Assembly (NCBI GenBank): GCA_036399015.1
Contig: DASWNW010000038.1
Coordinates: forward strand, 122,934 to 186,933
From: Thermoanaerobaculia bacterium
GTDB taxonomy: Bacteria > Acidobacteriota > Thermoanaerobaculia > Gp7-AA8
Direction: 5' to 3'
Length of the DNA stretch: 64,000 nucleotides
Both the position numbers and the translations under genes were made by a program. The notes beneath the pieces are model-generated. The model made no database searches and was not told the DNA's origin. It saw only the letters and a program-made list of their open reading frames with translations. Positions 1 to 64,000 of the stretch are shown here, one piece after another (within the stretch, counting starts at the first letter, position 1; the number at the start of each line of letters is the position of its first letter).

Positions 1-2026
<2,026 letters not shown>

Positions 2027-2043
2027 GGGGAGTGACTGATGGT

Positions 2044-2200
2044 AGCACCGTGGGGGTTTTCTCGGGGTTCCTCGGGTTCCTCGGGGTTCCTCGGGGTTCC
2101 TCGGGTTCCTCGGGGTTCCTCGGGGTTCCTCGGGGTTCCTCGGCGAATGGTGCTGGTCTACCCGAGGAACTCCGAGGAACTCCGAGGAACCCGAGGAACC
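2044..2200. repeat. Family-A hairpin element. About 10 tandem GGGTTCCTCG units, an 18-nt loop, then about 4 tandem CCGAGGAAC units.
   Basis: The units are directly visible. The left arm is the reverse complement of the right arm. It lies between the HK start (2026) and the stop of the upstream NTase gene (2202). Confidence 0.8.
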
Positions 2201-2201
2201 G

Positions 2202-3164
2202 TCAGATCGCAACCCTTTCGCCGGAAACGATCAACTGATCCCGATACTCCCCTTCGGTCAGCGAAACCCCATGCGCGACGATGCAGCGCTCCAGCGTCAC
2301 GCCGGAGGCGATGTGGCAGTCGTCCCAGACGACGGAGTCGCGCACGTCTCCCTCGATCGTCGTGCGCGCGCCGATGACCGAGCGCGCCACGCTGCCGCGC
2401 GCGGTTTCGTGCAGCAGCGAATCGCCGTCGAGCCGCGAGCCGGGGACGGGCGCGAGCGCGCCGCGCAGCGTTTCGTCGAGCAGCGCGCGGGAGGCGGCGA
2501 CGTAGCGCTGCGGCGTCCCGATGTCGAACCAGAGGCCGTCGTCGACGACGCCCGCTAGCTTCTCGCGGCCCGAGTCGGTGAGCGGCATGTACGCGTGCTC
2601 GACGATCCCGGAGAACTCCTTCTCGGGAAGGTGGTCGAAGACGCGCGTGCTGATGACGTGCGACCCGGCGAACATCATCGCCTCGCCGGTGCCCTTGCCG
2701 AAGCCGGTGATCTGCCCCCGGTCGAAGTAGACGGGCGTGAACTTGTCGTTCGGCGGCGGGGTGCGCATCGTCAGCGCGGCGATAGCGTCCATGGCGCGTC
2801 GCGCTTCGCGCAGCGCGTCCCAGCGGGGGAACTGCACGGTGTCGCCGTTGACGAGGAAGAACTCCTCCTCGCCCGCGAGCTGCGGGCGCACGCGCCGGAT
2901 GCCGCCGCCGGTGCCGAGGATCTCCTCCTCGCGGGAGAAGAAGAACTCCGCCCTGCCGGCGTATTCGTCGGCGAGATAGCGCTCCAGCGGCTCGGGGAGG
3001 TGGTGCAGGTTGACGATCAGGTCGCGCACGCCCGCGGCGAGGAACGACTCCACCGCCCAGGCGATCAGCGGCCGGTTGAGCAGCGGCACCATCGGCTTCG
3101 GCAGCGTGTTCGTGACGGGGCGGAGGCGCGTGCCGAAGCCCGCGGCGAGGATCATCCCTTTCAT
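2202..3164 (-). CDS. Sugar-phosphate nucleotidyltransferase (NTP_transferase fold with a C-terminal left-handed beta-helix). It is similar to mannose-1-P guanylyltransferase or MurU.
   Basis: The N-terminal motif is MKGMILAAGFGTRLRPVTNTLPKPMV (G-x-G-T-R-L). The start overlaps the upstream CYTH stop in an ATGA junction. The longer 537-aa ORF is an artefactual N-terminal extension overlapping the CYTH gene. Confidence 0.75.
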   Translation of the reverse strand: MKGMILAAGFGTRLRPVTNTLPKPMVPLLNRPLIAWAVESFLAAGVRDLIVNLHHLPEPLERYLADEYAGRAEFFFSREEEILGTGGGIRRVRPQLAGEEEFFLVNGDTVQFPRWDALREARRAMDAIAALTMRTPPPNDKFTPVYFDRGQITGFGKGTGEAMMFAGSHVISTRVFDHLPEKEFSGIVEHAYMPLTDSGREKLAGVVDDGLWFDIGTPQRYVAASRALLDETLRGALAPVPGSRLDGDSLLHETARGSVARSVIGARTTIEGDVRDSVVWDDCHIASGVTLERCIVAHGVSLTEGEYRDQLIVSGERVAI

Positions 3165-3727
3165 GCGGAGGGGAGCTGCTCCGGCGGGAAGACCATGTGC
3201 TCCGGCAGGTCGGCGCGCGTACGGCGGTGCTGACGGTAGAGATCGGCGTACGACTGCCGGATGCCGCTGTCCATGTTCATCCCCAGTTCGTCCGCGACGG
3301 CGCGGATGACGTCGAGCGGCCCCTCGATCTCGAAGTAGTCGCCGATGGGCGTGCGGTCGAGGACGACTTCCACCTCGCGCACGCGCCAGACCTCGCGGAA
3401 CTTCTGGTAGCGGAAAACCGGCTTGAAGCCGAGGGAGTCGAAGAGCTGGATGGCGAGCTCGAAGCTCTCCACGCCGGTCTGCACTTCCTCGCGCGTCTTC
3501 ACGCCCCCCTCGAACGCCGTCGGCCCCTTGAACGTCGCCAGCGCGTAGCGTCCGAACTTCCGGACGCGCAGGAGCGCGCCGCGCGTGCGCAGCTCGCCCC
3601 GCCGGTCGAGCACGATGTTGTCCTCGAACGTCTCCGCGTACAGCTTCTGCGCCCCGATGTCGTGCAGCCGGCGTACGAGGCCGGGCCGGTCCTTCAGGGC
3701 GAACTTGATCTCGATTTCCTGGGCCAT
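3161..3727 (-). CDS. CYTH-domain protein (CyaB/ThTPase-like triphosphate tunnel metalloenzyme).
   Basis: 188 aa, starting MAQEIEIKFAL with E-x-E-x-K. The size and motif pattern are typical of CYTH. Its stop is coupled 4 bp to the NTase gene. Confidence 0.7.
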   Translation of the reverse strand: MAQEIEIKFALKDRPGLVRRLHDIGAQKLYAETFEDNIVLDRRGELRTRGALLRVRKFGRYALATFKGPTAFEGGVKTREEVQTGVESFELAIQLFDSLGFKPVFRYQKFREVWRVREVEVVLDRTPIGDYFEIEGPLDVIRAVADELGMNMDSGIRQSYADLYRQHRRTRADLPEHMVFPPEQLPSA

Positions 3728-3815
3728 GTAAATTGTGGTCGGTTGTCGGTTGTCGGTTGTCCGCGGTGTCTCGCCTGGTCAAAGCTCCCCAGACAACTGA
3801 CAACTGACAACGCAA

Positions 3816-4997
3816 CTACGTCCTCAGTACCTCCACCCCCGGCAAACTCGCTCCCGAGATGAACTCGAGCGACGCGCCGCCTCCGGTGCTGATGTGCGTG
3901 ATCCGCTCCGCGAAGCCCGAGGCCTTGATCGCCTCGACCGACTCGCCGCCGCCGACGACGGTGATGGCATCGGCCTGCGCGACTGCCTGGGCCATGGCCA
4001 TCGTGCCTTTGGCGAAGACCTCCTTCTCGAAGACGCCCATGGGGCCGTTCCAGAAGATCAGCTTCGCGTCCTTCAGTTGCTGCTCGTAGGTCTTGATGGT
4101 GCGCGGCCCGATATCGAACGCCTTCTCTTCATCGGTGTAGCCGTCGCTCACCTGGGCGTCGTAGTCGATCTCCTGCGGGTCGTCGAGCGAGTCGGCCACG
4201 ACGAGGTCCTCCGGCAGGATCACCTCGGCGCGGAAGTCGCCTTCCATGATCCGCTGCGCGACGTCGAGCGAGTCCTTGTCGACGAGCGACCCGCCCATCG
4301 GCACGCCGCGCGCCGCGAGGAACGTGTTGGCCATGCCGCCGCCGATCAGCACCTTGTCGGCCAGCTTCACCAGCGCCTCCAGCGGCTCGATCTTCCCCGC
4401 GATCTTCGCGCCGCCCATGAGCGCGACGAACGGCCGCTCGCTGATGTTCGTCACCTTCTGCAGGAACTCCAGCTCCTTGGCGAGCAGCAGGCCGCCGGCG
4501 GTGTGGTCGGTCGCGAAGAGCCGCGGCAGCGCGTCGATGGAAGCGTGCGCGCGGTGGCAGGCGCCGAAGGCGTCGTTGACGTAGTAGTCGGCCAGCTTGC
4601 GCAGCTCCTGCGCGAAGGCGGCGTCGTTCTTCTCCTCGCCGGCGTGGAAGCGGAGGTTCTCGACGAGGAGCAGCTCCCCCGCCTGCAGCTTCGACGTGTC
4701 GGCGCCGACGCAGTCGTCCGCCCACTGCACGTCGGCGCCGATCAGCTCCGCGAGCTTCTCCCGCACCGGCTTGAGCGAATACTTCTCCTTCCGCTCCCCC
4801 TTCGGCCGGCCGAGGTGGGAGGCGAGGATCACGGCGGCACCGCGCTCGCGGAGGATGCGCAGCGTCGGCAGCGTCTCCTCGATGCGCGTGGCGTCGCTGA
4901 TGGACGTGCCTTCCAGCGGCACGTTGTAGTCGACGCGATAGAACACGCGCGCGCCTCGCGGAAAGTCGAGCTGATCGAGCGTACGAATCCTGATCAT
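3816..4997 (-). CDS. pgk: Phosphoglycerate kinase.
   Basis: The protein starts MIRIRTLDQLDF and contains the GGGMANTFL and GGGASLEF motifs typical of PGK. The ATG overlaps the gap stop (ATGA). Confidence 0.9.
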   Translation of the reverse strand: MIRIRTLDQLDFPRGARVFYRVDYNVPLEGTSISDATRIEETLPTLRILRERGAAVILASHLGRPKGERKEKYSLKPVREKLAELIGADVQWADDCVGADTSKLQAGELLLVENLRFHAGEEKNDAAFAQELRKLADYYVNDAFGACHRAHASIDALPRLFATDHTAGGLLLAKELEFLQKVTNISERPFVALMGGAKIAGKIEPLEALVKLADKVLIGGGMANTFLAARGVPMGGSLVDKDSLDVAQRIMEGDFRAEVILPEDLVVADSLDDPQEIDYDAQVSDGYTDEEKAFDIGPRTIKTYEQQLKDAKLIFWNGPMGVFEKEVFAKGTMAMAQAVAQADAITVVGGGESVEAIKASGFAERITHISTGGGASLEFISGASLPGVEVLRT

Positions 4998-6019
4998 GCG
5001 TGCTGCAGCGACCCCTTCCTGACGTTCGCTACGTGGGCGATGAGGTCGAGGATCCGGTTCGAGTAGCCCCACTCGTTGTCGTACCACGCCAGCACCTTGT
5101 GCATCTGCGGCGTGACCGAGCGGGTGAAGGTGGTGTCGACGATCGAGGAGTTCGCGTTGTGGTTGAAGTCGATCGAGACGAGCTGCTCGTCCGAGTAGGC
5201 GAGGATGCCTTTCAGCTCGCCGTCGGCCGCCTCGCGCAGGACGCTGTTGATCTCGTCCACGTTCGTCGCCTTCTCGGTGTAGAAGGTGAGGTCGACGAGG
5301 GAGACGTTCGGTGTCGGCACGCGCACCGAGATGCCGTCGAACTTCCCCTTCAGCTCCGGCAGCACGAGCCCGACCGCCTGCGCGGCGCCGGTGCTGGTCG
5401 GGATCATCGACAGCGCCGCCGCACGCCCGCGGCGCAGGTCCTTGTGCGGCAGGTCGAGGATCTCCTGGTCGTTCGTGTACGAGTGGATCGTGGTCATGAT
5501 CCCCATCGTGATCCCGAAGCGCTGGTGCAGCACCTTGGCCACCGGCGCGAGGCAGTTCGTGGTGCACGAGGCGTTGGAGATGATCCGGTGCTTCGCCGGA
5601 TCGTACGAGTCCTCGTTGACGCCCATGCAGAACGTCGCGTCGGCGTCCTTGGAGGGGGCGGAGATGATCACCGTCTCGACGCTCTTCTTGAGGTGGCGCG
5701 AGGCCTTGTCCTTGGTCGTGAAGCGGCCGGACGATTCGACGACGATCTCGGCGCCGAGCTCGTCCCAGGGGATCTCGGCCGGGTCGGGGCTGGAGAAGAC
5801 GCGCAGCTCGTCGCCGTCGATGGAAATGCCGTTGTCGGTCGCCTTGACGTCGTTGGAGATGGTCTTGTGGACGGAGTCGTACTTCAGCAGGTACGCGAGC
5901 GTGGGGGGACCGGTCAGGTCGTTCACCGCCACGAAGTCGATGTCGAGTTTCTTCTCGAGCGCGGCCCGCAGAACGTTGCGGCCGATGCGCCCGAAACCAT
6001 TGATGCCAACCTTCACCAT
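4994..6019 (-). CDS. gap: Glyceraldehyde-3-phosphate dehydrogenase.
   Basis: MVKVGINGFGRIGR and the ASCTTNCLAP active-site motif are present. An RBS (caggagac) lies upstream of ATG 6019. The annotated 375-aa ORF has a spurious N-terminal extension. Confidence 0.9.
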   Translation of the reverse strand: MVKVGINGFGRIGRNVLRAALEKKLDIDFVAVNDLTGPPTLAYLLKYDSVHKTISNDVKATDNGISIDGDELRVFSSPDPAEIPWDELGAEIVVESSGRFTTKDKASRHLKKSVETVIISAPSKDADATFCMGVNEDSYDPAKHRIISNASCTTNCLAPVAKVLHQRFGITMGIMTTIHSYTNDQEILDLPHKDLRRGRAAALSMIPTSTGAAQAVGLVLPELKGKFDGISVRVPTPNVSLVDLTFYTEKATNVDEINSVLREAADGELKGILAYSDEQLVSIDFNHNANSSIVDTTFTRSVTPQMHKVLAWYDNEWGYSNRILDLIAHVANVRKGSLQHA

Positions 6020-6058
6020 TGAACAAGTCTCCTGTACAGGCCGCGCTAGTATATCGGC

Positions 6059-7057
<999 letters not shown>

Positions 7058-7092
7058 TCGCCGCGCTCTGGTTCGGCAGCGCCGTCTTCCTC

Positions 7093-7536
7093 ATGCTCGC
7101 CGCCTCGGCGGCGTTTCGCGCCGCGGGTAACCCGACCGTGGCCGCCGACGTGGTCGGCTCGATGCTCACCCGCTGGCACTACATCGCCCTCGCCGCGCCG
7201 CTCGCGCTCTTCGCGATGGAGCTGCGCCGCGTCCGCCGCGCGCTGCTGATCCTGCTCTTCGCCTCGGTGGTGCTGGCGGCGGCGCAGTCGTTCGTCGACC
7301 TCCGCATCCGCGCGATCCGCAACACCTCGCCGGTGCCGGTCTCGGAGCTCGGCCGCGAAGACCCGGTGCGCCGCCGCTTCGGGATGCTGCACGGGTTATC
7401 GATGATGCTGCTCGCCCTGCAGGCCGTCGCCGCGGGCGTGGTCGTCGCGGCGCCGCACCATCGCCCCGCCGAGAGCAGCGAGCGCGGCGAGGAGCGCGGC
7501 GGTGAGGACGTTCACCCGGAACGCGCTGACGAATGA
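7093..7536 (+). CDS. Small hypothetical integral membrane protein (DUF4149-like, about 4 TM).
   Basis: The hydrophobic helices are in frame immediately after mtnA. The start codon is uncertain. Its 3' end overlaps the convergent MFS gene by about 140 bp, so it may be shorter or spurious. Confidence 0.35.
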   Translation: MLAASAAFRAAGNPTVAADVVGSMLTRWHYIALAAPLALFAMELRRVRRALLILLFASVVLAAAQSFVDLRIRAIRNTSPVPVSELGREDPVRRRFGMLHGLSMMLLALQAVAAGVVVAAPHHRPAESSERGEERGGEDVHPERADE

Positions 7537-8958
7537 CTGCTTCACCGCCCGCTCCACGCGTGTCTTCGTCGCCGCGTCGACGCCCGCGGGCGGACGCGCG
7601 TCGGCGAGCCTGATCGCCTGCGCCTGCATCGCCTGACGCACCGCCGGCGGCGCGGCGCGCAGGTTCCGCTCGAGCTCGCGCCCGAACACGAAAACGGCCA
7701 TCGCGCCGAAGACAGCGATCGACAGCAGCCCCGCCGCACGCGCCACCGCGTTGTTGATCCCCGAGGCGGCGCCGGAGTAGCGCTCGTCTTCGATCGAGGT
7801 CATGACGGTCGCGGTCAGCGGAGCGACGGTCACCGACATACCGATGCCGAGGACCAGCACGCCGGGGAAGAAGGTCGTCCAGTACGTCCCGCCGATCGAC
7901 GGCAGCGCCAGCAGCGCGAATCCGGCCGCGGCGATGAGCGGCCCGGCGATCAGCGGCAGCCGCGCGCCGATTCGATCCGCGAGCGCGCCGGTCCAGCGCG
8001 AGAGCAGCGACATCGTTGCCACGAACGGCAGGAACGCCGCGCCCGCGGCGGCGGGCGAGTAGTCCTGCACCTGGATGAGGTTGAACGGCAGCAGGAACGT
8101 CGCCGCGGAGAGCGCCGCGTAGAGGAGCAGTGTGAGCACGTTCGCCGCGGTGAAGGAGCGCGAGCGGAAGAGCGACAGCGGGACGATCGGATTCGCGGCG
8201 CGGCGCTGCACGAAGACGAACGCGATCAGCGCCGCCACTCCCGCGATCCCCACCACCGGCATGTGCTCGATGACCGCGTACGTCACCGCGCCGAGACCGA
8301 GGGTGATCAGCAGCGTGCCGAGCCAGTCGATGGAGCCGGCGTTCTCCCGCTTCGAAGCCGGCACGTGCCGCCACACCGCCCACAGCACCACCGCGGCGAT
8401 CGGCACGTTGATGTAGAAGACCGCGCGCCACGACCACGACTGCACCAGGAATCCGCCCAGGAGCGGCCCGGCGATGATGGCGAGCGACGTGAGCGCCGAC
8501 CATGTGCCGATGGCGCGGCCGCGCTCCTCGCGCGGGAAGGTCTCGTTGATGATGGCGAGGCTCCCGGGGACGAGCAGCGCCGCGCCGACGCCCTGCAGCG
8601 CTCGCGCGGCGATCAGCGAGAGCGGACCGGGGGCCGCGCCGCACGCGACCGAGGCGACGGCGAACGTGAGCACGCCGAAGGCGAAGACGCGCACGCGTCC
8701 CAGCCGGTCGCCGAGCGAGCCGCCGGCGAGGATGAGCGCGGAGAGGACCAGCAGGTACGAGTCGACGATCCACTGCGCGTCGTCGACGCCGGCGCGCAGC
8801 TCCGTCTGCATCACCGGCAGCGCGACGTTGATCACCGTCGTGTCGATGAACGCCATGGCCGATCCGAGGATCGTTGCCGCCAGCGTCCACCGTTGACGGG
8901 GCGTCGCCGGGTTCCTCGGCGTTCCTCGGAGTTCCTCGGCGACCGCGGTATCGGACAT
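7396..8958 (-). CDS. MFS transporter, DHA2/EmrB-like (14-TM drug:H+ antiporter family).
   Basis: The profile shows 14 TM helices. An MFS motif, LGDRLGRVRVF, is present. The start could instead be 9003. Either way, the first 15-30 codons are the translation of a family-A hairpin repeat. Confidence 0.75.
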   Translation of the reverse strand: MSDTAVAEELRGTPRNPATPRQRWTLAATILGSAMAFIDTTVINVALPVMQTELRAGVDDAQWIVDSYLLVLSALILAGGSLGDRLGRVRVFAFGVLTFAVASVACGAAPGPLSLIAARALQGVGAALLVPGSLAIINETFPREERGRAIGTWSALTSLAIIAGPLLGGFLVQSWSWRAVFYINVPIAAVVLWAVWRHVPASKRENAGSIDWLGTLLITLGLGAVTYAVIEHMPVVGIAGVAALIAFVFVQRRAANPIVPLSLFRSRSFTAANVLTLLLYAALSAATFLLPFNLIQVQDYSPAAAGAAFLPFVATMSLLSRWTGALADRIGARLPLIAGPLIAAAGFALLALPSIGGTYWTTFFPGVLVLGIGMSVTVAPLTATVMTSIEDERYSGAASGINNAVARAAGLLSIAVFGAMAVFVFGRELERNLRAAPPAVRQAMQAQAIRLADARPPAGVDAATKTRVERAVKQSFVSAFRVNVLTAALLAALAALGGAMVRRRDDHARGDGLQGEQHHR

Positions 8959-8996
8959 TCCCGAGGAACCCGAGGAACCCGAGGAACTCCGAGGAA
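8899..8996. repeat. Family-A hairpin element. It has 3 GTTCCTCGG units, a loop, then 4 CCGAGGAAC units.
   Basis: It uses the same unit as 2044-2200 and 32301-32406. It lies at the 5' end of the MFS gene and 10 bp from the stop of the M16 peptidase. Confidence 0.8.
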
Positions 8997-9006
8997 CCTT
9001 CATCGA

Positions 9007-10386
9007 TCAACTCACGGCGAGCATGTTTCCGTCGATGTCCAGCTCGTGCACCGGGAAGCCGAGCGATCCGAGCGGCTCGCGGATCTGCGACGCGTTGCCG
9101 ACGATCACCACCAGCACGCGGTCGGGGTCGAGGTACTTCTCGGCGACGCGGGTGATCTCGTCCTTCGACACCGCGGCGATGTTCTCGCGGTAGCGGTCGA
9201 AGTAGTCCTCCGGCAGGCCGTAGAGCTCCATGTCCACGAGGCGCCCCGCTAGGTCGGCCGCGGTCTGCACCGTGGCCGGGAACACGCCCATGAGGTAGCT
9301 CTTCACGTCGTCCAGCTCGCGGTCCTCGATGTCGCCGGTGCGGATGCGCCGCAGTTCGGACAGCATCTCGTTGACCGACTCGCGCGTCACCTCGTTGCGC
9401 ACCGGAGCGGCGATGACGAACGGGCCGGCCTGGCGGCGGAAGGCGAACTGCGACCGGGCGCCGTAGGTGTAGCCGTGGCGCTCGCGGAGATTGAGGTTGA
9501 TGCGCGAGTTGAAGACGCCGCCGAAGACGGCGTTCATGACCGCGAGCGGGAAGTAGTCCTCGCAGGAGCGCGGCACGCCGAGGTGGCCGACGCGGATTTC
9601 CGACTGCACGGCCTGCGGACGGTCGACGACGTAGATGCGCGACGCGTCGATCGGACGGGGCGCGACGGTCGGGCGCGGCGGCTCGGGGCCGGTCTGCCAG
9701 TCGGCGAGCGCGCGCGTCACCAGCTCGACCGCCGCCGCGGCGTCGATGTCGCCGGAGACAACCACCGAGCTGTGGTTCGGGATGTAGTGCTGGCGGTAGA
9801 ACGTCCGCACGTCGTCCGCCGTGATGCGGGCGACGCTCTCGGCGTTTCCGCCGACGGAGTTGCCGTACGCGCCGTTGCCGTAGAGCAGGCTGGCGAAACG
9901 CTTGCCGGCGATGGCGCCGGGATCGTTGCGCTGCTGGAGGATGTCGTTCAGCCGCTCGGCGCGGACCCGTTCCAGCCCGTCCTCCGGCAGCGTGGCGCGC
10001 GCGGTGACGTCGCCGAAGATCGACATGGCCGGCTCGCTGTTGCGACTGAGGACGTCGAAGGAGATGTAGGTCGCGTCCCAGTCCGCCCCCGTCCCCAGCG
10101 CGCCGCCCAGCAGCCCGACGTCCTCGGCGATCCGGATCGCGTCGCGCGAACCGGCGCCCTCGTCGAGCAGGTCGGCGACGAGCGACGCCAGCCCGGCGCT
10201 CTGCGCGGTGTCGTGGTCGGCGCCGGAGCGGATCAGCGCGCGCAGCGACACCAGCGGCGCGTTCCGGTTCTCCGTGACGAGCACGCGCAGCCCGTTGGGC
10301 AGCGTGGCGCGGGTGATGTGGGGAAAGTGATAGGGGCGCGGGGCGCTCGGCTGAGGGGCGGCGCTACGGTCGATTGTCGTGGTCAT
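9007..10386 (-). CDS. M16-family (pitrilysin/insulinase) peptidase subunit lacking the HxxEH zinc motif. It is a likely non-catalytic partner.
   Basis: 459 aa with the M16 fold pattern. No HxxEH motif was found by eye. It sits in tandem with an HxxEH-containing M16 gene. Confidence 0.8.
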   Translation of the reverse strand: MTTTIDRSAAPQPSAPRPYHFPHITRATLPNGLRVLVTENRNAPLVSLRALIRSGADHDTAQSAGLASLVADLLDEGAGSRDAIRIAEDVGLLGGALGTGADWDATYISFDVLSRNSEPAMSIFGDVTARATLPEDGLERVRAERLNDILQQRNDPGAIAGKRFASLLYGNGAYGNSVGGNAESVARITADDVRTFYRQHYIPNHSSVVVSGDIDAAAAVELVTRALADWQTGPEPPRPTVAPRPIDASRIYVVDRPQAVQSEIRVGHLGVPRSCEDYFPLAVMNAVFGGVFNSRINLNLRERHGYTYGARSQFAFRRQAGPFVIAAPVRNEVTRESVNEMLSELRRIRTGDIEDRELDDVKSYLMGVFPATVQTAADLAGRLVDMELYGLPEDYFDRYRENIAAVSKDEITRVAEKYLDPDRVLVVIVGNASQIREPLGSLGFPVHELDIDGNMLAVS

Positions 10387-10398
10387 TGCGCTCTCAAA

Positions 10399-10455
10399 CG
10401 AATGAAGAAGGGCGTCGCTCCCGATTCGAAATTCTTCATTCGAAATTCTTCATTC
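10399..10455. repeat. Family-B hairpin element. The arms are CGAATGAAGAA and TTCGAAATTCTTCATTCGAAATTCTTCATTC.
   Basis: A perfect inverted repeat is visible between the two M16 genes. It overlaps the last 2 bp of ORF 10454-11707. Confidence 0.75.
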
Positions 10456-11707
10456 AAGCTTCCGGTACGAACAGGCTCGTTACCCGGTTCTCCGGGATGA
10501 GGTACTTCCGCGCCACGTGGGCGAGGTCGTCGGCGGTGGCGTTGCGGTAGGGGTCGAGCCAGCGCTGCACGAGCGACGGGTCGTTGAAGTAGGTCGCCAT
10601 CATCCCGATCAGGTCCGCGCGTGCGTCGAAGGTCTCGAGCTGGTGCGCGTACTCCATCTCGGCGCGGTTCTTGGCGCGCGTCAGCTCGTCGTCGGTGATG
10701 CCTCCGACGCTGATGCGGGCGACCTCCTCGTCGATCGCCGACTCGAGCCTCTCGATGGCCACCCCTTCGCGCGCCGTCGCCTGCAGCAGCAGCAGCCCCG
10801 TCGCCTCGGTCGGCAGGACGTAGGTGGCGACGTCCTGCGCGATCTGCTGCTCGTGCACCAGCGCGCGGTCGAGGCGGCTGGCCTTGTCGGAGGCGAGGAC
10901 CGTCGTCAGCAGGTCGGCGTGCACCCAGTCCGTCTCCCCCATCTTCGGGAGGTGATAGAGACGGTAGATGCGGGGGAGCTGCACCGGCGACGCGAACGTC
11001 TCCCGCACCTCGTGACCGGCCGGCTTGCGCTGCAGGTCGAAGCCGGGGAACAAGCGGCCCGGCTCGAATTCGGAGAAGTAGTGGTCGACGAGCCGGCGCG
11101 CCTCGTCGGCCGCGAAGTCGCCGACGATGGTGAGCGTGCAGTTGTCGGGGCGGTACCAGGTGGCGAAGAACTCGCGGATGTCGTCGAGCGACGCCGCCTC
11201 GAGGTCCTCCATCGACCCGATGGTCGCCCAGTGGTACGAGTACTCGGGATTGAACGCGAGCCGGAGCAGGCGCTCGAACGCGGTGCCGTACGGCACGTTG
11301 TCGTAGCGCTGGCGCCGCTCCTCCTTGACCACCTCGCGCTGGATGTCGAGCTTCTCCTGCGTCAGGGCGGGAAGGAAGAAGCCCATCCGGTCGGACTCGA
11401 GCCAGAGGCCGAGGGCGAGGTAGTTGGAGGGGAGCGTCTCGAAGTAGTTCGTGCGGTCGAAGAAGGTGGTGCCGTTGAGGACCCCGCCCACCGACTGCAC
11501 GTAGCGGAAGTGCTCGTTGTTGCCGACGTGCTGCGAGCCGGAGAAGAGCATGTGCTCGAACAGGTGCGCGAAGCCCGTGCGCCCCGGCCGCTCGTTCTTC
11601 GACCCGACGTGGTACCAGAGGTTGATCGCCACGAGCGGCGCCGAGTGGTCCTCGTTGAGGACGACCCGCAGACCATTGTCGAGGCGGTATTCGGTGAGGT
11701 TGAGCAT
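10454..11707 (-). CDS. M16-family zinc peptidase, catalytic subunit (HLFEHMLF = HxxEH).
   Basis: 417 aa. The inverted zinc-binding motif HxxEH is present near the N-terminus. Confidence 0.85.
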   Translation of the reverse strand: MLNLTEYRLDNGLRVVLNEDHSAPLVAINLWYHVGSKNERPGRTGFAHLFEHMLFSGSQHVGNNEHFRYVQSVGGVLNGTTFFDRTNYFETLPSNYLALGLWLESDRMGFFLPALTQEKLDIQREVVKEERRQRYDNVPYGTAFERLLRLAFNPEYSYHWATIGSMEDLEAASLDDIREFFATWYRPDNCTLTIVGDFAADEARRLVDHYFSEFEPGRLFPGFDLQRKPAGHEVRETFASPVQLPRIYRLYHLPKMGETDWVHADLLTTVLASDKASRLDRALVHEQQIAQDVATYVLPTEATGLLLLQATAREGVAIERLESAIDEEVARISVGGITDDELTRAKNRAEMEYAHQLETFDARADLIGMMATYFNDPSLVQRWLDPYRNATADDLAHVARKYLIPENRVTSLFVPEA

Positions 11708-11734
11708 CGGAGGGGGAGTTCTATCACGACCACA

Positions 11735-11819
11735 CGAATGAAGAATTTCGAATTTCGAATGAAGAATGGGCCCCCGCCGAACGCAACTTCTTCATTCTTC
11801 ATTCGAAATTCTTCATTCG
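11735..11819. repeat. Family-B hairpin element. The arms are CGAATGAAGAATTTCGAATTTCGAATGAAGAA and its reverse complement.
   Basis: It has 32-bp arms and a 21-nt GC-rich loop. It lies in the divergent region between the M16 peptidase start (11707) and the kinase start (11849). Confidence 0.8.
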
Positions 11820-11848
11820 CACGCCTTCTGCCTTTATCCTTTCGCCCC

Positions 11849-12490
11849 GTGAGCTCGCTTCCCTTCCGCCACATCGCGATCGAGGGGCCGATCGGGGTCG
11901 GCAAGACTTCGCTGACCTCGCTGCTGGCGAAGCGGTTCCGGGGGACGCGCGTGCTCGAGGACGTCGACAACCCCTTCCTCGACGACTTCTACAAGGACAA
12001 GCGGGGGGCGGCGTTCCGGACCGAGCTCTTCTTCCTCCTCTCCCGCCACGATCAGCAGCGGCAGGTCGCGCAGCGGGACCTCTTCACGGAGCTCATCCTC
12101 GCCGACTACACCTTCGCCAAGAGCAAGATCTTCGCGTACCTCACCCTCGACGACTCCGAGCTCATGATCTACAACCGGCTCTACGACCTGCTGTGGGAGC
12201 AGGTGCCGAAGCCGGAGCTGGTGATTTACCTCCAGGGGAACCTTGATACACTCCTCAAACGCATAAAAAAGCGTGGGCGTGCCTACGAAAAGGCAATCTC
12301 GTCATCGTATTTGCAGGAGCTCAGTGAGGCGTACTCGCACTACTTTTACCGGTACGACGAGACGCCGCTGCTGGTCGTGAACACGAACGAGATCGATTTC
12401 GTGAACACGCCCGAGCATTTCGAACAGCTCGTGGAGCAGGTTCGGAACGCTCAAAAGGGAACTCAGTACTACGTACCGCTTGGATCCTGA
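11849..12490 (+). CDS. Deoxynucleoside kinase (dAK/dGK family).
   Basis: The P-loop IAIEGPIGVGKTS is present, together with family-typical downstream motifs. The start is assigned to GTG 11849. The upstream in-frame ATGs lie inside the hairpin repeat. Confidence 0.7.
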   Translation: MSSLPFRHIAIEGPIGVGKTSLTSLLAKRFRGTRVLEDVDNPFLDDFYKDKRGAAFRTELFFLLSRHDQQRQVAQRDLFTELILADYTFAKSKIFAYLTLDDSELMIYNRLYDLLWEQVPKPELVIYLQGNLDTLLKRIKKRGRAYEKAISSSYLQELSEAYSHYFYRYDETPLLVVNTNEIDFVNTPEHFEQLVEQVRNAQKGTQYYVPLGS

Positions 12491-12516
12491 GTGAACGGAC
12501 CGGGACGGGGATCGTA

Positions 12517-12598
12517 GGGAACGCGGAACGCTGAACACGGAACGATGAACCGCCCCAAGCGAGAGCTCATCGTTCACCGTTCATCCTTCATCGTTCAC
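12517..12598. repeat. Family-C hairpin element. It has tandem GAACG(A/C)TGAAC units, a loop, then tandem GTTCATCGTTC units.
   Basis: The inverted repeat is visible, with an imperfect inner unit. It sits 30 bp upstream of the panB start. Confidence 0.7.
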
Positions 12599-12629
12599 TC
12601 CGCCCTCTGCTCGTGCCACGGAGGAGTCA

Positions 12630-13514
12630 ATGAACGATAGGAAGAAGGTCACCGTCCCCGCCGTCCGCGCGATGAAGGGCAAGTCCCGCATCGGCATGCT
12701 CACCGCCTACGACTACCCCAGCGCCAAAGTCGCCGACGCGGCCGGCGCGGACGTACTCCTGGTCGGCGATTCCCTCGGCATGGTCGTCCTCGGCTACCCC
12801 GACACGCTGAGCGTCACCGTCGACGACATGCTCCACCACACCAAGGCGGTCGTGCGCGGCACGAAGGCGTCGCTGATCGTCGCCGACATGCCCTACCTCT
12901 CGTACCACGTCTCGGTCGAGGAGTCGGTGCGCAACGCCGGCCGCTTCATCCAGGCCGGCGCGCACGCGGTGAAGATCGAAGGGGCGAAGCCGGGGCGCAT
13001 CAGGACCATTGAGGCGATCCTCGAGGCCGAGATCCCGGTCATGGGGCACATCGGGCTCACCCCGCAGTCGGTCAACGCCCTCGGCGGCTTCAAGCTGCAG
13101 GGGAAGAACGCCGACGACGCCCGCCGCATGATCGACGAGGCGGTCGCGCTCGAGCGCGCCGGCTGCTTCTCCCTCGTCCTCGAATGCGTCCCATCCGAGC
13201 TCGCCGCGATGATCACCGAGCAGCTCACCATCCCCACCATCGGTATCGGCGCCGGCCCCTCGTGCGACGGGCAGGTGCTCGTCTTCCACGACGTCCTCGG
13301 CATCTACGACGGCCACACGCCGAAGTTCGTCCGCCAGTACGCCCACGTCGCGCAGGACATGCAGCAGGCGCTCGAGGGCTACCTCGCCGACGTCCGCAGC
13401 GGCGCCTTCCCCGACGAGGCGAAGGAGTCGTTCCACATGGCCAGCGACGAGGAGCTCAAGCGGCTCTACGCGACGCGCGACGACGGCGGGGTCGTGGTCG
13501 AGATGCCTCGATGA
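12630..13514 (+). CDS. panB: 3-methyl-2-oxobutanoate hydroxymethyltransferase.
   Basis: 294 aa. The family motifs LTAYDYPSA and GHIGLTPQS are present. Confidence 0.9.
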   Translation: MNDRKKVTVPAVRAMKGKSRIGMLTAYDYPSAKVADAAGADVLLVGDSLGMVVLGYPDTLSVTVDDMLHHTKAVVRGTKASLIVADMPYLSYHVSVEESVRNAGRFIQAGAHAVKIEGAKPGRIRTIEAILEAEIPVMGHIGLTPQSVNALGGFKLQGKNADDARRMIDEAVALERAGCFSLVLECVPSELAAMITEQLTIPTIGIGAGPSCDGQVLVFHDVLGIYDGHTPKFVRQYAHVAQDMQQALEGYLADVRSGAFPDEAKESFHMASDEELKRLYATRDDGGVVVEMPR

Positions 13515-14362
13515 ACGTCGCCTGGCGCATCGAGGAAGTCCGTGGCGCGATCCGCAAGGCACGCATGGCCGGCGCCACCGTCGGCCTCGTGCCCACCATG
13601 GGCTTTCTCCACGAGGGACATCTCTCGCTCATCCGCGTGCTGCGCGAGGCAGGCGCCTCGTTCATCGCCGTCTCGATCTTCGTCAACCCGCGGCAGTTCG
13701 GCGCGAATGAAGACTTCGCCCGCTACCCGCGCGACGAGGAGCGGGACGCGGCGCTGCTGGAGAAGGAAGGCGTCGACCTCCTCTTCCTCCCCGCGGTCGA
13801 GACGATGTACGCGGAGGGGGCGAACACGGTCGTGTCGGTAGGGAGCGTGGCGAAGCCGCTGGAAGGCGAGCGCCGCCCCGGCCACTTCGACGGCGTGGCC
13901 ACCGTCGTGGCGAAGCTGTTCAACATCGTGCAAAGTGACCTGGCGGCGTTCGGACGGAAAGACGCGCAGCAGTGCGCCGTCATCGAGCAGATGGTGCGCG
14001 ACCTCGACTTCCCGGTGCGCCTCGTCTTCGGTGAGACGCTGCGCGAGGACGACGGCCTGGCCATGTCGTCGCGCAACGCCTATCTCTCCGCCGACGAGCG
14101 GAAGAAGGCGCCGGTGCTCTACCGCGCCCTGCGTGCCGGCGAGAACGCGATCGCGCACGGCATCCGCGACGCGGCCGCGATCGAGCAGCTCATGCGCCGC
14201 GTCGTGTCGGAAGAGGGTGACGTGGACGTCGACTATCTCGCCGTCGTCGATCCGCTCACGTTCGAGCCGCCCACCCGCTCCACCCGCGACGTGCTGCTGG
14301 CGGGGGCAGTGCGGGTCGGCAAAACGCGCCTGATCGACAACGTGCGGGTGCCGCACGCATGA
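13511..14362 (+). CDS. panC: Pantoate--beta-alanine ligase.
   Basis: The motif LVPTMGFLHEGHLSLI is HIGH-like. It has ATGA overlaps with panB and panD. Confidence 0.9.
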   Translation: MNVAWRIEEVRGAIRKARMAGATVGLVPTMGFLHEGHLSLIRVLREAGASFIAVSIFVNPRQFGANEDFARYPRDEERDAALLEKEGVDLLFLPAVETMYAEGANTVVSVGSVAKPLEGERRPGHFDGVATVVAKLFNIVQSDLAAFGRKDAQQCAVIEQMVRDLDFPVRLVFGETLREDDGLAMSSRNAYLSADERKKAPVLYRALRAGENAIAHGIRDAAAIEQLMRRVVSEEGDVDVDYLAVVDPLTFEPPTRSTRDVLLAGAVRVGKTRLIDNVRVPHA

Positions 14363-14736
14363 TGCGGCGGCTGGTGCGGGCGGCGATCCGCAACGCCACC
14401 GTCACGCGCGGCGACGGCCTCACGCTGCGCCTCGACCCGGTCATCCTCCGCGCCGCGAACATCCTGCCGCTCGAAGAGGTGGAGCTCGTCCATCACGAGA
14501 CCGGTGAACGCTTCACCACCTTCGCCGAGCTCGGAGGCGACGGCGAGGTCCTCGCGCCGCGCATCCGCACCGGCGACGCGGTGAGCATCGTCTCCTGGGG
14601 CACGATGCACGACGGGCAAACGCTGAATCACACGGCGAAGATCGTAACGCTCGACGCCGACAACAGGGTGGTGGCGGTGACGGAAGTCTCAGCGACGCCC
14701 AAAGTCGATGAACCCCCGCTCCACATCCACCCCTAA
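14359..14736 (+). CDS. panD: Aspartate 1-decarboxylase.
   Basis: 125 aa. It is the third gene of the pan operon. The GSV self-cleavage region (VSIVSWG) is present. Confidence 0.85.
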   Translation: MMRRLVRAAIRNATVTRGDGLTLRLDPVILRAANILPLEEVELVHHETGERFTTFAELGGDGEVLAPRIRTGDAVSIVSWGTMHDGQTLNHTAKIVTLDADNRVVAVTEVSATPKVDEPPLHIHP

Positions 14737-16146
14737 CAGCTTCACCTTCGTGCGGTCGCCGATGTCCAGACCCTCCGAGCCGCGCACCACCTTCCCCTCG
14801 ATCGGCGGGTTGAAGATGCGCACCCACGTACCCTTCGCCGACGCGCCGGTGACGACGCCGTCGAACGACTCGCCGACGCGGTTCGCGAGCATGTAAGCCG
14901 CCGCGGTCTTGCGCACCTGGCGCTCGACCTTGTTCGCGGCGTCCTCCTGGTTCGTGCAGTGCTCCGCGAGCTCCGCCAGCTCCTCGACCGTGTACGGCGG
15001 CTCCTCCCCTGCCAGCGCCGCCTTCACCAGCCTGTGCGTGATCAGGTCGGGATAGCGGCGGTTCGGCGCGGTGGAGTGCGTGTAGTCCTTCACCGCCAGC
15101 CCGAAGTGGCCGGCCGGCTTGTCGCCCGCCTCCTCCACGACGTACTCCCCCGCTCCCATCGCCTTCACGATCGACAGCGACAGATCGGGGAAGCGCATCG
15201 GGTCGGCCTTCTTCATCCGCTTGAGGAACTCCTCGAGCGCCTTCGCATCCGGCTCCGGCGGCAGCCGCTCCCCCAGCTCCTCGGCGATGCGCTCGATGCG
15301 GTCCCAACGCTCCGGCGAGCGCACGACGCGGCGGATGCTCGGCAGTTTCTGCCGCGCCAGGTAGCGGGCCGTGACGCCGTTCGCGGCAATCATGAAGTCC
15401 TCGATGAGGAGGCGCGCGTTGTTCCGCCGCGACTGCCGCAGCTCGACCACCTGCCCGTCGCGGATCACCGGACGCGCCTCGATCGTCTCGAGGTCGAGCG
15501 CGCCGTTCTCGTGGCGGAGATCGCGCATCCGGTCGGCGGCGCGGTCCTGCAGCCGCAGCGACTCGGCCAGACCTTCGACGCGGCGCAGCTTCGCCGGCTC
15601 GTCGTCCTCGCCGTCGAGCCAGGCGGCGACGCGGTCGTACGCCAGTTTGGCGTGGTTGTGCACGAGCCCCCGATACAGATCCTCGGCGACGATGTGGCCG
15701 TCGTCGCGCACCGTCAGCTCGATCACCAGGGCGACGCGGTCGTGCCCCTCGTTGAGCGAGGTGAGATCGGTGGAGAGCTTCTCGGGCAGCATCGGAAAGA
15801 TCGTCGCGGCCGTGTACACCGAGGTGGTGTTGTGGCGCGCGTGGCGATCGATGGGGGTGTCCTTCTTCACCAGCGCGTCCACGTCGGCGACGGCGATGAG
15901 GATGCGCACGTTCCCGTCGCCGGCGTCCTCTCCCCATGTGAGCTGGTCGAGATCGCGCGAGTCGTCGTTGTCGATCGAGCACCAGCCCCAGTGCCGGAGG
16001 TCGCGCACCGAGTCGTCGGGAAGCGCGGGACCGCGGATGCCTTCGAGCTGCTTACGAACGTCCTTGTTGAAGTCGGGATCGAGGCCCTTGTCGATCATCG
16101 CCTGACGCGCCAACTCGTCGAGGAGCTCTTCATGCTTGCGATTCAT
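14689..16146 (-). CDS. RNB-domain exoribonuclease (RNase II/R family) with a C-terminal S1 domain.
   Basis: The RNB catalytic region and a C-terminal S1-like region (GKVVRGSEGLDIGDRTKVKL) are present. The start could instead be 16169. Confidence 0.7.
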   Translation of the reverse strand: MNRKHEELLDELARQAMIDKGLDPDFNKDVRKQLEGIRGPALPDDSVRDLRHWGWCSIDNDDSRDLDQLTWGEDAGDGNVRILIAVADVDALVKKDTPIDRHARHNTTSVYTAATIFPMLPEKLSTDLTSLNEGHDRVALVIELTVRDDGHIVAEDLYRGLVHNHAKLAYDRVAAWLDGEDDEPAKLRRVEGLAESLRLQDRAADRMRDLRHENGALDLETIEARPVIRDGQVVELRQSRRNNARLLIEDFMIAANGVTARYLARQKLPSIRRVVRSPERWDRIERIAEELGERLPPEPDAKALEEFLKRMKKADPMRFPDLSLSIVKAMGAGEYVVEEAGDKPAGHFGLAVKDYTHSTAPNRRYPDLITHRLVKAALAGEEPPYTVEELAELAEHCTNQEDAANKVERQVRKTAAAYMLANRVGESFDGVVTGASAKGTWVRIFNPPIEGKVVRGSEGLDIGDRTKVKLLGVDVERGFIDFGRR

Positions 16147-16200
16147 GGCCGCGGACGTTATCACCATGGCGTGAACGGGGTGCCGGCGGGCGACAACGCG

Positions 16201-17385
16201 ATGCTCGTGGAGCTCGGCGACGTGACGGCCGAGGAGCTGCACGCCGCGGCGAGGGAAATGCGGGGGAGGCCGGGTGTGCGGAAGGTCATCCCGGGGCATT
16301 CATCGCTCTACGTGATCTACGGCTCCGGCCCCGACGCGGAGGAATCGCAGCGCGAGCCGCGCGAGCATCGGATCCGTGTGGTGTTCGACGGGCCCGACCT
16401 GCGCATCCCGATCGACGACCTCCTGGCGCGTCTGCCGCTCCGGCTCACGGTGCGCTATCTCGGCTTTCGCGGCGGCTTCGCGTATCTCGACGGCTGGCCG
16501 GAGGAGTGGGCGATGCCGCGACGTCCGACGTCGCGCCCGGTGAAGGCCGGCTCGTTCGCGGTGGCGGGGACGGTGGCGGGGTTCTACCCGATCGACACGC
16601 CCGGCGGATGGAACATCCTCGGCCATACCGATGCGGAGGTGGAGAACGCATTCGTCCCCGGCGACACGATCGTCGTCGTCCCCTGGAGCGGCGGGCTCTC
16701 AGCCCGCCCGGGACGGCCTGAGAGGCCGTCCCTCCAGAGAGCGACGCTCGTCAATTCACCGCTGACCACCATCCTCGGCGTCCCCTTCGACGACGTCGCC
16801 GCGGAGCTGGCACGCAACGCCGTGCGCGGCAACGTCGAGCTCCTCGAATGCGCGATGACCGGCCCGCGGCTCCGCTTCGAGCAGGACGCCGTCATCGCCT
16901 GGTGCCCGCCCGATCTCCGGATCGAGACCCGCCGCGTGCGAGCGGGCGAAGAGGTGTCGTTCGGAAGGATCTCCGGCGGCCTGCGCGCCTACCTCGCCAT
17001 CGGCGACGAAGAAGGGATCGTCGGGAGCATCGAGCGCGGCGACCGCCACGTCATCCGCGCGCTGAAAGGGCCGCACGACACTCCGATCGCAGAAGAGGTC
17101 GAGTGCGAGGTCACGCCGCAGCTCGATCGGGTCGGCATCCGACTGCGTCCACTGCAGGCGCTGCACGTTGCCATCCCCGCAGACCTGAAGTCGATCGGCA
17201 TGCAGCGGGGGACGGTGCAGCTTCATCCCGACGGCTCGCTGGTGGCCATGGGGCCGGATCATCCGGTCACCGGCGGCTATCTGCAGCCGATGACCGTGAT
17301 CGTGTCGGAGAGGTGGAAGCTCGCCCAGCTCGTGCCGGGCGAGCGGGTGGTGCTCAAGACCCGAACTGATAGCCGGAGCGGCTGA
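16201..17385 (+). CDS. Fused carboxyltransferase-domain protein. It resembles 5-oxoprolinase subunits PxpB (AHS1/KipI) and PxpC (AHS2/KipA) fused together.
   Basis: The N-terminal half matches the KipI pattern (LVELGD...VIPGHSSLYVIY). The C-terminal half matches the KipA pattern (RLRFEQDAVIAW...GLRAYLAIG). No pxpA is adjacent. Confidence 0.6.
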   Translation: MLVELGDVTAEELHAAAREMRGRPGVRKVIPGHSSLYVIYGSGPDAEESQREPREHRIRVVFDGPDLRIPIDDLLARLPLRLTVRYLGFRGGFAYLDGWPEEWAMPRRPTSRPVKAGSFAVAGTVAGFYPIDTPGGWNILGHTDAEVENAFVPGDTIVVVPWSGGLSARPGRPERPSLQRATLVNSPLTTILGVPFDDVAAELARNAVRGNVELLECAMTGPRLRFEQDAVIAWCPPDLRIETRRVRAGEEVSFGRISGGLRAYLAIGDEEGIVGSIERGDRHVIRALKGPHDTPIAEEVECEVTPQLDRVGIRLRPLQALHVAIPADLKSIGMQRGTVQLHPDGSLVAMGPDHPVTGGYLQPMTVIVSERWKLAQLVPGERVVLKTRTDSRSG

Positions 17386-18408
17386 CGACCTTGAACTCCG
17401 GGTTGCGCAGCGAGACTTCGACCTTCTGGAACCCACGCTCCCCCTTCGGCTTCTGGGTGCGGTAGGTGAGGAGGTAGTAGCCGGCGTTGGTGTCCTCGAT
17501 GCGGTCGACGGCCGACTTGAAGCTCGTGTTGAACTGGAAGTAGTTGCCGCCGGTCGACTCCGAGATCTCGGAGAGGCGCTGGTGCACGTAGGTGGTCAGG
17601 CGGGCGTCCTGCTGGAGCTGCACGCCGTACACGGAGACGTTCGCCGCGTTGAGCGACTCGAGCATCGGGTCGAGGTACTGGCTGCGGGTGGTGAGGATGT
17701 CGCCGACCAGGCTCGACTCCTCGCGGTCGGCGATGCCGGGCGAGAAGAGCACCAGGTTCTTGCGCGCGCGGATGGGGCGCGTGGCGTCGGCGAGGAGGTC
17801 GAGCGCCTGGTACACCGTGCCGGTCTTGTTGACCATCTTCTTCGTGTCGATGTTGCGGAGGATCGAGGCGGTCTCGCCCGCCGGGGCCTTGGTGATGCCG
17901 CGCCCGAAGCGGGTGGCGTCGGCGAGGGCGCGCTCGAGCTGCCGCTTGTCGCTCGTGAAGTCGGTGTAGACCTTGAGGCGCACGTCGTGGCCGACGATGG
18001 CGACCAGGTCGTTCTCCTTCATGTCGTTGCGGACGAAGTCTTTCACCGCCTCGCGGGCGAGGGTGAGCTGGCTCTGGAACTGCGACGGCTCCATCGGCTT
18101 GTCGAAGAAGAAGATGAAGTAGCGGTCTTCGCGCACCCGCTCCACCTTGAACGGCGCGTTGGCCTCGGTGGCGTCGAGCAGGCGGCGGTTGGTGAAGTAG
18201 TCGACCGAGTCGATCTTCTGCACGGTCCCGTTTTCCTTGACCACGAAGTCGTCCGGGCCGAGGCCGAGGATCTGGTTGCCGCGGGAATCGGTGACGATGA
18301 CGTCGAGGAGGACCGCGTTGACGTCGATCTCCTGCTGGAACGTGCCGGTCTGGGCGAAGGTGGGAAGTGCGAGCGCGAGAAGCGCGATGAGGACTGCGAA
18401 ACGCTTCA
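17354..18408 (-). CDS. Secreted VWA-domain protein (acidobacterial-type VWFA-related domain).
   Basis: A signal peptide (MKRFAVLIALLALALPTFAQ) is followed by the pattern typical of TIGR03436-like proteins. Confidence 0.7.
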
Positions 18409-18567
18409 TAAATGGATCTCCTGTCGTATTTCGCAACGGGGCCCTGCAGGGGGCGATTCCGTGTTCACAGGAATGAACGGAAGGGGTATCCAGTTAGTTT
18501 GACCGCTTGGCGCGAAATCACTAGAATCCGCGCCTCCTGCGGCGAACCCTTCGCGGCAGAAGCAAAT

Positions 18568-18644
18568 CGGGGCATAGCTCAGCCTGGTAGAGCGCACGGT
18601 TCGGGACCGTGAGGTCGGAGGTTCAAGTCCTCTTGCCCCGACCA
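18568..18644 (+). tRNA. tRNA-Pro (anticodon CGG).
   Basis: A cloverleaf can be folded by eye. The acceptor stem is CGGGGCA/TGCCCCG. The anticodon loop is TTCGGGA, the T-loop is GGTTCAAGTCC and the 3' end is CCA. Confidence 0.9.
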
Positions 18645-18761
18645 TCTTTCTTCGAGATGGTCAGTTGCTGGTAGTACGCGTCGAGCCCGCCGGTTCCGCG
18701 TACCTATCTCGTTAAAGACGCATCAGCCAGAACGTCGCTCCCGCAGGGCTATCATCGGTGA

Positions 18762-19199
18762 ATGACTGACCCGGTGCTCACGAGCATCATCTCGGTAGCA
18801 GGCGCGCTTGTCGCCGCGGTCGCAGGATACGTGTTCACGAAGCGCGCGGAGCGAGAGTCGAGATGGCGTGATGAGAAGCTCGCTCACTACAAGGAGTTCA
18901 TGAAGAGCATGAGCGGAATCATCCACGATGAGTCCACTCGCGAGGGACAAATTCGCTTCGCAAAAGCCTGCAACGACATCCTGCTCTTCGCTCCTCAGAA
19001 CGTTCTCGAGCGGCTCCGCGATCTCCAAGACGAGATTTCGGCTTCGAACACGAATAAGAGCAAGGCGCGACATGACGAACTGCTATCGAAACTGCTCCTC
19101 GCCATGCGAAGGGACATCGGAGTACGTCCGGCGGACGATGAGAGGTCGTTTCGCGCAGAGCTGCGCGCGTCAGGAGCACCACCGGAGCGCAAGCTCTAA
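18762..19199 (+). CDS. Hypothetical protein with an N-terminal TM helix, encoded in a lower-GC (~56%) segment right after the tRNA.
   Basis: 145-aa ORF with a clear compositional shift. No family was recognised. Confidence 0.45.
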   Translation: MTDPVLTSIISVAGALVAAVAGYVFTKRAERESRWRDEKLAHYKEFMKSMSGIIHDESTREGQIRFAKACNDILLFAPQNVLERLRDLQDEISASNTNKSKARHDELLSKLLLAMRRDIGVRPADDERSFRAELRASGAPPERKL

Positions 19200-19738
19200 C
19201 GCCGTGTACCTGTCCAGGGCACGTCTTCGACGCCCGCCTCCCGGTTCGCGAACCTCGCCGCCACGAAGAGGTAATCCGACAACCGGTTGAGGTACGCGAT
19301 CGTCGATCGCGTGGCCTCCGACTCGTCCTGCAGCGCCACCACGAGCCGCTCCGCGCGGCGGCAGACCGTCCGCGCCACGTGCAGTTGCGCCGCGGCGAGC
19401 GACCCGGCGGGAAGGATGAAGCTCTTCAGCGGCTCGAGCTCCCGCTCCATGGCGTCGATGGCGAGCTCCAGCTCCTCGATCCGCCGCGCCTCGACGCCGG
19501 CAAAACGGCTGGTGCCGGGCGAGGCGAGATGGGCGCCGACCTCGAAGAGGTCTGACTGCACCTGCCGCAGGATCGCGTCTACGTCTTGCGGGACCGGTGA
19601 CGCGCGGGCGACGCCGACGTGGGAGCTCAGCTCGTCGACCGTGCCGTAGGCCTCGATGCGCGCGTCGTTTTTCGCGACGCGCGCACCACCGAAAAGCGAG
19701 GTCTGGCCGAGGTCGCCGGTGCGGGTGTAGATCTTCAA
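19196..19738 (-). CDS. ATP:cob(I)alamin adenosyltransferase, PduO type.
   Basis: The N-terminus MKIYTRTGDLGQTSLFGG and the rest of the 180-aa protein fit the PduO/MMAB family. Confidence 0.8.
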   Translation of the reverse strand: MKIYTRTGDLGQTSLFGGARVAKNDARIEAYGTVDELSSHVGVARASPVPQDVDAILRQVQSDLFEVGAHLASPGTSRFAGVEARRIEELELAIDAMERELEPLKSFILPAGSLAAAQLHVARTVCRRAERLVVALQDESEATRSTIAYLNRLSDYLFVAARFANREAGVEDVPWTGTRR

Positions 19739-19742
19739 CGCA

Positions 19743-21475
19743 CTAGGCTTCGGACTCGAGCTGGCGGATGCGCTCCTTGACGACCATCTCCGCGAGATCG
19801 GGGATCACTTCCCAGGCGATGTTGCGCACCACCTGGTCCGACATGAGCTCGACGACGCGGCGGGCGATGCGGTCCACCTGATCGTCCGACAGCTCGCCGT
19901 TCCGGGCCGCGATCGCCATCGGCGGCGCGTCGGGCGCAAGGGCAGGCGGCGGCACGACCGGCTCGTCCGGCTCGGCGGCCGCTTCGGCGGCGGCGAGCGG
20001 CGCCCACGACTGCTCCGGCGCCGGGTCGGGCTCCGGCGCGGGCGTGGTGTCGGCCGCGAACGGGAGGTCCTCCGGCATCGGCTCGGCGAACGGCGAGGCA
20101 GCAACCGGCGGCTCATCCTCGGCCGGCTCCGCGGTCGGCGCCCACAGCGACTCGACCGGATCCACTTCACGCGGCGCGAACGGCGAGTCGTCCTCGGCGG
20201 CCGGCTCGCTCCAGGGAGCGGGCTCCGGCGCGGAGAAGTCGGGCACCGGCTCGGGCGACGCCGCCACTTCCGGCTCCGCGGCGGGCGCGGGAGCGGGGGC
20301 GAAGTCGTCGAAACTCAGTTTCGGGAAGGCGCGCGTCTCGCCGCCGAAGGCAGGCGTGTCGTCCGCAACCGGGTCGCCCCAGGGGGCCGGCTCCTGCTCC
20401 GCGGCGGGCGGCGGCGTGGAGGCGGCCATCTGCTGGAGGTCGTCGAAGCTCATCTTCGGGAAGGCGCGCGTCTCGCCGCCGAAGGCAGGCGCGTCCGGCT
20501 CCTCGTCGAAGGGAGAGGGAGCGTCGAAGGGCGACGCGGCAGCTGGCGGCGGCTCGGGCGCCGGCTCCGCGGCAGGAGCGGCGTTCGCCATCTGCTGGAG
20601 GTCGTCGAACGTCATGCGGGGGAAGGCGCGCGTCTCGCCGCTGAACTCCTCGGCGGGCGGCGGCGCGCCGAACGGCGACTCCGCCTCGGGCTCCGGCGCG
20701 GGCGACGCGAAGTCGAACCCGCCGCCTGCCGGCTCGTCCCACGGCGACGCCGCGGGCGCCGGCTCCGGCGCGGGAGGAGGCGGCGGTGCGGCGGCCTCGG
20801 GAATCGAGGCGGGCGACTGCACCGACATCTGCTGCATCTCGTCGAATGTCATGCGCGGGAAGGCGCGCGTCTCACCGCTGAACTCCTCCGCCGGCGGCAG
20901 CTCGAACGGCATCTCCGTCGTCGGTGCGGGAGAGGGGGCGGCGCCGAAGATGTCGGCGTCGTGCGTAAAGGCGTCGGCAGCGGGCGGAGGGGTGTAGGCG
21001 GTGCTGAAGGAGCTCGCCGGCTCGGCGGGCGCGTCATCCATCCACGGCGACACCGCCGGTTCGGCCTCGGGGGCTGCCGCGGCGGGTGCGGCGGAGGCGC
21101 TCTGCGCCTGCGCGATCAGCTCCTCCACCTTGTGGATCAGGCTCTGCGACTCGAACGGCTTGGTGACGACGGCATCGCAGCCGGCCTTCTCGGCGCGATC
21201 CGGATCGAACGGCTCGAACGTGCCGGTCAGCAGCACCACCGGGATGTTGCGAAAGTCGGGATGCGACTTCACGTACTCGCAGACCTCGTAGCCGTTCTTC
21301 TCCGGCATGATGATGTCCGAGAGGATGATGTCGGGCCGCAGGTCGGCGAGTTTCTGCACCGCCTTCGCGCCGTTGTTGACGGCGGTGACCTCGTAATCGC
21401 CGTCGGAAAACGTCAGCTCGACGACCTTCTGGATGGTGATACTGTCGTCCGCGAGAAGGATCTTTTTCGGCATTG
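19743..21475 (-). CDS. Response regulator. It has an N-terminal receiver domain, a long Pro/Ala/Glu-rich linker with four copies of a 17-aa motif, and a short conserved C-terminal helix. It is RomR-like in architecture.
   Basis: The REC motifs are MPKKILLADD and the phospho-acceptor region DIIMPEKNGYEV. Four copies of GETRAFP(R/K)M(T/S)FD(D/E)(L/M)QQM are encoded by DNA repeats at about 20304, 20441, 20601 and 20839. Confidence 0.75.
20300..20900. repeat. Four dispersed direct repeats of about 60 bp (GTCGTCGAA..TCAT..GGGAAGGCGCGCGTCTCGCCGC..GAA) inside the response-regulator CDS.
   Basis: The near-identical segments are visible in the sequence. They encode the repeated peptide motif. Confidence 0.7.
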
Positions 21476-21537
21476 ATCTGGCTCCGTGAATGAGCAGCAA
21501 GCTACCACGGTAGTTTCGAGGGGACAAGAGATTACGG

Positions 21538-22203
21538 ATGGCGGAGCAGTTCCTGATTCTAGGGCATCGCGGCAGTCCGAAACGCTTCCCCGAGAACACG
21601 CTGGCGTCGTTCGAAGAGACGCTGCGCGCGGGCGCCGACGGCTTCGAGACCGACCTCCGCCTGCTCTTCGACCGCACCGCCGTGCTGTACCACGACGACG
21701 AGCTGAATGAAGAGCAGATCGAGTCGCTCAGCTTCACCCAGCTCGCCGAGCGCGGAGCGATGGCGGAGCGGCTCACGAACCTCTCGCGGTTCGCCGGCCG
21801 CGGCATGATGGTGCTCGAGGTGAAGCGTGCGAAGTGGGAGGAGACGCTCATCGAGCACGTGCGCGAATGGCCGGATGCGGTCATCGCGTCCTTCGATCAT
21901 TCGATCCTGGTCGAGCTCCGCCGCCGCGACTTCGCCCTCCCCCTCGGCATCACCTTCCACGGCTACATCGTCGACGTCGCCGCGTACGCCGCGCGCCTCG
22001 GTGCCGCCTGGGCGTTCCCGAACTATCACTTCGTCGACGAGGAGATGGTGCGGTCACTCCACGGCGAGGGAATCCGCGTGATGCCCTGGACGGCGAACCG
22101 GAAGCAGGAGTGGGAGCGGCTGCGGGAGCTCGGCTGCGACGGGGTGATCACCGACTACCCCGCCGAGGCGGTGGAATGGCGCGGCGCGGAGCTTCGTCGC
22201 TGA
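21538..22203 (+). CDS. Glycerophosphodiester phosphodiesterase family protein.
   Basis: The motif LGHRGSPKRFPENTLASFE is HR(G)xxxxxPENT. 221 aa. Confidence 0.8.
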   Translation: MAEQFLILGHRGSPKRFPENTLASFEETLRAGADGFETDLRLLFDRTAVLYHDDELNEEQIESLSFTQLAERGAMAERLTNLSRFAGRGMMVLEVKRAKWEETLIEHVREWPDAVIASFDHSILVELRRRDFALPLGITFHGYIVDVAAYAARLGAAWAFPNYHFVDEEMVRSLHGEGIRVMPWTANRKQEWERLRELGCDGVITDYPAEAVEWRGAELRR

Positions 22204-22269
22204 ATGGCATCCACACTTTGTTACACTTGCCGCGCTCGAGCGTAGCTACGGGAGGGGGAGCCCACGGAC

Positions 22270-22467
22270 ATGAGACTCTGGGAATACAAGATCATCAACG
22301 TCCGGTCGGAGAATTACTCGATGGATCCGCGGCGCGCGGAAGAGCTGAACCGCCTCGGCGACGAGGGATGGGAGCTGGTCAGCATCACCTCGATCAACTT
22401 CAAGACCGGCGCGACCGATCACATCGGGATGGTGTTCAAGAGAGAGAAGCAGGCCGCAACCGCCTAG
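22270..22467 (+). CDS. DUF4177-like small protein.
   Basis: 65 aa starting MRLWEYKII...GWELVSI. The size and motif are typical of DUF4177. Confidence 0.5.
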   Translation: MRLWEYKIINVRSENYSMDPRRAEELNRLGDEGWELVSITSINFKTGATDHIGMVFKREKQAATA

Positions 22468-22564
22468 CCGGCACGGCCGGCGGCGCTGGTTGCTCCGCCG
22501 GTGCACGTACGGCCACTCCGTCGGTGCGTTCTGCCGCGCAGGCTCCTAGCCCTCCGCTCGCGAG

Positions 22565-23010
22565 GTCACCCGACGATCCATTGATCGTCACCCACGTTCA
22601 CCCCATCGCAGGTGATGATCCGCGCATCGCCGCGCGACGATCCGCGCGCGCGTTCCCGACGATCCGGTGGACATCTGCTGATGTCCATCGCCAGGAACCC
22701 GGCGATCGCGTCATCGCGCCGGACGATCCTCCGGTCGTCACGGACGTCGAGCGGATCGTCGCCGGTCGATCCACCCCATCGCCGCCCCTCGATCCACTCA
22801 TCGTCGACCATGTGCTCCCACATCGCCGCCGGCCCCGGTTCGACGACACTCACGATCCGCCGATCGTCGGTTCGCCGCGCCTCGATCGTCGCCTCTCGAT
22901 GCGATGGAGGTGAGGTGATGTCCGCAGGATCGCCGGGCGACCTCGACTTGGGGCGAGGTGGCGATGTGCGGATCGTCGACCGGCGCGACACCGTCGGCAC
23001 GCGACCATCA
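22565..23010. promoter_or_regulatory. Non-coding array of ACGATC-N3-5-GATCGT inverted-repeat motifs. It holds about 17 GATC sites in about 450 bp.
   Basis: Counted by eye: GATC is roughly 10-fold over-represented for this base composition. About 6 imperfect palindromic copies are present, such as CGACGATCCATTGATCGTCA. Confidence 0.5.
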
Positions 23011-23025
23011 CGATAAGATCGCGGA

Positions 23026-23586
23026 GTGATCGAAGCCCTACGGATCGTGGCGCTCCTCGGGTTAGCGCTCACCGCGTGCAGCTCGCTGCCGCCGAATGCG
23101 CTTCGTCCATCAACCCCAGGCGCTCTCCAGCGCGAGTTTCAACGCTCCCACGGACCGGCAACAGAAGCCGAGTACGCGCAGTGTGAGACACCATACGAGA
23201 ACACGACTGGCGTAACCGAAATCGCCATCGAGAGAACGTCCTGCTACGGCTACTGCCCGACCTACACCCTCCAGCTGTTCAGCGATGGCCGCGTTGCGTA
23301 CGTCGGTCAGGCTTCCGTCAGATTCATCGAGCCGCGAAGCGGGAAGCTGGATGAGTACTTGTTCACGAAGCTCGCACGGACGGCGGTTGGAATCGGATTC
23401 TTCGAGTTGCAGGACCGATATACGTGTGCGGTGACCGACAACCCGACTGTCTACGTCGCCGTAGTCCGGAACGGAACGCGAAAGGTCATCGAACACTACG
23501 CGCCCGAATGGACCGGCCCGGCCGCTCTCCGTCTGTTTGAAGAGGCCATCGACAACGTAGAGCCGTACATCGAGTGGGTGAGGTGA
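23026..23586 (+). CDS. Lipoprotein (DUF6438-like), lower GC.
   Basis: A signal peptide with a lipobox (LALTAC) is present. Conserved cysteines occur at ...SCYGYCPTY. Confidence 0.6.
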   Translation: MIEALRIVALLGLALTACSSLPPNALRPSTPGALQREFQRSHGPATEAEYAQCETPYENTTGVTEIAIERTSCYGYCPTYTLQLFSDGRVAYVGQASVRFIEPRSGKLDEYLFTKLARTAVGIGFFELQDRYTCAVTDNPTVYVAVVRNGTRKVIEHYAPEWTGPAALRLFEEAIDNVEPYIEWVR

Positions 23587-23759
23587 CTCCTCGCCGCGCC
23601 GTCATGAAGCGGTGGCCGTTCAACCTCGCCGCCGCGTTCTCGCTGCTGCTGTCGCTCACCATCGCCGCGGCATGGGCGACGAGTTACGCGCAGCCGCGCG
23701 ACTGGCATCTACTCGGACTCGCGCACTCAGCGGGTTTGACGCGGGTTGATCTCGACCGC

Positions 23760-24022
23760 CGCGGGGTCGTCGTGATTCGAGTCGAAGCCGACGTGCGCGA
23801 CCTCCTCGACTACCTCTGCGGCGTATCCGTTCATCAGGAAGTGTTCTTTCTCTGGCGTCCCTTTCTGCGTGACGCCGCGGACGACATGATCGTGGAGTTG
23901 GCGGTTGCCGCGGGTGTGAAGTCATCGTGACGCACAATGTCAGAGACTTCCGCGGTGCCGAACGTTTCGGCCTGCGGATCGTGACGCCAGCCGTTATTTT
24001 CAGGTCAACTTTGAGGTGAACA
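23760..24022 (+). pseudogene. Remnant of a PIN-domain toxin (TIGR00305-like). Only the C-terminal half is present, and it is frameshifted.
   Basis: ...FLWRPFLRDAADDMIVELAVAAGV continues in the -1 frame as VIVTHNVRDFRGAERFGLRIVTPAVIF. No PIN N-terminal aspartates lie upstream. The upstream part of ORF 23574-23930 is unrelated. Confidence 0.5.
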
Positions 24023-24023
24023 G

Positions 24024-24299
24024 ATGGGTGCCTTGAACCTTCGTCTTCCAGAATCTCTTCACCGCAAGCTCAGCGAAGTGGCGGAACGTGAAGGGATTTC
24101 CATCAATCAGCTCATCAATTCCGCAGTCGCTGAAAAGATGTCCGCCTTGATGACAGAGGAGTATCTCGCGGCACGTGCCAAGCGGGGGAGCCGCCGGAAG
24201 TTTGATGCCGTTCTCGCTAAAGTACCGGATGTCGAGCCACATGCAACAGATCGACTTCCCGCGCCCAGTCGGAAGCGGGCTGATAAAAAGGCTGGCTAG
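24024..24299 (+). CDS. HicB-family-like ribbon-helix-helix antitoxin.
   Basis: MGALNLRLPESLHRKLSEVAEREGISINQLINSAVAEKMSALMTEEYL matches the short RHH HicB-like antitoxins. Confidence 0.6.
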   Translation: MGALNLRLPESLHRKLSEVAEREGISINQLINSAVAEKMSALMTEEYLAARAKRGSRRKFDAVLAKVPDVEPHATDRLPAPSRKRADKKAG

Positions 24300-24512
24300 C
24301 GCGGAACCGGCCGCACAGCTGGCGTGAGATCCGTCAGGCGCATAGACCATCGCCCCCCTACACCGGGTCCGGGGGCCGGTCAGTGTGCAGGCGCGGATGA
24401 TCATGTCACCCCACTGGGCGATCGTCCTCCTCGGCCTGCCACTGCCGCTGCTGTGGCTGCGCGTCAGGCGCCGTTCGCGATCGCGACCCGTCAGCCCCCG
24501 TTGAGGGCGCCG

Positions 24513-24722
24513 CTACCGACGTCGTGCCGGCTCGACGCTGTCGGGAACACGCTCCGCGGCTTCTTTCGCGCGCGCGATCCACGCCGGCCGCTTCGACTTG
24601 GACGGCGGCACGGTGACCGGCTCGCCCCACGCGGACGGATCCTGCGCGTCCGCGATCACGAGCTCGTCGAGCTCCGTCTCCGTCAGTTCCGGCTTCTTCG
24701 GGCGTCGTTTCACAGCTGCCAT
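24513..24722 (-). CDS. Putative BrnA-like antitoxin, apparently lacking the C-terminal RHH.
   Basis: It lies immediately downstream of the BrnT-like gene. The ELTETELDELV...RPAWIARAKEAAERV pattern is loosely BrnA-like. Confidence 0.3.
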   Translation of the reverse strand: MAAVKRRPKKPELTETELDELVIADAQDPSAWGEPVTVPPSKSKRPAWIARAKEAAERVPDSVEPARRR

Positions 24723-24729
24723 CCAGTAA

Positions 24730-24993
24730 TTACGCGCATCGTCTGATGCCAGAGACGTGCACGATCAACATGAGAGGACGACCAGCGTCGGTCCGGCCGA
24801 GGAGCTGGTACCGGCTCGCTCCGTGCCGCCTGTGGTTCGGGCGGACAACGAAGCCGTTCCAGATCAACTCTGCCGCCTCCCACGCCTCCACACGATGCGC
24901 CGCGAGCTTGTCAGCATCGTAGTCGATCTCCCATTCGGCGGGGTCGAAGCGATGCCAGTCGACCACGGCCTTAATTAGAGGCGCCAGTTGCAC
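24730..24993 (-). CDS. BrnT-like (DUF497) ribonuclease toxin, possibly C-terminally truncated.
   Basis: The pattern YDADKLAAHRVEAWEAAELIW...LLGRTDAGRPLMLIVHV resembles the DUF497 core. This is a weak by-eye call. Confidence 0.4.
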   Translation of the reverse strand: MQLAPLIKAVVDWHRFDPAEWEIDYDADKLAAHRVEAWEAAELIWNGFVVRPNHRRHGASRYQLLGRTDAGRPLMLIVHVSGIRRCA

Positions 24994-25314
24994 CGGTGGT
25001 ATTCCTCGTGCGTCTCGATCCAGAACCAGAGGATGCCGTCGGGTGCAGTGACGGGTGCTGCGAATTCGCTTTCAACAGCTCGAAGTTCGCACGAGCGAGT
25101 CAGAACTTGAGGGACGCGTGATGACTCAAATCTCGCGCGTCTCACCGCGGCGGTGTTCGGCGACCTGGGTGAATCTTAGAAGAGCGCCGATCGCGCCGGC
25201 TCGGGGGCGGTCGTTGCTGGCGCGACCATCGTCTCGCGCGGCTGCGGCCTCTCCACGTGATTACGTGAGGTGCGGAGGTCCGGCATCGTTCCTTCGGCGG
25301 GTGGGATCGCCCCC

Positions 25315-26844
25315 CTACCCCTCCGGCTCGTGCGCCGGGTCGATGTTGGTCATTTCCGCCATCACCATCGTCTCGCCGGCGGCCTCGTGGGGGCGGGCTT
25401 CGCCCACCTTTCCTTTCGGGATCGTCACGGCGACGCCGAGGGCGAGGGCGACGACGGCGGTGCTGGTCCAGAAGATCGTGCGCAGCGTTCCCTCGAGCGC
25501 TCCCTGCAGCGCGTGCAGTTCGGCGGGGGAGATGCGGGCGCGGGCCTCGGGGTTCACGAGGGCGTTCGGGTCCTGGGAGAACTGGGCGAGGCCGGCGGCG
25601 AGCAGGGCGCCGAGAATCGCGACGCCGAGGGCGCCGCCCATGGAGCGGGAGAACTGGTTGAGTGACGTCGTGATGCCGAGCTGCTCGCGCGGTACGGCGT
25701 GCTGCGAGGCGATGAGCAGCGTGAGCATGGTCAGGCCGAGGCCGGCGCCGATGAGGATCAGCTCGATCATCATGACCATGCGCGGCGTGTCGCGGGTGAA
25801 GGTCGCCAGGGCGGCGAAGCCGCCGAGCATGAGCACGAGCCCGGCGAGCACGAGCGTGCGCGAGCCGAGGCGGATGAGGAGCCGGCCGCCGACGATCGAC
25901 GAGAGCACCCACGCCAGCATGAGCGGTGTGAGGAACGAGCCGGCCTCGGTCGCCGTTGCGCCGAGGACCCCCTGCGCCAGCAGCGGCACGAAGGTGATCG
26001 CCGCGAACATCGCGATGCCGGCGAGGAACCCGACCACGATCGCCACCGTCACCACCCGGTTGCGGAACAGCGCGAACGGCACCACCGGGTCGGCGGCGCG
26101 GTTCTCGATGCGCACGAACGCGACGAGGAGGATCGCGATGGCGAGGATGAGTGCGAGGTTGCGCGGCTGCAGCAGCAGGCGCGGGTCGCTCCCCTCCCCC
26201 AGCACGAGCAGGAGCATCGTCATCGCCAGCGTCAGCACGATCGCGCCGGCGTAGTCGATCGAGGGGCGCGACTCCCGCTTCGGCTCCACGAGCGCGACGC
26301 CGATCAGCACCGCCGCCGCGATCCCGACCGGCAGGTTGATGAGGAAGACCCAGCGCCAGGAGAGCTGGTCGGTGATGAAACCGCCGACGAGCGGCCCGAA
26401 GACGCTGGAGACGCCCCAGACGCCGCTGAAGAGCCCCTGCATCTTCGCCCGCTCCTGCAGCGTGAAGATGTCGCCGATGATGGTCATCGCCAGCGGCACG
26501 AGCGCGCCGGCGCCGAGGCCCTGCACGGCGCGGGAGATGATGAGCTGCGTCATCGTCTGCGAGAAGCCGCACAGCGCCGATCCGAGCAGGAAGACGAAGA
26601 CGCCGATCTGGAAGAGGCGTCTCCGGCCGAAGAGGTCGGAGAGCTTCCCCCAGACCGGCACCGTGACGGTCGAGGTGAGGAGATAGGCCGAGAAGACCCA
26701 GCTGTAATGCGCGAGTCCGCCGAGGGCGGCGACGATGGTCGGCATGGCTGTACCGACGATCGTGGACTCGAGTGCAGCGAGCAGCATCCCGGTCATGACG
26801 CCGCCGGTGACGACCCACCGGCGGCGGGGTGACATCGCGAGCAT
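25315..26844 (-). CDS. MFS transporter, DHA2 family.
   Basis: 14 predicted TM helices and the motif GKLSDLFGRRRLFQIG. The 911-aa ORF is an artefactual extension. Confidence 0.8.
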   Translation of the reverse strand: MLAMSPRRRWVVTGGVMTGMLLAALESTIVGTAMPTIVAALGGLAHYSWVFSAYLLTSTVTVPVWGKLSDLFGRRRLFQIGVFVFLLGSALCGFSQTMTQLIISRAVQGLGAGALVPLAMTIIGDIFTLQERAKMQGLFSGVWGVSSVFGPLVGGFITDQLSWRWVFLINLPVGIAAAVLIGVALVEPKRESRPSIDYAGAIVLTLAMTMLLLVLGEGSDPRLLLQPRNLALILAIAILLVAFVRIENRAADPVVPFALFRNRVVTVAIVVGFLAGIAMFAAITFVPLLAQGVLGATATEAGSFLTPLMLAWVLSSIVGGRLLIRLGSRTLVLAGLVLMLGGFAALATFTRDTPRMVMMIELILIGAGLGLTMLTLLIASQHAVPREQLGITTSLNQFSRSMGGALGVAILGALLAAGLAQFSQDPNALVNPEARARISPAELHALQGALEGTLRTIFWTSTAVVALALGVAVTIPKGKVGEARPHEAAGETMVMAEMTNIDPAHEPEG

Positions 26845-26888
26845 TGGCGCGCGAATTCTGCACGATGCGCGCCTCGGCGCGAAGGCCG

Positions 26889-27701
26889 CTACTTGACCGG
26901 GAAGTAGCCGACCTTCGTCACGAGCTGCTGCCCCTCGGGGCCGGTCGCCCAGTCGATGAACGCCTTCATGTCCTTCGACGGCTTCACGCGCGTGTAGAGA
27001 TAGAGGAAGCGGCTGATCGGGTACGCACCGGTGCGCACGTTCTCGAGCGTCGGCAGGACCGCCGGGCTCTTGTCGTCCTTCTTCACCGCCGCGAACTTGA
27101 TGCCCTTCGCGTAGGCGGCGCCGCCGTAGCCGATGCCGTTCGCGTCCTTCGCCACCGCGTTCACCACCGCCGCGGTTCCCTGCAGCGTCTGCGCGCGGGG
27201 CGCGAAGTCCTTGCCCATGAGCACGTTGTCCTTGAAGTAGGTGTACGTGCCGGACGAGTTCTCGCGCGAGTAGAGGATGATCGCCGCGTCCCGGCCGCCG
27301 ACCTGCTTCCAGTTCGTGATCCGGCCGGCGTAAATGTCGCGGATCTGCGCGAGCGTCAGCTCCTTCACCGGGTTCGCGGTATTGAGGTAGACCGACAGCC
27401 CGTCGCGCGCGATCGGGTAGGCGTAGCCGGTGGTGGCGAAGCGCGACTTCAGCTTGTCGACCTCGCTCGTCTTGATCGGCCGCGACGACGCGGCGATGTC
27501 GGTGGTGCCGTTGATGAGCGACGCGATGCCGACGCCGGAGCCGCCGCCGGTGACCTGGATCTGCGTGTCGGGCTTCTTCGCCATGAACGCCTCGGCGAGC
27601 CGCGCGTTCATGATCACCATCGTGTCGGAGCCTTTGATCGAGATGGGACGGGCGGCGAAGAGAGGAAGGGCGAGAAGCAGCGCTGCGATCAGTTTTTTCA
27701 T
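26889..27701 (-). CDS. pstS: Phosphate-binding protein PstS family (periplasmic substrate-binding protein).
   Basis: A signal peptide and SGVG/TYTYF phosphate-binding motifs are present. 270 aa. Confidence 0.8.
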   Translation of the reverse strand: MKKLIAALLLALPLFAARPISIKGSDTMVIMNARLAEAFMAKKPDTQIQVTGGGSGVGIASLINGTTDIAASSRPIKTSEVDKLKSRFATTGYAYPIARDGLSVYLNTANPVKELTLAQIRDIYAGRITNWKQVGGRDAAIILYSRENSSGTYTYFKDNVLMGKDFAPRAQTLQGTAAVVNAVAKDANGIGYGGAAYAKGIKFAAVKKDDKSPAVLPTLENVRTGAYPISRFLYLYTRVKPSKDMKAFIDWATGPEGQQLVTKVGYFPVK

Positions 27702-27710
27702 TGGGATCCT

Positions 27711-28925
27711 CTAGAAGGAGTACTGGTAGCGGACGGTCAAGACGTTGTCGGCCGGATCGTTCATCTCGTTGTCCGGCTTCTCGTAGGCGAACATCACTTT
27801 GCTGTGGGCGTCCCAGTGGAAGATGTAGGAGCCGCCGATGGTGCGCACCGCGTCGTTCCGGACATCGGCGTTCGGGTCGTACTCGTCGAGGCGCGCGACG
27901 AGCTGGTGGCGCGTGCCGAGGTTCTGGATGGCGTAGAAGTACCAGCCGGCGACGTCGAACGACTCGGTACGCGTGCTGCCGGAGGCCGGCGCCTGCTTGC
28001 CGGTGATGTACTCGCCGCGGACACCGAGGCCGGGGACCGGCGTGACCCATTGGAAGTCGATGCCCTGACGCTCCTTGTCGAACTCGACTCCGGCGGCGTT
28101 GGTGCTCGTGGCGACGAGATCGGAGCCGCGATAGAGCGAGGCGCCGAGGTCGAGCGGGCCGAAGGAGTAGCCGACGCGGCCGACGACGTCCTTCCCTTCA
28201 TTGAGGTCGTCGGAGCGGCCGGTGCCGGTGCCGTTGACCACCGCGACCTGGTAGCGCAGCCGCTCGCCGAGCCCGAGGCCGGAGACCATCACGCCGCGAT
28301 CGCGCTCGCCGGGGAAGAGGGTGCGGATGACGCGCGAGCGCTCCGGCATCTCGCGCGCGCTCGACGAGTACATGATCTCGAAGCCGAACGGCCAGTTGAA
28401 CTGACCCGCGGTGAGCGTGTTCTTCCAGGCGGTCCAGGGCTCGGTGAGCTCGACGTAGCCGTCCTTCAGTGTGACGCCGGAGGAGGTGACGTCGGGCTGC
28501 AGGACGAAGCGGGAGGTGGGGGTGAACTGGTAGGTGAACTTGACGCGCGCGCGGCGGACCGAGAACTGGTCGAGGTTGCGCGTGCCGGTCGTGCCGCCGA
28601 GTGTGTCCTGCGAGCGCTCGTCGTCGACGTACTGCGCCTGCAGGTAACCGGAGAACTTCGTCCGGTTGAGCGCGTCGACGACGTTGCGCATCTCCGTGAA
28701 GGCCTCGCCGAAGCTCTCCATGCGGCCGTTCAGCTCTTCGGCCGACGGCGTGGTGGGGGTTCCCGGCGGGATCTCGTCGGAGCCGGGCTCGGTCTCGGGG
28801 ACCCGCGGCTGTTCCTGCGTCCGCGCGGCCGCGGCGTCGATCGCCTCGCCTGTGATAGTCGGTACTTCGTCTGCAAAGACGGGCAGCGCGAGCAGCAGCG
28901 CCGTGCCGATCCACTTCAGTTTCAT
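27711..28925 (-). CDS. Phosphate-selective porin O/P family outer-membrane protein.
   Basis: A signal peptide, a beta-barrel pattern and C-terminal ...VRYQYSF (terminal aromatic) are present. It is adjacent to pstS. Confidence 0.75.
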   Translation of the reverse strand: MKLKWIGTALLLALPVFADEVPTITGEAIDAAAARTQEQPRVPETEPGSDEIPPGTPTTPSAEELNGRMESFGEAFTEMRNVVDALNRTKFSGYLQAQYVDDERSQDTLGGTTGTRNLDQFSVRRARVKFTYQFTPTSRFVLQPDVTSSGVTLKDGYVELTEPWTAWKNTLTAGQFNWPFGFEIMYSSSAREMPERSRVIRTLFPGERDRGVMVSGLGLGERLRYQVAVVNGTGTGRSDDLNEGKDVVGRVGYSFGPLDLGASLYRGSDLVATSTNAAGVEFDKERQGIDFQWVTPVPGLGVRGEYITGKQAPASGSTRTESFDVAGWYFYAIQNLGTRHQLVARLDEYDPNADVRNDAVRTIGGSYIFHWDAHSKVMFAYEKPDNEMNDPADNVLTVRYQYSF

Positions 28926-29006
28926 GCGAGTTTTCTCCTGCGCGCAGTCTGGGCAGCGGGAGAAAAGCGTTGAAGCAGACGGTGTAAAGAGAAGGTGAAG
29001 CGGGCG

Positions 29007-32000
29007 TCAGGAAGCGAGCGTGCCGACCGGCAGCCGCATCGTGAACGTCGACCCGGAGCCCTCTTCGCTCTCGACGGTGATCTCGCCGTCGTGCGCCTCG
29101 ACGATCGCGCGCGCGATGTACAGGCCGAGCCCCAGGCCGCCGTAGTAGCGGCTGGAGACGTTGCGCGCGCGGTGGAAGCGCTCGAAGAGCTGCGGGATCT
29201 CGTCGCGCGGGATGCCGATGCCGTGGTCGGTCACCGACGTGGCCACGTGGCTGTCTTCACTCACCACGCGCACGTCGATGTCGCTCCCCTCGGGCGAGTA
29301 CTTCAGCGCGTTCGAGAGGAGGTTGTCGACGACCTGCCGCATGCGGTCGGGGTCGGCCACCACCGTCGTCTCCGGCGCGTTGACGTCGAAATGGATGAGG
29401 CGCGCCGGATGCTGCACGCGGAAGGCGGAGATGCGCCCCTCGATGAACGGCAGCCACTGGATCGTCTGCGGGTGGATCTGCAGGCGATTGGTCTCGATGC
29501 GCGAGACGTCGAGCAGCTCGGAGATGAGCCCCATCATCCGCTCGATCTCGCCGAGGACGGCGTTGATGTAGGTGGCGCGCTCGTGCGGCTCGAGGTCGTC
29601 CACGGTCTGCGCGAGGAGTTGCGTGTAGCCCTTGATGGTGGTGAGCGGCGTGCGCAGCTCGTGCGAGGCGACGGACAGGAACTCGTCCTTCTTGCGGTCG
29701 AGCTCCTGCAGCGCGGTGATGTCGCGGATGACGAGGACCGCGCCGACGATGCCGCGGCTTTCGATCGGGGCCGCCGCGATGGAGAGGTCGAGGTCGCGGC
29801 CGGTGATGAGGTGCTTGGCCACGGCGAGGTAGTCGGGGACGGTCTGCCCCGCCAGCGCACGCGCGTACGGCATGTCGCTGCGCGGCACGGCGCGCCCCTC
29901 GGCGTCGCGGAAGTGCAGGCGCTCGAACGACCCATGCTCGATCGCCTCGGCGCGCGAGGCGAGGCCGAACATGTTCAGCGCGGCCTGGTTGACGTCGACG
30001 ACCGTGCCGTCGCCGTCGTAGACCCAGAGGCCGTCCGTCATCGAGCCGAGGATGGAGTCGAGGCGGGCGGAGCGCTCGGCCATCAGCGTGGCGAGGTTCT
30101 CGATCTCGCGGCGGGCGCGCACCTGCTCGGTGACGTCCTGCACGAGCACGGTCAGGCTCTGCGTGATGCCGGAGAAGCGGCCGCGCGCGGCGGAGATGAT
30201 CCGGTTGACGTACGCCTCGCCGACGAGCAGCTCCTCGTCGACGCGCGGCTCGCCCGACTCGGCGACCTGCTTGAGGATCTTCTCGACCTCGGCCGGCAGC
30301 ACTTCCGCGGCGCGCAGGCCGATCAGCTTCGTGTCGAACGAGATGCGGCCGAACTGCGAGACGTAGTCGATGAAGCGGGCGTTGGCGAGCTCGAAGCGGA
30401 GCTCGTCCGCGGAGATGACGGCGATGCCGATGGGGGCGCTCTCGAGCACGCCCTCGAACCGGACGCGCGCGTCGACCTCACGGCGCGCGAGCTCCTCGGC
30501 GGCGCGGTGGCCGTCCTGCGCGATCGTCGTCAGGCGGTGGATGTGGCTGGCCGCACCAATGCGCTCGGAGACGGCGCGGGCGAACTCGAGGTCCTCCGCG
30601 TCGAAGTTCCGCCGGGGGTCGGACTGCGAGATCACCACCGCGCCGATGCGCTCGCCCCACGACTCGATCGGATAGGCGATCAGGCTCTGCTCGCGCAGCT
30701 CGCGCTTCACCGCCCGCTCTTCCTCATCGCGCGCGAAGTCGAGCAGCGCATCGCCGCGGACCTCGTAGAACAGCAGCGGGCGGCCGATCTGGAACACCGT
30801 GCCGGCCAGCCCCTCACCGGGACGGAAGGGGCGGGCGGCGAAGAACGGACGGTACTGCGCGAGCGCCTGGTCGACGCTGGCGTAGCCGACCATCTCGAGC
30901 ATGCCGGTCGTGGAGTGATAGAGGTAGATGCGGACGGTGCCGGCGACCGCCTGGGCGATGCGGGCGGCGGGGTCGTCGAGGTTGTCGAAGCTCGGCGCCA
31001 TCGCGACCATCTCGAGGCCGAGGTTGGCGAGGCACTCCGCGCGGCGACGGCGCCACGACTCGCGCTCGGCGCTCTGGCGCTCCTCGGTCACGTCGCGCGA
31101 GAGCACGACCGAGCCGATGATGCGCGCCTTGTCGTCGCGGATCGGCGCGGCCTTGAGGTTCACGACCCGGTCGTCGTCGGTGCGGGAGTCGTGGACGAGG
31201 TAGTCGGACTTGACGACGTCGCCCTGCAGGGCGCGCATCGAGGGCAGCTCGTCGGTCGACAGCGGACTGCCGTCGATGTAGCGGTGCTGCATGTTGCGCA
31301 GCCGCCCCTCGGGGTCGGGCGTGAAAAGCACCGACGGCTCGCGCTGCGCCGCGGCGTTCATCCGCTCGAGCTTTCCGGCGGCGTCGTAGATCGCCGCGGC
31401 TTCCGGGATCTGATCGAGGATGGCGTTCACCTTCGCCATCTCGCGGATGGCGCGGTTGTGGAGCAGCGTGTTGTTCAGCGCGAGCGTGGCGTAGCGGCCG
31501 ATCTCCGCGAAGAGCGCGATCTCCTCCTCGGTCCAGTCGCGCAGCGCGTCGCACTGGTGGATGCCGAACGCCCACGGCTCTTCCTCGCGCGGGCGGAGGA
31601 CCTGGATGAGCGCCGACTTGATGCGAAAGCGCTTCGCGAGCTCCGGATCGAGCGCCGGATCGCCGTCCGCGATCGGCACCGGCCGCGGCGACTCCATCGC
31701 GCGGCGGATCAGCGCCTGCGAGGCGTCGAGCCGCACCGGCCCCTTGTCGGCGATCTGTTCTTCGAAGCCGGGGGCGGCGACGGTGAAGGCGACCTTCGCG
31801 TACTCCGCCTGCTCGTGCACCGGATGGAGGAGCCACGCGCGGTCGGCGCCGAACTCCTCGCGCGTCACCGCGACGATGCGCCGCAGCACCTCGCGCAGCT
31901 CGAGCGTGCCGGTGAAGGTCTCCAGGATTTTCGAGAGGAAGCGGTAGCGCTCCTCGGTCGTGAAGCGGGCGCGGTCGGACGAAGCCGGCGCGAGGTAACG

Positions 32001-32273
32001 CACCATCAGCCGGCGGATCGCGGCATCGTCATGCGGGACGTCGGGCAGCTCGAGCAGGCGCGCCATCGGCTGCTTGCTCTCGGCCGCGCCGCGCAGGCGC
32101 TGCAGGGCGGCGTAACCGCTCACCGCGATGAGGTGGAAACGCTCGCGATCGAGCAGGTCGACCGCCTCCTCCTCGGAGCCTGCAACCACCGGTGTGAAGC
32201 TGAGCGAGCGCGCGACGTCCGCCGGCGTCCGTGCTGCGTTCTCGCCAGCGACGATGAGGACCTGATTGACCAT
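29007..32273 (-). CDS. Multi-sensor hybrid-type histidine kinase. It has an N-terminal receiver-like domain, GAF, several PAS, GAF, HisKA and HATPase_c.
   Basis: H-box LSVASHELRTPL and G-box GGLGLGLYIARAIVEAHDGEITVESEEGSGSTF are present. 1088 aa. The plus-strand 1151-aa ORF is antisense. Confidence 0.85.
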   Translation of the reverse strand: MVNQVLIVAGENAARTPADVARSLSFTPVVAGSEEEAVDLLDRERFHLIAVSGYAALQRLRGAAESKQPMARLLELPDVPHDDAAIRRLMVRYLAPASSDRARFTTEERYRFLSKILETFTGTLELREVLRRIVAVTREEFGADRAWLLHPVHEQAEYAKVAFTVAAPGFEEQIADKGPVRLDASQALIRRAMESPRPVPIADGDPALDPELAKRFRIKSALIQVLRPREEEPWAFGIHQCDALRDWTEEEIALFAEIGRYATLALNNTLLHNRAIREMAKVNAILDQIPEAAAIYDAAGKLERMNAAAQREPSVLFTPDPEGRLRNMQHRYIDGSPLSTDELPSMRALQGDVVKSDYLVHDSRTDDDRVVNLKAAPIRDDKARIIGSVVLSRDVTEERQSAERESWRRRRAECLANLGLEMVAMAPSFDNLDDPAARIAQAVAGTVRIYLYHSTTGMLEMVGYASVDQALAQYRPFFAARPFRPGEGLAGTVFQIGRPLLFYEVRGDALLDFARDEEERAVKRELREQSLIAYPIESWGERIGAVVISQSDPRRNFDAEDLEFARAVSERIGAASHIHRLTTIAQDGHRAAEELARREVDARVRFEGVLESAPIGIAVISADELRFELANARFIDYVSQFGRISFDTKLIGLRAAEVLPAEVEKILKQVAESGEPRVDEELLVGEAYVNRIISAARGRFSGITQSLTVLVQDVTEQVRARREIENLATLMAERSARLDSILGSMTDGLWVYDGDGTVVDVNQAALNMFGLASRAEAIEHGSFERLHFRDAEGRAVPRSDMPYARALAGQTVPDYLAVAKHLITGRDLDLSIAAAPIESRGIVGAVLVIRDITALQELDRKKDEFLSVASHELRTPLTTIKGYTQLLAQTVDDLEPHERATYINAVLGEIERMMGLISELLDVSRIETNRLQIHPQTIQWLPFIEGRISAFRVQHPARLIHFDVNAPETTVVADPDRMRQVVDNLLSNALKYSPEGSDIDVRVVSEDSHVATSVTDHGIGIPRDEIPQLFERFHRARNVSSRYYGGLGLGLYIARAIVEAHDGEITVESEEGSGSTFTMRLPVGTLAS

Positions 32274-32300
32274 GAATGTCAGCGCGTCATGCTAGCAGAA

Positions 32301-32406
32301 GGGTTCCTCGGAGTTCCTCGGTTCCTCGGAGTTCCTCGGGGCCGCCGCCGAGCTCGCAGCACGCGCCGAGGAACTCCGAGGAACCCCGAGGAACTCCCGA
32401 GGAACC
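32301..32406. repeat. Family-A hairpin element (GTTCCTCGG units, 26-nt loop, CCGAGGAAC units).
   Basis: It lies in the divergent region between the HK start (32273) and the mazG ATG (32411). The right arm ends 4 bp before the mazG ATG. Confidence 0.8.
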
Positions 32407-32410
32407 TACA

Positions 32411-33202
32411 ATGCGCCCCATGTCGAAACGCACCTTCGATGAGCTCGTAAAACTCATGACGCGATTGCGCGCCCCCGGCGGCTGTCCCTGGGACCGCAAG
32501 CAGACGCTTCCGGACCTGAAGGCGTACGTCATCGAGGAGGCCTACGAGGTCGTCGACGCCATCGACCAGGACGACCGGCGCGCGCTGGCGGAGGAGCTCG
32601 GCGATTTCCTGCTGCAGGCGGTGTTCCTCGCCGAGATCACGCGCGAAGAGGGGACGTTCGACATCTACGACTCCATCACCGCCATCCACGACAAGCTGGT
32701 GCGCCGCCACCCGCACGTCTTCGGCGACGTCGAAGCGAACGACGCGGAACAGGTCCTGGTGAACTGGGAGAAGCTGAAGCAGGACGAGCGGAAGGCGGAG
32801 AACAAGAGCGTGCTCTCGGGCGTGCCGCAGTCGATGCCGGCGCTGCTGAAGGCGTCGCGGCTCACCGAAAAGGCGGCGCGTGTCGGATTCGACTGGCGCC
32901 GCACCGAGGACGTCTTCGACAAGATCGACGAAGAACTGGCCGAGCTGCGGGAGGCGGTCGCGAACGGCGACACCGCGCACATCCATGAGGAGATCGGCGA
33001 CCTGCTCTTCACGGTGGCGAACATCGCGCGCAAGGTGAACGTGAACCCCGAAGAGGCGCTGCAGTCGACGAACCGCAAATTCATGAGCCGGTTCGGGTCG
33101 ATGGAGTCGCGGGTGCGCGAGCGGGGGCAGAATCTCGACCAGCTCGAGCTCGAGGAGATGGACAAGCTGTGGGACGAGGCAAAAGCGGCGGAACGCGCCT
33201 GA
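32411..33202 (+). CDS. mazG: Nucleoside triphosphate pyrophosphohydrolase MazG.
   Basis: The motifs LRAPGGCPWDRKQT and EExYEV and the tandem MazG EEIGDLLF motif are present. Confidence 0.85.
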   Translation: MRPMSKRTFDELVKLMTRLRAPGGCPWDRKQTLPDLKAYVIEEAYEVVDAIDQDDRRALAEELGDFLLQAVFLAEITREEGTFDIYDSITAIHDKLVRRHPHVFGDVEANDAEQVLVNWEKLKQDERKAENKSVLSGVPQSMPALLKASRLTEKAARVGFDWRRTEDVFDKIDEELAELREAVANGDTAHIHEEIGDLLFTVANIARKVNVNPEEALQSTNRKFMSRFGSMESRVRERGQNLDQLELEEMDKLWDEAKAAERA

Positions 33203-33498
33203 GAAAGCTCACCACCTACGCGCTGCTGTTCGTGCTGGTGATCGCGCTGCACGACTTCTTCGCGCCGCACGGCCGCGGCTACGCCGCGCGCGGCGCCATC
33301 TTCGTCATCGACGAGTACCGCGCCCACGTCTCGCCGCGCCTGAAGGGGCGCGTGACCTGCCGCTTCACCCCTTCCTGCTCGGCGTACGGCCGCGAGGCGA
33401 TCCGGAAGTACGGGTTCGCGGAGGGGGCTTCGAAGGCGGCGTGGCGGATCGCCCGCTGCGGCCCCTGGACGAAGCAGGGGACGCGGGAGCTGCCGTAG
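33169..33498 (+). CDS. yidD: Membrane protein insertion efficiency factor YidD.
   Basis: The motif CRFTPSCSAYGREAI is present. The start is uncertain because it overlaps the mazG 3' end. Confidence 0.6.
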   Translation: MGRGKSGGTRLRKLTTYALLFVLVIALHDFFAPHGRGYAARGAIFVIDEYRAHVSPRLKGRVTCRFTPSCSAYGREAIRKYGFAEGASKAAWRIARCGPWTKQGTRELP

Positions 33499-34144
33499 CG
33501 GCGGCGGGCAGGTCGGCGCTCGGGCAGATGTCGTTGAGGACGCAGTTCGGGCAGTCGGGCTTGCGCGCGATGCAGACGCGGCGTCCGTGAAGGATGAGCC
33601 GGTTCGCGAAGGCGGTCCACTCGTCGCGCGGCACGATCTTCATGAGGTCCTGCTCGATGTCGACCGGGTCGGCGTGCCTGGTGAAGGCGAGGCGGCCGGA
33701 GAGGCGGGTCACGTGCGTGTCGACGATCACCCCGGCGTTGATGCCGTGCGCGTTGCCGAGGATCACGTTCGCCGTCTTGCGTCCGACGCCCGGCAACTCG
33801 ACCAGCTCCTCCATCGTGCGCGGCACCTCGCCGCCGTGCTTCTCGACGAGCGCCTTCGAGCAGGCGATGACCGCCTTCGCCTTGTTGCGGAAGAAGCCGG
33901 TCTGCTTCACGTCGGTCTCCATCGCCACCTGCGACGCCTCGGCAAACGCCCGCGGGTTCGGGTACTTGCGGAAGAGCGACTTGGTGACGATGTTCACCCG
34001 CGCGTCGGTCGACTGCGCGGCGAGGATCGTGGCGATCAGCAGCTCGAACGCGTTGTTGAAGTCGAGCTCGATCTTCGCGTCGGGGTACGCGTTCTTCAGC
34101 CGCGCATTGACCTCGGCGGCACGTTGCTTCCTCTGGGTCGACAC
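33365..34144 (-). CDS. nth: Endonuclease III (Nth), carrying a low-complexity Pro/Ser/Arg-rich C-terminal tail.
   Basis: The HhH-GPD motif LPGVGRKTANVIL and the 4Fe-4S cysteines C-x6-C-x2-C-x5-C are present. The tail overlaps yidD on the opposite strand. Confidence 0.85.
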   Translation of the reverse strand: MSTQRKQRAAEVNARLKNAYPDAKIELDFNNAFELLIATILAAQSTDARVNIVTKSLFRKYPNPRAFAEASQVAMETDVKQTGFFRNKAKAVIACSKALVEKHGGEVPRTMEELVELPGVGRKTANVILGNAHGINAGVIVDTHVTRLSGRLAFTRHADPVDIEQDLMKIVPRDEWTAFANRLILHGRRVCIARKPDCPNCVLNDICPSADLPAAATAAPASPASSRGRSGRSATPPSKPPPRTRTSGSPRGRTPSRKG

Positions 34145-34269
34145 GCGTGGGATTCTAAGCCGGAGTGGCCGGTTGCTCGTTGCTGGTTGCTGGTTTCCTG
34201 CGAGGCAGTGCCTCCGGCGGAAGCCGTCGAGTCACGAGCAACCAGCAACGGCAATAGAATCCACCCACC

Positions 34270-35934
<1,665 letters not shown>

Positions 35935-36064
35935 TGGAGCGGTGCCCGCTCTCGGGCACCGGGGTCGGCGGCCGAAGCGGCCGCCGCTCCACTCCAGAAA
36001 GCACCACCGCCCGGGTAGGGACAACACCTCGGCAGTACACTCCTCCTCACAGGAGACCGAGACG

Positions 36065-38335
36065 ATGTCCAACTGGACGCGCAGGAAGTTCATCACCGTC
36101 ACTACCGTCGCCGGTGTCGCCGCCACGGAGATCGCGGCGCAGACGCCGCGGCGCTCCTCGAAGCCGGGAGCGACGCGCTACGCGGTCCATCCCTCGGTCG
36201 GCGTGGCGCGGCTCGGCAACAGCCCGGATGAGTTCTACCTCGAGCCGGAGTCGATCGGCGGCCTCCCGATCGAATGCACGCCGGACGGCACGCCGCGCAC
36301 GAAAGACGGCAAGCCGGTCTTCGTCCGGAAGTTCAAGGACGCCGAGGGGCGCATCAAGCGGCAGGGGGCGCAGTTCCGCGTCTACGCGTTCGACTCGAAC
36401 GATCCGTACGACCCCGGCCGCGAGATCACGCTCGACTCGCCCGAGGTGGAGTCGATCGAGTGGACGGTGCACCTCGCGAACAAGAAGGCCGTCTGGTACA
36501 ACAACGACCAGTTCATCGGGAACACCTACCTCGCCGGCGATCCGAACGCGGTGCAGGAGGATGCGAACTACTACCCGAACCCCAACACCCCACCCACGCC
36601 GACCGTCGACGCGAGCCTCCGCAACTGGTACATCCAGAAAGAGGATGACCGGCAGCGGATGCTGATCATCGACCCGGGACCGCGCAAGGTCAGCCGTCCG
36701 GGACAGAAGGCGGCGTTCTCGCGCGACACCATCCCGCCGGACTACACGAAAGGCGCGTTCCCCCCGATCGACCCGGAGAACCGGCGCGTGCCGTACGAGA
36801 TCGACACGCTCGGCGACATGATGATGTCGCGCTCCGGCCGGCTGGTCGTGCTGGGCGGCTTCGGCAGGGCCGGCGGGCAGGTGCCGATCGCGACCTACAC
36901 CGGCGCCGACACCTGGTACGACGACATCTCCGACGGCCCCGTCTGGTGCCGCCTCAAGCTGAAGGGGCAGGCAGAGCCGATCGTGCTGACCGCGTGGGCG
37001 CTGGTCGGCTCGCCGAAGTACGCGCCGGAGCTGCGCAGCATCTCGACTCTCGACGACATCATGTTCGACGTCGGCACCCGCTTCTACAACCTCGTCCCGG
37101 AGCTGTACGACGAGGGGCGGTACCGCGACGGCGGCTACAACCCGAACTACGAGGCCAACTACGCGCGCGACGTGGAGCCGATCCTCGAGCGCATCGGCGA
37201 CTACATCTGGGTCGCCAACGTGCAGTCGATGGTCGCGTTCATCTCCCCCCGCTTCAACCCGCGCGACAACTCCGAGGCGAACCGGAAGAACCGGGAAACG
37301 TTCTTCTCCTACTTCCGCGACTCCTCGAAGAACGAGCTCTCCGCGCCGCGCCAGCAGCTCTTCCACAACCGCGTCCCCATGGTCCCGCTCAACTCCGGGT
37401 CGAACTCGGTGACGAACGAGAACCAGGACAAGTACATGGGGCTCACGCGCACGCAGTACTTCCTCCTCGGGCAGTGGGCGAAGGGGAAGTTCACGACCGG
37501 GACGGTGAAGCCGTGGCCGAACCGCGTCCATCCGCTCGACCGCGCGTCCGCCGGCAACTGCGTCGGCCACCCGATGTCGCCCGGGATCGAGGTGACGTGG
37601 TCGGTGCGCAACCCGGTCATCTACAGCGAGCCGTATCGCATCAAGATCCACAAGGACGAGGCGTGGTATCGCGAGAAGGGCCTGAGCACGCTCGGCGACG
37701 AGACCGGCACGTATTTCGCGCGATTCCCGAAGCCGGGCGTCACGCCGCCGGCGTGGCTGGTGGTGCAGGACGGCTGCGAGCCGGGCGACCTCACCAAGCG
37801 CATGTCCGGACCCTGGATGTCGGACTTCTACCAGTGCTCGGTCGAGTATGTGAACTTCAGCGACCCGCCCGCGACGTCGCAGCCGAACACCACCGCCATC
37901 ACCGAGATCCCGACGCCGCCGACGTACTACACCTACTGGTGGCCGCCGCAGGCGCCGATGCACGTGCTCACCGGCGCGATGACGGCGCAGGAACAGGCGG
38001 ACGCCGGCGTCCCGGCCGGGTTCCAGGTCTATTACACGCGCGGCGCGAACAACATCGGGAACCTCGTCATCAGCTGGTCGTACATGGGCTTCATCGTCAA
38101 CGAGAACGAGTCGGACGAGGGGCGGATGTACCCCTACTTCGTCGAGAAGGAGCGGAACCACGACCGCTTCGTCGCGGCGGCGGTGGCGGTCGGAAGCCCG
38201 ATCAACCAGATGTCCGCGACCGGCAGTTACGCGCAGCCGACGAACTACTTCACGCTCGCCTGGTTCATGAAGGACGAGGCGGCCATCGCGGCGTGCGACG
38301 GCGTCCCGCCCGATGACCCGAGATGCAGGGACTGA
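36065..38335 (+). CDS. Candidate LodA/GoxA-family quinoprotein amino-acid oxidase (cysteine tryptophylquinone-dependent) with a Tat signal.
   Basis: The twin-arginine motif TRRKFITV is present. A Cys (GNCVGHP) and a Trp (PPAW) lie exactly 65 residues apart, as in LodA Cys516/Trp581. A LodB-like flavoprotein gene follows. The RBS is caggagac. Confidence 0.55.
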   Translation: MSNWTRRKFITVTTVAGVAATEIAAQTPRRSSKPGATRYAVHPSVGVARLGNSPDEFYLEPESIGGLPIECTPDGTPRTKDGKPVFVRKFKDAEGRIKRQGAQFRVYAFDSNDPYDPGREITLDSPEVESIEWTVHLANKKAVWYNNDQFIGNTYLAGDPNAVQEDANYYPNPNTPPTPTVDASLRNWYIQKEDDRQRMLIIDPGPRKVSRPGQKAAFSRDTIPPDYTKGAFPPIDPENRRVPYEIDTLGDMMMSRSGRLVVLGGFGRAGGQVPIATYTGADTWYDDISDGPVWCRLKLKGQAEPIVLTAWALVGSPKYAPELRSISTLDDIMFDVGTRFYNLVPELYDEGRYRDGGYNPNYEANYARDVEPILERIGDYIWVANVQSMVAFISPRFNPRDNSEANRKNRETFFSYFRDSSKNELSAPRQQLFHNRVPMVPLNSGSNSVTNENQDKYMGLTRTQYFLLGQWAKGKFTTGTVKPWPNRVHPLDRASAGNCVGHPMSPGIEVTWSVRNPVIYSEPYRIKIHKDEAWYREKGLSTLGDETGTYFARFPKPGVTPPAWLVVQDGCEPGDLTKRMSGPWMSDFYQCSVEYVNFSDPPATSQPNTTAITEIPTPPTYYTYWWPPQAPMHVLTGAMTAQEQADAGVPAGFQVYYTRGANNIGNLVISWSYMGFIVNENESDEGRMYPYFVEKERNHDRFVAAAVAVGSPINQMSATGSYAQPTNYFTLAWFMKDEAAIAACDGVPPDDPRCRD

Positions 38336-39441
38336 ATGAGTACGACGTCGCGGCCGCCGAGTACGACGTTGCCGTCGTGGGCGGCGGGCCGGCCGGGTCC
38401 GCCGCCGCGCTGACGCTGCTGCGCTACTCGAAGCTGCGGCCCGTCGTCGTCGAACGCTCGTCGTACGACGGCTGGCGCGTCGGCGAGACGCTCTCCCCCG
38501 GCGTCTTCCCGCTGCTGACCTACCTCGGCGCGGAGTCGCTGCTGCCCGGACAGGGGCAGCGCCGCGCGTACGCCACCAGCGCGGCGTGGGGCAGCGCCGA
38601 CGTCGTGTCGCGCGACTTCCTCTTCACCGGCGGCGGCGACGCGTGGCATCTCGATCGCGCCCGCTTCGACGCCTCGCTCGCGCGGCTCGTCTCCGAACGC
38701 GGCGGCACGCTGCTCTCCGGCACGGTCGTGGAGAAGGTCGAGCCGCGCTGGACGCTGATCACCAGCCGCGGTGCGATCTCCGCCCGCTTCGTCATCGACG
38801 CGACCGGCCGCCACGCGGCGTTCGCCCGGACGCAGGGGGCGCGCGCCGCATCCGACGATCACCTGACCGGCCTCGTGGGGTTGTTCGAGGGCGGCGACGG
38901 CGCGCAGACGGCGACGCTGGTCGAGGCGGTGGAGGACGGCTGGTGGTATTCGGCGCACCTGCCGGAGAACCGCACGGTCGTTGCCTTCATGACGGACGCC
39001 GACATCGTGCGCGCCGGCCGCCTGCACGAGGAGGACGCCTGGCTGGAGCGCCTCGGCGGCACGCGCGCGACGCGGCCGCGCACGGCGAACGCGCGGCTCG
39101 CGGAGGGGCCGATCGCCGCGCCGGCACACTCACAGATCCTCTACCCGGTGACCGGCGACGGCTGGATCAGCGCCGGCGATGCGGCGGCGGGATTCGATCC
39201 GCTGTCGTCGATGGGGATCGGCTACGCGATCGCCTCCGGCATCCAGGCGGCACGCGTCGCCGCCAGCTCGCTGTCCGGCGCAAGCGAGCACGCGCGTCTC
39301 TTCGCGCTCGACGTGCGGCGCCACTACGACGCCTACCTCGCGCGGCGGCAGGCGTACTACGAGATCGAGCAGCGCTGGCCGCGGTCGCCGTTCTGGGCGC
39401 GCAGGCACGGCGCGGGCGCGGTGTCATACTCCGCCGGATGA
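38323..39441 (+). CDS. LodB-like FAD-dependent flavoprotein, the putative CTQ-biogenesis partner.
   Basis: The N-terminal Rossmann motif is YDVAVVGGGPAGSAAALTL. It is 372 aa and overlaps the upstream gene by 13 bp. Confidence 0.55.
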   Translation: MQGLNEYDVAAAEYDVAVVGGGPAGSAAALTLLRYSKLRPVVVERSSYDGWRVGETLSPGVFPLLTYLGAESLLPGQGQRRAYATSAAWGSADVVSRDFLFTGGGDAWHLDRARFDASLARLVSERGGTLLSGTVVEKVEPRWTLITSRGAISARFVIDATGRHAAFARTQGARAASDDHLTGLVGLFEGGDGAQTATLVEAVEDGWWYSAHLPENRTVVAFMTDADIVRAGRLHEEDAWLERLGGTRATRPRTANARLAEGPIAAPAHSQILYPVTGDGWISAGDAAAGFDPLSSMGIGYAIASGIQAARVAASSLSGASEHARLFALDVRRHYDAYLARRQAYYEIEQRWPRSPFWARRHGAGAVSYSAG

Positions 39442-40208
39442 CGCAGCACGCCACCTCGTCTTCCTCGCCGCAGCCGGGATCGGAGCCGTCACACGCGGAG
39501 CGGGTGCGCACGCTGCTCGTGAGCGAGCGCGTCGGCACACTCGCCACACACTCCGCGCGGCACCCTGGCTGGCCGTTCGCCTCGGTCATGCCGTACGCGC
39601 TCGACGACGGCGCCTCGCCGCTCTTCCTCATCAGCGGCATGGCCATCCACACGCAGAACGCGCTCGCCGATCCGCGCGCGAGCCTCCTCGTCATGCAGAG
39701 CGGCGCCGACGCCGACCCGCTCGGCTCCCCTCGCGCCACGCTCCTCGGCCACGTGCGGCGCGTCGAGGCGCCGTCGGAGGCGTTGCGCAACGCCTATCTC
39801 GAGCGCCATCCGTCGGCCCGCTACTGGATCGACTTCTCCGACTTCGCGTTCTTCCGCCTCGAGGTCACCGACGTCTACTTCGTCGGCGGCTTCGGCGTCA
39901 TGGGCTGGGTGACGGCGGACGACTACCGCGCCGCGGAGGCCGACCCGCTCGTCGACAGCGCGGCGATGATCATCGAGCACATGAACGCCGATCACGCAGA
40001 CGCGCTGCGCGGCATCACCCGCCACTTCGGCGGCCTGGAGGCGGAGGAGGCGACGATGGTCTCCTGCGACCGCCTCGGCTTCGTCGTGCGCGCGCGGACG
40101 GCGGAGGGGATGAAGGGGGCGCGCATCCAGTTCCCGGAGCCGGTCCGCTCGCGCGAGGACGCGCGCCGGGTGCTCGTGGCCATGACGCGCGCCTCGCGGG
40201 GGGAGTGA
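39438..40208 (+). CDS. HugZ/HutZ-like protein (pyridoxamine-5'-phosphate-oxidase-like split barrel plus DUF2470).
   Basis: The domain pattern was recognised by eye. It has an ATGA overlap with the lodB-like gene. Confidence 0.5.
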   Translation: MTQHATSSSSPQPGSEPSHAERVRTLLVSERVGTLATHSARHPGWPFASVMPYALDDGASPLFLISGMAIHTQNALADPRASLLVMQSGADADPLGSPRATLLGHVRRVEAPSEALRNAYLERHPSARYWIDFSDFAFFRLEVTDVYFVGGFGVMGWVTADDYRAAEADPLVDSAAMIIEHMNADHADALRGITRHFGGLEAEEATMVSCDRLGFVVRARTAEGMKGARIQFPEPVRSREDARRVLVAMTRASRGE

Positions 40209-40226
40209 CGGCGGGCCGGAGCCCGC
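40209..40226. terminator. GC hairpin GCGGGC-CGGA-GCCCGC between convergent genes.
   Basis: The inverted repeat lies 1 bp after the HugZ-like stop and 16 bp from the stop of the giant minus-strand gene. There is no U-tract. Confidence 0.3.
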
Positions 40227-40241
40227 CGCCACTGCATCTCA

Positions 40242-43200
40242 TCAGCTCAACCGCATCCGGGTGACCGCGGCCGCCGCGAGCAGGCCCGCCAGGATCATCA
40301 GGCCCCACTCCGACGCCGTCGGGACCGCCGCGACGTGCGCCGAGGCGACGACCACCGACGCGCTGGAGGAGTTGTTGGACGTCACCGCCTCCGACTCGTC
40401 GCTGTCGACGGTGGCGACGTTCATCATCGTGCCCACGCCCATGGCGCGGCCGGTCATCGTGATCGTGATCGAAGCGCCGTTCAGCATCGTGCCGAGCGCG
40501 CACGTCACCGTCGTGGTTCCGCTGCACGTGCCCAGCGTCGACGTGACGCCGGTCAACTGGAAGTTCGCCGGCAGCGGGTCGTTGAGCACCACGTTCGTCG
40601 CGGTGTCGGGGCCGTTGTTGGTGACGACCAGCGTGAAGTTGAACGTGTCGCCGACCAGCATGCTGGTGAGGGAGGCCGACTTCACGATGCCCAGGTCGAC
40701 CACCGGTCCGCCGGCGTCGCCGCCGTTGCCGTCGTCGTCGGTGTTGTCGTCGACGTCGGGGTCGGGCTCGGTCGCAGTGACCGTGGCCACGTTGTCGAAC
40801 GCGCCGGCGGCGTCGATCGTCGCCGTGACCGTTATGGTGGTGCTCGCACCGACGGCAAGGCTGGCGATGGTGCACGGCAGCGCGGCGCAGCCGCTGCCGC
40901 TCACGCCGGTGATGGTGAGGTTCGTCGGCGTGTCGGTCACCTGGATGTTCGTCGCCGGGGACGGTCCGGCGTTCGCGACCACGAGCGTGTAAGTGAGCTC
41001 CTGGCCGAGGCCGAACGGTCCGGGGGTGACGAGGGTCTTGACCACCGAGACGTCGGCCGAGGGGCCGGTGAAGCCGCCGTTGTCGTCCTCGTCGTCGTTG
41101 TCCTCGCCGTCGGGGTCGGGCTCGGTGGCGGTGGCCGCGGCCACGTTGTCGAACGCGCCGGCGGCGTCGATGGTCGCCGTCACGGTGATGGTGGTGCTCG
41201 CTCCCATGGCGAGGCTGGCGATGGTGCACGGCAGCGCGGCGCAGCCGCTGCCGCTCACGCCGGTGATGGTGAGGTTCGTCGGCGTGTCGGTCACCTGGAT
41301 GTTCGTCGCCGCCGACGGTCCGGCGTTCGCGACCACGAGCGTGTACTGGATCGATTGACCGATGCTGAAGGGGCCGACGGTGATCAGCGTCTTCACCAGC
41401 GAAACGTCCGCCGAGGGGCCGGCGATGTCGCCGTCGTCATCGGTGTTGTCGTCCACGTCGGGGTCAGGCTCGGTCGCCGTCGCGGTCGCGGTGTTGCTGA
41501 ACGCGCCGGCGGCGTTGACTGTCGCCGTCACGTTGATGGTGGCGTTCGCGCCCATGGCGATGCTGGGGATGGTGCACGGCAGCGCCGCACAGCCGCTGCC
41601 GCTCACGCCGGTGATGGTCATGTTCGCCGGCGTGTCTGTCACGGTGACGCTCGTGGCGGTTGAGGGGCCGGCGTTCGCCACGATGAGGGTGTACTGGATC
41701 GCCTGACCGATGCTGAACGGGCCGGCGGTGATCAGTGTCTTCACCAGTGAGACATCCGCCGAGGGGCCGGCGATGTCGCCGTCGTCATCGGTGTTGTCGT
41801 CCACGTCGGGGTCAGGCTCGTTCGCCGTCGCGGTCGCGGTGTTGCTGAACGCGCCGGCGGCGTTGACGGTCGCCGTCACGTTGACGGTGGCGCTCGCGCC
41901 CATGGCGATGCTGGGGATGGTGCACGGCAGCGCGGCGCAGCCGCTGCCGCTGACGGCGGTGACGGTCATGTTCGACGGCGTGTCCGTCACCTCGACCGAC
42001 GTGGCCGTGGAGGGGCCGGCGTTCGCCACGACGAGCGTGTACTGGATCGACTGACCGACGCTGAAGGGGCCGGCGGTGATCAGCGTCTTCACCAGCGAAA
42101 CGTCCGCGGACGGACCAGCGATGTCGCCGTCGTCATCGGTGTTGTCGTCCACGTCGGGGTCAGGCTCGGTCGCCGTCGCGGTCGCGGTGTTGCTGAACGC
42201 GCCGGCGGCGTTGAGCGTCGCCGTGACGTTGATGGTCGCGTTCGCGCCCATGGCGATGCTGGGGATGGTGCACGGCAGCGCGGCACAGCCGCTGCCGCTG
42301 ACGCTGGTGATGGTCATGTTCGACGGCGTGTCCGTCACCTCGACCTTGGTGGCGACGGAGGGGCCGGCGTTGGCCACTACGAGCGTGTACTGGATCGACT
42401 GGCCGGGGATGAAGGGGCCGGCAGTGATCAGCGTCTTCACCAGCGAGACGTCGGCCGAGGGGCCGGCGATGTCGCCGTCGTCATCGGTGTTGTCGTCCAC
42501 GTCGGGGTCAGGCTCGTCCGCGGTCGCGGTGGCGGTGTTGCTGAACGCGCCAGCGGCGTTGACCGTCGCCGTGACGTTGATGGTGGCGCTCGCGCCCATG
42601 GCGATGCTGGGGATGGTGCACGGCAGCGCGGCGCAGCCGCTGCCGCTGACGGCGGTGATGGTCATGTTCGCCGGCACGTCGGTCACGGCGACGCTCGTGG
42701 CCGTGGAGGGGCCGGCGTTCGCCATGACGAGGGTGTACTGGATCGCCTGACCGATGCTGAACGGGCCGGCGGTGATCAGTGTCTTCACCAGTGAGACATC
42801 CGCCGAGGGGCCGGCGATGTCGCCGTCATCATCGGTGTTGTCGTCCACGTCAGGGTCAGGCTCGTCGGCTGTCGCGGTGGCGGTGTTGCTGAACGCGCCG
42901 GCGGCGTTGACGGTCGCCGTCACGTTGATGGTGGCGCTCGCTCCCATGGCGATGCTGGGGATGGTGCAGGGCAGCGCGGCGCAGCCGCTGCCGCTCACGC
43001 TGGTGATGGTCATGTTCGCCGGCACGTCCGTCACCTCGACCGACGTGGCCGTGGAGGGGCCGGCGTTCGACACGACGAGCGTGTACTGAATCGACTGACC
43101 GACGGTGAAGGGGGCGGCGGTGATGAGCGTCTTCACCAGCGAGACGTCGGCCGAGGGGCCGGCGATGCCGCCGTCGTCATCGGTGTTGTCGTCCACGTCG

Positions 43201-46200
43201 GGGTCAGGCTCGTCGGCGGTCGCGGTGGCGGTGTTGCTGAACGCGCCGGCGGCGTCGATCGTTGCCGTCACGTTGATGGTGGTGCTTGCTCCCATGGCAA
43301 GGCTGGGGATGGTGCACGGCAGCGCGGCACAGCCGCTGCCGCTGACGCTCGTGATGGTGAGGTTCGTGTCGGTGTCGGTCACCTCGACGTTCGTCGCGGT
43401 GGACAGGCCGGCGTTCGAGACGACGATCGTGAAGTTCACCGTGTCGCCGGTGGTGAACGGTCCGGCGGTGGTCAGCGTCTTCACGACCGAGACGTCGGCG
43501 AACGGACCGGCGATGCCGGTGTCGTCGTCGGTGTTGTTGTCAACGTCGGGATCCGGCTCGTCGGCAGTGGCCGTGGCGGTGTTGCCGAAAACGCCGTCCG
43601 CGTCGATGGTGCCGGTGACGGTGATGGTCGTATCCGCGCCGGCGGCGATGCTCGCGATGGTGCAAGGCAAGGCGGCGCAGCCGCTGCCGCTGACGGTGGC
43701 GATCGTGAAGTTCGACGGGGTGTCCGTCACCTCCACGTTCGTCGCGGACGACAGCCCGTCATTCGCCACCAGGATCGAGAACGTCACTTCGTCGCCGACG
43801 CTGTACGGGCCGGCCGTGGTGAGCGTCTTCACGACCGAGACGTCCGCAAACGGGCCGGCGATGCCGGTGTCGTCGTCGGTGTTGTCGTCCGGGTCGGGAT
43901 CCGGCTCGTCCGCCGTGGCCGTCGCGGAGTTCTCGAAGAGACCGTCCGCGCCGATGGTGCCGGTGACGGTGACGGTCGTATTCGCATTGACGGCGAGCGT
44001 TGGGATCGTGCAGGGCAAGGCCGTGCAGCCGCTGCCGGCGACGCTGGTGATGGTGAAGTTGGCCGGCGTATCCGTCACGTCGATCGAAGTGGCCGGCGAC
44101 GGACCGGCGTTCGCGACCAGGATCGAGAAGCTGACCGTGTCGCCGACGCTGTGCGGCCCGGCGGTGGTGAGCGTCTTCACGACCGAGACGTCGGCCGAGG
44201 GTCCGGCGATGTCGCCGTCGTCGTCGGTGTTGTTGCCGGGCGTGGGGTCGGGCTGGTCGCCGTCGGCCGTGGCCTCGTTTTCAAACGCGCCGGCCGCGTC
44301 GATGGTGGCGGTGACGGTGATGGTCGTGTCGGCGTCGTCCGACAGCGCCGCGATCGTGCAGGGCAGTGCGGCGCAGCCGCTGCCACTCACGCCGGTAATG
44401 GTCAGGTTCGTGTCGACGTCCGTCACCTGGATGTTGGTGGCCGTGGACGGGCCGTCGTTCCTGACCACGATGTTGAAAGTCACCGTGTCGCCCACGGTGT
44501 AGGGGCCGGCGGTGGTCAGGGTCTTCGTCAGCGAGACGTCAGCCGAGACCGCGGTGTCCCCGTCATCGTCGGTGTTGTTGCCGGGCGTCGGGTCCGGCTG
44601 GTCGCCGTCGGCCGTGGCCTCGTTCTCGAACGGTCCGGCCGCGTCGATGGTCGCGGTGACGCTGATGGTGGTCTCGGTGTCGTCCGAGAGCGCCGCGATC
44701 GTGCAGGGCAACGCCGCGCAGCCGCTGCCGCTCACGCCGGTGATGGTCAGGTTCGTGTCGACGTCCGTCACCTGGATGTTCGTGGCCGTGGACGGGCCGT
44801 CGTTCCGGACCACGATATCGAAGGTCACCGTGTCGCCCGCTTCGAAGGGACCGGTGGTGGTGAGGGTCTTGGTGAGGGACACGTCGGCCGAGTCGGCGGT
44901 GCCGCCGTCGTCGTCGGTGTTGTTGCCAGGGGTCGGGTCCGGCTGGTCGCCGTCGGCCGTGGCCTCGTTTTCAAACGCACCGGCCGCGTCGATGGTGGCG
45001 GTGACGCTGATCGTGGTCTCGGTGTCGTCCGACAGCGCCGCGATCGTGCAGGGCAGTGCCGCGCAGCCGCTGCCGCTGACGCCGGTGATGGTGAGGTTCG
45101 TGTCGACGTCGGTCACCTGGATGTTGGTGGCCGTGGACGGGCCGTCGTTCCTGACCACGATGTTGAAAGTCACCGTGTCGCCCGCCTCGAAGGGACCGGT
45201 GGTGGTGAGCGTCTTGGTGAGGGACACGTCGGCCGAGTCGGCGGTGTCGCCGTCGTCGTCGGTGTTGTTGCCGGGGGTCGGGTCCGGCTGGTCGCCGTCG
45301 GCGGTGGCTTCGTTCGAGAAGGCTCCCGCCGCGTCGATCGTCGCCGTGACGCTGATGGTGGTCTCGGTGTCGTCCGACAGCGCCGCGATCGTGCAGGGCA
45401 GTGCGGCGCAGCCGCTGCCACTCACGCCGGTGATGGTCAGGTTCGTATCGACGTCCGTCACCTGGATGTTGGTGGCCGTGGACGGGCCGTCGTTCCTGAC
45501 CACGATGTCGAAGGTCACCGTGTCGCCCACGGTGTAGGGGCCGGCGGTGGTCAGGGTCTTCGTCAGCGAGACGTCAGCCGAGACCGCGGTGTCCCCGTCG
45601 TCGTCGGTGTTGTTGCCGGGCGTGGGGTCCGGCTGGTCGCCGTCGGCCGTGGCTTCATTCGAGAAGGCTCCGGCCGCGTCGATCGTCGCGGTGACGGTGA
45701 TGGTCGTCTCGGCGTCGTCTGCCAGCGCCGCGATCGTGCAGGGCAGTGCCGCGCAGCCGCTGCCGCTCACGCCGGTGATGGTCAGGTTCGTGTCGACGTC
45801 GGTCACCTGAACGTTCGTGGCCGTGGACGGGCCGTCGTTTCTGACCACGATGTTGAAAGTCACCGTGTCGCCCGCCTCGAAGGGACCGGTGGTGGTGAGC
45901 GTCTTGGTGAGGGACACGTCGGCCGAGTCGGCGGTGTCGCCGTCGTCGTCGGTGTTGTTGCCGGGCGTCGGGTCCGGCTGGTCGCCGTCGGCCGTGGCTT
46001 CATTCGAGAAGGCTCCGGCCGCGTCGATGGTGGCGGTGACGGTGATGGTGGTCTCGGCGTCGTCCGACAGCGCCGCGATCGTGCAGGGCAGTGCCGCGCA
46101 GCCGCTGCCACTCACGCCGGTAATGGTCAGGTTCGTGTCGACGTCCGTCACCTGGATGTTGGTGGCCGTGGACGGGCCGTCGTTCCTGACCACGATGTTG

Positions 46201-49200
46201 AAAGTCACCGTGTCGCCCGCCTCGAAGGGGCCGGTGGTGGTGAGCGTCTTGGTGAGGGACACGTCAGCCGAGTCGGCGGTGTCGCCGTCGTCGTCGGTGT
46301 TGTTGCCGGGCGTGGGGTCGGGCTGGTCGCCGTCGGCCGTGGCCTCGTTTTCAAACGCCCCGGCCGCGTCGATGGTCGCGGTGACGCTGATGGTGGTCTC
46401 GGCGTCGTCCGACAGCGCCGCGATCGTGCAGGGCAGAGCCGCGCAGCCGCTGCCGCTGACGCCGGTGATGGTCAGGTTCGTGTCGACGTCGGTGACCTGA
46501 ACGTTGGTGGCCGTGGACGGGCCGTCGTTCCTGACCACGATGTTGAAAGTCACCGTGTCGCCCGCCTCGAAGGGACCGGTGGTGGTCAGGGTCTTCGTCA
46601 GCGAGACATCGGCCGAGGCGTCGGCGGTGTTGCCGTCGCTGCCGGTGTTGTTGCCGGGCGTCGGGTCCGGCTGGTCGCCGTCGGCGGTGGCCTCGTTTTC
46701 AAACGCGCCGGCCGCGTCGATGGTCGCGGTGACGCTGATGGTGGTCTCGGCGTCGTCCGACAGCGCCGCGATCGTGCAGGGCAGCGCCGCGCAGCCGCTG
46801 CCGCTTACGCCGGTGATGGTGAGGTTCGTGTCGACGTCCGTCACCTGGATGTTCGTGGCCGTCGACGGGCCGTCGTTTCTGACCACGATGTTGAAAGTCA
46901 CCGTGTCGCCGACGGTGTAGGGACCGGCGGTGGTCAGGGTCTTCGTCAGCGACACGTCGGCCGAGGAGGTGCTGAAGACGGTCTCGCTGTCGCTGTTCGA
47001 GGTGACGCCGTCCGCCGTGGCGGTGGCGGTGTTGGTGACGAAGCCGACCGTGACGTCGGCGGCGGTGGCGAGGTACGCGCCGGTGCAGGTCACCGCCTCG
47101 CCGGTCTCGAGGAAGTTGTCGGAGTCGCCGGCGGTGGTCACTGCCGCGCAGGAGACCGACGCGATCTTGTCGTCGGTGACGGCGACCGGTCCCTCGAGCG
47201 GCGCGACGCCGCTGTTGCTGACCTGGTAGGTGTAGTCGATCTGGTCGCCGGCGCTCGTGAAGGTGTCGGTGGAGGACTTGACGAGCGTGAGCTCGGTGGT
47301 GGCGTAGGTCGCGCTGGAAGGACCCGACGTGACGGGAGTGGCGCCGAACATCGCCTCCGCCGTCGCGGTGTTGACCTGCTCCTCGAGGGTCACCAGCACC
47401 GGGCCGGTGACGCAGGTGACGATGTGGTCGTCGTCGTTCGCGTCGGCGACCGGCAGGGTGACGCCGGAGAACGACGCGTTGCAGGTGGCGACGCTCAGCT
47501 TGTCGTCCTCGATCTCGACCGAGTCGAGCGGCACGTCGCCCGTGTTCTCCACCGTGAAGCGGTAGTGGACGGAGTCGCCGGCGGAGACGGCGGCGAAAGA
47601 GGACCAGGGGCCGGTGGCGCTGGTGCCGACCTGTTTGAGGAGGGCGATGCCGGGGTTCGGCGGATTGACCTGCAGCGAGTCGCTGGCCGTGTTCCCGTTC
47701 ACCGTGGCCGCGTTGACGACGTGCGAGACGTTGCCGCTGGTGTTGTTGTACGTGCCGGCGGTGGGCGCCGTCACGTCGACCGTGACGGTGCAGGTGCCGC
47801 CCGCGGCGATGGTGCCGCCGGAGAAGGAGATCGAGCCGGAGCCGGCCGACGGCGAGAACGTCGGAGCGCCGCAGCCGCTGATCGACGCGTTCGGAACGGG
47901 CGCCACCTTCATCGCGCCGGGCGCCACCGGGAAGGTGTCGGAGAAGGCGACGCCGGAGAGGGCGTTGTCCTGGTTCGGATTGGAGAGGGTGAAGGTGAGC
48001 GTCGACGTGCCGCCGGGGAGGACCGGCGACGGCGCGAACTGCTTGGCGATGACGGGCGGGAGGACGGCCGTGAGGGTGTCGGTGGCGACGCTGTCGCTGG
48101 CGGTGCCGCTCTCGGTCGTGACGAGGAAGCCGCTGACGTTCCCGTGCGGACCGGCGGTGGTGGCGGTCACGTTCACCGTGACCGTGCAGGAGCCGTTCGC
48201 CGGGATGGTCGCGCCGGTGGTCTGACCGAAATTGAGCGTCGTCGCACCGGCCGTGGGGGCCCACGACGGCGAGCCGCCGCAGGTCGTGCTCGCGGCCGGC
48301 GTGGCCGCGACCTGGACGCCCGTGGGAAGGGAGTCGGTGAACTTGGCGCCGGTGAGCTGCACGCTGTTCGAGTTCGTGAGGGTGAACGTGAGCGTCGACG
48401 TGCCGTTCACCGCGATCGGGTCGGGAGAGAACGACTTGCTGAGGATCGGGTCGATGGCCGTCGCGCAGGCGGTGAAGAGCACGTTGTCGATGCTGAGGTC
48501 GGCGCCGGGGGCGGTGTTGTTGGCGGCGTACCCGTAGATCCGGAAGAACGTCGGCCCCGAGGGATTGAGGCCGGTGGTGAAGGTGTGGCTGAAGTTCACC
48601 CACGTGGTGGCGGCCGGCAGCGCGTTACTGCCGGCGTCGAACGCCTGCGTGCCCGGCGGCGTCGCCGACGTGCTGGAGAAGACCGCGATACCGCGCGCGC
48701 CGTTGTTGGTGCGGAACGCGTCGAAGCTCATCGACACCGAGATCAGCCCGGTCGTGTCGATTGCGAACTCGAAGTAGTCGTTGTTGATCGTGTCGAGCGT
48801 CGCGCTGGTGGCGATGCCGCCGTTCGACCGCCACGAGATCGTGCCGGCGGGCGAGCCGGTGTTGTCGGCGGTACCGGTCTGCGAGGTGATCCCTGCGCCC
48901 GGCGACGCGCTGGCGGTGACGTTCGCGACGGTCGGCGCGGGCGAGGCGGTGTTGAAGCCGGAGGCGAAGAGCCACTGCGCCAGCGTCGTGCCGCAGATGC
49001 CGGCTCCCGGCGTGTCGGTATTCACGGTGAGCGAGGCGCTGGCGTCGTCGCCGGTGTCGATCGTCCCGACGAAGAGGTTCTCGGTCGTGTTGTTGAACGT
49101 GCCGGTCGCCGTGGGAGTGACGTTGACGGTGAAGACGCAGTTGCTGTTGGCGGCGAGCGTGCCGTTCGAGAAGCTGATGGTGCCGGACCCGGCGGTCGCG

Positions 49201-50351
49201 GAGACGGTCGGCGTGCCGCAGCCGCTCGTCGAGACGGCGGGAGTGCTCGCCACCTCGAGGTTGGCGGGGAGGTTGTCGACGAAGTTGTAGCCGCCGAGCG
49301 TGCCGCCGTTCGGGTTCGTGAGCGTGAAGGTGAGCACCGCGACGCCGTCCACCTGCGCCGGGTTGGGGTTGAAGCTCTTGCTGATCGTCGCGCTGGCGGG
49401 ATCGATGATGTGGGCGATGCGGGCGCCGGTGCCGAAGTCGGCGTTGTAGTGGTAGCTGCTGCCCGAGAAGTCGTAGAGGAGGGTGGTCAGCGCCTCGCTG
49501 GTGCCGCCGCCGGCGACGATCTTGATGGTGTAGGTGGTGACGACGTCCTGGCCGCCGGACTTGAAGTCGCCGCCGACGCATTCGCGGTACGTCGGGCTGT
49601 TCGGATCGTTGTCCCAGCCGCAGGCGTCGGCGTAGAGCTGGTCGTGCAGGGCGGGAGCGGGACCGCCGACGTTCGGCGAGTCGTTGGCCGAGTAGGAGGT
49701 CTCGACGTCGAGGATCTGGAAGATGGTGTTCGGGAAGTTGATGAACGCCTCGAACTGGTTGTAGCCCTGCGTCGCGGTGCCGCCGAGGAGCTGGATGGTG
49801 TAGGTGTTGCCGACCACGAGCGACATCGCGCCGCCCGGTGCGACCGACTCGAGGTTCAGCGGGTCGAGCCCGTACTTGACGTCGGTCACAGCGTTACGGC
49901 TCTGGGAGATGAGGTGCTCGACGTAGACCTCGCGCGGCGTGGTCGTGGAGACGTTCCCCGAGGCGTCGGTGGCGGTGATGTGGTAGCGGCGGGTGGTGTC
50001 GAACGCCGCCGGATCCTTGTCGATCTCCACCTCGAAATAGGCGTCGGCGCAGCCGCCGGCGGGGATCGAGGCGATCGTGACGGCGTCGAGGGATCCGGGC
50101 CGGAGATCGACGAAGGAGTTGGGCGTGTCCCACTCGAACTCGACGAGGACGTTGGTCGTCGCCACGGTGCTGCAGACGCGCGCACCGATGGGAAAGCGGT
50201 TCGGGCCGCTCGCAACGTCATTGCTGTCGAGGCCGATGACGTTCCAGGTGATCGGCTCGATCGTCAGGCTCGCCGACGCCGCGAAAAGCGGCACGGTGCC
50301 GAGCAGGACAATCAATGAAAAGAGACGCCGAGCCACGCTGCGTGCAGGCAT
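40242..50351 (-). CDS. Giant (3369 aa) secreted cell-surface protein. About 20 tandem DUF11-like (conserved repeat domain) repeats fill the C-terminal two thirds. The C-terminal tail is IPTL-CTERM-like (VPTASEWGLMILAGLLAAAAVTRMRLS).
   Basis: A signal peptide (MPARSVARRLFSLIVLLGTVPLFAASA) is present. The repeat unit is about 110 aa (...VSLTKTLTT.GP...GDTVTFNIVV.NDGPSTATN..VTD...NLTIT.VSGSGCAALPCTIA...ITVTATIDAAGAF.N.ATA..D.PDP...NNTDDDG..), with near-identical DNA copies about 335 bp long. The C-terminal motif is followed by a TM helix and a basic tail. Confidence 0.85.
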   Translation of the reverse strand: MPARSVARRLFSLIVLLGTVPLFAASASLTIEPITWNVIGLDSNDVASGPNRFPIGARVCSTVATTNVLVEFEWDTPNSFVDLRPGSLDAVTIASIPAGGCADAYFEVEIDKDPAAFDTTRRYHITATDASGNVSTTTPREVYVEHLISQSRNAVTDVKYGLDPLNLESVAPGGAMSLVVGNTYTIQLLGGTATQGYNQFEAFINFPNTIFQILDVETSYSANDSPNVGGPAPALHDQLYADACGWDNDPNSPTYRECVGGDFKSGGQDVVTTYTIKIVAGGGTSEALTTLLYDFSGSSYHYNADFGTGARIAHIIDPASATISKSFNPNPAQVDGVAVLTFTLTNPNGGTLGGYNFVDNLPANLEVASTPAVSTSGCGTPTVSATAGSGTISFSNGTLAANSNCVFTVNVTPTATGTFNNTTENLFVGTIDTGDDASASLTVNTDTPGAGICGTTLAQWLFASGFNTASPAPTVANVTASASPGAGITSQTGTADNTGSPAGTISWRSNGGIATSATLDTINNDYFEFAIDTTGLISVSMSFDAFRTNNGARGIAVFSSTSATPPGTQAFDAGSNALPAATTWVNFSHTFTTGLNPSGPTFFRIYGYAANNTAPGADLSIDNVLFTACATAIDPILSKSFSPDPIAVNGTSTLTFTLTNSNSVQLTGAKFTDSLPTGVQVAATPAASTTCGGSPSWAPTAGATTLNFGQTTGATIPANGSCTVTVNVTATTAGPHGNVSGFLVTTESGTASDSVATDTLTAVLPPVIAKQFAPSPVLPGGTSTLTFTLSNPNQDNALSGVAFSDTFPVAPGAMKVAPVPNASISGCGAPTFSPSAGSGSISFSGGTIAAGGTCTVTVDVTAPTAGTYNNTSGNVSHVVNAATVNGNTASDSLQVNPPNPGIALLKQVGTSATGPWSSFAAVSAGDSVHYRFTVENTGDVPLDSVEIEDDKLSVATCNASFSGVTLPVADANDDDHIVTCVTGPVLVTLEEQVNTATAEAMFGATPVTSGPSSATYATTELTLVKSSTDTFTSAGDQIDYTYQVSNSGVAPLEGPVAVTDDKIASVSCAAVTTAGDSDNFLETGEAVTCTGAYLATAADVTVGFVTNTATATADGVTSNSDSETVFSTSSADVSLTKTLTTAGPYTVGDTVTFNIVVRNDGPSTATNIQVTDVDTNLTITGVSGSGCAALPCTIAALSDDAETTISVTATIDAAGAFENEATADGDQPDPTPGNNTGSDGNTADASADVSLTKTLTTTGPFEAGDTVTFNIVVRNDGPSTATNVQVTDVDTNLTITGVSGSGCAALPCTIAALSDDAETTISVTATIDAAGAFENEATADGDQPDPTPGNNTDDDGDTADSADVSLTKTLTTTGPFEAGDTVTFNIVVRNDGPSTATNIQVTDVDTNLTITGVSGSGCAALPCTIAALSDDAETTITVTATIDAAGAFSNEATADGDQPDPTPGNNTDDDGDTADSADVSLTKTLTTTGPFEAGDTVTFNIVVRNDGPSTATNVQVTDVDTNLTITGVSGSGCAALPCTIAALADDAETTITVTATIDAAGAFSNEATADGDQPDPTPGNNTDDDGDTAVSADVSLTKTLTTAGPYTVGDTVTFDIVVRNDGPSTATNIQVTDVDTNLTITGVSGSGCAALPCTIAALSDDTETTISVTATIDAAGAFSNEATADGDQPDPTPGNNTDDDGDTADSADVSLTKTLTTTGPFEAGDTVTFNIVVRNDGPSTATNIQVTDVDTNLTITGVSGSGCAALPCTIAALSDDTETTISVTATIDAAGAFENEATADGDQPDPTPGNNTDDDGGTADSADVSLTKTLTTTGPFEAGDTVTFDIVVRNDGPSTATNIQVTDVDTNLTITGVSGSGCAALPCTIAALSDDTETTISVTATIDAAGPFENEATADGDQPDPTPGNNTDDDGDTAVSADVSLTKTLTTAGPYTVGDTVTFNIVVRNDGPSTATNIQVTDVDTNLTITGVSGSGCAALPCTIAALSDDADTTITVTATIDAAGAFENEATADGDQPDPTPGNNTDDDGDIAGPSADVSVVKTLTTAGPHSVGDTVSFSILVANAGPSPATSIDVTDTPANFTITSVAGSGCTALPCTIPTLAVNANTTVTVTGTIGADGLFENSATATADEPDPDPDDNTDDDTGIAGPFADVSVVKTLTTAGPYSVGDEVTFSILVANDGLSSATNVEVTDTPSNFTIATVSGSGCAALPCTIASIAAGADTTITVTGTIDADGVFGNTATATADEPDPDVDNNTDDDTGIAGPFADVSVVKTLTTAGPFTTGDTVNFTIVVSNAGLSTATNVEVTDTDTNLTITSVSGSGCAALPCTIPSLAMGASTTINVTATIDAAGAFSNTATATADEPDPDVDDNTDDDGGIAGPSADVSLVKTLITAAPFTVGQSIQYTLVVSNAGPSTATSVEVTDVPANMTITSVSGSGCAALPCTIPSIAMGASATINVTATVNAAGAFSNTATATADEPDPDVDDNTDDDGDIAGPSADVSLVKTLITAGPFSIGQAIQYTLVMANAGPSTATSVAVTDVPANMTITAVSGSGCAALPCTIPSIAMGASATINVTATVNAAGAFSNTATATADEPDPDVDDNTDDDGDIAGPSADVSLVKTLITAGPFIPGQSIQYTLVVANAGPSVATKVEVTDTPSNMTITSVSGSGCAALPCTIPSIAMGANATINVTATLNAAGAFSNTATATATEPDPDVDDNTDDDGDIAGPSADVSLVKTLITAGPFSVGQSIQYTLVVANAGPSTATSVEVTDTPSNMTVTAVSGSGCAALPCTIPSIAMGASATVNVTATVNAAGAFSNTATATANEPDPDVDDNTDDDGDIAGPSADVSLVKTLITAGPFSIGQAIQYTLIVANAGPSTATSVTVTDTPANMTITGVSGSGCAALPCTIPSIAMGANATINVTATVNAAGAFSNTATATATEPDPDVDDNTDDDGDIAGPSADVSLVKTLITVGPFSIGQSIQYTLVVANAGPSAATNIQVTDTPTNLTITGVSGSGCAALPCTIASLAMGASTTITVTATIDAAGAFDNVAAATATEPDPDGEDNDDEDDNGGFTGPSADVSVVKTLVTPGPFGLGQELTYTLVVANAGPSPATNIQVTDTPTNLTITGVSGSGCAALPCTIASLAVGASTTITVTATIDAAGAFDNVATVTATEPDPDVDDNTDDDGNGGDAGGPVVDLGIVKSASLTSMLVGDTFNFTLVVTNNGPDTATNVVLNDPLPANFQLTGVTSTLGTCSGTTTVTCALGTMLNGASITITMTGRAMGVGTMMNVATVDSDESEAVTSNNSSSASVVVASAHVAAVPTASEWGLMILAGLLAAAAVTRMRLS
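40330..46950. repeat. About 20 tandem coding repeats of about 312-348 bp inside the giant gene. Many are more than 90% identical at the DNA level.
   Basis: The periodicity is visible in the plus-strand ORF track. For example, 41362-41706 and 41710-42054 are near-identical, and three repeats sit within 44512-45537. Confidence 0.8.
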
Positions 50352-50520
50352 TAAGTGTCCTCGCTGGAGTTATTTACGTACTCAATTGGACCGGTACGTG
50401 GCCTGATCGTAGCCGGACGGGACAAAAAGCGTGAGAGAAATTCGTCAGAAGTACGCGAAATCCCACTCACGACCGATGACTTTCAACGCCCTCCGCCGTC
50501 CATGAATGAGGAGGAAAGAC

Positions 50521-51414
50521 ATGGAAAAGATCACTCCCCATCTCTGGTTCGACAACGAGGCGAAGGAAGCGGGGACGTTCTACACGTCGCTCTTCGAGGG
50601 CTCGCGCGTCAAGAGCACGACCACGCTGCACGACACGCCGTCCGGGTCGGTCGACATCGTCACGATCGAGCTCGCGGGGCAGGAGCTCACGCTCCTCTCC
50701 GCCGGCCCGCTGTTCAAGTTCACGCCGGCGATCTCCTTCCTCGTCTCGTGCACCAGCATCGAGGAAGTGGACCGGTTATGGAGCGGGCTCTCGCACGGCG
50801 GCTCGGTGCTCATGGAGCTCGGCTCGTATCCGTTCAGCGAGCGGTACGGATGGACGCAGGACCGCTACGGCCTCTCCTGGCAGGTGCTCTACGCGGGAAA
50901 CCGGCCGATCCGTCAGAAGATCACGCCGACGCTGATGTTCACGGAGAAGCAGAGCGGCAAGGCCGAAGAGGCGATGACGTTCTACGCGTCGGTATTCCAC
51001 GACGCGCGGATCGACTCGATCAACCGCTACGGAGCGGGCGAAGAGCCCGATCGCGAGGGGACGGTCCGGCATGCCGTCTTCACGCTCGAGGGGCAGGAGT
51101 TCGCCGCGATGGACAGCGCGCACGCGCACGGCTTCGGCTTCAACGAGGCGATCTCGCTGATGGTGCACTGCCGGACGCAGGAGGAGATCGACTATTACTG
51201 GGACCGGCTCTCCTCCGATCCCGCCGCGGAGCAGTGCGGCTGGCTGAAGGACAAGTACGGCCTGGCGTGGCAGATCGTGCCGGACGAGATGGACGCGATG
51301 CTCGCGAGCGCCGACCAGGCGACGGTCGCGCGCGTCACCGAGGCGTTCCTGAAGATGAAGAAGTTCGACCTGGCGAAGCTGAGGGAGGCGGCGGCGGGGA
51401 GACCACAATCATGA
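50521..51414 (+). CDS. VOC/glyoxalase-fold family protein with duplicated PhnB/3-demethylubiquinone-9 3-methyltransferase-like domains.
   Basis: The two halves have the same pattern (ITPHLWF...YGLSWQV and ITPTLMF...YGLAWQI). The RBS gaggagg lies upstream of ATG 50521. Confidence 0.65.
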   Translation: MEKITPHLWFDNEAKEAGTFYTSLFEGSRVKSTTTLHDTPSGSVDIVTIELAGQELTLLSAGPLFKFTPAISFLVSCTSIEEVDRLWSGLSHGGSVLMELGSYPFSERYGWTQDRYGLSWQVLYAGNRPIRQKITPTLMFTEKQSGKAEEAMTFYASVFHDARIDSINRYGAGEEPDREGTVRHAVFTLEGQEFAAMDSAHAHGFGFNEAISLMVHCRTQEEIDYYWDRLSSDPAAEQCGWLKDKYGLAWQIVPDEMDAMLASADQATVARVTEAFLKMKKFDLAKLREAAAGRPQS

Positions 51415-52668
51415 AGACACTCGCGCTGCTCCTCTTCTCGATGACGCTGTACGGCTGCGCGTCGACGGGCGCCGTGCAGCGCGAGATGCAGGCAGCCATC
51501 GACGCGTCGATCGAAGCCGACCGGCGGCGCGACGTCGCCACGGTGGACACGAACCAGCACCTCGTGCGGACGGTGCGCGGTCGGGAGGAAACCCGGTCGA
51601 GCGCATCAGCAATATCCGTCACCGGGAGACGTGGGTGCGTACGCCCGGCGGCTGGAAGACGCGGCGGGTCGAGGAGACGGAGCAGGGGCCCGTCACGGTG
51701 GCCGGCGCCCCGGTGCCGTTCGACGCGGCGGGTACGGCGTTCGTCCGCAAGATCCGCATGGAAGGGATCGCGGCGGCGGTGGCGGCATTCGAGGCGGAGC
51801 GCAGCCGCAACGCGGACGCCGTTCCGTTCGAAGAGCGGACGCTCAACGCCGCCGGCTACCGGCTGATGGCGGAGGGACGAAAAACGGACGCCATCGAGGT
51901 GTTCAAGCTGAACGTGCGGGCGTATCCGCAATCGACGAACGTCTACGACAGCCTGGCCGAGGCGCATCTGGAGACGGGAGACGAAGCGGCGGCGGCGATG
52001 GGTGCCACCGGACGTCGAGCTGCGGCCGGACCTCGTCTACACGACGCGGCCACGAGTGCTGCGCATGCGCGTCCTCCTGCCGCGCAACGGCGCCGCCGCC
52101 GTGAATGCTCGATCGAGTACCGGCTCTCCGGCGAGGCGCTCTTCCCCGCGCAGACGACGTCCGGGCGGCCATCGAGTATCTCCGCTCGCATGCGGGTGAG
52201 CTGGGAATCGATCCGCGGCGGGTGGCGGTCTGGGGGCAGTCTGCGGGCGGGCAGCTCGCCGCGCTCGCCGGAGCGAGCCTCGAAGGCGCGGCACGCGCCG
52301 ACGCGGTGATCGACTGGAACGGACCGGCGGACTTTCTCGAGCCGGCGGAGCTCGCGCGGCTGGAGCGGAAAGCGGAGCAGAAGCAGCCGACGACGGCCAT
52401 GGAGCGCCTCCTCGGCGGACCAGTGAACGAACGCCGCGAGCTCGCCCTCGCCGCCAGCCCCGTCCGGTGGGTCACGCCGGGCGATCCGCCGTTCCTCATC
52501 CTGCACGGAAGTGCCGACCAGGAGGTCTCGCTCGCGAAGGCGGGCGTCGAGGTGACGCTCCAGGTCTTTCCCGGTGAAGGGCACTTCGGCGTCGGACCGC
52601 AGCCGTTTCCCGACAAGTACTGCGCGCCGATGGATGCGTTCCTCGACAGGCACTTCGGCCGGCCGTAG
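51411..52668 (+). pseudogene. Degraded lipoprotein alpha/beta-hydrolase (esterase, fold-3/HSL-like). It has at least two frameshifts and an internal deletion.
   Basis: A lipoprotein signal (MKTLALLLFSMTLYGCAS) is followed by frame switches near 51590 and 52150. The IEYRLSGEALFPAQ and DDVRAAIEYLRSHAGELGIDPRRVAVWGQSAGG motifs are in different frames. The HGGG oxyanion region is missing. Confidence 0.45.
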
Positions 52669-52701
52669 CTCCTTCCCCTCACCCGCTACAATGCAGCGAC
52701 C

Positions 52702-53496
52702 ATGTCCTCCCCTCAGGTCGTTGCGGAAGCAGTCGTGCGGGGGATCGAGGTGCGCGAGCTCGTCTACCACGGCGGGCTGATTCCCCGCCACGCGCATGCG
52801 ACCGCCGGCTTCTGCCTCGTCCTCGACGGACAGTACGAGGAGCGCTACACCGTCCGCACGCTGGCGTGTGCGGCGCGCACGGTGACGTTCAGCCCCGCCG
52901 GAGAGGAGCACGAGAACGTCTTCGCCGCCACCCGCTCGCACTGCCTCACGGTCGACGTGCCGGAGAGCTGGGTGGACCGGCTGGAGGGAAACCGCGCGCG
53001 GCTGCGCGAGCCGTTCGAGACGCGCGGCGGCACGCTCGCCACGCTGGCCGGGCGGCTGCTGCACGAGCTGCGCGGCGGCGACGACACGGCCCGCCTCATC
53101 ATCGAAGGCACCGTCCTCGAGCTCCTCGGCCACGCGGCCCGCAGCAGCGCCGCCCGCCGTCGCGAAGCGCAGATCAGCCCCGCCATCCGCCGCACCTACG
53201 AGCTGCTGCAGGCGAGCTACCGGCAGCCGGTCTCCCTCGGCAACCTCGCCGCGGCCACCGGGCGCCATCCCGCCTACATCGCCACCGCCTTCCGCGAGGC
53301 GTACGGCGAGACGGTCGGCGACTGCCTGCGCCGCCTTCGCGTCAACGACGCCTCACGGTCCCTCGGCCAGAGCGACCTGCCGATCGCCGAGGTCGCGCTC
53401 GCGTCCGGCTTCGCCAACCAGAGCCATCTCACGCGCGTCTTCAAACGCGCCACCGGCGTCACGCCGGCCGAGTACCGCCGCCGCCGGCAGGGCTGA
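52702..53496 (+). CDS. AraC-family transcriptional regulator.
   Basis: The C-terminal HTH_AraC signature is ...ASGFANQSHLTRVFKRATGVTPAEYRRR. Confidence 0.8.
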   Translation: MSSPQVVAEAVVRGIEVRELVYHGGLIPRHAHATAGFCLVLDGQYEERYTVRTLACAARTVTFSPAGEEHENVFAATRSHCLTVDVPESWVDRLEGNRARLREPFETRGGTLATLAGRLLHELRGGDDTARLIIEGTVLELLGHAARSSAARRREAQISPAIRRTYELLQASYRQPVSLGNLAAATGRHPAYIATAFREAYGETVGDCLRRLRVNDASRSLGQSDLPIAEVALASGFANQSHLTRVFKRATGVTPAEYRRRRQG

Positions 53497-53568
53497 AGCT
53501 GAATCGGGGACAAAGGACCTGAATCGGGAGAAAGACGCCTCGCGCGGGGCGCTGGTACCGTCGCGCGC

Positions 53569-56500
53569 ATGACCCGCCTCCTCCTCGTCCTGTTCGCCGC
53601 GATGACGCTCACGGCGGACGACGCCCCGACGCGCCTCCTCCGCTACCCCGAGCTCCACGGCGATCGCCTCGTCTTCACCTACGCCGGCGATCTCTGGAGC
53701 GTCTCCGCCGCCGGCGGCGATGCGTACCGTCTCACCGCGCACGAGGGCAACGAGTACCTCCCCCGCATCGCGCCCGGCGGCCAGTGGATCGCCTTCAGCG
53801 CCGAGTACGAGGGGAACATGGACGTCTACGTCATGCCGGCGGCCGGCGGCGAGCCGCGGCGCCTGACCTGGCACCCGACGGCCGACCGCGTCATCACCTG
53901 GACGCCGGACGGGAAGATCGTCTTCCGCTCGAAGCGGAGCAGCGTGGTGCAGTCGTACGACCGGCTCTTCACCATCGCCGCCACCGGAGGCGTCCCCGAA
54001 GAGCTGCCGCTGCCCGCGGCGGGGATGAGCTCCTTCTCCCCCGACGGGAAGAAGATCACATTCAATCCGATCGCCACCGAATCGCAGTACTGGAAGCGCT
54101 ATCGCGGCGGGACGCAGTCGCACATCGCCATCTACGACTTCGTTTCGAAGCAGTACGAGGAGGTGCCGCACACCGACGCCGGCGACCTCTTTCCGATGTG
54201 GTCCGGCGGCGCGATCTACTTTGTCTCGGATCGTGACGGCGTGATGAATCTCTACCGCTACGACCTCGCCTCGCGCGCGATCGTCCAGCTCACCCGTCAC
54301 ACGGAGTACGACGTGAAGTGGCCGAGCCTCGCCGCGGACGGCTCGGGACGCATCGCCTACACCAGCGGCGGCACGCTCTACATCTACGATGTCGCCAAGG
54401 CCGCGGCCGCGCCGGTCGCGATCCGGGTCCGCAGCGACGCACCCGCGACACGCGTCACGGCGGTCAACGCACAGAAGTGGCTGCAGACCGTCGGGCTCTC
54501 GCCGTCCGGCGTGCGCGCGCTGGTCGGCGCGCGCGGCGAGGTCTTCACCGTGCCGGCGAAAGAGGGAGAGATCCGCAACCTCACGCAGACCTCGGGCGCG
54601 CGCGAGCTCTGGCCGGCGTGGTCGCCCGACGGCAAATGGATCGCCTACGCCTCCGACCGGAGCGGCGAGTACGAGCTCTACGTCCGCCCGCAGGACGGCA
54701 GTGGCGCCGAGCGCCGCCTCACCTCCCTCGGCCCCGGCTTCCGCTCCGCGCTGACGTGGTCGCCCGACTCGAAGAAGATCGCCTTCGCCGAGCTGTCGCA
54801 GGCGCTCGCGTACGTCGACGTCGACAGCGGCAAGGTGACGACGATCGACCGCTCCGACTACGGCAGCATCGACGAGCTCGACTGGTCGCCCGACAGCCGC
54901 TGGCTGGTCTACGCGAAGCCGGGCGCCAATCTCCTCCGGCAGCTCTTCGCGCGTGCGCTCGACGGCGACCGGCCCATCCCGCTCACCGACGGCCGCACCG
55001 ACGACAGCGATCCCCAGTTCGACGACGACGGCCGCTACGTCTGGTTCCTCTCGAAGCGGACGTTCACCCCCCGCTTCAGCGACTTCGAGAAGACCTTCAA
55101 CTTCAACGCGTCGACCGGGATCTACGCACTGCCGCTGCGCCGCGACGTTCCCTCGCCGTTCGCGCCGAAGTCGGACGAGGAGAATGCGCCGAAACGCGCC
55201 GAAGCGGAGAAGCCGGTGGTCGTGCGGATCGACGCCGGCGTCGTGCAGAACCGGGTCGTCCCGGTAGCGGTCGATGCGGGCGATTACGACCAGCTCCGCT
55301 TCTCGAAGGGGCGCCTCTTCTATCTCGCCGGCACCGAGGACGCGAAGACGCTGCGCGCGTACGACGTCGCGGAGCGGAGCGAGCGGACGGCGATCGAGAA
55401 GATCTCCGCCTATGACCTCAGCGAGAACGGCGAGCGGCTGATCTACCGCACCGGCACCTCGGCCGGCATCATCGACGCCGGCGCAAGCGGCAAGGCGGGA
55501 GACGGCGCGCTGCGCTTCGACAACCTCACCATGCGTCTGGACCGCCGCGCGGAGTGGAAGCAGATCTTCGACGAGGCGTGGCGGATGTTGCGCGACAACT
55601 TCTACGACCCGACCATGCGCGGCGTCGACTGGACGGCCATGAAACGCCGCTACGAGGCGGAGCTGCCGTACGTGGCGCTGCGCTCGGACCTCAACTTCCT
55701 GATCGGCGAGATGCACGCGGAGCTCGGCGTCTCCCACATCACCGCCTCCGGCGGCGACACGCTCGACCTGCGCCGCACGGCCGCGGGTCTCCTCGGCGCC
55801 GACTTCGACGTCGCGGACGGCTGCTATCGCATCCGCCGCATCTATCGCGGCGACAACACGATGCCCGAGGCGCGGGCGCCGCTGGCGGACGCCGGGATCG
55901 ACGTGCGCGAGGGGGACTACATCCTGGCCGTGAACGGCCGCCCGCTGCGGGCGCCGGAGTCGCTGTTCGCCGCGTTCGAGGAGACGGCGGGGAAGCAGGT
56001 GACGCTGCAGGTGAACGACAAGCCGCAGCAGAGCGGCGCGCGCACGGTGGTCGTCGTCCCGGTGGCGAGCGACGCGACGCTGCGCTACCTCGACTGGACC
56101 GCCACGAATCGCCGCAAGGTGGAGGAGGCGACGCAGGGCCGCTGTGCCTACGTGCATCTGCCCAGCACCGCGCATGAGGGGATCGCCGCGTTCGGCCGCC
56201 AGTTCTACGCGCAGAGCGATCGCGACTGCCTCCTGCTCGACGCCCGCTGGAACACCGGCGGCTTCATCCCCGACTTTTTCTTCGAGCGCCTCGCGCGGCG
56301 GCACCTCGAGTACGACGCTCCCCGTTACGGCGCCGACGAGCATCACCAGCGCCCTGCCATCCTCGGACCGAAGGTGCTGGTCATCAACGAATACGCGGGC
56401 TCCGGCGGCGACTCGGTCGCCGACTACTTCCGCAAGTACGCGCTCGGGCCGATCGTCGGGAAGCGCACCTGGGGCGGTCTGATGGGCATCGGGAGCGAGC

Positions 56501-56745
56501 TGCCGATGATCGACCACGGCCGCGTGACCGTCCCGAACATCTCCGCCTGGGACGTGGTCGACGGCAAGAGCACCTGGATCGTCGAGAACCGCGGCGTCGA
56601 GCCCGACATCGAGGTCGACAACCGCCCCGACCTGGTGATGCAGGGACGCGACCCGCAACTCGAACGGGGCATCACCATCCTCGTCGAGACGCTGGCGAAG
56701 CATCCGCCGGTGAAGCCGCAACGTCCGCCCTACGGCGGCAACTAG
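53569..56745 (+). CDS. Tricorn protease homologue (S41 peptidase with beta-propeller and PDZ domains).
   Basis: 1058 aa. It has an N-terminal signal, repeated TolB/WD-like propeller motifs (WSPDGKWIAY), and a C-terminal S41 catalytic region with GSGGD. Confidence 0.85.
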   Translation: MTRLLLVLFAAMTLTADDAPTRLLRYPELHGDRLVFTYAGDLWSVSAAGGDAYRLTAHEGNEYLPRIAPGGQWIAFSAEYEGNMDVYVMPAAGGEPRRLTWHPTADRVITWTPDGKIVFRSKRSSVVQSYDRLFTIAATGGVPEELPLPAAGMSSFSPDGKKITFNPIATESQYWKRYRGGTQSHIAIYDFVSKQYEEVPHTDAGDLFPMWSGGAIYFVSDRDGVMNLYRYDLASRAIVQLTRHTEYDVKWPSLAADGSGRIAYTSGGTLYIYDVAKAAAAPVAIRVRSDAPATRVTAVNAQKWLQTVGLSPSGVRALVGARGEVFTVPAKEGEIRNLTQTSGARELWPAWSPDGKWIAYASDRSGEYELYVRPQDGSGAERRLTSLGPGFRSALTWSPDSKKIAFAELSQALAYVDVDSGKVTTIDRSDYGSIDELDWSPDSRWLVYAKPGANLLRQLFARALDGDRPIPLTDGRTDDSDPQFDDDGRYVWFLSKRTFTPRFSDFEKTFNFNASTGIYALPLRRDVPSPFAPKSDEENAPKRAEAEKPVVVRIDAGVVQNRVVPVAVDAGDYDQLRFSKGRLFYLAGTEDAKTLRAYDVAERSERTAIEKISAYDLSENGERLIYRTGTSAGIIDAGASGKAGDGALRFDNLTMRLDRRAEWKQIFDEAWRMLRDNFYDPTMRGVDWTAMKRRYEAELPYVALRSDLNFLIGEMHAELGVSHITASGGDTLDLRRTAAGLLGADFDVADGCYRIRRIYRGDNTMPEARAPLADAGIDVREGDYILAVNGRPLRAPESLFAAFEETAGKQVTLQVNDKPQQSGARTVVVVPVASDATLRYLDWTATNRRKVEEATQGRCAYVHLPSTAHEGIAAFGRQFYAQSDRDCLLLDARWNTGGFIPDFFFERLARRHLEYDAPRYGADEHHQRPAILGPKVLVINEYAGSGGDSVADYFRKYALGPIVGKRTWGGLMGIGSELPMIDHGRVTVPNISAWDVVDGKSTWIVENRGVEPDIEVDNRPDLVMQGRDPQLERGITILVETLAKHPPVKPQRPPYGGN

Positions 56746-56752
56746 ACCAACG

Positions 56753-57765
56753 TCAGTGGAGGCACGGCCGCGCGCGATCTTCGAGCCACGCTAAGACCGT
56801 CGTGGCGACGGAGCGTGTGAACTCCCCCTCGACGAAGTGATCCATCCCCGGCACGACCACCAGGCGGGCCGCGCCGGGATGGCGGCGGTTGACCATGGCC
56901 ACGATCCGTTCGTGGTCGTCGCCGCTCATGATCCAGTCGCGATCGCCCCAGATGACGAGCGTGGGCGCCGAGACCTTCGACCAGGCGCCGGCGAGGTTGA
57001 GGTCCTGGAGCTGGTGGTAGAACGCCGCCGGCCTTCCGTACTGGCGTGCCGGGTCGCCTTCCCAGAGACCCGCGAGGTGCGGCTTCTGGCGGATGACGTC
57101 GCCGGGAAGCTTCTTCTCCAGGAGATAGCCGGAGTAGAGCTCCGCGTAGCCGCGCATCCGGTCGGCGACGTCGCCCGGCGACAGCTGCCGGCGCTCGGCG
57201 TCGCGGCGCAGCAGCTCCATCATGTGCTCGAACCAGGTCTTCGACCAGCCGTTGACGACGACGTAGCCGGCGACGCGCTGGTCTCCCGCGACGACGGGCA
57301 GAATGCCGCCGCCGTTGCTCATGCCGACGAGAAAGACGCGGTCCGGATCGACCCATGGGTGCTGCCTCAGCATCTCCAGGCCGGCGCGGTAGCCGGCGAG
57401 CTCCGTCGCAAAGTCGGCGTCGGCGCATTTCGGTCCCTCGCTCGCGCCGAGGCCGGGCTTCTCGACGCGCAGCATGACCATGCCGGATTCGCGCGCGAGC
57501 TGCCGCGTCAGGGTGAGCATGCCGTCGAGCTCCGCGGCGCGCACCTCCACGCCGTCGCAACTGAGCCACGGCACGAGCATGAGCGCCGGCAGGCGGCCGC
57601 TCGTGCCGGAGGGGCGCGTCAGGATGGTCTGCACGCGAAAGCCGCGGCCGTTGGGGAGGAGGCCGTGTACCGTCTCCAGGCCTTCCAGAGCCTCGGTCGC
57701 GGGAGGCGCCTGCGCGAGGGCCGAGGCGGCGGCGAGGAGGAGGAGCAGCGCGGTCATTCGTCTCA
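56753..57765 (-). CDS. Secreted alpha/beta-hydrolase (dienelactone-hydrolase/S9-like).
   Basis: A signal peptide (MRRMTALLLLLAAASALA) and a nucleophile elbow (GMSNGG) are present. Confidence 0.7.
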
Positions 57766-57785
57766 TGCGGATGGGACGGAGCACT

Positions 57786-57816
57786 CGCCCTTTTTCTTCC
57801 ATGGAAGAAAAGCGGG
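57786..57816. promoter_or_regulatory. AT-rich perfect 18-bp palindrome TTTCTTCCATGGAAGAAA (extended imperfect arms) in the divergent promoter region.
   Basis: It lies between the hydrolase start (57765) and the ECF sigma start (57853). It is a conspicuous AT-rich dyad in a 70% GC background. Confidence 0.4.
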
Positions 57817-57852
57817 GCACCCTGCGTCCAATCCGGCCAGAAGCGCGCCGAC

Positions 57853-58455
57853 TTGCTGATGCGGAGCGAACCCCAACCCACCGTGCAGACCGGCGATGCG
57901 GCCGGTCCGGAGGAGGTGTCGGTCCGCCGGCTGATCGAGTCGTGTCAGGCGGGCGACCGGGCGGCGCTGGAGCTTTTTTTCGAGAGGTATCGCGACGAGG
58001 TGTTCACGATGGCGGTCAGTCTGTGCGGCGACGAGGTGCTGGCGGGCGACATCGCCCAGGACGTGTTCCTGAAAGTCATGACGCGCATCCGGCAGTTCCG
58101 CTTCGACGCGGGGGTCACGACCTGGCTGTACCGGATCGTCCTGAACACGTTCCTCGATCACCGCCGCTCGCGGCGCCACGAGAACCTCGCGTTCGAGGAG
58201 CTGATGGTCGCGCACGCGGCCACGCAGCACGCCGACGTGGAACGGCGCGAGACGGCGCGCCTCGTTCGCGCCGCCATCACGACGCTCCGCCCCAAGCTGC
58301 GGATGCCGCTCGTCCTGCGATACGTCTCCGGGCTCTCGTACGAGGAGAGCGCCGCCGTCCTCGGCATCGCGGTCGGCACCGTGGCCTCGCGTCTGAGCAG
58401 GGCGCATGCGGCTCTGGCGGACAAACTGCGGCCTCTCGTGGAGCGGGAACGATGA
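57853..58455 (+). CDS. ECF-subfamily RNA polymerase sigma-70 factor.
   Basis: Region 2 (...VFLKVMTRIRQFRF.....TWLYRIVLNTFLDHRR) and region 4 (LSYEESAAVLGIAVGTVASRLSRA) are present. Confidence 0.85.
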   Translation: MLMRSEPQPTVQTGDAAGPEEVSVRRLIESCQAGDRAALELFFERYRDEVFTMAVSLCGDEVLAGDIAQDVFLKVMTRIRQFRFDAGVTTWLYRIVLNTFLDHRRSRRHENLAFEELMVAHAATQHADVERRETARLVRAAITTLRPKLRMPLVLRYVSGLSYEESAAVLGIAVGTVASRLSRAHAALADKLRPLVERER

Positions 58456-59273
58456 TCGGCGGACATGTGGAGCGCGAGCTGGTGGCGTATCACGACGGCG
58501 AACTGCCCGAGGCGGAACGCCAGCGCGTGGAGGCTCACGTCACGCGTTGTGCGCGATGCCGCCGCCGTTCCGAGGCGATCGCGCTGTCGAGGGAGTTCGT
58601 CGCCGCGCTCCCGCCGCGGCAGATGCCGGCGGAGCGGGCCGAGGCCATCCGCGCGTCGCTGCGCCGCGGCGAGGTACGCGCGACAAGGTTCCCGCGCGTG
58701 CGCTGGATGGCCGCCGCGGCGTCAGTCGCGGTGGCGGTCGCGTGCACGTATCTGCTGTTGCAGCCGCGCGTGAGCTTCGTTCCTCCCGCGGCGTCGCCGC
58801 GGTCGATCGAGCGGCGGGCGATGGCGCTGCACCGGGAGTGGGCGGGAGGAACGTTCGCCCTCGCCTATCGCTCCACCTCGCCCGCGGAGGTCCGCACGTT
58901 CGTGCGAACGGGTCTCGGCGTCGCGGCGAATCTCCCCCTCCAGGTGCCGTCGCGCCGGCACGAGCTGTTCGGCGCCTCACCGGTCGCGATCGACGGCGGG
59001 CGCGGCGCCGCCATCGCCTACCGCATCGCAAACCAGCCGGTACTGCTGCTCACGTCGACCGAGTTGCGCGACCCGCCGCGCAACCCGCGCATCGCCAAAC
59101 GGGTGGAGGTGCGGCGGGAGCCGTCCGGCGCACGGATCCTCACCTGGGCGGGGAGCGACGAGACGTACACGCTCGTCGTCCCGCGCGGCGTCGCCGCGGC
59201 GGAAGCATGCGCGATGTGTCACCGCGACCGCGAGCGCCTCGCGCTCATCCGCCGCGCCGCGTCGGGTGTGTAG
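58452..59273 (+). CDS. Anti-sigma factor (zinc-finger type) with one TM helix.
   Basis: It has an ATGA overlap with the sigma gene. The HVTRCARCR zinc motif is present. A TM segment (AAASVAVAVACTYLLL) is present. Confidence 0.65.
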   Translation: MIGGHVERELVAYHDGELPEAERQRVEAHVTRCARCRRRSEAIALSREFVAALPPRQMPAERAEAIRASLRRGEVRATRFPRVRWMAAAASVAVAVACTYLLLQPRVSFVPPAASPRSIERRAMALHREWAGGTFALAYRSTSPAEVRTFVRTGLGVAANLPLQVPSRRHELFGASPVAIDGGRGAAIAYRIANQPVLLLTSTELRDPPRNPRIAKRVEVRREPSGARILTWAGSDETYTLVVPRGVAAAEACAMCHRDRERLALIRRAASGV

Positions 59274-59282
59274 CCCGCGCGA

Positions 59283-60167
59283 TCACCGGCAGACTTCGCG
59301 AACGCAGCCGCGCAGCCAGCGGTGCGCGGCGTCGGCGTCGAGGCGCGGGTGCCAGAGCAGCGAGACCGTGACCTCCTCCAGCGCGACCGGGAGCGCGAAG
59401 GTGTGCAGGCCGTTGCGAAGGTGGCCGGTATGCCGCTCCGGCACGCTCGCGATCAGGTCCGACCCGCGGGCGAGCGCGAGCGCGGCGGAGAAGCCGCTGA
59501 CGATCGCGGAGATGGTCCGTTCGCGGCCGGCACGCGCCAGCGCCTCGTCGATGAGCCCCCGTTCGCCGAGGCGCGACACCAGAACGTGGCGGGCGGCTGC
59601 ATAGCGGGCGAGCGTCACTTTCGCGCGGCTCAGCGGATGTCCCTTGCGGACCACCCCGACGAAGCAATCGCGAAAGAGCGCCTGCGCGCGCAGCTCGGGG
59701 CCGGTCGTCTGCTCCACGACACCCGTCTCCAGGTCGACGGCCGCCTCACGAAGCGGCGCGGCGTCTTTGTCGAGTTTCTGCACGAAACGCAGCCGCACGC
59801 CCGGCGCGTCCCTGGCCACGCGCGCGAGCAGCGCCGGACCGAAGTTCTCGACGAAGCCGTCGCTCGTGCGGAGGGTGAACGTGCGCGCGAGCTGCCGGAG
59901 GTCGAGCTTGTCCGCGGGACGGAGGACGCCGCGCGCCGCGTCGACCAGCGGCCCGACCTCACCGCGCAGCTCGAGCGCGCGCGGCGTCGGCACGAGGCCG
60001 CGGCCGGCGCGGACGAGGAGCGGATCACCCGTCGTCTGCCGCAGCCGCGCGAGCGTCCGGCTCATCGCGGACGGGCTCAGACGCAGGCGCGCCGCCGCGC
60101 GGGCGACGTTCCCCTCGGCGAGCAGCACGTCGAGCGCGACGAGCAGATTCAGGTCGGGATCGGACAT
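59283..60167 (-). CDS. LysR-family transcriptional regulator.
   Basis: An N-terminal HTH (LNLLVALDVLLAEGNVARAAARLRLSPSAMSRTLARLR) is followed by a LysR substrate-binding region. Confidence 0.8.
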   Translation of the reverse strand: MSDPDLNLLVALDVLLAEGNVARAAARLRLSPSAMSRTLARLRQTTGDPLLVRAGRGLVPTPRALELRGEVGPLVDAARGVLRPADKLDLRQLARTFTLRTSDGFVENFGPALLARVARDAPGVRLRFVQKLDKDAAPLREAAVDLETGVVEQTTGPELRAQALFRDCFVGVVRKGHPLSRAKVTLARYAAARHVLVSRLGERGLIDEALARAGRERTISAIVSGFSAALALARGSDLIASVPERHTGHLRNGLHTFALPVALEEVTVSLLWHPRLDADAAHRWLRGCVREVCR

Positions 60168-60258
60168 CGGCCGCACCGTAACACATGGCGTGCGGTGCAC
60201 GAGTAGAGTGCAATTCGTGCGTCTTCCGCCCTGACCGCCACGGCCCTATGTTCGGAAC

Positions 60259-61611
60259 ATGACACGCGCTCTTCCCGCTCTCGCAGCCCTTTCGCTCTGC
60301 ATTCTCCTCTCCGCCCTCGGCACCAGCATCGCCAACGTCGCGCTGCCGGCGGTCGCGGCGACGTTCGGCGTCTCGATCCAGCAGGTGCAGTGGATCGTGC
60401 TCGCCTACCTGCTGTCGATCACGACGCTGATCGTGAGCGTGGGACGTCTCGCCGATCTCGCGGGGCGGCGCCGCATGCTTCTCGCCGGGATCGCGCTCTT
60501 CGTCGTCGCGTCGATCGCATGCGGCCTCGCCCCGACCCTCGGCGCGCTCATCGCGGCCCGCGCCGTTCAGGGTCTCGGCGCGGCGGCGATGATGGCGCTG
60601 GCGATGCCGTTCGTCGCCGACACGGTGGCGAAGGAAAAGTCCGGCAGCGCGATGGGGCTTCTCGGCACCACCTCCGCCGTCGGCACGGCCCTCGGCCCGT
60701 CGCTCGGCGGAGTCCTGATCGCGCAGCTCGGGTGGCGGGCCGTCTTCCTCGCGCCGGTTCCGCTCGCGCTGCTCGCCGGCGTCCTCGCCTGGCGCACGCT
60801 TCCCGCCGACCGCGCGGTAGCCTCGCAGCGCGAACGCTTCGACGCAGCGGGAACGCTCCTGCTGGCGGTGACGCTGGCCTCGTACGCGCTGGCCATGTCA
60901 GGACGCACGAGTCTCTTCCTCGCCGCGTTCGCCGGACTGGCGCTTTTCATCCGTGTCGAAGCGAAAGCCGAGTCGCCCCTGCTGCGTCTCGAGCTGTTCG
61001 CGGACCGCGCCCGCTCCGCGGCCTTTGCGACGAACGCGCTCGTCACGACGGTGGTCATGGCGACGCTGGTCGTCGGACCGTTCTACCTCGCCGACGCGCT
61101 CGCTCTCGACGCCGCGCGCATCGGGCTCGTGCTCTCCGCCGGTCCGGTCGTCGCGGCGCTCGCCGGCGTCCCTTCCGGCGCGATGGTGGACCGCTTCGGC
61201 ACGCGCCGGACGACGATCGCCGCCCTCGGCATCATGATGACCGGCTGCGCCGTCCTCTCCCAGATGCCCCCGCGATTCGGCATTCCGGGCTATCTCGCGC
61301 CCCTCGTCACCATCACCGCAGGCTACGCCCTCTTCCAGGCCGCGAACAACACGGCCGTCATGGCGGACGTGCCCGGCGATCGACGCGGCGTCGTCTCAGG
61401 CATGCTCAACCTCTCCCGCAACCTCGGCCTCATCACCGGCGCCTCCCTCATGGCCGCGATCTTCGGCGCCGCGGGCATGCGCGTGACATTCGCCGTGGCG
61501 GCGGGTATGGCCGGCCTCGCTCTCGGCGTCGCGTACTGGGAGAACGGGAGAATCAGGCAAGACGTTGGTCGTTCCGTGCAACGGTTTCCGAGGGTCCGGG
61601 CGTTATCTTGA
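60259..61611 (+). CDS. MFS transporter (12-14 TM), divergent from the LysR regulator.
   Basis: The MFS motifs GRLADLAGRRRM and GPSLGG are present. The exact C-terminal extent is uncertain. Confidence 0.75.
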   Translation: MTRALPALAALSLCILLSALGTSIANVALPAVAATFGVSIQQVQWIVLAYLLSITTLIVSVGRLADLAGRRRMLLAGIALFVVASIACGLAPTLGALIAARAVQGLGAAAMMALAMPFVADTVAKEKSGSAMGLLGTTSAVGTALGPSLGGVLIAQLGWRAVFLAPVPLALLAGVLAWRTLPADRAVASQRERFDAAGTLLLAVTLASYALAMSGRTSLFLAAFAGLALFIRVEAKAESPLLRLELFADRARSAAFATNALVTTVVMATLVVGPFYLADALALDAARIGLVLSAGPVVAALAGVPSGAMVDRFGTRRTTIAALGIMMTGCAVLSQMPPRFGIPGYLAPLVTITAGYALFQAANNTAVMADVPGDRRGVVSGMLNLSRNLGLITGASLMAAIFGAAGMRVTFAVAAGMAGLALGVAYWENGRIRQDVGRSVQRFPRVRALS

Positions 61612-61630
61612 TCGACGAAACGGAACCGAC

Positions 61631-62554
61631 ATGGTGAACGAACCTGACACGACCGAACTGGCGAAACTCCTGAGCGCCTACACCCCGTACGACGGTGAGT
61701 TCGCGCTGCGCCTCCCGGGTGTTTTCGCGGTGCGCGTCTCCCAGCGAGGCAGCGAGGCGAGCCACGGCATCCAGCAGCCGGCCGCGTGCCTCGTCGTCAG
61801 TGGCGCGAAGAACGTCCATATCGGGGAGGACGTGTACGACTACCAGGCGGGCGAAGTCGCGGTTTTCTCCGTCGATATCCCGCTCTCCTGGCAGATCACC
61901 CGCGCCAGCCAGTCCGAGCCATACCTGGTCCTCAAAATCGCGCTGCGTGCCGAACGGATCGTGGAGCTCGCGGCGAGGGTGTTCCCTCACGGCGTTCCGC
62001 AGCCGAAGGACAGCCGGGCGCTGTACGTCACCGGCGCGGATGCGCACCTGCTCGATGCGGCGCGACGCCTCGTGGGGTCGATGAGCAACTCCGCGGATGC
62101 AGAGCTCCTCGGGCCGCTGGCCGTCGACGAAATCCTCATCCGTCTGCTCCGGAGCCCGATGGGAAGCCGCATCGCGCAGCTCGGCCAGGCCGAGTCGATC
62201 CTGCATCGCGTCGGGACGGCCGTCGCGTGGCTGCGCGAGAACTTCGACCAGACGGTGAACGTCGACGAGCTCGCGAAGCGCGCGAACATGAGCGGAACGA
62301 ACTTCCACCGGCAATTCAAGCTCGTCACGTCGATGAGTCCTCTGCAATACCAGAAAGCGCTGCGGCTGCAGGAGGCTCGTCGTCTGATGCTGACGCGCAT
62401 GATCGACGCCGGCACGGCGGGCCGCCACGTCGGCTACGCGAGCGCATCGCAGTTCACGCGCGAGTACGGACGTTTCTTCGGCAGCCCGCCCGCGAAGGAC
62501 ATCCAGCGGCTGCGCGAACACGGTCTCGCTGCATCCGAGGCCACACCAAACTAG
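61631..62554 (+). CDS. AraC-family transcriptional regulator with an N-terminal AraC_N-like effector domain.
   Basis: The C-terminal HTH_AraC region is (LAKRANMSGTNFHRQFKLVTSMSPLQYQKALRLQEARRLM). Confidence 0.75.
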   Translation: MVNEPDTTELAKLLSAYTPYDGEFALRLPGVFAVRVSQRGSEASHGIQQPAACLVVSGAKNVHIGEDVYDYQAGEVAVFSVDIPLSWQITRASQSEPYLVLKIALRAERIVELAARVFPHGVPQPKDSRALYVTGADAHLLDAARRLVGSMSNSADAELLGPLAVDEILIRLLRSPMGSRIAQLGQAESILHRVGTAVAWLRENFDQTVNVDELAKRANMSGTNFHRQFKLVTSMSPLQYQKALRLQEARRLMLTRMIDAGTAGRHVGYASASQFTREYGRFFGSPPAKDIQRLREHGLAASEATPN

Positions 62555-62654
62555 CGGCATAGCGACAACAAACGTCACGAGACCTCGGGCAGAAGCGCGA
62601 GTCCAGCGATAGCTCTGCCTCGAATCGAACGCAACCAACGACAGGAGAACCGAA

Positions 62655-63677
62655 ATGCGTGGAGTGATGATGTACACCGCAGGCGACGTACGCGTGGTGG
62701 AGCGTGAGGATCCGAGGATCGTCGCGCCGACGGACGCGATCGTTCGCCTCGCTGCAACTTGTATCTGCGGATCGGATCTGTGGCCGTACCGCGGGATCGA
62801 GCCGGTCGACCATCAGGTCATGGGTCACGAATACGCCGGCATCGTCGAGGAGATCGGCAGCGCCGTGAAGACGATCAAGCCCGGCGACTTCGTCGTCGGC
62901 TCGTTCGTCATCTCCGACAACACGTGCGAGATCTGCCGGTCCGGGTATCCGTCGAAGTGCGTGCACGCGGAGTTCGTTTCCCAGACGATCGGCACGCAGG
63001 CCGAGAAGGCGCGCATCCCGTACGCGGACGGCACGCTCGTGGCGACACCGGGCCCGCCCGATCCGGAGTTGATCCCGTCGCTGCTCGCGGCTTCCGACGT
63101 GCTGGGGACCGGCTGGTTCGCCGCCGTTGCCGCCGAGGCGGGACCGGGGAAGACGGTCGCCGTCGTGGGTGACGGCGCGGTCGGCTTGATGGCGGTGCTC
63201 GCCGCGAAGCAACTCGGCGCGGAACGGATCATCGCCATGTCGCGCCACCCGGAACGGCAGAAGCTCGCCCGTTTCTACGGCGCAACCGACATCGTCGAGG
63301 AACGGGGCGACGAGGGTGTCGCGCGGGTCAAGGAGCTGACGAACGGGCTCGGCGCGCACTCCGTCGTGGAGGCGGTCGGGACGCAGGAGGCGATGATGCA
63401 GGCGATCAACGCCACTCGCGGCGGCGGGCACATGGGGTACGTCGGTGTGCCGTACGAGGCGTCCATCCCCGCACTCCCACTGTTCTTCAGCGGGATTCAC
63501 CTGCACGGCGGCCCCGCGCCTGTGCGCCGTTTCCTGCCGGAACTGATTCAGCTCATCTGGGATCGCAGGATCGACCCCGGCAAAGTCTTCGACCAGACGC
63601 TTCCCCTCGACCGCGCCGCGGAAGGCTACAAGGCGATGGATGAGCGTCGTGCGATCAAAACACTGCTGACGCTGTAA
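62655..63677 (+). CDS. Zinc-dependent alcohol dehydrogenase family (MDR) oxidoreductase.
   Basis: The zinc motifs GHEYAG and C-x2-C-x2-C-x7-C and the Rossmann motif VAVVGDGAVG are present. Confidence 0.85.
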   Translation: MRGVMMYTAGDVRVVEREDPRIVAPTDAIVRLAATCICGSDLWPYRGIEPVDHQVMGHEYAGIVEEIGSAVKTIKPGDFVVGSFVISDNTCEICRSGYPSKCVHAEFVSQTIGTQAEKARIPYADGTLVATPGPPDPELIPSLLAASDVLGTGWFAAVAAEAGPGKTVAVVGDGAVGLMAVLAAKQLGAERIIAMSRHPERQKLARFYGATDIVEERGDEGVARVKELTNGLGAHSVVEAVGTQEAMMQAINATRGGGHMGYVGVPYEASIPALPLFFSGIHLHGGPAPVRRFLPELIQLIWDRRIDPGKVFDQTLPLDRAAEGYKAMDERRAIKTLLTL

Positions 63678-63697
63678 GGACGAATGAGAACCAAACC

Positions 63698-64000
63698 ATG
63701 ACAAACACCATTCGTAACGGATTCAGACAAAGTGCCCTGCTCGTCGGCATGGCGCTCCTCACGGCGTGCGCGGACGTGCAGGAATGGGACAAGACCTTTC
63801 GCCGCAGCGGGCAGGTCGATCATCAGAAGGTCACGTTCAAAAACCGCTATGGCATCACCCTGGCGGCCGACCTGTACCTGCCGAAAAACCGGGGCGGAAA
63901 ACGGCTGCCGGCGCTTGCCGTCAGCGGACCGTTCGGCGCGGTGAAGGAACAGGCCTCCGGTCTCTACGCGCAGGCCATGGCTGAACGGGGATTCGTGACG
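63698..64000 (+). CDS. Lipoprotein alpha/beta-hydrolase family protein, partial (runs off the window).
   Basis: A signal peptide with a lipobox (LLTAC) is present. The ...LPALAVSGPFGAVKEQ.. pattern is typical of dienelactone-hydrolase-like proteins. Confidence 0.45.
   Translation, partial: MTNTIRNGFRQSALLVGMALLTACADVQEWDKTFRRSGQVDHQKVTFKNRYGITLAADLYLPKNRGGKRLPALAVSGPFGAVKEQASGLYAQAMAERGFVT

Follow-up and report, generated by a model that had tools for sequence, protein, structure and literature searches.

A helically phased array of GATC-bearing dyads at a synteny break upstream of a DUF6438 lipoprotein gene in a Thermoanaerobaculia bacterium

Described repeat arrays and the locus

The centromere of plasmid F, sopC, consists of 12 units of 43 bp, each holding a 16-bp inverted repeat, and the parC sites of R1 and pSK41 are comparable centromeres. 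These arrays are scaffolds for cooperative protein binding. Transposon ends also carry repeated sites, such as the 22-bp TnsB sites of Tn7 and the MuA sites of Mu, with 3-4 sites per end, while REPs are palindromes dispersed in many intergenic regions. In E. coli, GATC tetramers cluster at oriC and the dnaA promoter, and Dam-dependent switches operate at pap, agn43 and opvAB; P1 pac belongs to the same group. GATC clusters are also found within E. coli genes (PMC493266). The second origin of Vibrio cholerae, ori2, contains six regularly spaced 12-mers, each with a GATC that has to be methylated for RctB binding (PMC6212839).

The locus described here lies in a 64-kb stretch of DNA (the window) from a Thermoanaerobaculia bacterium, on a contig of at least 200 kb with housekeeping genes aboard. 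Its features are:

22270-22467, plus strand: DUF4177 gene (Pfam E=5e-12), last gene of the block syntenic with relatives
22476-22502, plus strand: GC-rich hairpin with no T-run, just after the DUF4177 stop codon (minimum-free-energy structure and sequence)
22569-22980 (~410 bp), no strand: phased array of ~19 slots with a 21.5-bp period (GATCC and ATCGYC phasing, matrix scan)
22566-23000, minus strand: 144-aa ORF, VGF28_07490 at NCBI and also called by JGI; 168 aa from the GTG at 23072
23026-23586, plus strand: DUF6438 lipoprotein gene (Pfam E=3e-25; lipobox LTAC), first gene downstream of the array

Like the sopC and parC centromeres, this is a non-coding array of several hundred bp in which a short repeat is spaced by whole helical turns, and the 43-bp sopC unit is exactly twice the 21.5-bp period found here. 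Unlike them it is chromosomal, with no parA/sopA- or parB/sopB-type genes among those checked, and its units are far more degenerate than those of sopC and have no sequence similarity to any plasmid record. With the V. cholerae ori2 iterons it shares regular spacing, a GATC inside each unit and one polarity for most units, but no initiator gene was found among those checked, and there is no AT-rich element (minimum GC 60%) and no DnaA box within 2 mismatches; moreover, the repeats are ~19 dyads rather than 6+5 head-to-tail 12-mers, and the host belongs to Acidobacteriota. The local GATC excess, the helical phasing and the position upstream of a surface-lipoprotein gene recall the E. coli GATC clusters and Dam switches. 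Here, however, the conserved element is a 9-mer arm and not the bare tetramer, 15 sites are present as against 2-11, and the array is not at an origin. Ends of Tn7 and Mu likewise have a unit of ~22 bp, contiguous sites and two opposed site groups, whereas this array has far more sites, no transposase was found among the genes checked and there is no cargo. The grouping of palindromes in an intergenic gap resembles REP/BIME elements, but neither a RAYT-type gene (REP-associated tyrosine transposase) nor other copies were found in the 64 kb.

Setting and architecture of the array

The DUF4177-DUF6438 gap measures 558 bp and both flanks are supported by Pfam, as the earlier note had it when it placed the array between DUF4177 and a lower-GC lipoprotein gene (GC is 62% at 23-24 kb and 68% for the whole window). 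The hairpin at 22476-22502 probably forms at the 3' end of the DUF4177 transcript. From this hairpin it is ~65 bp downstream to the array, which ends ~45 bp before the lipoprotein gene, a possible target of regulation by the array. A promoter scan and a sigma-54 consensus search found no sigma-70-like or sigma-54-like promoter in the 558-bp gap, and a terminator scan of the gap gave no prediction. The downstream neighbourhood is a low-GC islet with toxin-antitoxin debris, and the 41 kb downstream of the array are ordinary chromosome. Genes for replication or partition, and for an integrase, a transposase or a methyltransferase, are lacking among the window genes scanned against Pfam or with precomputed Pfam annotation. 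A break in the Logan unitigs falls at 22512/22520.

The unit consensus is cCCGACGATCC-N3-GATCGTCG (GATCGtCG on the right), an imperfect 20-bp palindrome; each 20-bp dyad has 8-bp arms, CGACGATC and GATCGTCG, with a 4-nt spacer between them. Individual units are:

22571-22590, no strand: best-preserved dyad, CGACGATCC ATT GATCGTCA (= CGACGATCCATTGATCGTCA) (sequence; 20.5 bits)
22669-22686: variant dyad or hairpin GGACATC TGCT GATGTCC, in slots 4-5 of the array (sequence)
22721-22740, no strand: dyad GGACGATCC TCC GGTCGTCA (sequence; 16.4 bits)
22742-22761, no strand: dyad GGACGTCG AGC GGATCGTCG, with a strong right arm (15.1 bits)
22788-22806, no strand: dyad CTCGATCC ACT CATCGTCG (sequence; 20.9 bits)
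22850-22869, no strand: dyad TCACGATCC GCC GATCGTCG, with ACGATCCGCCGATCGT at 22852-22867 (21.8 bits)
22960-22979: reversed unit GGCGATGTGC GGATCGTCGA, rightmost in the array (18.1 bits on the minus strand vs 15.5 on the plus strand)

These include the two inverted repeats that the earlier note quoted as examples (CGACGATCCATTGATCGTCA at 22571-22590 and ACGATCCGCCGATCGT at 22852-22867) and the GGACATC-TGCT-GATGTCC hairpin that it described, at 22669-22686. That the repeat exists was right; the count of about six imperfect copies was not, as the unit matrix gives ~11 of the ~19 slots a score of 12 bits or more. At a threshold of 11 bits, 19 matches fall inside the array and 80 in the other 63.5 kb. 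Some 15 units, C-rich on the plus strand, come first, and about three reversed units follow from ~22900; the GC skew changes sign near 22880.

The phasing is a stronger signal than GATC density and went unnoticed in the earlier note. The eight GATCC sites have a period of 21.5 bp (Rayleigh R=0.99, p<5e-5, with 0/20,000 random placements as good) and the 11 ATCG[TC]C sites one of 21.6 bp (R=0.91, p~5e-5). A period of 21.5 bp corresponds to two turns of DNA at ~10.75 bp per turn, and the jitter of the slots is at most 1.5 bp over ~19 slots. Successive GATCC sites are 42, 22, 22, 64, 43, 23 and 63 bp apart, with all deviations from 21n positive, and at exactly 21.0 bp R falls to 0.78 (GATCC) and 0.50 (ATCG[TC]C). 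A heptad repeat, that is, a 21-bp coding repeat, is ruled out by this loss of R together with the positive deviations. Because spacings of 22, 22, 43, 23 and 64 bp are not multiples of 3, the repeat is one of DNA and not of peptide. Autocorrelation at lag 22 reaches only z=2.4-2.5 and overall unit similarity is low; a higher-order echo is seen at 129 bp, or six units (z=3.7).

The density of GATC is itself raised, though less than had been claimed. Counting gives 15 sites in the 446 bp of 22565-23010 (18 if the region is extended to 23046) instead of about 17 in about 450 bp, and the expectation of 1 per 350 bp is a mononucleotide value only: the window holds 512 GATC, or 1 per 125 bp, where a maximal-order Markov model expects 549. 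At the window rate 3.6 sites are expected in 446 bp, so that the enrichment is ~4.2-fold and not ~13-fold. A GATC "enrichment" measured against mononucleotide expectation is misleading in high-GC genomes. The caution that GATC might be equally frequent elsewhere is borne out in part, in that the tetramer is common across the whole window, but a local excess of ~4-fold remains. The Poisson probability of at least 15 GATC is 5e-6 (~8e-4 after correction for the number of windows), and the densest 446-bp stretch of the 64-kb window lies here, with a maximum of 16; the runner-up, in an ADH gene, holds 12. The 15 GATC all keep phase with the helix (R=0.75 for a period of 10.7 bp, 0.84 for the harmonic of 7.2 bp; p~2e-4). 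A HIP1-like over-representation of GCGATCGC or CGATCG was rejected, since window counts match the Markov expectation.

Similarity among the units, which are ~60-70% alike, is distributed unevenly. Averaged over pairs of units, identity reaches 0.46 in the arms but 0.31 in the spacer and flanks, against a random baseline of ~0.28; the contrast between arms and spacer has a permutation p<5e-5, for columns that were chosen after the data were seen. Taken over all columns, conservation varies no more than uniform neutral decay would predict (p=0.33). The window holds 15 copies of the 8-mer GACGATCC, its complement included; six of them fall within 460 bp in the array region, and these six exact copies carry unrelated spacers.

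Synteny with nine related genomes stops at the DUF4177 stop codon (22468), exactly where the array lies. In a GDPD-anchored comparison that covered GTDB genomes and metagenomes from JGI, the gene after DUF4177 is gpmI in 9/9 relatives that extend far enough, and gpmI was not found in the 64-kb window. The junction after DUF4177 spans 20-130 bp in relatives vs 558 bp here, and the array is absent from 13 relatives in the same comparison. The idea that the array marks the edge of an insertion agrees with this break in synteny, but the mobile element that would go with it is unsupported. Homologues of the DUF6438 protein, up to 76% identical, stand in other gene contexts and have no array upstream. 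The window contains no second array or motif cluster, the best match to its remainder being a 15-nt chance match; the other nine copies of GACGATCC and the best matrix matches are isolated, and the two best matrix matches outside the array were assessed as intragenic or at a gene start. Across 236 other loci (2.1 Mb) there are at most 4 matrix matches per 450 bp, vs 11 here, and BLASTN searches of plasmids and phages for distant similarity gave no match. An IMG/VR scan for CGACGATCC-N12-15-CGACGATCC returned 92 loci; those with several matches are perfect 21-bp coding heptad repeats that lack the dyad and were set aside as unrelated. Scanning IMG/VR with the dyad pattern gave more than 120 loci with single chance matches. 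Kinship of the array with a nearby PIN remnant, which has an IVTH peptide in common with it, was rejected as there is no DNA similarity. With a single known instance, evolutionary conservation lends the array no support for a function.

Reading frames across the array

The earlier note called the gap non-coding. In public annotation it is not, as both JGI and NCBI call the 144-aa minus-strand ORF, but this ORF (VGF28_07490) is most likely a spurious gene call. The plus-strand frame encoding the repeated DDPLIVTHV peptide had been described correctly as having no start codon and overlapping the upstream genes, and it has no protein homologue and no Pfam match.

That the minus-strand ORF (144-168 aa) is instead a real orphan gene, with the GATC density a by-product of an Asp-Asp-x-x-Ile-Val repeat, is distinctly improbable. 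In its favour stand the calls of two annotation pipelines and the top coding score in a six-frame codon model, together with codon-like GC1/GC2/GC3 values (0.72-0.77 / 0.52 / 0.75-0.82) and a lag-3 autocorrelation of z=3.0. Its codon log-likelihood ratio of -0.07 per codon compares with 0.24-0.54 for core genes and -1.05 to 0.13 for spurious ORFs; it also resembles that of the genuine genes of the neighbouring islet (-0.5 to 0.0 per codon). However, the palindrome consists of the common codons GAC, GAT, ATC and GTC on both strands and so mimics a coding signal, and 4/6 frames are open in the array region. In this ORF one and the same DNA motif comes out as DD..IV, GSS or PDRR from unit to unit: the codon phases of the motif (5/2/1 and 6/4/1) are not significantly non-uniform, all three frames are used, and the spacings are not multiples of 3. 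In contrast, the coding ADH gene at 62.6-63.1 kb has 8/12 of its GATC in one codon phase, with spacings of 21 and 57 bp. Among 5.8e9 proteins the ORF matches only itself, and among 1.84e9 cluster representatives only itself and junk tandem-repeat ORFs; it has no Pfam match. Its product is rich in Arg, Asp, Pro and Ser and of low complexity, and its longest version overlaps the start of the lipoprotein gene. Even if the array is no more than a decaying repeat, it would serve as a caution that gene callers annotate spurious ORFs across palindromic arrays that are built of common codons.

Possible readings: binding platform, decaying repeat or methylation switch

The reading that we prefer, and hold tentatively, is that of an array of cooperatively bound sites along a single face of the helix, lying upstream of the DUF6438 lipoprotein gene. 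A dimeric DNA-binding protein of the helix-turn-helix or ribbon-helix-helix type would recognise each dyad. With dyads every 21.5 bp, or two helical turns, the bound dimers would all lie on one face of the DNA, and neighbouring dimers could contact each other to give a cooperative nucleoprotein filament ~400 bp long. The most likely output would be silencing or switch-like control of the DUF6438 promoter region, and since each arm includes a GATC, adenine methylation could affect occupancy, provided that the organism encodes a GATC methyltransferase. The data show the motif with its dyad symmetry and phasing, its nature as a repeat of DNA, its uniqueness and its place at a synteny break; binding by a protein, cooperativity, the regulated target and a part for methylation are inferred. 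The phasing, the local concentration of GACGATCC, the concentration of conservation in the dyad arms, a gap longer than the same junction in relatives and the lack of any coding or RNA family match argue for such a platform. Of what the earlier note proposed, an array for a dimeric regulator is best supported by the anatomy (8-bp arms, 4-nt spacer, two-turn slots, arm conservation), although no cognate protein was found: the only nearby DNA-binding-type genes are those of HicB-family and BrnA-like antitoxins, 1-1.7 kb away, whose upstream regions do not contain the array motif; the HicB-family protein is encoded at 24024-24299. A working platform would provide a compact, sequence-defined handle on a DNA-binding system of the Thermoanaerobaculia, a class that is uncultured and has hardly been studied. 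The consensus CGACGATCC-N3-GATCGTCG would be directly usable for DNA-affinity capture or DAP-seq, and with a GATC in every half-site, long-read methylation footprints would be a ready read-out of occupancy.

The main rival, which we consider somewhat less likely, is a functionless, decaying tandem repeat (minisatellite) that slippage or unequal exchange produced at the junction of a rearrangement or insertion, its phasing a memory of the original unit length. It would account for an array that is unique to the lineage and sits exactly at a synteny breakpoint, for the 129-bp echo of six units (z=3.7), which indicates growth by block duplication, and for units that are only ~60-70% alike; the overall column variance is compatible with uniform decay (p=0.33), and neither partner gene, promoter nor conservation was found. 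Uniform decay, however, would erode all columns equally, whereas spacer and flank stand at the random baseline (0.31 vs 0.28) and the arms at 0.46, and the exact 8-mer GACGATCC survives six times beside unrelated spacers. Nor does slippage need dyad symmetry, and the non-integer period equals two helical turns and is held over ~19 slots. Descent from a mobile or invertible element, as its remnant or as a miniature derivative, is improbable. It could take the form of transposon ends with multiple 22-bp transposase sites, as in Tn7 or Mu, or of an invertible promoter segment between inverted repeats, upstream of the surface lipoprotein gene. The three or so reversed units facing ~15 forward ones, the synteny break adjoining the low-GC toxin-antitoxin islet, the break of the Logan unitigs and the identity of the first downstream gene, lipoproteins being a typical phase-variable class, fit such an origin, as does a 19-bp inverted repeat:

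22561-22579: left arm CGAGGTCACCCGACGATCC (repeat search and sequence; 17/19 matches)
22927-22945: right arm GGATCGCCGGGCGACCTCG, partner of 22561-22579 (repeat search and sequence)

One array unit lies outside the right arm, so that this pair does not bound the array, and a palindromic unit trivially gives rise to many inverted-repeat pairs; the long pairs are 71-78% matched, compared with the near-perfect repeats of active invertons. The earlier note had suggested decayed terminal repeats of a mobile element, and this is unsupported on several counts: there are no terminal inverted repeats at the boundaries, no target-site duplication (the flanks are GCTCG vs ACTTG), no second motif cluster in the window and no further copies in the window and 2.1 Mb; none of the window genes checked encodes a transposase, integrase or invertase, and the downstream genes examined are those of ordinary chromosome. 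A structured RNA of many small hairpins, in the 5' leader of the lipoprotein mRNA or the 3' UTR of DUF4177, is extremely unlikely. Folding z-scores are -3.6 on the plus strand and -2.9 on the minus strand, and each dyad can form a 7-8-bp stem, yet the two strands fold about equally, as expected from DNA palindromes, and helical phasing of DNA has no rationale for RNA. Even at a permissive threshold Rfam 15 gave a single match, Scr3920, which reaches 24.4 bits where the gathering score is 88 (E=0.043), and no family was assigned.

In our judgement the probability is also low that the GATC sites themselves are functional in a Dam-type methylation-controlled region, by sequestration or as an epigenetic switch. 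The window maximum of GATC density (4.2x background), the presence of GATC in both arms of the dyad and the helical phasing of the 15 sites (p~2e-4) all speak for it, but the conserved unit, CGACGATCC, is wider than GATC, and known switches use 2-4 GATC sites, not 15. As far as we know, only Gammaproteobacteria have SeqA. The window genes checked include no methyltransferase, and GATC is neither avoided nor enriched (512 vs Markov 549), so that a GATC system is neither indicated nor contradicted by the window. The Dam/SeqA-type control that the earlier note suggested is neither borne out nor disproved. As regards a Dam-dependent switch of the pap, agn43 or opvAB type, GATC is present in each dyad arm and the array ends ~45 bp before the lipoprotein gene; no promoter or regulator was identified. 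A bolder version would be an orphan chromosomal platform of ~19 GATC-bearing dyads at which the occupancy of a cooperatively bound dimeric protein would compete with adenine methylation in an epigenetic switch of the lipoprotein operon. This is very improbable, and we know of no description of Dam-type phase variation in Acidobacteriota; if real, it would exceed every GATC switch described so far several-fold in size. A precedent for regularly spaced iterons, each with a GATC needed for initiator binding, exists (PMC6212839), but the features of an origin are absent here. There is no DnaA box within 2 mismatches in 22470-23025 and no AT-rich unwinding element (GC is at least 60% throughout the gap), the cumulative GC skew rises through the window without a minimum at the array, and a rep gene is likewise missing from the window genes checked; the two-turn spacing of an iteron origin is present (21.5 bp, R=0.99). 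As regards partition, no parA-type ATPase or centromere-binding-protein gene turned up in the genes checked, which reach 22 kb to the upstream side and 41 kb to the downstream side. The array itself has the form of a partition centromere, being a tandem array of inverted repeats with 11 units of at least 12 bits in ~19 slots.

Organization of the array

A DUF4177 gene and a DUF6438 lipoprotein gene flank the 558-bp gap that holds the array. The features needed here are as follows (window coordinates).

22270-22467: DUF4177 gene, left border of the array gap
23026-23586: DUF6438 lipoprotein gene, right border of the array gap
23000-25000: lower-GC islet (2 kb, 62-64% GC vs 68% for the window) with the DUF6438 lipoprotein gene, a PIN_3 remnant, a HicB-family gene and a BrnT-like gene
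23780-24010: frameshifted PIN_3 toxin-gene remnant (Pfam PF13470, E=1.2e-6, 29.8 bits, both frames joined near 23920)
24024-24299: solitary HicB-family ribbon-helix-helix gene in the islet
24513-24993, minus strand: weak BrnT-like gene (E=3.5e-4, under the Pfam curated cut-off) and a 69-aa partner ORF
62629-63075: runner-up in GATC density (12 in 446 bp), within a zinc-type alcohol dehydrogenase gene

The unit obtained with an iterative matrix, cCcGaCGATCC-N3-GATCGtCG, is an imperfect 20-bp palindrome with arms of 8 bp and a spacer of 4 nt. A 21.5-bp lattice accommodates the eight GATCC sites (22575, 22617, 22639, 22661, 22725, 22768, 22791, 22854) with a Rayleigh R of 0.99, equalled by 0 of 20,000 random placements (periods of 9-45 bp scanned); the 11 ATCG[TC]C sites follow a period of 21.6 bp (R=0.91, p ~5e-5). 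About 19 units are in register when the array is cut each 21.5 bp starting at 22569. Given the unit geometry and this period, half-sites alternate at ~12 and ~9.5 bp, with a mean of 10.75 bp, one helical turn. The matrix has 19 matches at ≥11 bits in the array and 80 in the remaining 63.5 kb; as the array was also its training set, the comparison is partly circular. The strongest autocorrelation peak, a 129-bp (6-unit) echo (z=3.7), points to array growth by block duplication. GC skew is negative at 22510-22900 and positive at 22870-22990, a sign change that corresponds to ~15 units in one direction and then ~3 reversed. The array is a real, statistically solid feature, with more order than the earlier note, which missed the phasing, had described; the sequences and hairpin quoted there were located at their positions.

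All 17 CGATC-anchored half-sites of the array were compared column-wise in the same orientation. Pairwise identity is 0.38-0.62 in arm and mirrored-arm positions and averages 0.31 in spacers and flanks (random baseline ~0.28). Mean identity is 0.46 in the arms vs 0.31 elsewhere (permutation p<5e-5), the core columns having been picked after the palindrome was seen, and overall column variance does not exceed that of a uniform-decay simulation (p=0.33). Selective maintenance of the arms is suggested, not proven.

GATC density itself is less telling. There are 15 tetramers in 22565-23010 (18 if the end is moved to 23046), not the ~17 first reported, and the assumed rate of one per ~350 bp matches only a mononucleotide expectation (one per 344 bp). 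The whole window holds 512, one per 125 bp, in agreement with the 549 expected from a maximal-order Markov model, so the claimed enrichment shrinks to ~4-fold; even so, no other stretch of the 64 kb is as dense (sliding maximum 16, runner-up 12, in 446-bp stretches; corrected Poisson p ~8e-4). The longer word GACGATCC says more, as 6 of 15 window copies of it or its complement lie in the array region. Elsewhere, a good dyad match, CGTGAGGATCCGAGGATCGTCG, occurs at 62703, close to the start of the alcohol dehydrogenase gene. A viral contig (IMG/VR 2974721162_000001) has 19 GATC per 450 bp at ~1526-2100; the dyad matrix has no match there, and the region is of a different kind. In a related MAG (L009, 8301-8700, downstream of gpmI), 7 GATCC/GGATC sites per 400 bp show an apparent 17-bp period.

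The junction and its surroundings

The source is an uncultured Thermoanaerobaculia bacterium (Acidobacteriota); among genomes, Thermoanaerobaculia MAGs come closest, with 70-80% protein identity. JGI metagenome 3300034145, an ENA assembly and Logan unitigs of SRR10954988 all carry identical sequence, and an NCBI MAG records the identical protein from the array locus. The Logan unitigs stop at 22512 and restart at 22520, a 7-bp gap located 3' of a GC-rich hairpin (22476-22502) and 5' of the array, possibly reflecting a coverage drop or strain variation.

Relatives share synteny, at nucleotide and protein level, over ~15100-22468; it breaks off at the DUF4177 stop codon. Nine relatives extend far enough downstream for comparison (L006, L008-L011, L111-L113, L116), and in each of them DUF4177 is followed by gpmI (phosphoglycerate mutase gene), which starts within ~130 bp of the stop in seven and after one intervening 437-aa gene in two. 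gpmI is absent from the window, including the 41 kb beyond 22468, and the junction is a lineage-specific rearrangement. DUF6438 homologues (≤76% identity) occur in unrelated contexts, without the array.

Directly downstream of the array comes the islet, which looks like toxin-antitoxin debris at a synteny junction; its PIN_3 remnant is the 3' half of an annotated 108-118-aa ORF (23574-23930), directly upstream of the HicB-family gene. Beyond it lie ordinary chromosomal genes (MFS transporter, PstS-like, porin, histidine kinase, MazG, endonuclease III, urocanase, LodA, a 3369-aa repeat protein, tricorn protease and others), and the genes upstream of the array are likewise housekeeping. The 3369-aa giant ORF (40242-50351, minus strand) contains a JGI assembly break, contig _000013 ending near 45.8 kb and _000081 beginning near 46.15 kb. 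On the syntenic side, a response-regulator gene (19743-21476, minus strand) has a long Pro/Ala-rich region with ~5 copies of a FGGETRAFPKMSFDDLQQM-like repeat, kept in L006 and L008. The segment matching a tRNA-Pro(CGG) gene (18568-18644) aligns reversed in L008, L009, L113 and L115, which indicates a small local inversion.

DNA repeat, peptide repeat or RNA

Successive GATCC spacings are 42, 22, 22, 64, 43, 23 and 63 bp; only two of the seven (42 and 63) are divisible by 3, and deviations from 21n are positive in every case. At exactly 21 bp, R drops to 0.78 and 0.50. Motif codon phases are 5/2/1 and 6/4/1, a non-significant non-uniformity, while in a coding control, the alcohol dehydrogenase gene (62.6-63.1 kb), 8 of 12 GATC share a single codon phase, with spacings of 21 and 57 bp. 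The annotated minus-strand ORF across the array (VGF28_07490) reads the same DNA motif variously as DD..IV, GSS and PDRR. The palindrome GAC GAT C.. ... ATC GTC is made of common codons on either strand, which explains the "DD..IV" peptides from both strands, the four of six frames open across the array and the acceptance of this ORF by gene callers.

That the ORF is a real orphan gene is improbable. A six-frame codon model ranks it best as coding by a small margin. With a composition null as reference, its score is -0.07 per codon, under all 23 core genes (0.24-0.54) and inside the spurious-ORF range, but also close to the genuine, compositionally atypical neighbours DUF6438, BrnT and HicB; codon usage thus points neither way. 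A search of 5.8 billion proteins with the ORF (144-168 aa) returned only itself, and exhaustive HMMER against 1.84 billion representatives added only four tandem-repeat junk ORFs, whose E-values are sums over repeats. Protein homology searches with the plus-strand reading found nothing, and neither frame has a Pfam match. A structured RNA is more doubtful still: both strands fold somewhat better than shuffles (z=-3.6 and -2.9), as expected of DNA palindromes, and Rfam gave only a sub-threshold match to the array region.

Candidate roles

Dyad symmetry, arm-focused conservation and a two-turn period over ~400 bp, with no coding or RNA explanation, are as expected of a protein scaffold. Dimers of a putative DNA-binding protein would line up on one helix face and interact, and the array would act as a cooperative operator-like scaffold on the adjacent lipoprotein promoter region, a reading we hold tentatively. 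The dimeric-regulator array proposed earlier is the reading that the anatomy (dyads, phasing, arm conservation) favours most, but no linked partner protein was found. Known systems that work as such scaffolds are partition centromeres (sopC, parC), iteron arrays and large operator arrays. The array departs from each of these families on a defining feature: no partner gene was found among the window genes checked, and origin elements are absent. The main rival, a functionless tandem repeat made at the junction and now decaying, is favoured by the uniqueness of the array and its lack of conservation, and is somewhat unlikely. No comparable motif cluster occurs in 2.1 Mb of fetched loci, and plasmid and phage records show no similarity.

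There is little likelihood of a remnant of a mobile or invertible element. Synteny does stop at DUF4177, as expected of the insertion edge suggested in the earlier note, but no integrase, transposase, rep, par or methyltransferase gene appears among the window genes covered by Pfam scan or precomputed Pfam annotation; with ordinary neighbours as well, the array marks a lineage-specific rearrangement or acquisition junction rather than a recognisable mobile-element end. A methylation-centred GATC cluster is equally improbable. At Vibrio ori2, GATC inside every unit gates protein binding by methylation (PMC6212839); the Dam/SeqA-type cluster once envisaged here has neither origin elements at the array nor a methyltransferase gene among the window genes checked. 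The array stands alone as an orphan in an uncultured genome, without a linked protein. It adds one case to a known feature type, the phased dyad array, and its interest is modest unless occupancy emerges from methylome or binding data.

What the first reader, a model, noticed from the sequence alone, without database searches (positions are those of the whole stretch)
40242..50351. 10-kb gene for a DUF11 tandem-repeat surface protein with an IPTL-CTERM-like sorting signal and near-identical DNA repeats
This is a single 3369-aa ORF. It has a signal peptide, divergent Ig-like/DUF11 modules in the first third, and then about 20 tandem 110-aa repeats. Many of the repeats are more than 90% identical at the nucleotide level. 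That identity points to recent expansion, contraction or concerted evolution. It also marks a likely assembly-collapse hotspot. The extreme C-terminus reads VPTASEWGLMILAGLLAAAAVTRMRLS. That is a motif plus a TM helix plus a basic tail. It fits the IPTL-CTERM class of exosortase/archaeosortase-type sorting signals. It is not an LPXTG or a classic PEP-CTERM signal. No cognate sortase is present in the window. Proteins like this are phase-variable adhesins or S-layer-like components.
Basis: partly seen in the sequence, partly recalled or inferred. Interest (0 to 1): 0.6.

Follow-up and report, generated by a model that had tools for sequence, protein, structure and literature searches.

The report
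Giant IPTL-CTERM-anchored fibrillar adhesin gene
This 10-kb gene from a soil Thermoanaerobaculia (Acidobacteriota) genome encodes an ordinary though very large cell-surface "fibrillar adhesin": a conserved binding head on a long stalk of 24 repeated Ig-like domains, ending in a recognised IPTL-CTERM sorting tail.

Summary
Window 40242..50351 (minus strand) is one 3369-aa ORF. It has a signal peptide, 19 DUF11 domains and a C-terminal tail that passes the curated cut-offs of both IPTL-CTERM models (TIGR04174 and PF18203).

- The array is 18 tandem units of 115-119 aa plus one divergent unit.
- It falls into two homogenised blocks that are 87-95% identical at the DNA level. No pair reaches 95%, and dS within blocks is 0.23-0.29, so the repeats are similar but not near-identical or very recent.
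- The first third is not just divergent DUF11. It holds a strongly conserved two-beta-sandwich head with no Pfam model, a CBM-like jelly-roll, three DUF7933 domains and two DUF7507 domains.

All three stalk families are published intramolecular-isopeptide ("CLIPPER"-type) families. A candidate Lys-Asp-Asn triad is present in all 24 stalk domains.

No exosortase was found among the candidate ORFs scanned in the window or in the flanks of 132 homologous loci. Whether the genome encodes XrtH could not be tested. No slipped-strand tract was seen in the promoter or 5' coding region; other phase-variation mechanisms were not examined.

Two other metagenome assemblies of the same locus break inside the array, at or within a few bases of its longest exact repeats.

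Verdict: a new member of a known kind, of low to moderate interest.

The parts
40242..50351 (-). Complete CDS, 3369 aa, 334 kDa, pI 4.05, including the stop codon
50271..50351 (-). Putative Sec signal peptide (about aa 1-27, MPARSVARRLFSLIVLLGTVPLFAASA)
   Evidence: By inspection. The N-terminus aligns with that of the homologues. No predictor was run.
49392..50270 (-). Conserved N-terminal head (about aa 28-320): two beta-sandwich subdomains and four conserved Cys. No Pfam or NCBIfam model.
   Evidence: No Pfam hit at E<=1. 50-75% identity to homologues from several phyla. AF2 pLDDT 88. Only generic Ig-like fold matches. 1048 50%-identity clusters, N-terminal in nearly all of the best 150.
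49017..49391 (-). DUF7933 domain 1 (about aa 321-445), candidate triad K325/D359/N421
   Evidence: Pfam DUF7933 with 3 stretches. K325, D359 and N421 are invariant in 26 homologues. Spacing +34/+96 against the published +35/+95 (PMC12617251).
48456..49016 (-). CBM-like beta-jelly-roll domain (about aa 446-632). No Pfam model.
47667..48455 (-). DUF7933 domains 2 and 3 (about aa 633-895), candidate triads K639/D673/N738 and K770/D805/N870
46962..47666 (-). Two DUF7507 (CLIPPER_2)-type domains (about aa 896-1130). The first also resembles DUF7617. Candidate triads K906/D949-950/N994 and K1025/D1060-1061/N1107.
44196..46961 (-). Repeat block A: DUF11 units 1-8 (aa 1131-2052), 87-95% nt and 89-97% aa identity
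43152..44195 (-). DUF11 units 9-11, intermediate in sequence (70-85% nt identity to the blocks)
41412..43151 (-). Repeat block B: DUF11 units 12-16, 88-94% nt identity
40701..41411 (-). DUF11 units 17-18 (86% nt identity to each other)
40353..40700 (-). Divergent 19th DUF11 domain (aa 3218-3333), 28-35% aa identity to the tandem units
40245..40325 (-). IPTL-CTERM sorting domain (aa 3343-3369): VPTASEWG motif, 14-residue hydrophobic helix, TRMRLS basic end
   Evidence: TIGR04174 22.4/30.9 bits against cut-off 20.5; PF18203 22.6 against 20.8
45841..45965 (.). Longest exact intragenic repeat (125 nt, second copy at 45151). The JGI contig Ga0334963_000013 ends here, at 45846.
41685..41783 (.). 99-nt exact repeat (second copy at 42729). 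The ENA contig k141_300192 ends exactly at its last base, 41783.

Best explanation
The gene encodes a cell-surface fibrillar adhesin of a Thermoanaerobaculia (Acidobacteriota) bacterium.

Shown:
- The domain order is signal peptide, conserved two-beta-sandwich head, DUF7933, CBM-like jelly-roll, two DUF7933, two DUF7507, 19 DUF11, then an IPTL-CTERM tail.

Inferred mechanism:
- The protein is exported by Sec and is first held in the inner membrane by the C-terminal helix.
- An exosortase cleaves at or near the VPTASEWG motif and transfers the protein to an unknown envelope acceptor. NCBIfam assigns this tail class to XrtH.
- The C-terminus therefore stays at the cell, while the head and the CBM-like module are held out on a stalk of 24 Ig-like domains. 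At roughly 4 nm per domain that is about 100 nm.
- Each stalk domain belongs to a family shown or predicted to form a Lys-Asn intramolecular isopeptide bond catalysed by Asp. Each carries an invariant candidate triad. The stalk is therefore probably covalently cross-linked and resistant to proteases and force.
- The CBM-like fold and the conserved head suggest a glycan or other conserved environmental ligand.
- The number of stalk repeats changes by unequal recombination between units. The units are homogenised within a lineage, which tunes stalk length.
For: Architecture:
- Pfam finds DUF11 in 19 stretches (E=0), DUF7507, and DUF7933 in 3 stretches. IPTL-CTERM is above threshold.
- The head and the aa 446-632 domain fold confidently: pLDDT 88 and 89.7.

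The family uses envelope-appropriate anchors:
- 521 loci in GTDB species genomes encode the head.
- 38 of 68 complete orthologues have IPTL-like tails by regular expression. Of ten scanned tails from Acidobacteriota and Proteobacteria, five scored 20.5-40.2 bits on TIGR04174, at or above its cut-off.
- Three complete orthologues, from Anaerolineae/Aggregatilineales (Chloroflexota), end in an LPXTG motif by regular expression; the Ilumatobacteraceae (Actinobacteria) tail also contains LPATG but lies further from the end. The one LPXTG tail scanned scored below the TIGR01167 cut-off.
- Swapping of C-terminal anchors with a constant N-terminal head is what a surface-displayed protein predicts.

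Isopeptide stalk:
- DUF11, DUF7507 and DUF7933 are listed as intramolecular-isopeptide families. A DUF11 crystal structure (9IFR) has the bond K715-N806 with D748 (PMC12617251).
- In this protein K7, D42 and N89 of the unit are invariant in 19 of 19 units. D42 and N89 are invariant in 148 of 148 units from 26 loci.
- 24 of the protein's 33 lysines are exactly the first-strand Lys of the 24 stalk domains.

Repeat dynamics:
- Orthologues carry 0-16 units of this type and are 1363-4027 aa long.
- Every window unit is closest to a unit of its own gene.

Definition of fibrillar adhesins (long protein, adhesive region, repetitive stalk, surface anchor, N-terminal annotation gap distal to the anchor): PMC9210967.
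Against: - No function was tested and no ligand is known.
- No exosortase gene was found among candidate ORFs in the window or in the flanks of 132 homologous loci. The rest of the genome could not be searched, so processing of the tail is unproven.
- How an exosortase substrate would cross the outer membrane is not known for any IPTL-CTERM protein.
- The isopeptide triad was assigned by spacing and invariance, not by a structure of this repeat. The K7 column was part of the pattern used to cut out the units. 9IFR was not retrieved by a profile search of PDB sequences.
- Units 1-3 and part of unit 4 are supported only by the window's own assembly.
Confidence: 0.72

Rival explanations
1. The protein is a structural envelope component, such as an S-layer, sheath or matrix scaffold, rather than a ligand-binding adhesin. 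The IPTL-CTERM tail would tether a lattice-forming or cell-cell aggregating protein.
For: The only IPTL-CTERM protein with experimental data found in the searched library is the S-layer protein mela_00855 of Methylomirabilis lanthanidiphila (PMC8671808). DUF11 proteins of Methanothermobacter stabilise cell aggregates, and DUF11 occurs in proposed archaeal S-layer porins (PMC12617251).
Against: mela_00855 is 312 aa with no tandem stalk. This protein is 3369 aa with a distinct conserved head and a CBM-like module at the end far from the anchor. Stalk length varies from 1363 to 4027 aa among orthologues, which does not fit a lattice with fixed geometry. Aggregation through the head would still be adhesion.
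Confidence: 0.12
2. The tail is only a C-terminal membrane anchor that happens to resemble IPTL-CTERM. It is not cleaved by any exosortase, and the protein stays tethered to the inner membrane or is released by another protease.
For: The scores are only just above the cut-offs on the full protein (22.4 against 20.5; 22.6 against 20.8). No exosortase was found in the window or near any orthologue. Several orthologue tails fall below the TIGR04174 cut-off at 12.9-15.7 bits.
Against: The motif, helix and basic end recur at the extreme C-terminus of 38 of 68 complete orthologues by regular expression, and five of ten scanned tails score 20.5-40.2 bits. On the isolated tail the score is 30.9 bits. 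The tail also matches the XrtH-linked model NF033207 at 29-32 bits, which is below that model's cut-off. Exosortase genes are usually unlinked to their many substrates (established knowledge: Haft et al. 2006 and 2012, not re-read here). A 334-kDa stalk tethered to the inner membrane of a diderm cell would be trapped in the periplasm.
Confidence: 0.12
3. The copy number or order of the array in the window is an assembly artefact, through collapse, expansion or chimeric joining of repeat units. The real gene would have a different number of units.
For: The JGI contig ends at 45846, five bases into the longest exact repeat (125 nt), and its only 7 mismatches lie in its last 165 nt. The ENA contig ends at 41783, the last base of a 99-nt exact repeat. 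No independent contig covering the N-terminal side was found. All joins between units are in frame, so an intact ORF does not exclude a misjoin.
Against: Window 24270-45683 is identical to the JGI contig, which therefore covers units 19 to 5 and part of unit 4. Window 24270-41783 is identical to the ENA contig. No exact repeat of 127 nt or longer exists in the gene, so a k=141 de Bruijn assembly could in principle traverse it without ambiguity. Complete orthologues, some on multi-megabase contigs or closed chromosomes, have similar arrays of up to 16 such units and up to 4027 aa.
Confidence: 0.2

Closest known systems
Fibrillar adhesins with CLIPPER (DUF11) / CLIPPER_2 (DUF7507) isopeptide stalks (Protein Sci 2025, PMC12617251; Monzon and Bateman, PMC9210967)
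   Same: A long protein with a signal peptide, an N-terminal non-stalk region, tandem DUF11/DUF7507/DUF7933 Ig-like domains with a conserved Lys-Asp-Asn triad, and a C-terminal sorting signal.
   Different: The sorting signals named in the passages of that survey that were read are Por_secre_tail, CHU_C, LPXTG and archaeal archaeosortase tags. Here the anchor is IPTL-CTERM. The head has no Pfam model. No biochemical data exist for this protein.
IPTL-CTERM / exosortase H (XrtH) sorting system (NCBIfam TIGR04174, and TIGR04177 from memory; Pfam PF18203)
   Same: The motif [IV]PT[LA]SEWG, a hydrophobic helix and a basic end sit at the extreme C-terminus, above both curated cut-offs.
   Different: The first motif residue is V and the fourth is A. 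The organism is an acidobacterium. The cognate exosortase was not found in the 64-kb window and could not be searched for in the rest of the genome.
Methylomirabilis lanthanidiphila S-layer protein mela_00855 (PMC8671808)
   Same: A surface protein of a diderm bacterium with a signal peptide and a predicted IPTL-CTERM domain. It is the only IPTL-CTERM protein with localisation data found in the library.
   Different: It is 312 aa, forms a lattice, and has no DUF11 stalk, head or CBM-like module.
Gram-positive MSCRAMM / SdrD / Cna-type adhesins (LPXTG, sortase A)
   Same: The same logic: an N-terminal binding region, a stalk of repeated B-type Ig domains cross-linked by isopeptide bonds, variable repeat number, and C-terminal covalent sorting. 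Orthologues of this family in Chloroflexota do carry LPXTG motifs, as does the Ilumatobacteraceae (Actinobacteria) tail.
   Different: A different sorting enzyme class, a different envelope (diderm), and no sequence similarity in the head.

Membership tests
IPTL-CTERM sorting domain proteins (TIGR04174 / PF18203) | Score at or above the curated cut-off of the family model | tested here: met
   TIGR04174 22.4 bits on the whole protein and 30.9 bits on the last 40 aa, against 20.5. PF18203 22.6 against 20.8.
IPTL-CTERM sorting domain proteins (TIGR04174 / PF18203) | Tripartite layout at the extreme C-terminus: signature motif, transmembrane helix, basic cluster | tested here: met
   VPTASEWG, then LMILAGLLAAAAV, then TRMRLS followed by the stop. 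The match covers model positions 1-25 of 27 at aa 3343-3367.
IPTL-CTERM sorting domain proteins (TIGR04174 / PF18203) | N-terminal signal peptide, so the protein crosses the inner membrane | tested here: inconclusive
   The n-h-c layout is seen by inspection and the N-terminus aligns with that of the homologues. No signal-peptide predictor was available.
IPTL-CTERM sorting domain proteins (TIGR04174 / PF18203) | Cognate exosortase (XrtH) encoded in the same genome | not testable with these tools
   None found among about 40 candidate ORFs of the window. None among the TM-rich ORFs sampled in 132 homologous loci.
IPTL-CTERM sorting domain proteins (TIGR04174 / PF18203) | Several proteins with the same tail in one genome | not testable with these tools
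   A regular-expression scan of all six frames found only this one in the 64-kb window.
Fibrillar adhesins (Monzon and Bateman definition) | Very long protein with a tandem stalk of repeated domains | tested here: met
   3369 aa with 24 Ig-like stalk domains: DUF7933 x3, DUF7507 x2, DUF11 x19.
Fibrillar adhesins (Monzon and Bateman definition) | Cell-surface anchor at the end opposite the adhesive region | tested here: met
   IPTL-CTERM at the C-terminus; head and CBM-like domain at the N-terminus.
Fibrillar adhesins (Monzon and Bateman definition) | An adhesive (ligand-binding) domain | tested here: inconclusive
CLIPPER / intramolecular isopeptide domains (DUF11, DUF7507, DUF7933) | Membership of the Pfam families | tested here: met
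   DUF11 1154 bits, DUF7507 543 bits, DUF7933 217 bits, all far above the gathering scores.
CLIPPER / intramolecular isopeptide domains (DUF11, DUF7507, DUF7933) | Conserved Lys (first strand), catalytic Asp and Asn triad with the published spacing | tested here: met
   K7/D42/N89 are invariant in 19 of 19 units. D42 and N89 are invariant in 148 of 148 units of 26 loci. DUF7933-1 has K325/D359/N421 at +34/+96 against the published +35/+95. The assignment of N89 rather than N105 is by spacing and by homology to the NTATA motif of DUF7507.
CLIPPER / intramolecular isopeptide domains (DUF11, DUF7507, DUF7933) | The isopeptide bond actually forms (side chains in bonding geometry; mass loss of 17 Da) | not tested
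9IFR was not retrieved by a profile search of PDB sequences.

The most novel reading that the evidence does not exclude
The about 300-aa N-terminal head is an undescribed, unusually conserved binding module with no Pfam or NCBIfam model. It is 50-75% identical across Acidobacteriota, Pseudomonadota, Chloroflexota, Nitrospirota, Actinomycetota and Bacteroidota, and forms about 1000 clusters at 50% identity. In nearly all of the best 150 matches it sits at the tip of an isopeptide-stalk protein. It has moved horizontally between phyla while its C-terminal anchor was exchanged to suit each envelope: IPTL-CTERM, LPXTG, a fused sortase, a C25 peptidase, or an unknown 'PVxLxxFxxE' end. It would then recognise one widespread conserved ligand in soil and sediment, such as a common polysaccharide or mineral surface. 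It would also place the IPTL-CTERM/XrtH system as a major surface-display route in Acidobacteriota.
Probability: 0.3. Interest if true: 0.45.

Novelty: new member of a known kind. Interest (0 to 1): 0.3.

Why it matters
- For annotation, the gene would be named 'DUF11 / IPTL-CTERM sorting domain-containing protein' by standard pipelines, so nothing categorically new is claimed.
- It gives a clean example of a CLIPPER-type isopeptide stalk joined to an exosortase-type (IPTL-CTERM) anchor in Acidobacteriota, a dominant but poorly studied soil phylum.
- It shows why such genes are nearly always 'partial' in metagenome catalogues. Assemblies break at or within a few bases of the longest exact intragenic repeats.
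- It points to a conserved head domain that has no family model and is an obvious target for a new Pfam entry and for ligand screening.

Tried and rejected
- Exact look-ups of the giant protein, LodA and the upstream PhnB-like protein in the contig index found nothing on record. Only hutU worked.
- A metagenome scan for an independent contig covering the N-terminal side found nothing above about 69% identity. Units 1-4 could therefore not be cross-validated.
- The search for an exosortase covered Pfam/NCBIfam scans of window ORFs and a hydrophobicity screen of all ORFs in 134 loci, followed by Pfam on 16 candidates. Those were MscS, DctM, FecCD, MlaE, UbiA, MFS, AI-2E, VTT, EamA, M50 and similar. 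No exosortase was found.
- No XrtH seed sequence could be obtained. tblastn of the tail against plasmids found nothing. Literature searches for XrtH gave only one relevant preprint, which mentions 'exosortase H' but holds no usable sequence.
- PDB sequence searches with one repeat unit and with a 19-unit profile gave no significant hit, and 9IFR was not retrieved.
- The AFDB fold library was not available.
- The idea that the head is an enzyme was rejected. It is all-beta, with only Ig-like or adhesin-like two-domain matches.
- The plus-strand 2055-aa ORF was rejected as an antisense shadow.
- Synteny: the orthologues in other species do not share this gene's neighbours, apart from one HugZ-like gene (L015) and one tricorn-like protease gene (L035). 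Context therefore gives no functional clue.
- The promoter/terminator scan found no sigma-70-like promoter. The 'terminators' it found are all on the plus (antisense) strand and recur inside the repeat units, so they are repeat-sequence artefacts.
Full report
**1. Observation**

- Window 40242..50351 on the minus strand is a single ORF of 3369 codons with an ATG start. A GAGGA sequence lies 8-12 nt upstream.
- The window is 64-73% G+C. The ORF has GC3 of 0.95, as do the neighbouring genes.
- The long plus-strand ORF 44151..50318 is the antisense shadow expected in a high-GC gene. The minus-strand frame gives overwhelming Pfam matches: DUF11 at 1154 bits in 19 stretches, DUF7507 at 543 bits, and DUF7933 at 217 bits in 3 stretches. 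NCBIfam TIGR01451 matches at 471 bits in 23 stretches.
- Tandem Repeats Finder reports one array of period 348 nt with 18.0 copies at 40728..46966.

**2. Repeat anatomy**

- Cutting at the motif ADVS[LV][TV]K gives 18 head-to-tail units of 115-119 aa (aa 1131-3217, window 40701..46961). A 19th, divergent DUF11 follows at aa 3218-3333 and is 28-35% identical to the others.
- The array is not uniform:
  - Units 1-8 form block A, at 87-95% nt and 89-97% aa identity.
  - Units 12-16 form block B, at 88-94% nt identity.
  - Units 9-11 and 17-18 are intermediate.
  - The two blocks are about 70-76% identical at the nt level.
- Only 24 of 153 unit pairs are at least 90% identical and none reaches 95%.
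- By the Nei-Gojobori method, dS within blocks is 0.29 (A) and 0.23 (B), with dN/dS of 0.13 and 0.25. The copies have therefore diverged appreciably at silent sites under purifying selection. They are not products of a very recent burst.
- All 18 units nevertheless find their closest relative inside the same gene. Mean best identity is 0.91, against 0.70 to the sampled units of 15 other loci. This is the signature of lineage-specific amplification or homogenisation.
- Orthologues have 0-16 units of this type and total lengths of 1363-4027 aa, with a median of 2343. Stalk length clearly varies in evolution.

**3. Assembly**

- hutU and its neighbours are annotated in NCBI as a Thermoanaerobaculia MAG (HEY0157127-HEY0157131).
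- Two other assemblies carry the same locus:
  - JGI 3300034145 contig Ga0334963_000013 (244,790 bp) matches window 24270-45846.
  - ENA ERZ27253124 contig k141_300192 (60,902 bp) matches window 24270-41783 at 100%.
- Both contigs end inside the array.
- The gene's longest exact internal repeats are 125 nt (45151/45841), 123, 100 and 99 nt (41685/42729). There is none of 127 nt or longer.
- The JGI contig stops five bases into the 125-nt repeat, and its only 7 mismatches lie in its last 165 nt. The ENA contig stops on the last base of the 99-nt repeat.
Units 19 to 5 are corroborated. Units 1-3 and part of unit 4 rest on the window's own assembly.
- A k=141 assembler could traverse the array without ambiguity, but copy number in block A needs long reads to confirm.
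- Nearly all of the 741 database homologues of the N-terminus are labelled 'partial'. This is the same problem seen at scale.

**4. The tail**

- VPTASEWGLMILAGLLAAAAVTRMRLS scores above the curated cut-offs of TIGR04174 (22.4 bits in the whole protein, 30.9 on the last 40 aa, cut-off 20.5) and of PF18203 (22.6 against 20.8).
- It also gives 29-32 bits on NF033207 'midcut-by-XrtH'. That is below the model's cut-off of 45, but this model shares the XrtH recognition segment.
- PEP-CTERM models score far lower.
- Among 68 complete orthologues, 38 end in an IPTL-like tail by regular expression. Ten tails were scanned against TIGR04174. Five scored 20.5-40.2 bits, four scored 12.9-15.7 bits, and the Tahibacter tail gave no hit. 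The tail is therefore conserved, not a chance match.

**5. Sortase**

- About 40 candidate ORFs of the window were scanned against Pfam and/or NCBIfam. They are histidine kinases, MazG, Nth, HutU, LodA/LodB, a HugZ-like protein, a PhnB-like protein, AraC- and LysR-type regulators, a tricorn-like protease, MFS transporters and similar (JGI Pfam table). There is no exosortase among them and no second IPTL-tailed ORF.
- A hydrophobicity screen of every ORF in 134 loci, followed by Pfam on 16 candidates, also found none.
- Established knowledge of PEP-CTERM systems is that the enzyme is usually unlinked to most of its substrates, so this absence is uninformative.
- I could not search the rest of the genome.

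**6. The first third of the protein**

- After the signal peptide, aa 28-320 has no Pfam hit even at E<=1. It is nevertheless 50-75% identical to homologues from Thermoanaerobaculia, Lysobacterales, Burkholderiales/Casimicrobiaceae, Nitrospirota, Anaerolineae, Ilumatobacteraceae and Bacteroidota.
- It has dozens of invariant residues, including four cysteines and motifs such as GLDSN, TATQGYNQFE and YDFSGSSYHYN.
- An exhaustive phmmer search of 1.84 billion representatives finds 1048 clusters at E<=0.001 and 562 at E<=1e-30. The match lies at about residues 25-340 of large proteins in nearly all of the best 150.
- These two modules are interleaved with three DUF7933 domains and followed by two DUF7507-type domains.

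**7. The stalk**

- A 2025 survey (PMC12617251) shows that DUF11 ('CLIPPER'), DUF7507 ('CLIPPER_2'), DUF7933 and DUF7617 are intramolecular isopeptide-bond families. A DUF11 crystal structure (9IFR) has the bond K715-N806 with catalytic D748.
- In the window protein, every one of the 24 stalk domains has a Lys in the first strand, an Asp 34-44 residues later, and an Asn in an N-x-A/S-T-type strand 80-100 residues after the Lys (K325/D359/N421).
- In the tandem units, K7, D42 and N89 are invariant in 19 of 19. D42 and N89 are invariant in 148 of 148 units from 26 loci. K7 was part of the pattern used to extract the units, so its invariance there is by construction.
- The protein has only 33 lysines in 3369 residues, and 24 of them are exactly these positions.
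- I infer a covalently cross-linked stalk.

**8. Interpretation**

- The layout matches the published definition of a fibrillar adhesin (PMC9210967). The elements are a signal peptide, conserved non-stalk modules far from the anchor, a long variable stalk, and a C-terminal sorting signal.
- The same head-plus-stalk family carries different C-terminal ends in different lineages:
  - IPTL-CTERM-type tails in Acidobacteriota and Proteobacteria.
  - An LPXTG motif in Chloroflexota (Anaerolineae/Aggregatilineales) orthologues and in the Ilumatobacteraceae (Actinobacteria) tail.
  - A fused sortase domain in some Anaerolineae.
  - A C25 peptidase domain in a Nitrospiraceae orthologue.
- This is strong comparative evidence that the C-terminus is the cell-proximal, envelope-specific end and that the head is the functional tip.
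- The S-layer reading rests only on the 312-aa Methylomirabilis precedent (PMC8671808) and fits the architecture poorly.
- Phase variation is not supported by anything seen. There are no slipped-strand tracts at the 5' end.

**9. Novelty and score**

- Each element is a known kind: the DUF11/CLIPPER stalk, the IPTL-CTERM tail and the repeat-number variation. Standard pipelines would annotate the gene correctly. I rate it a new member of a known kind, with interest 0.3.
- The most interesting residue is the conserved head, which has no family model and is spread across phyla with swapped anchors. The combination of an isopeptide stalk with an exosortase-type anchor in Acidobacteriota is a smaller point of interest.

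Noticed in passing
L046 9980-22063 (Anaerolinea MAG); also L067, L070, L113/L114: Chloroflexota orthologues of the same head-plus-stalk family end in an LPxTG-like motif (ALPNTG / IPATG). In L046 this is directly followed, in the same ORF, by a Sortase domain (PF04203, 82 bits); the others end in the same TLxTC-type sequence. This is a substrate fused to its own sortase.
   Followed up: partly
L038 9992-15988 (Nitrospiraceae MAG): This orthologue replaces the C-terminal sorting tail with a Peptidase_C25 (gingipain-family) domain (232 bits).
   Followed up: partly
L013, L027, L029 (Tahibacter and Rhodanobacteraceae): These orthologues end in '...TPVxLxxFxxE/D' with no hydrophobic helix. The L013 tail, the only one scanned, gave no hit to any NCBIfam CTERM model. 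This may be an undescribed C-terminal signal.
   Followed up: partly
window 40242-50351 (protein level): Extreme lysine depletion: 33 Lys in 3369 aa, 24 of them at the predicted isopeptide position. The protein has 310 Asp, a pI of 4.05, and a conserved CxxxxC pair in 18 of the 19 DUF11 units.
   Followed up: partly
window 35942-40208 (+): A CTQ-dependent lysine 6-oxidase LodA (NF038172, 744 bits), its maturase LodB and a HugZ/CREG-like protein lie immediately 3' of the giant gene and converge on it. There is no evident functional link.
   Followed up: no
window 44151-50318 (+): A 2055-aa open frame antisense to the giant gene. It is a high-GC shadow ORF and not a gene.
   Followed up: yes
window about 22000-24700: A lower-GC (0.64), ORF-poor stretch with small genes: DUF6438, a HicB-like fragment according to the JGI calls, and two small unannotated minus-strand ORFs. 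It may be a small mobile or toxin-antitoxin island. tRNA-Pro(CGG) lies at 18568-18644.
   Followed up: no
window 53569-56745 (+): A 1058-aa tricorn-like protease (PD40 beta-propeller, Tricorn C1 and PDZ domains, S41 peptidase) lies 3 kb beyond the 5' end of the giant gene and is transcribed away from it.
   Followed up: no
window 14959-17385 (+): An 808-aa ORF with carboxyltransferase subdomains C/D and A/B (PxpB/PxpC-like) and an unusually GC-rich first codon position (0.82). The long N-terminal extension may reflect a wrong start or a fusion.
   Followed up: no
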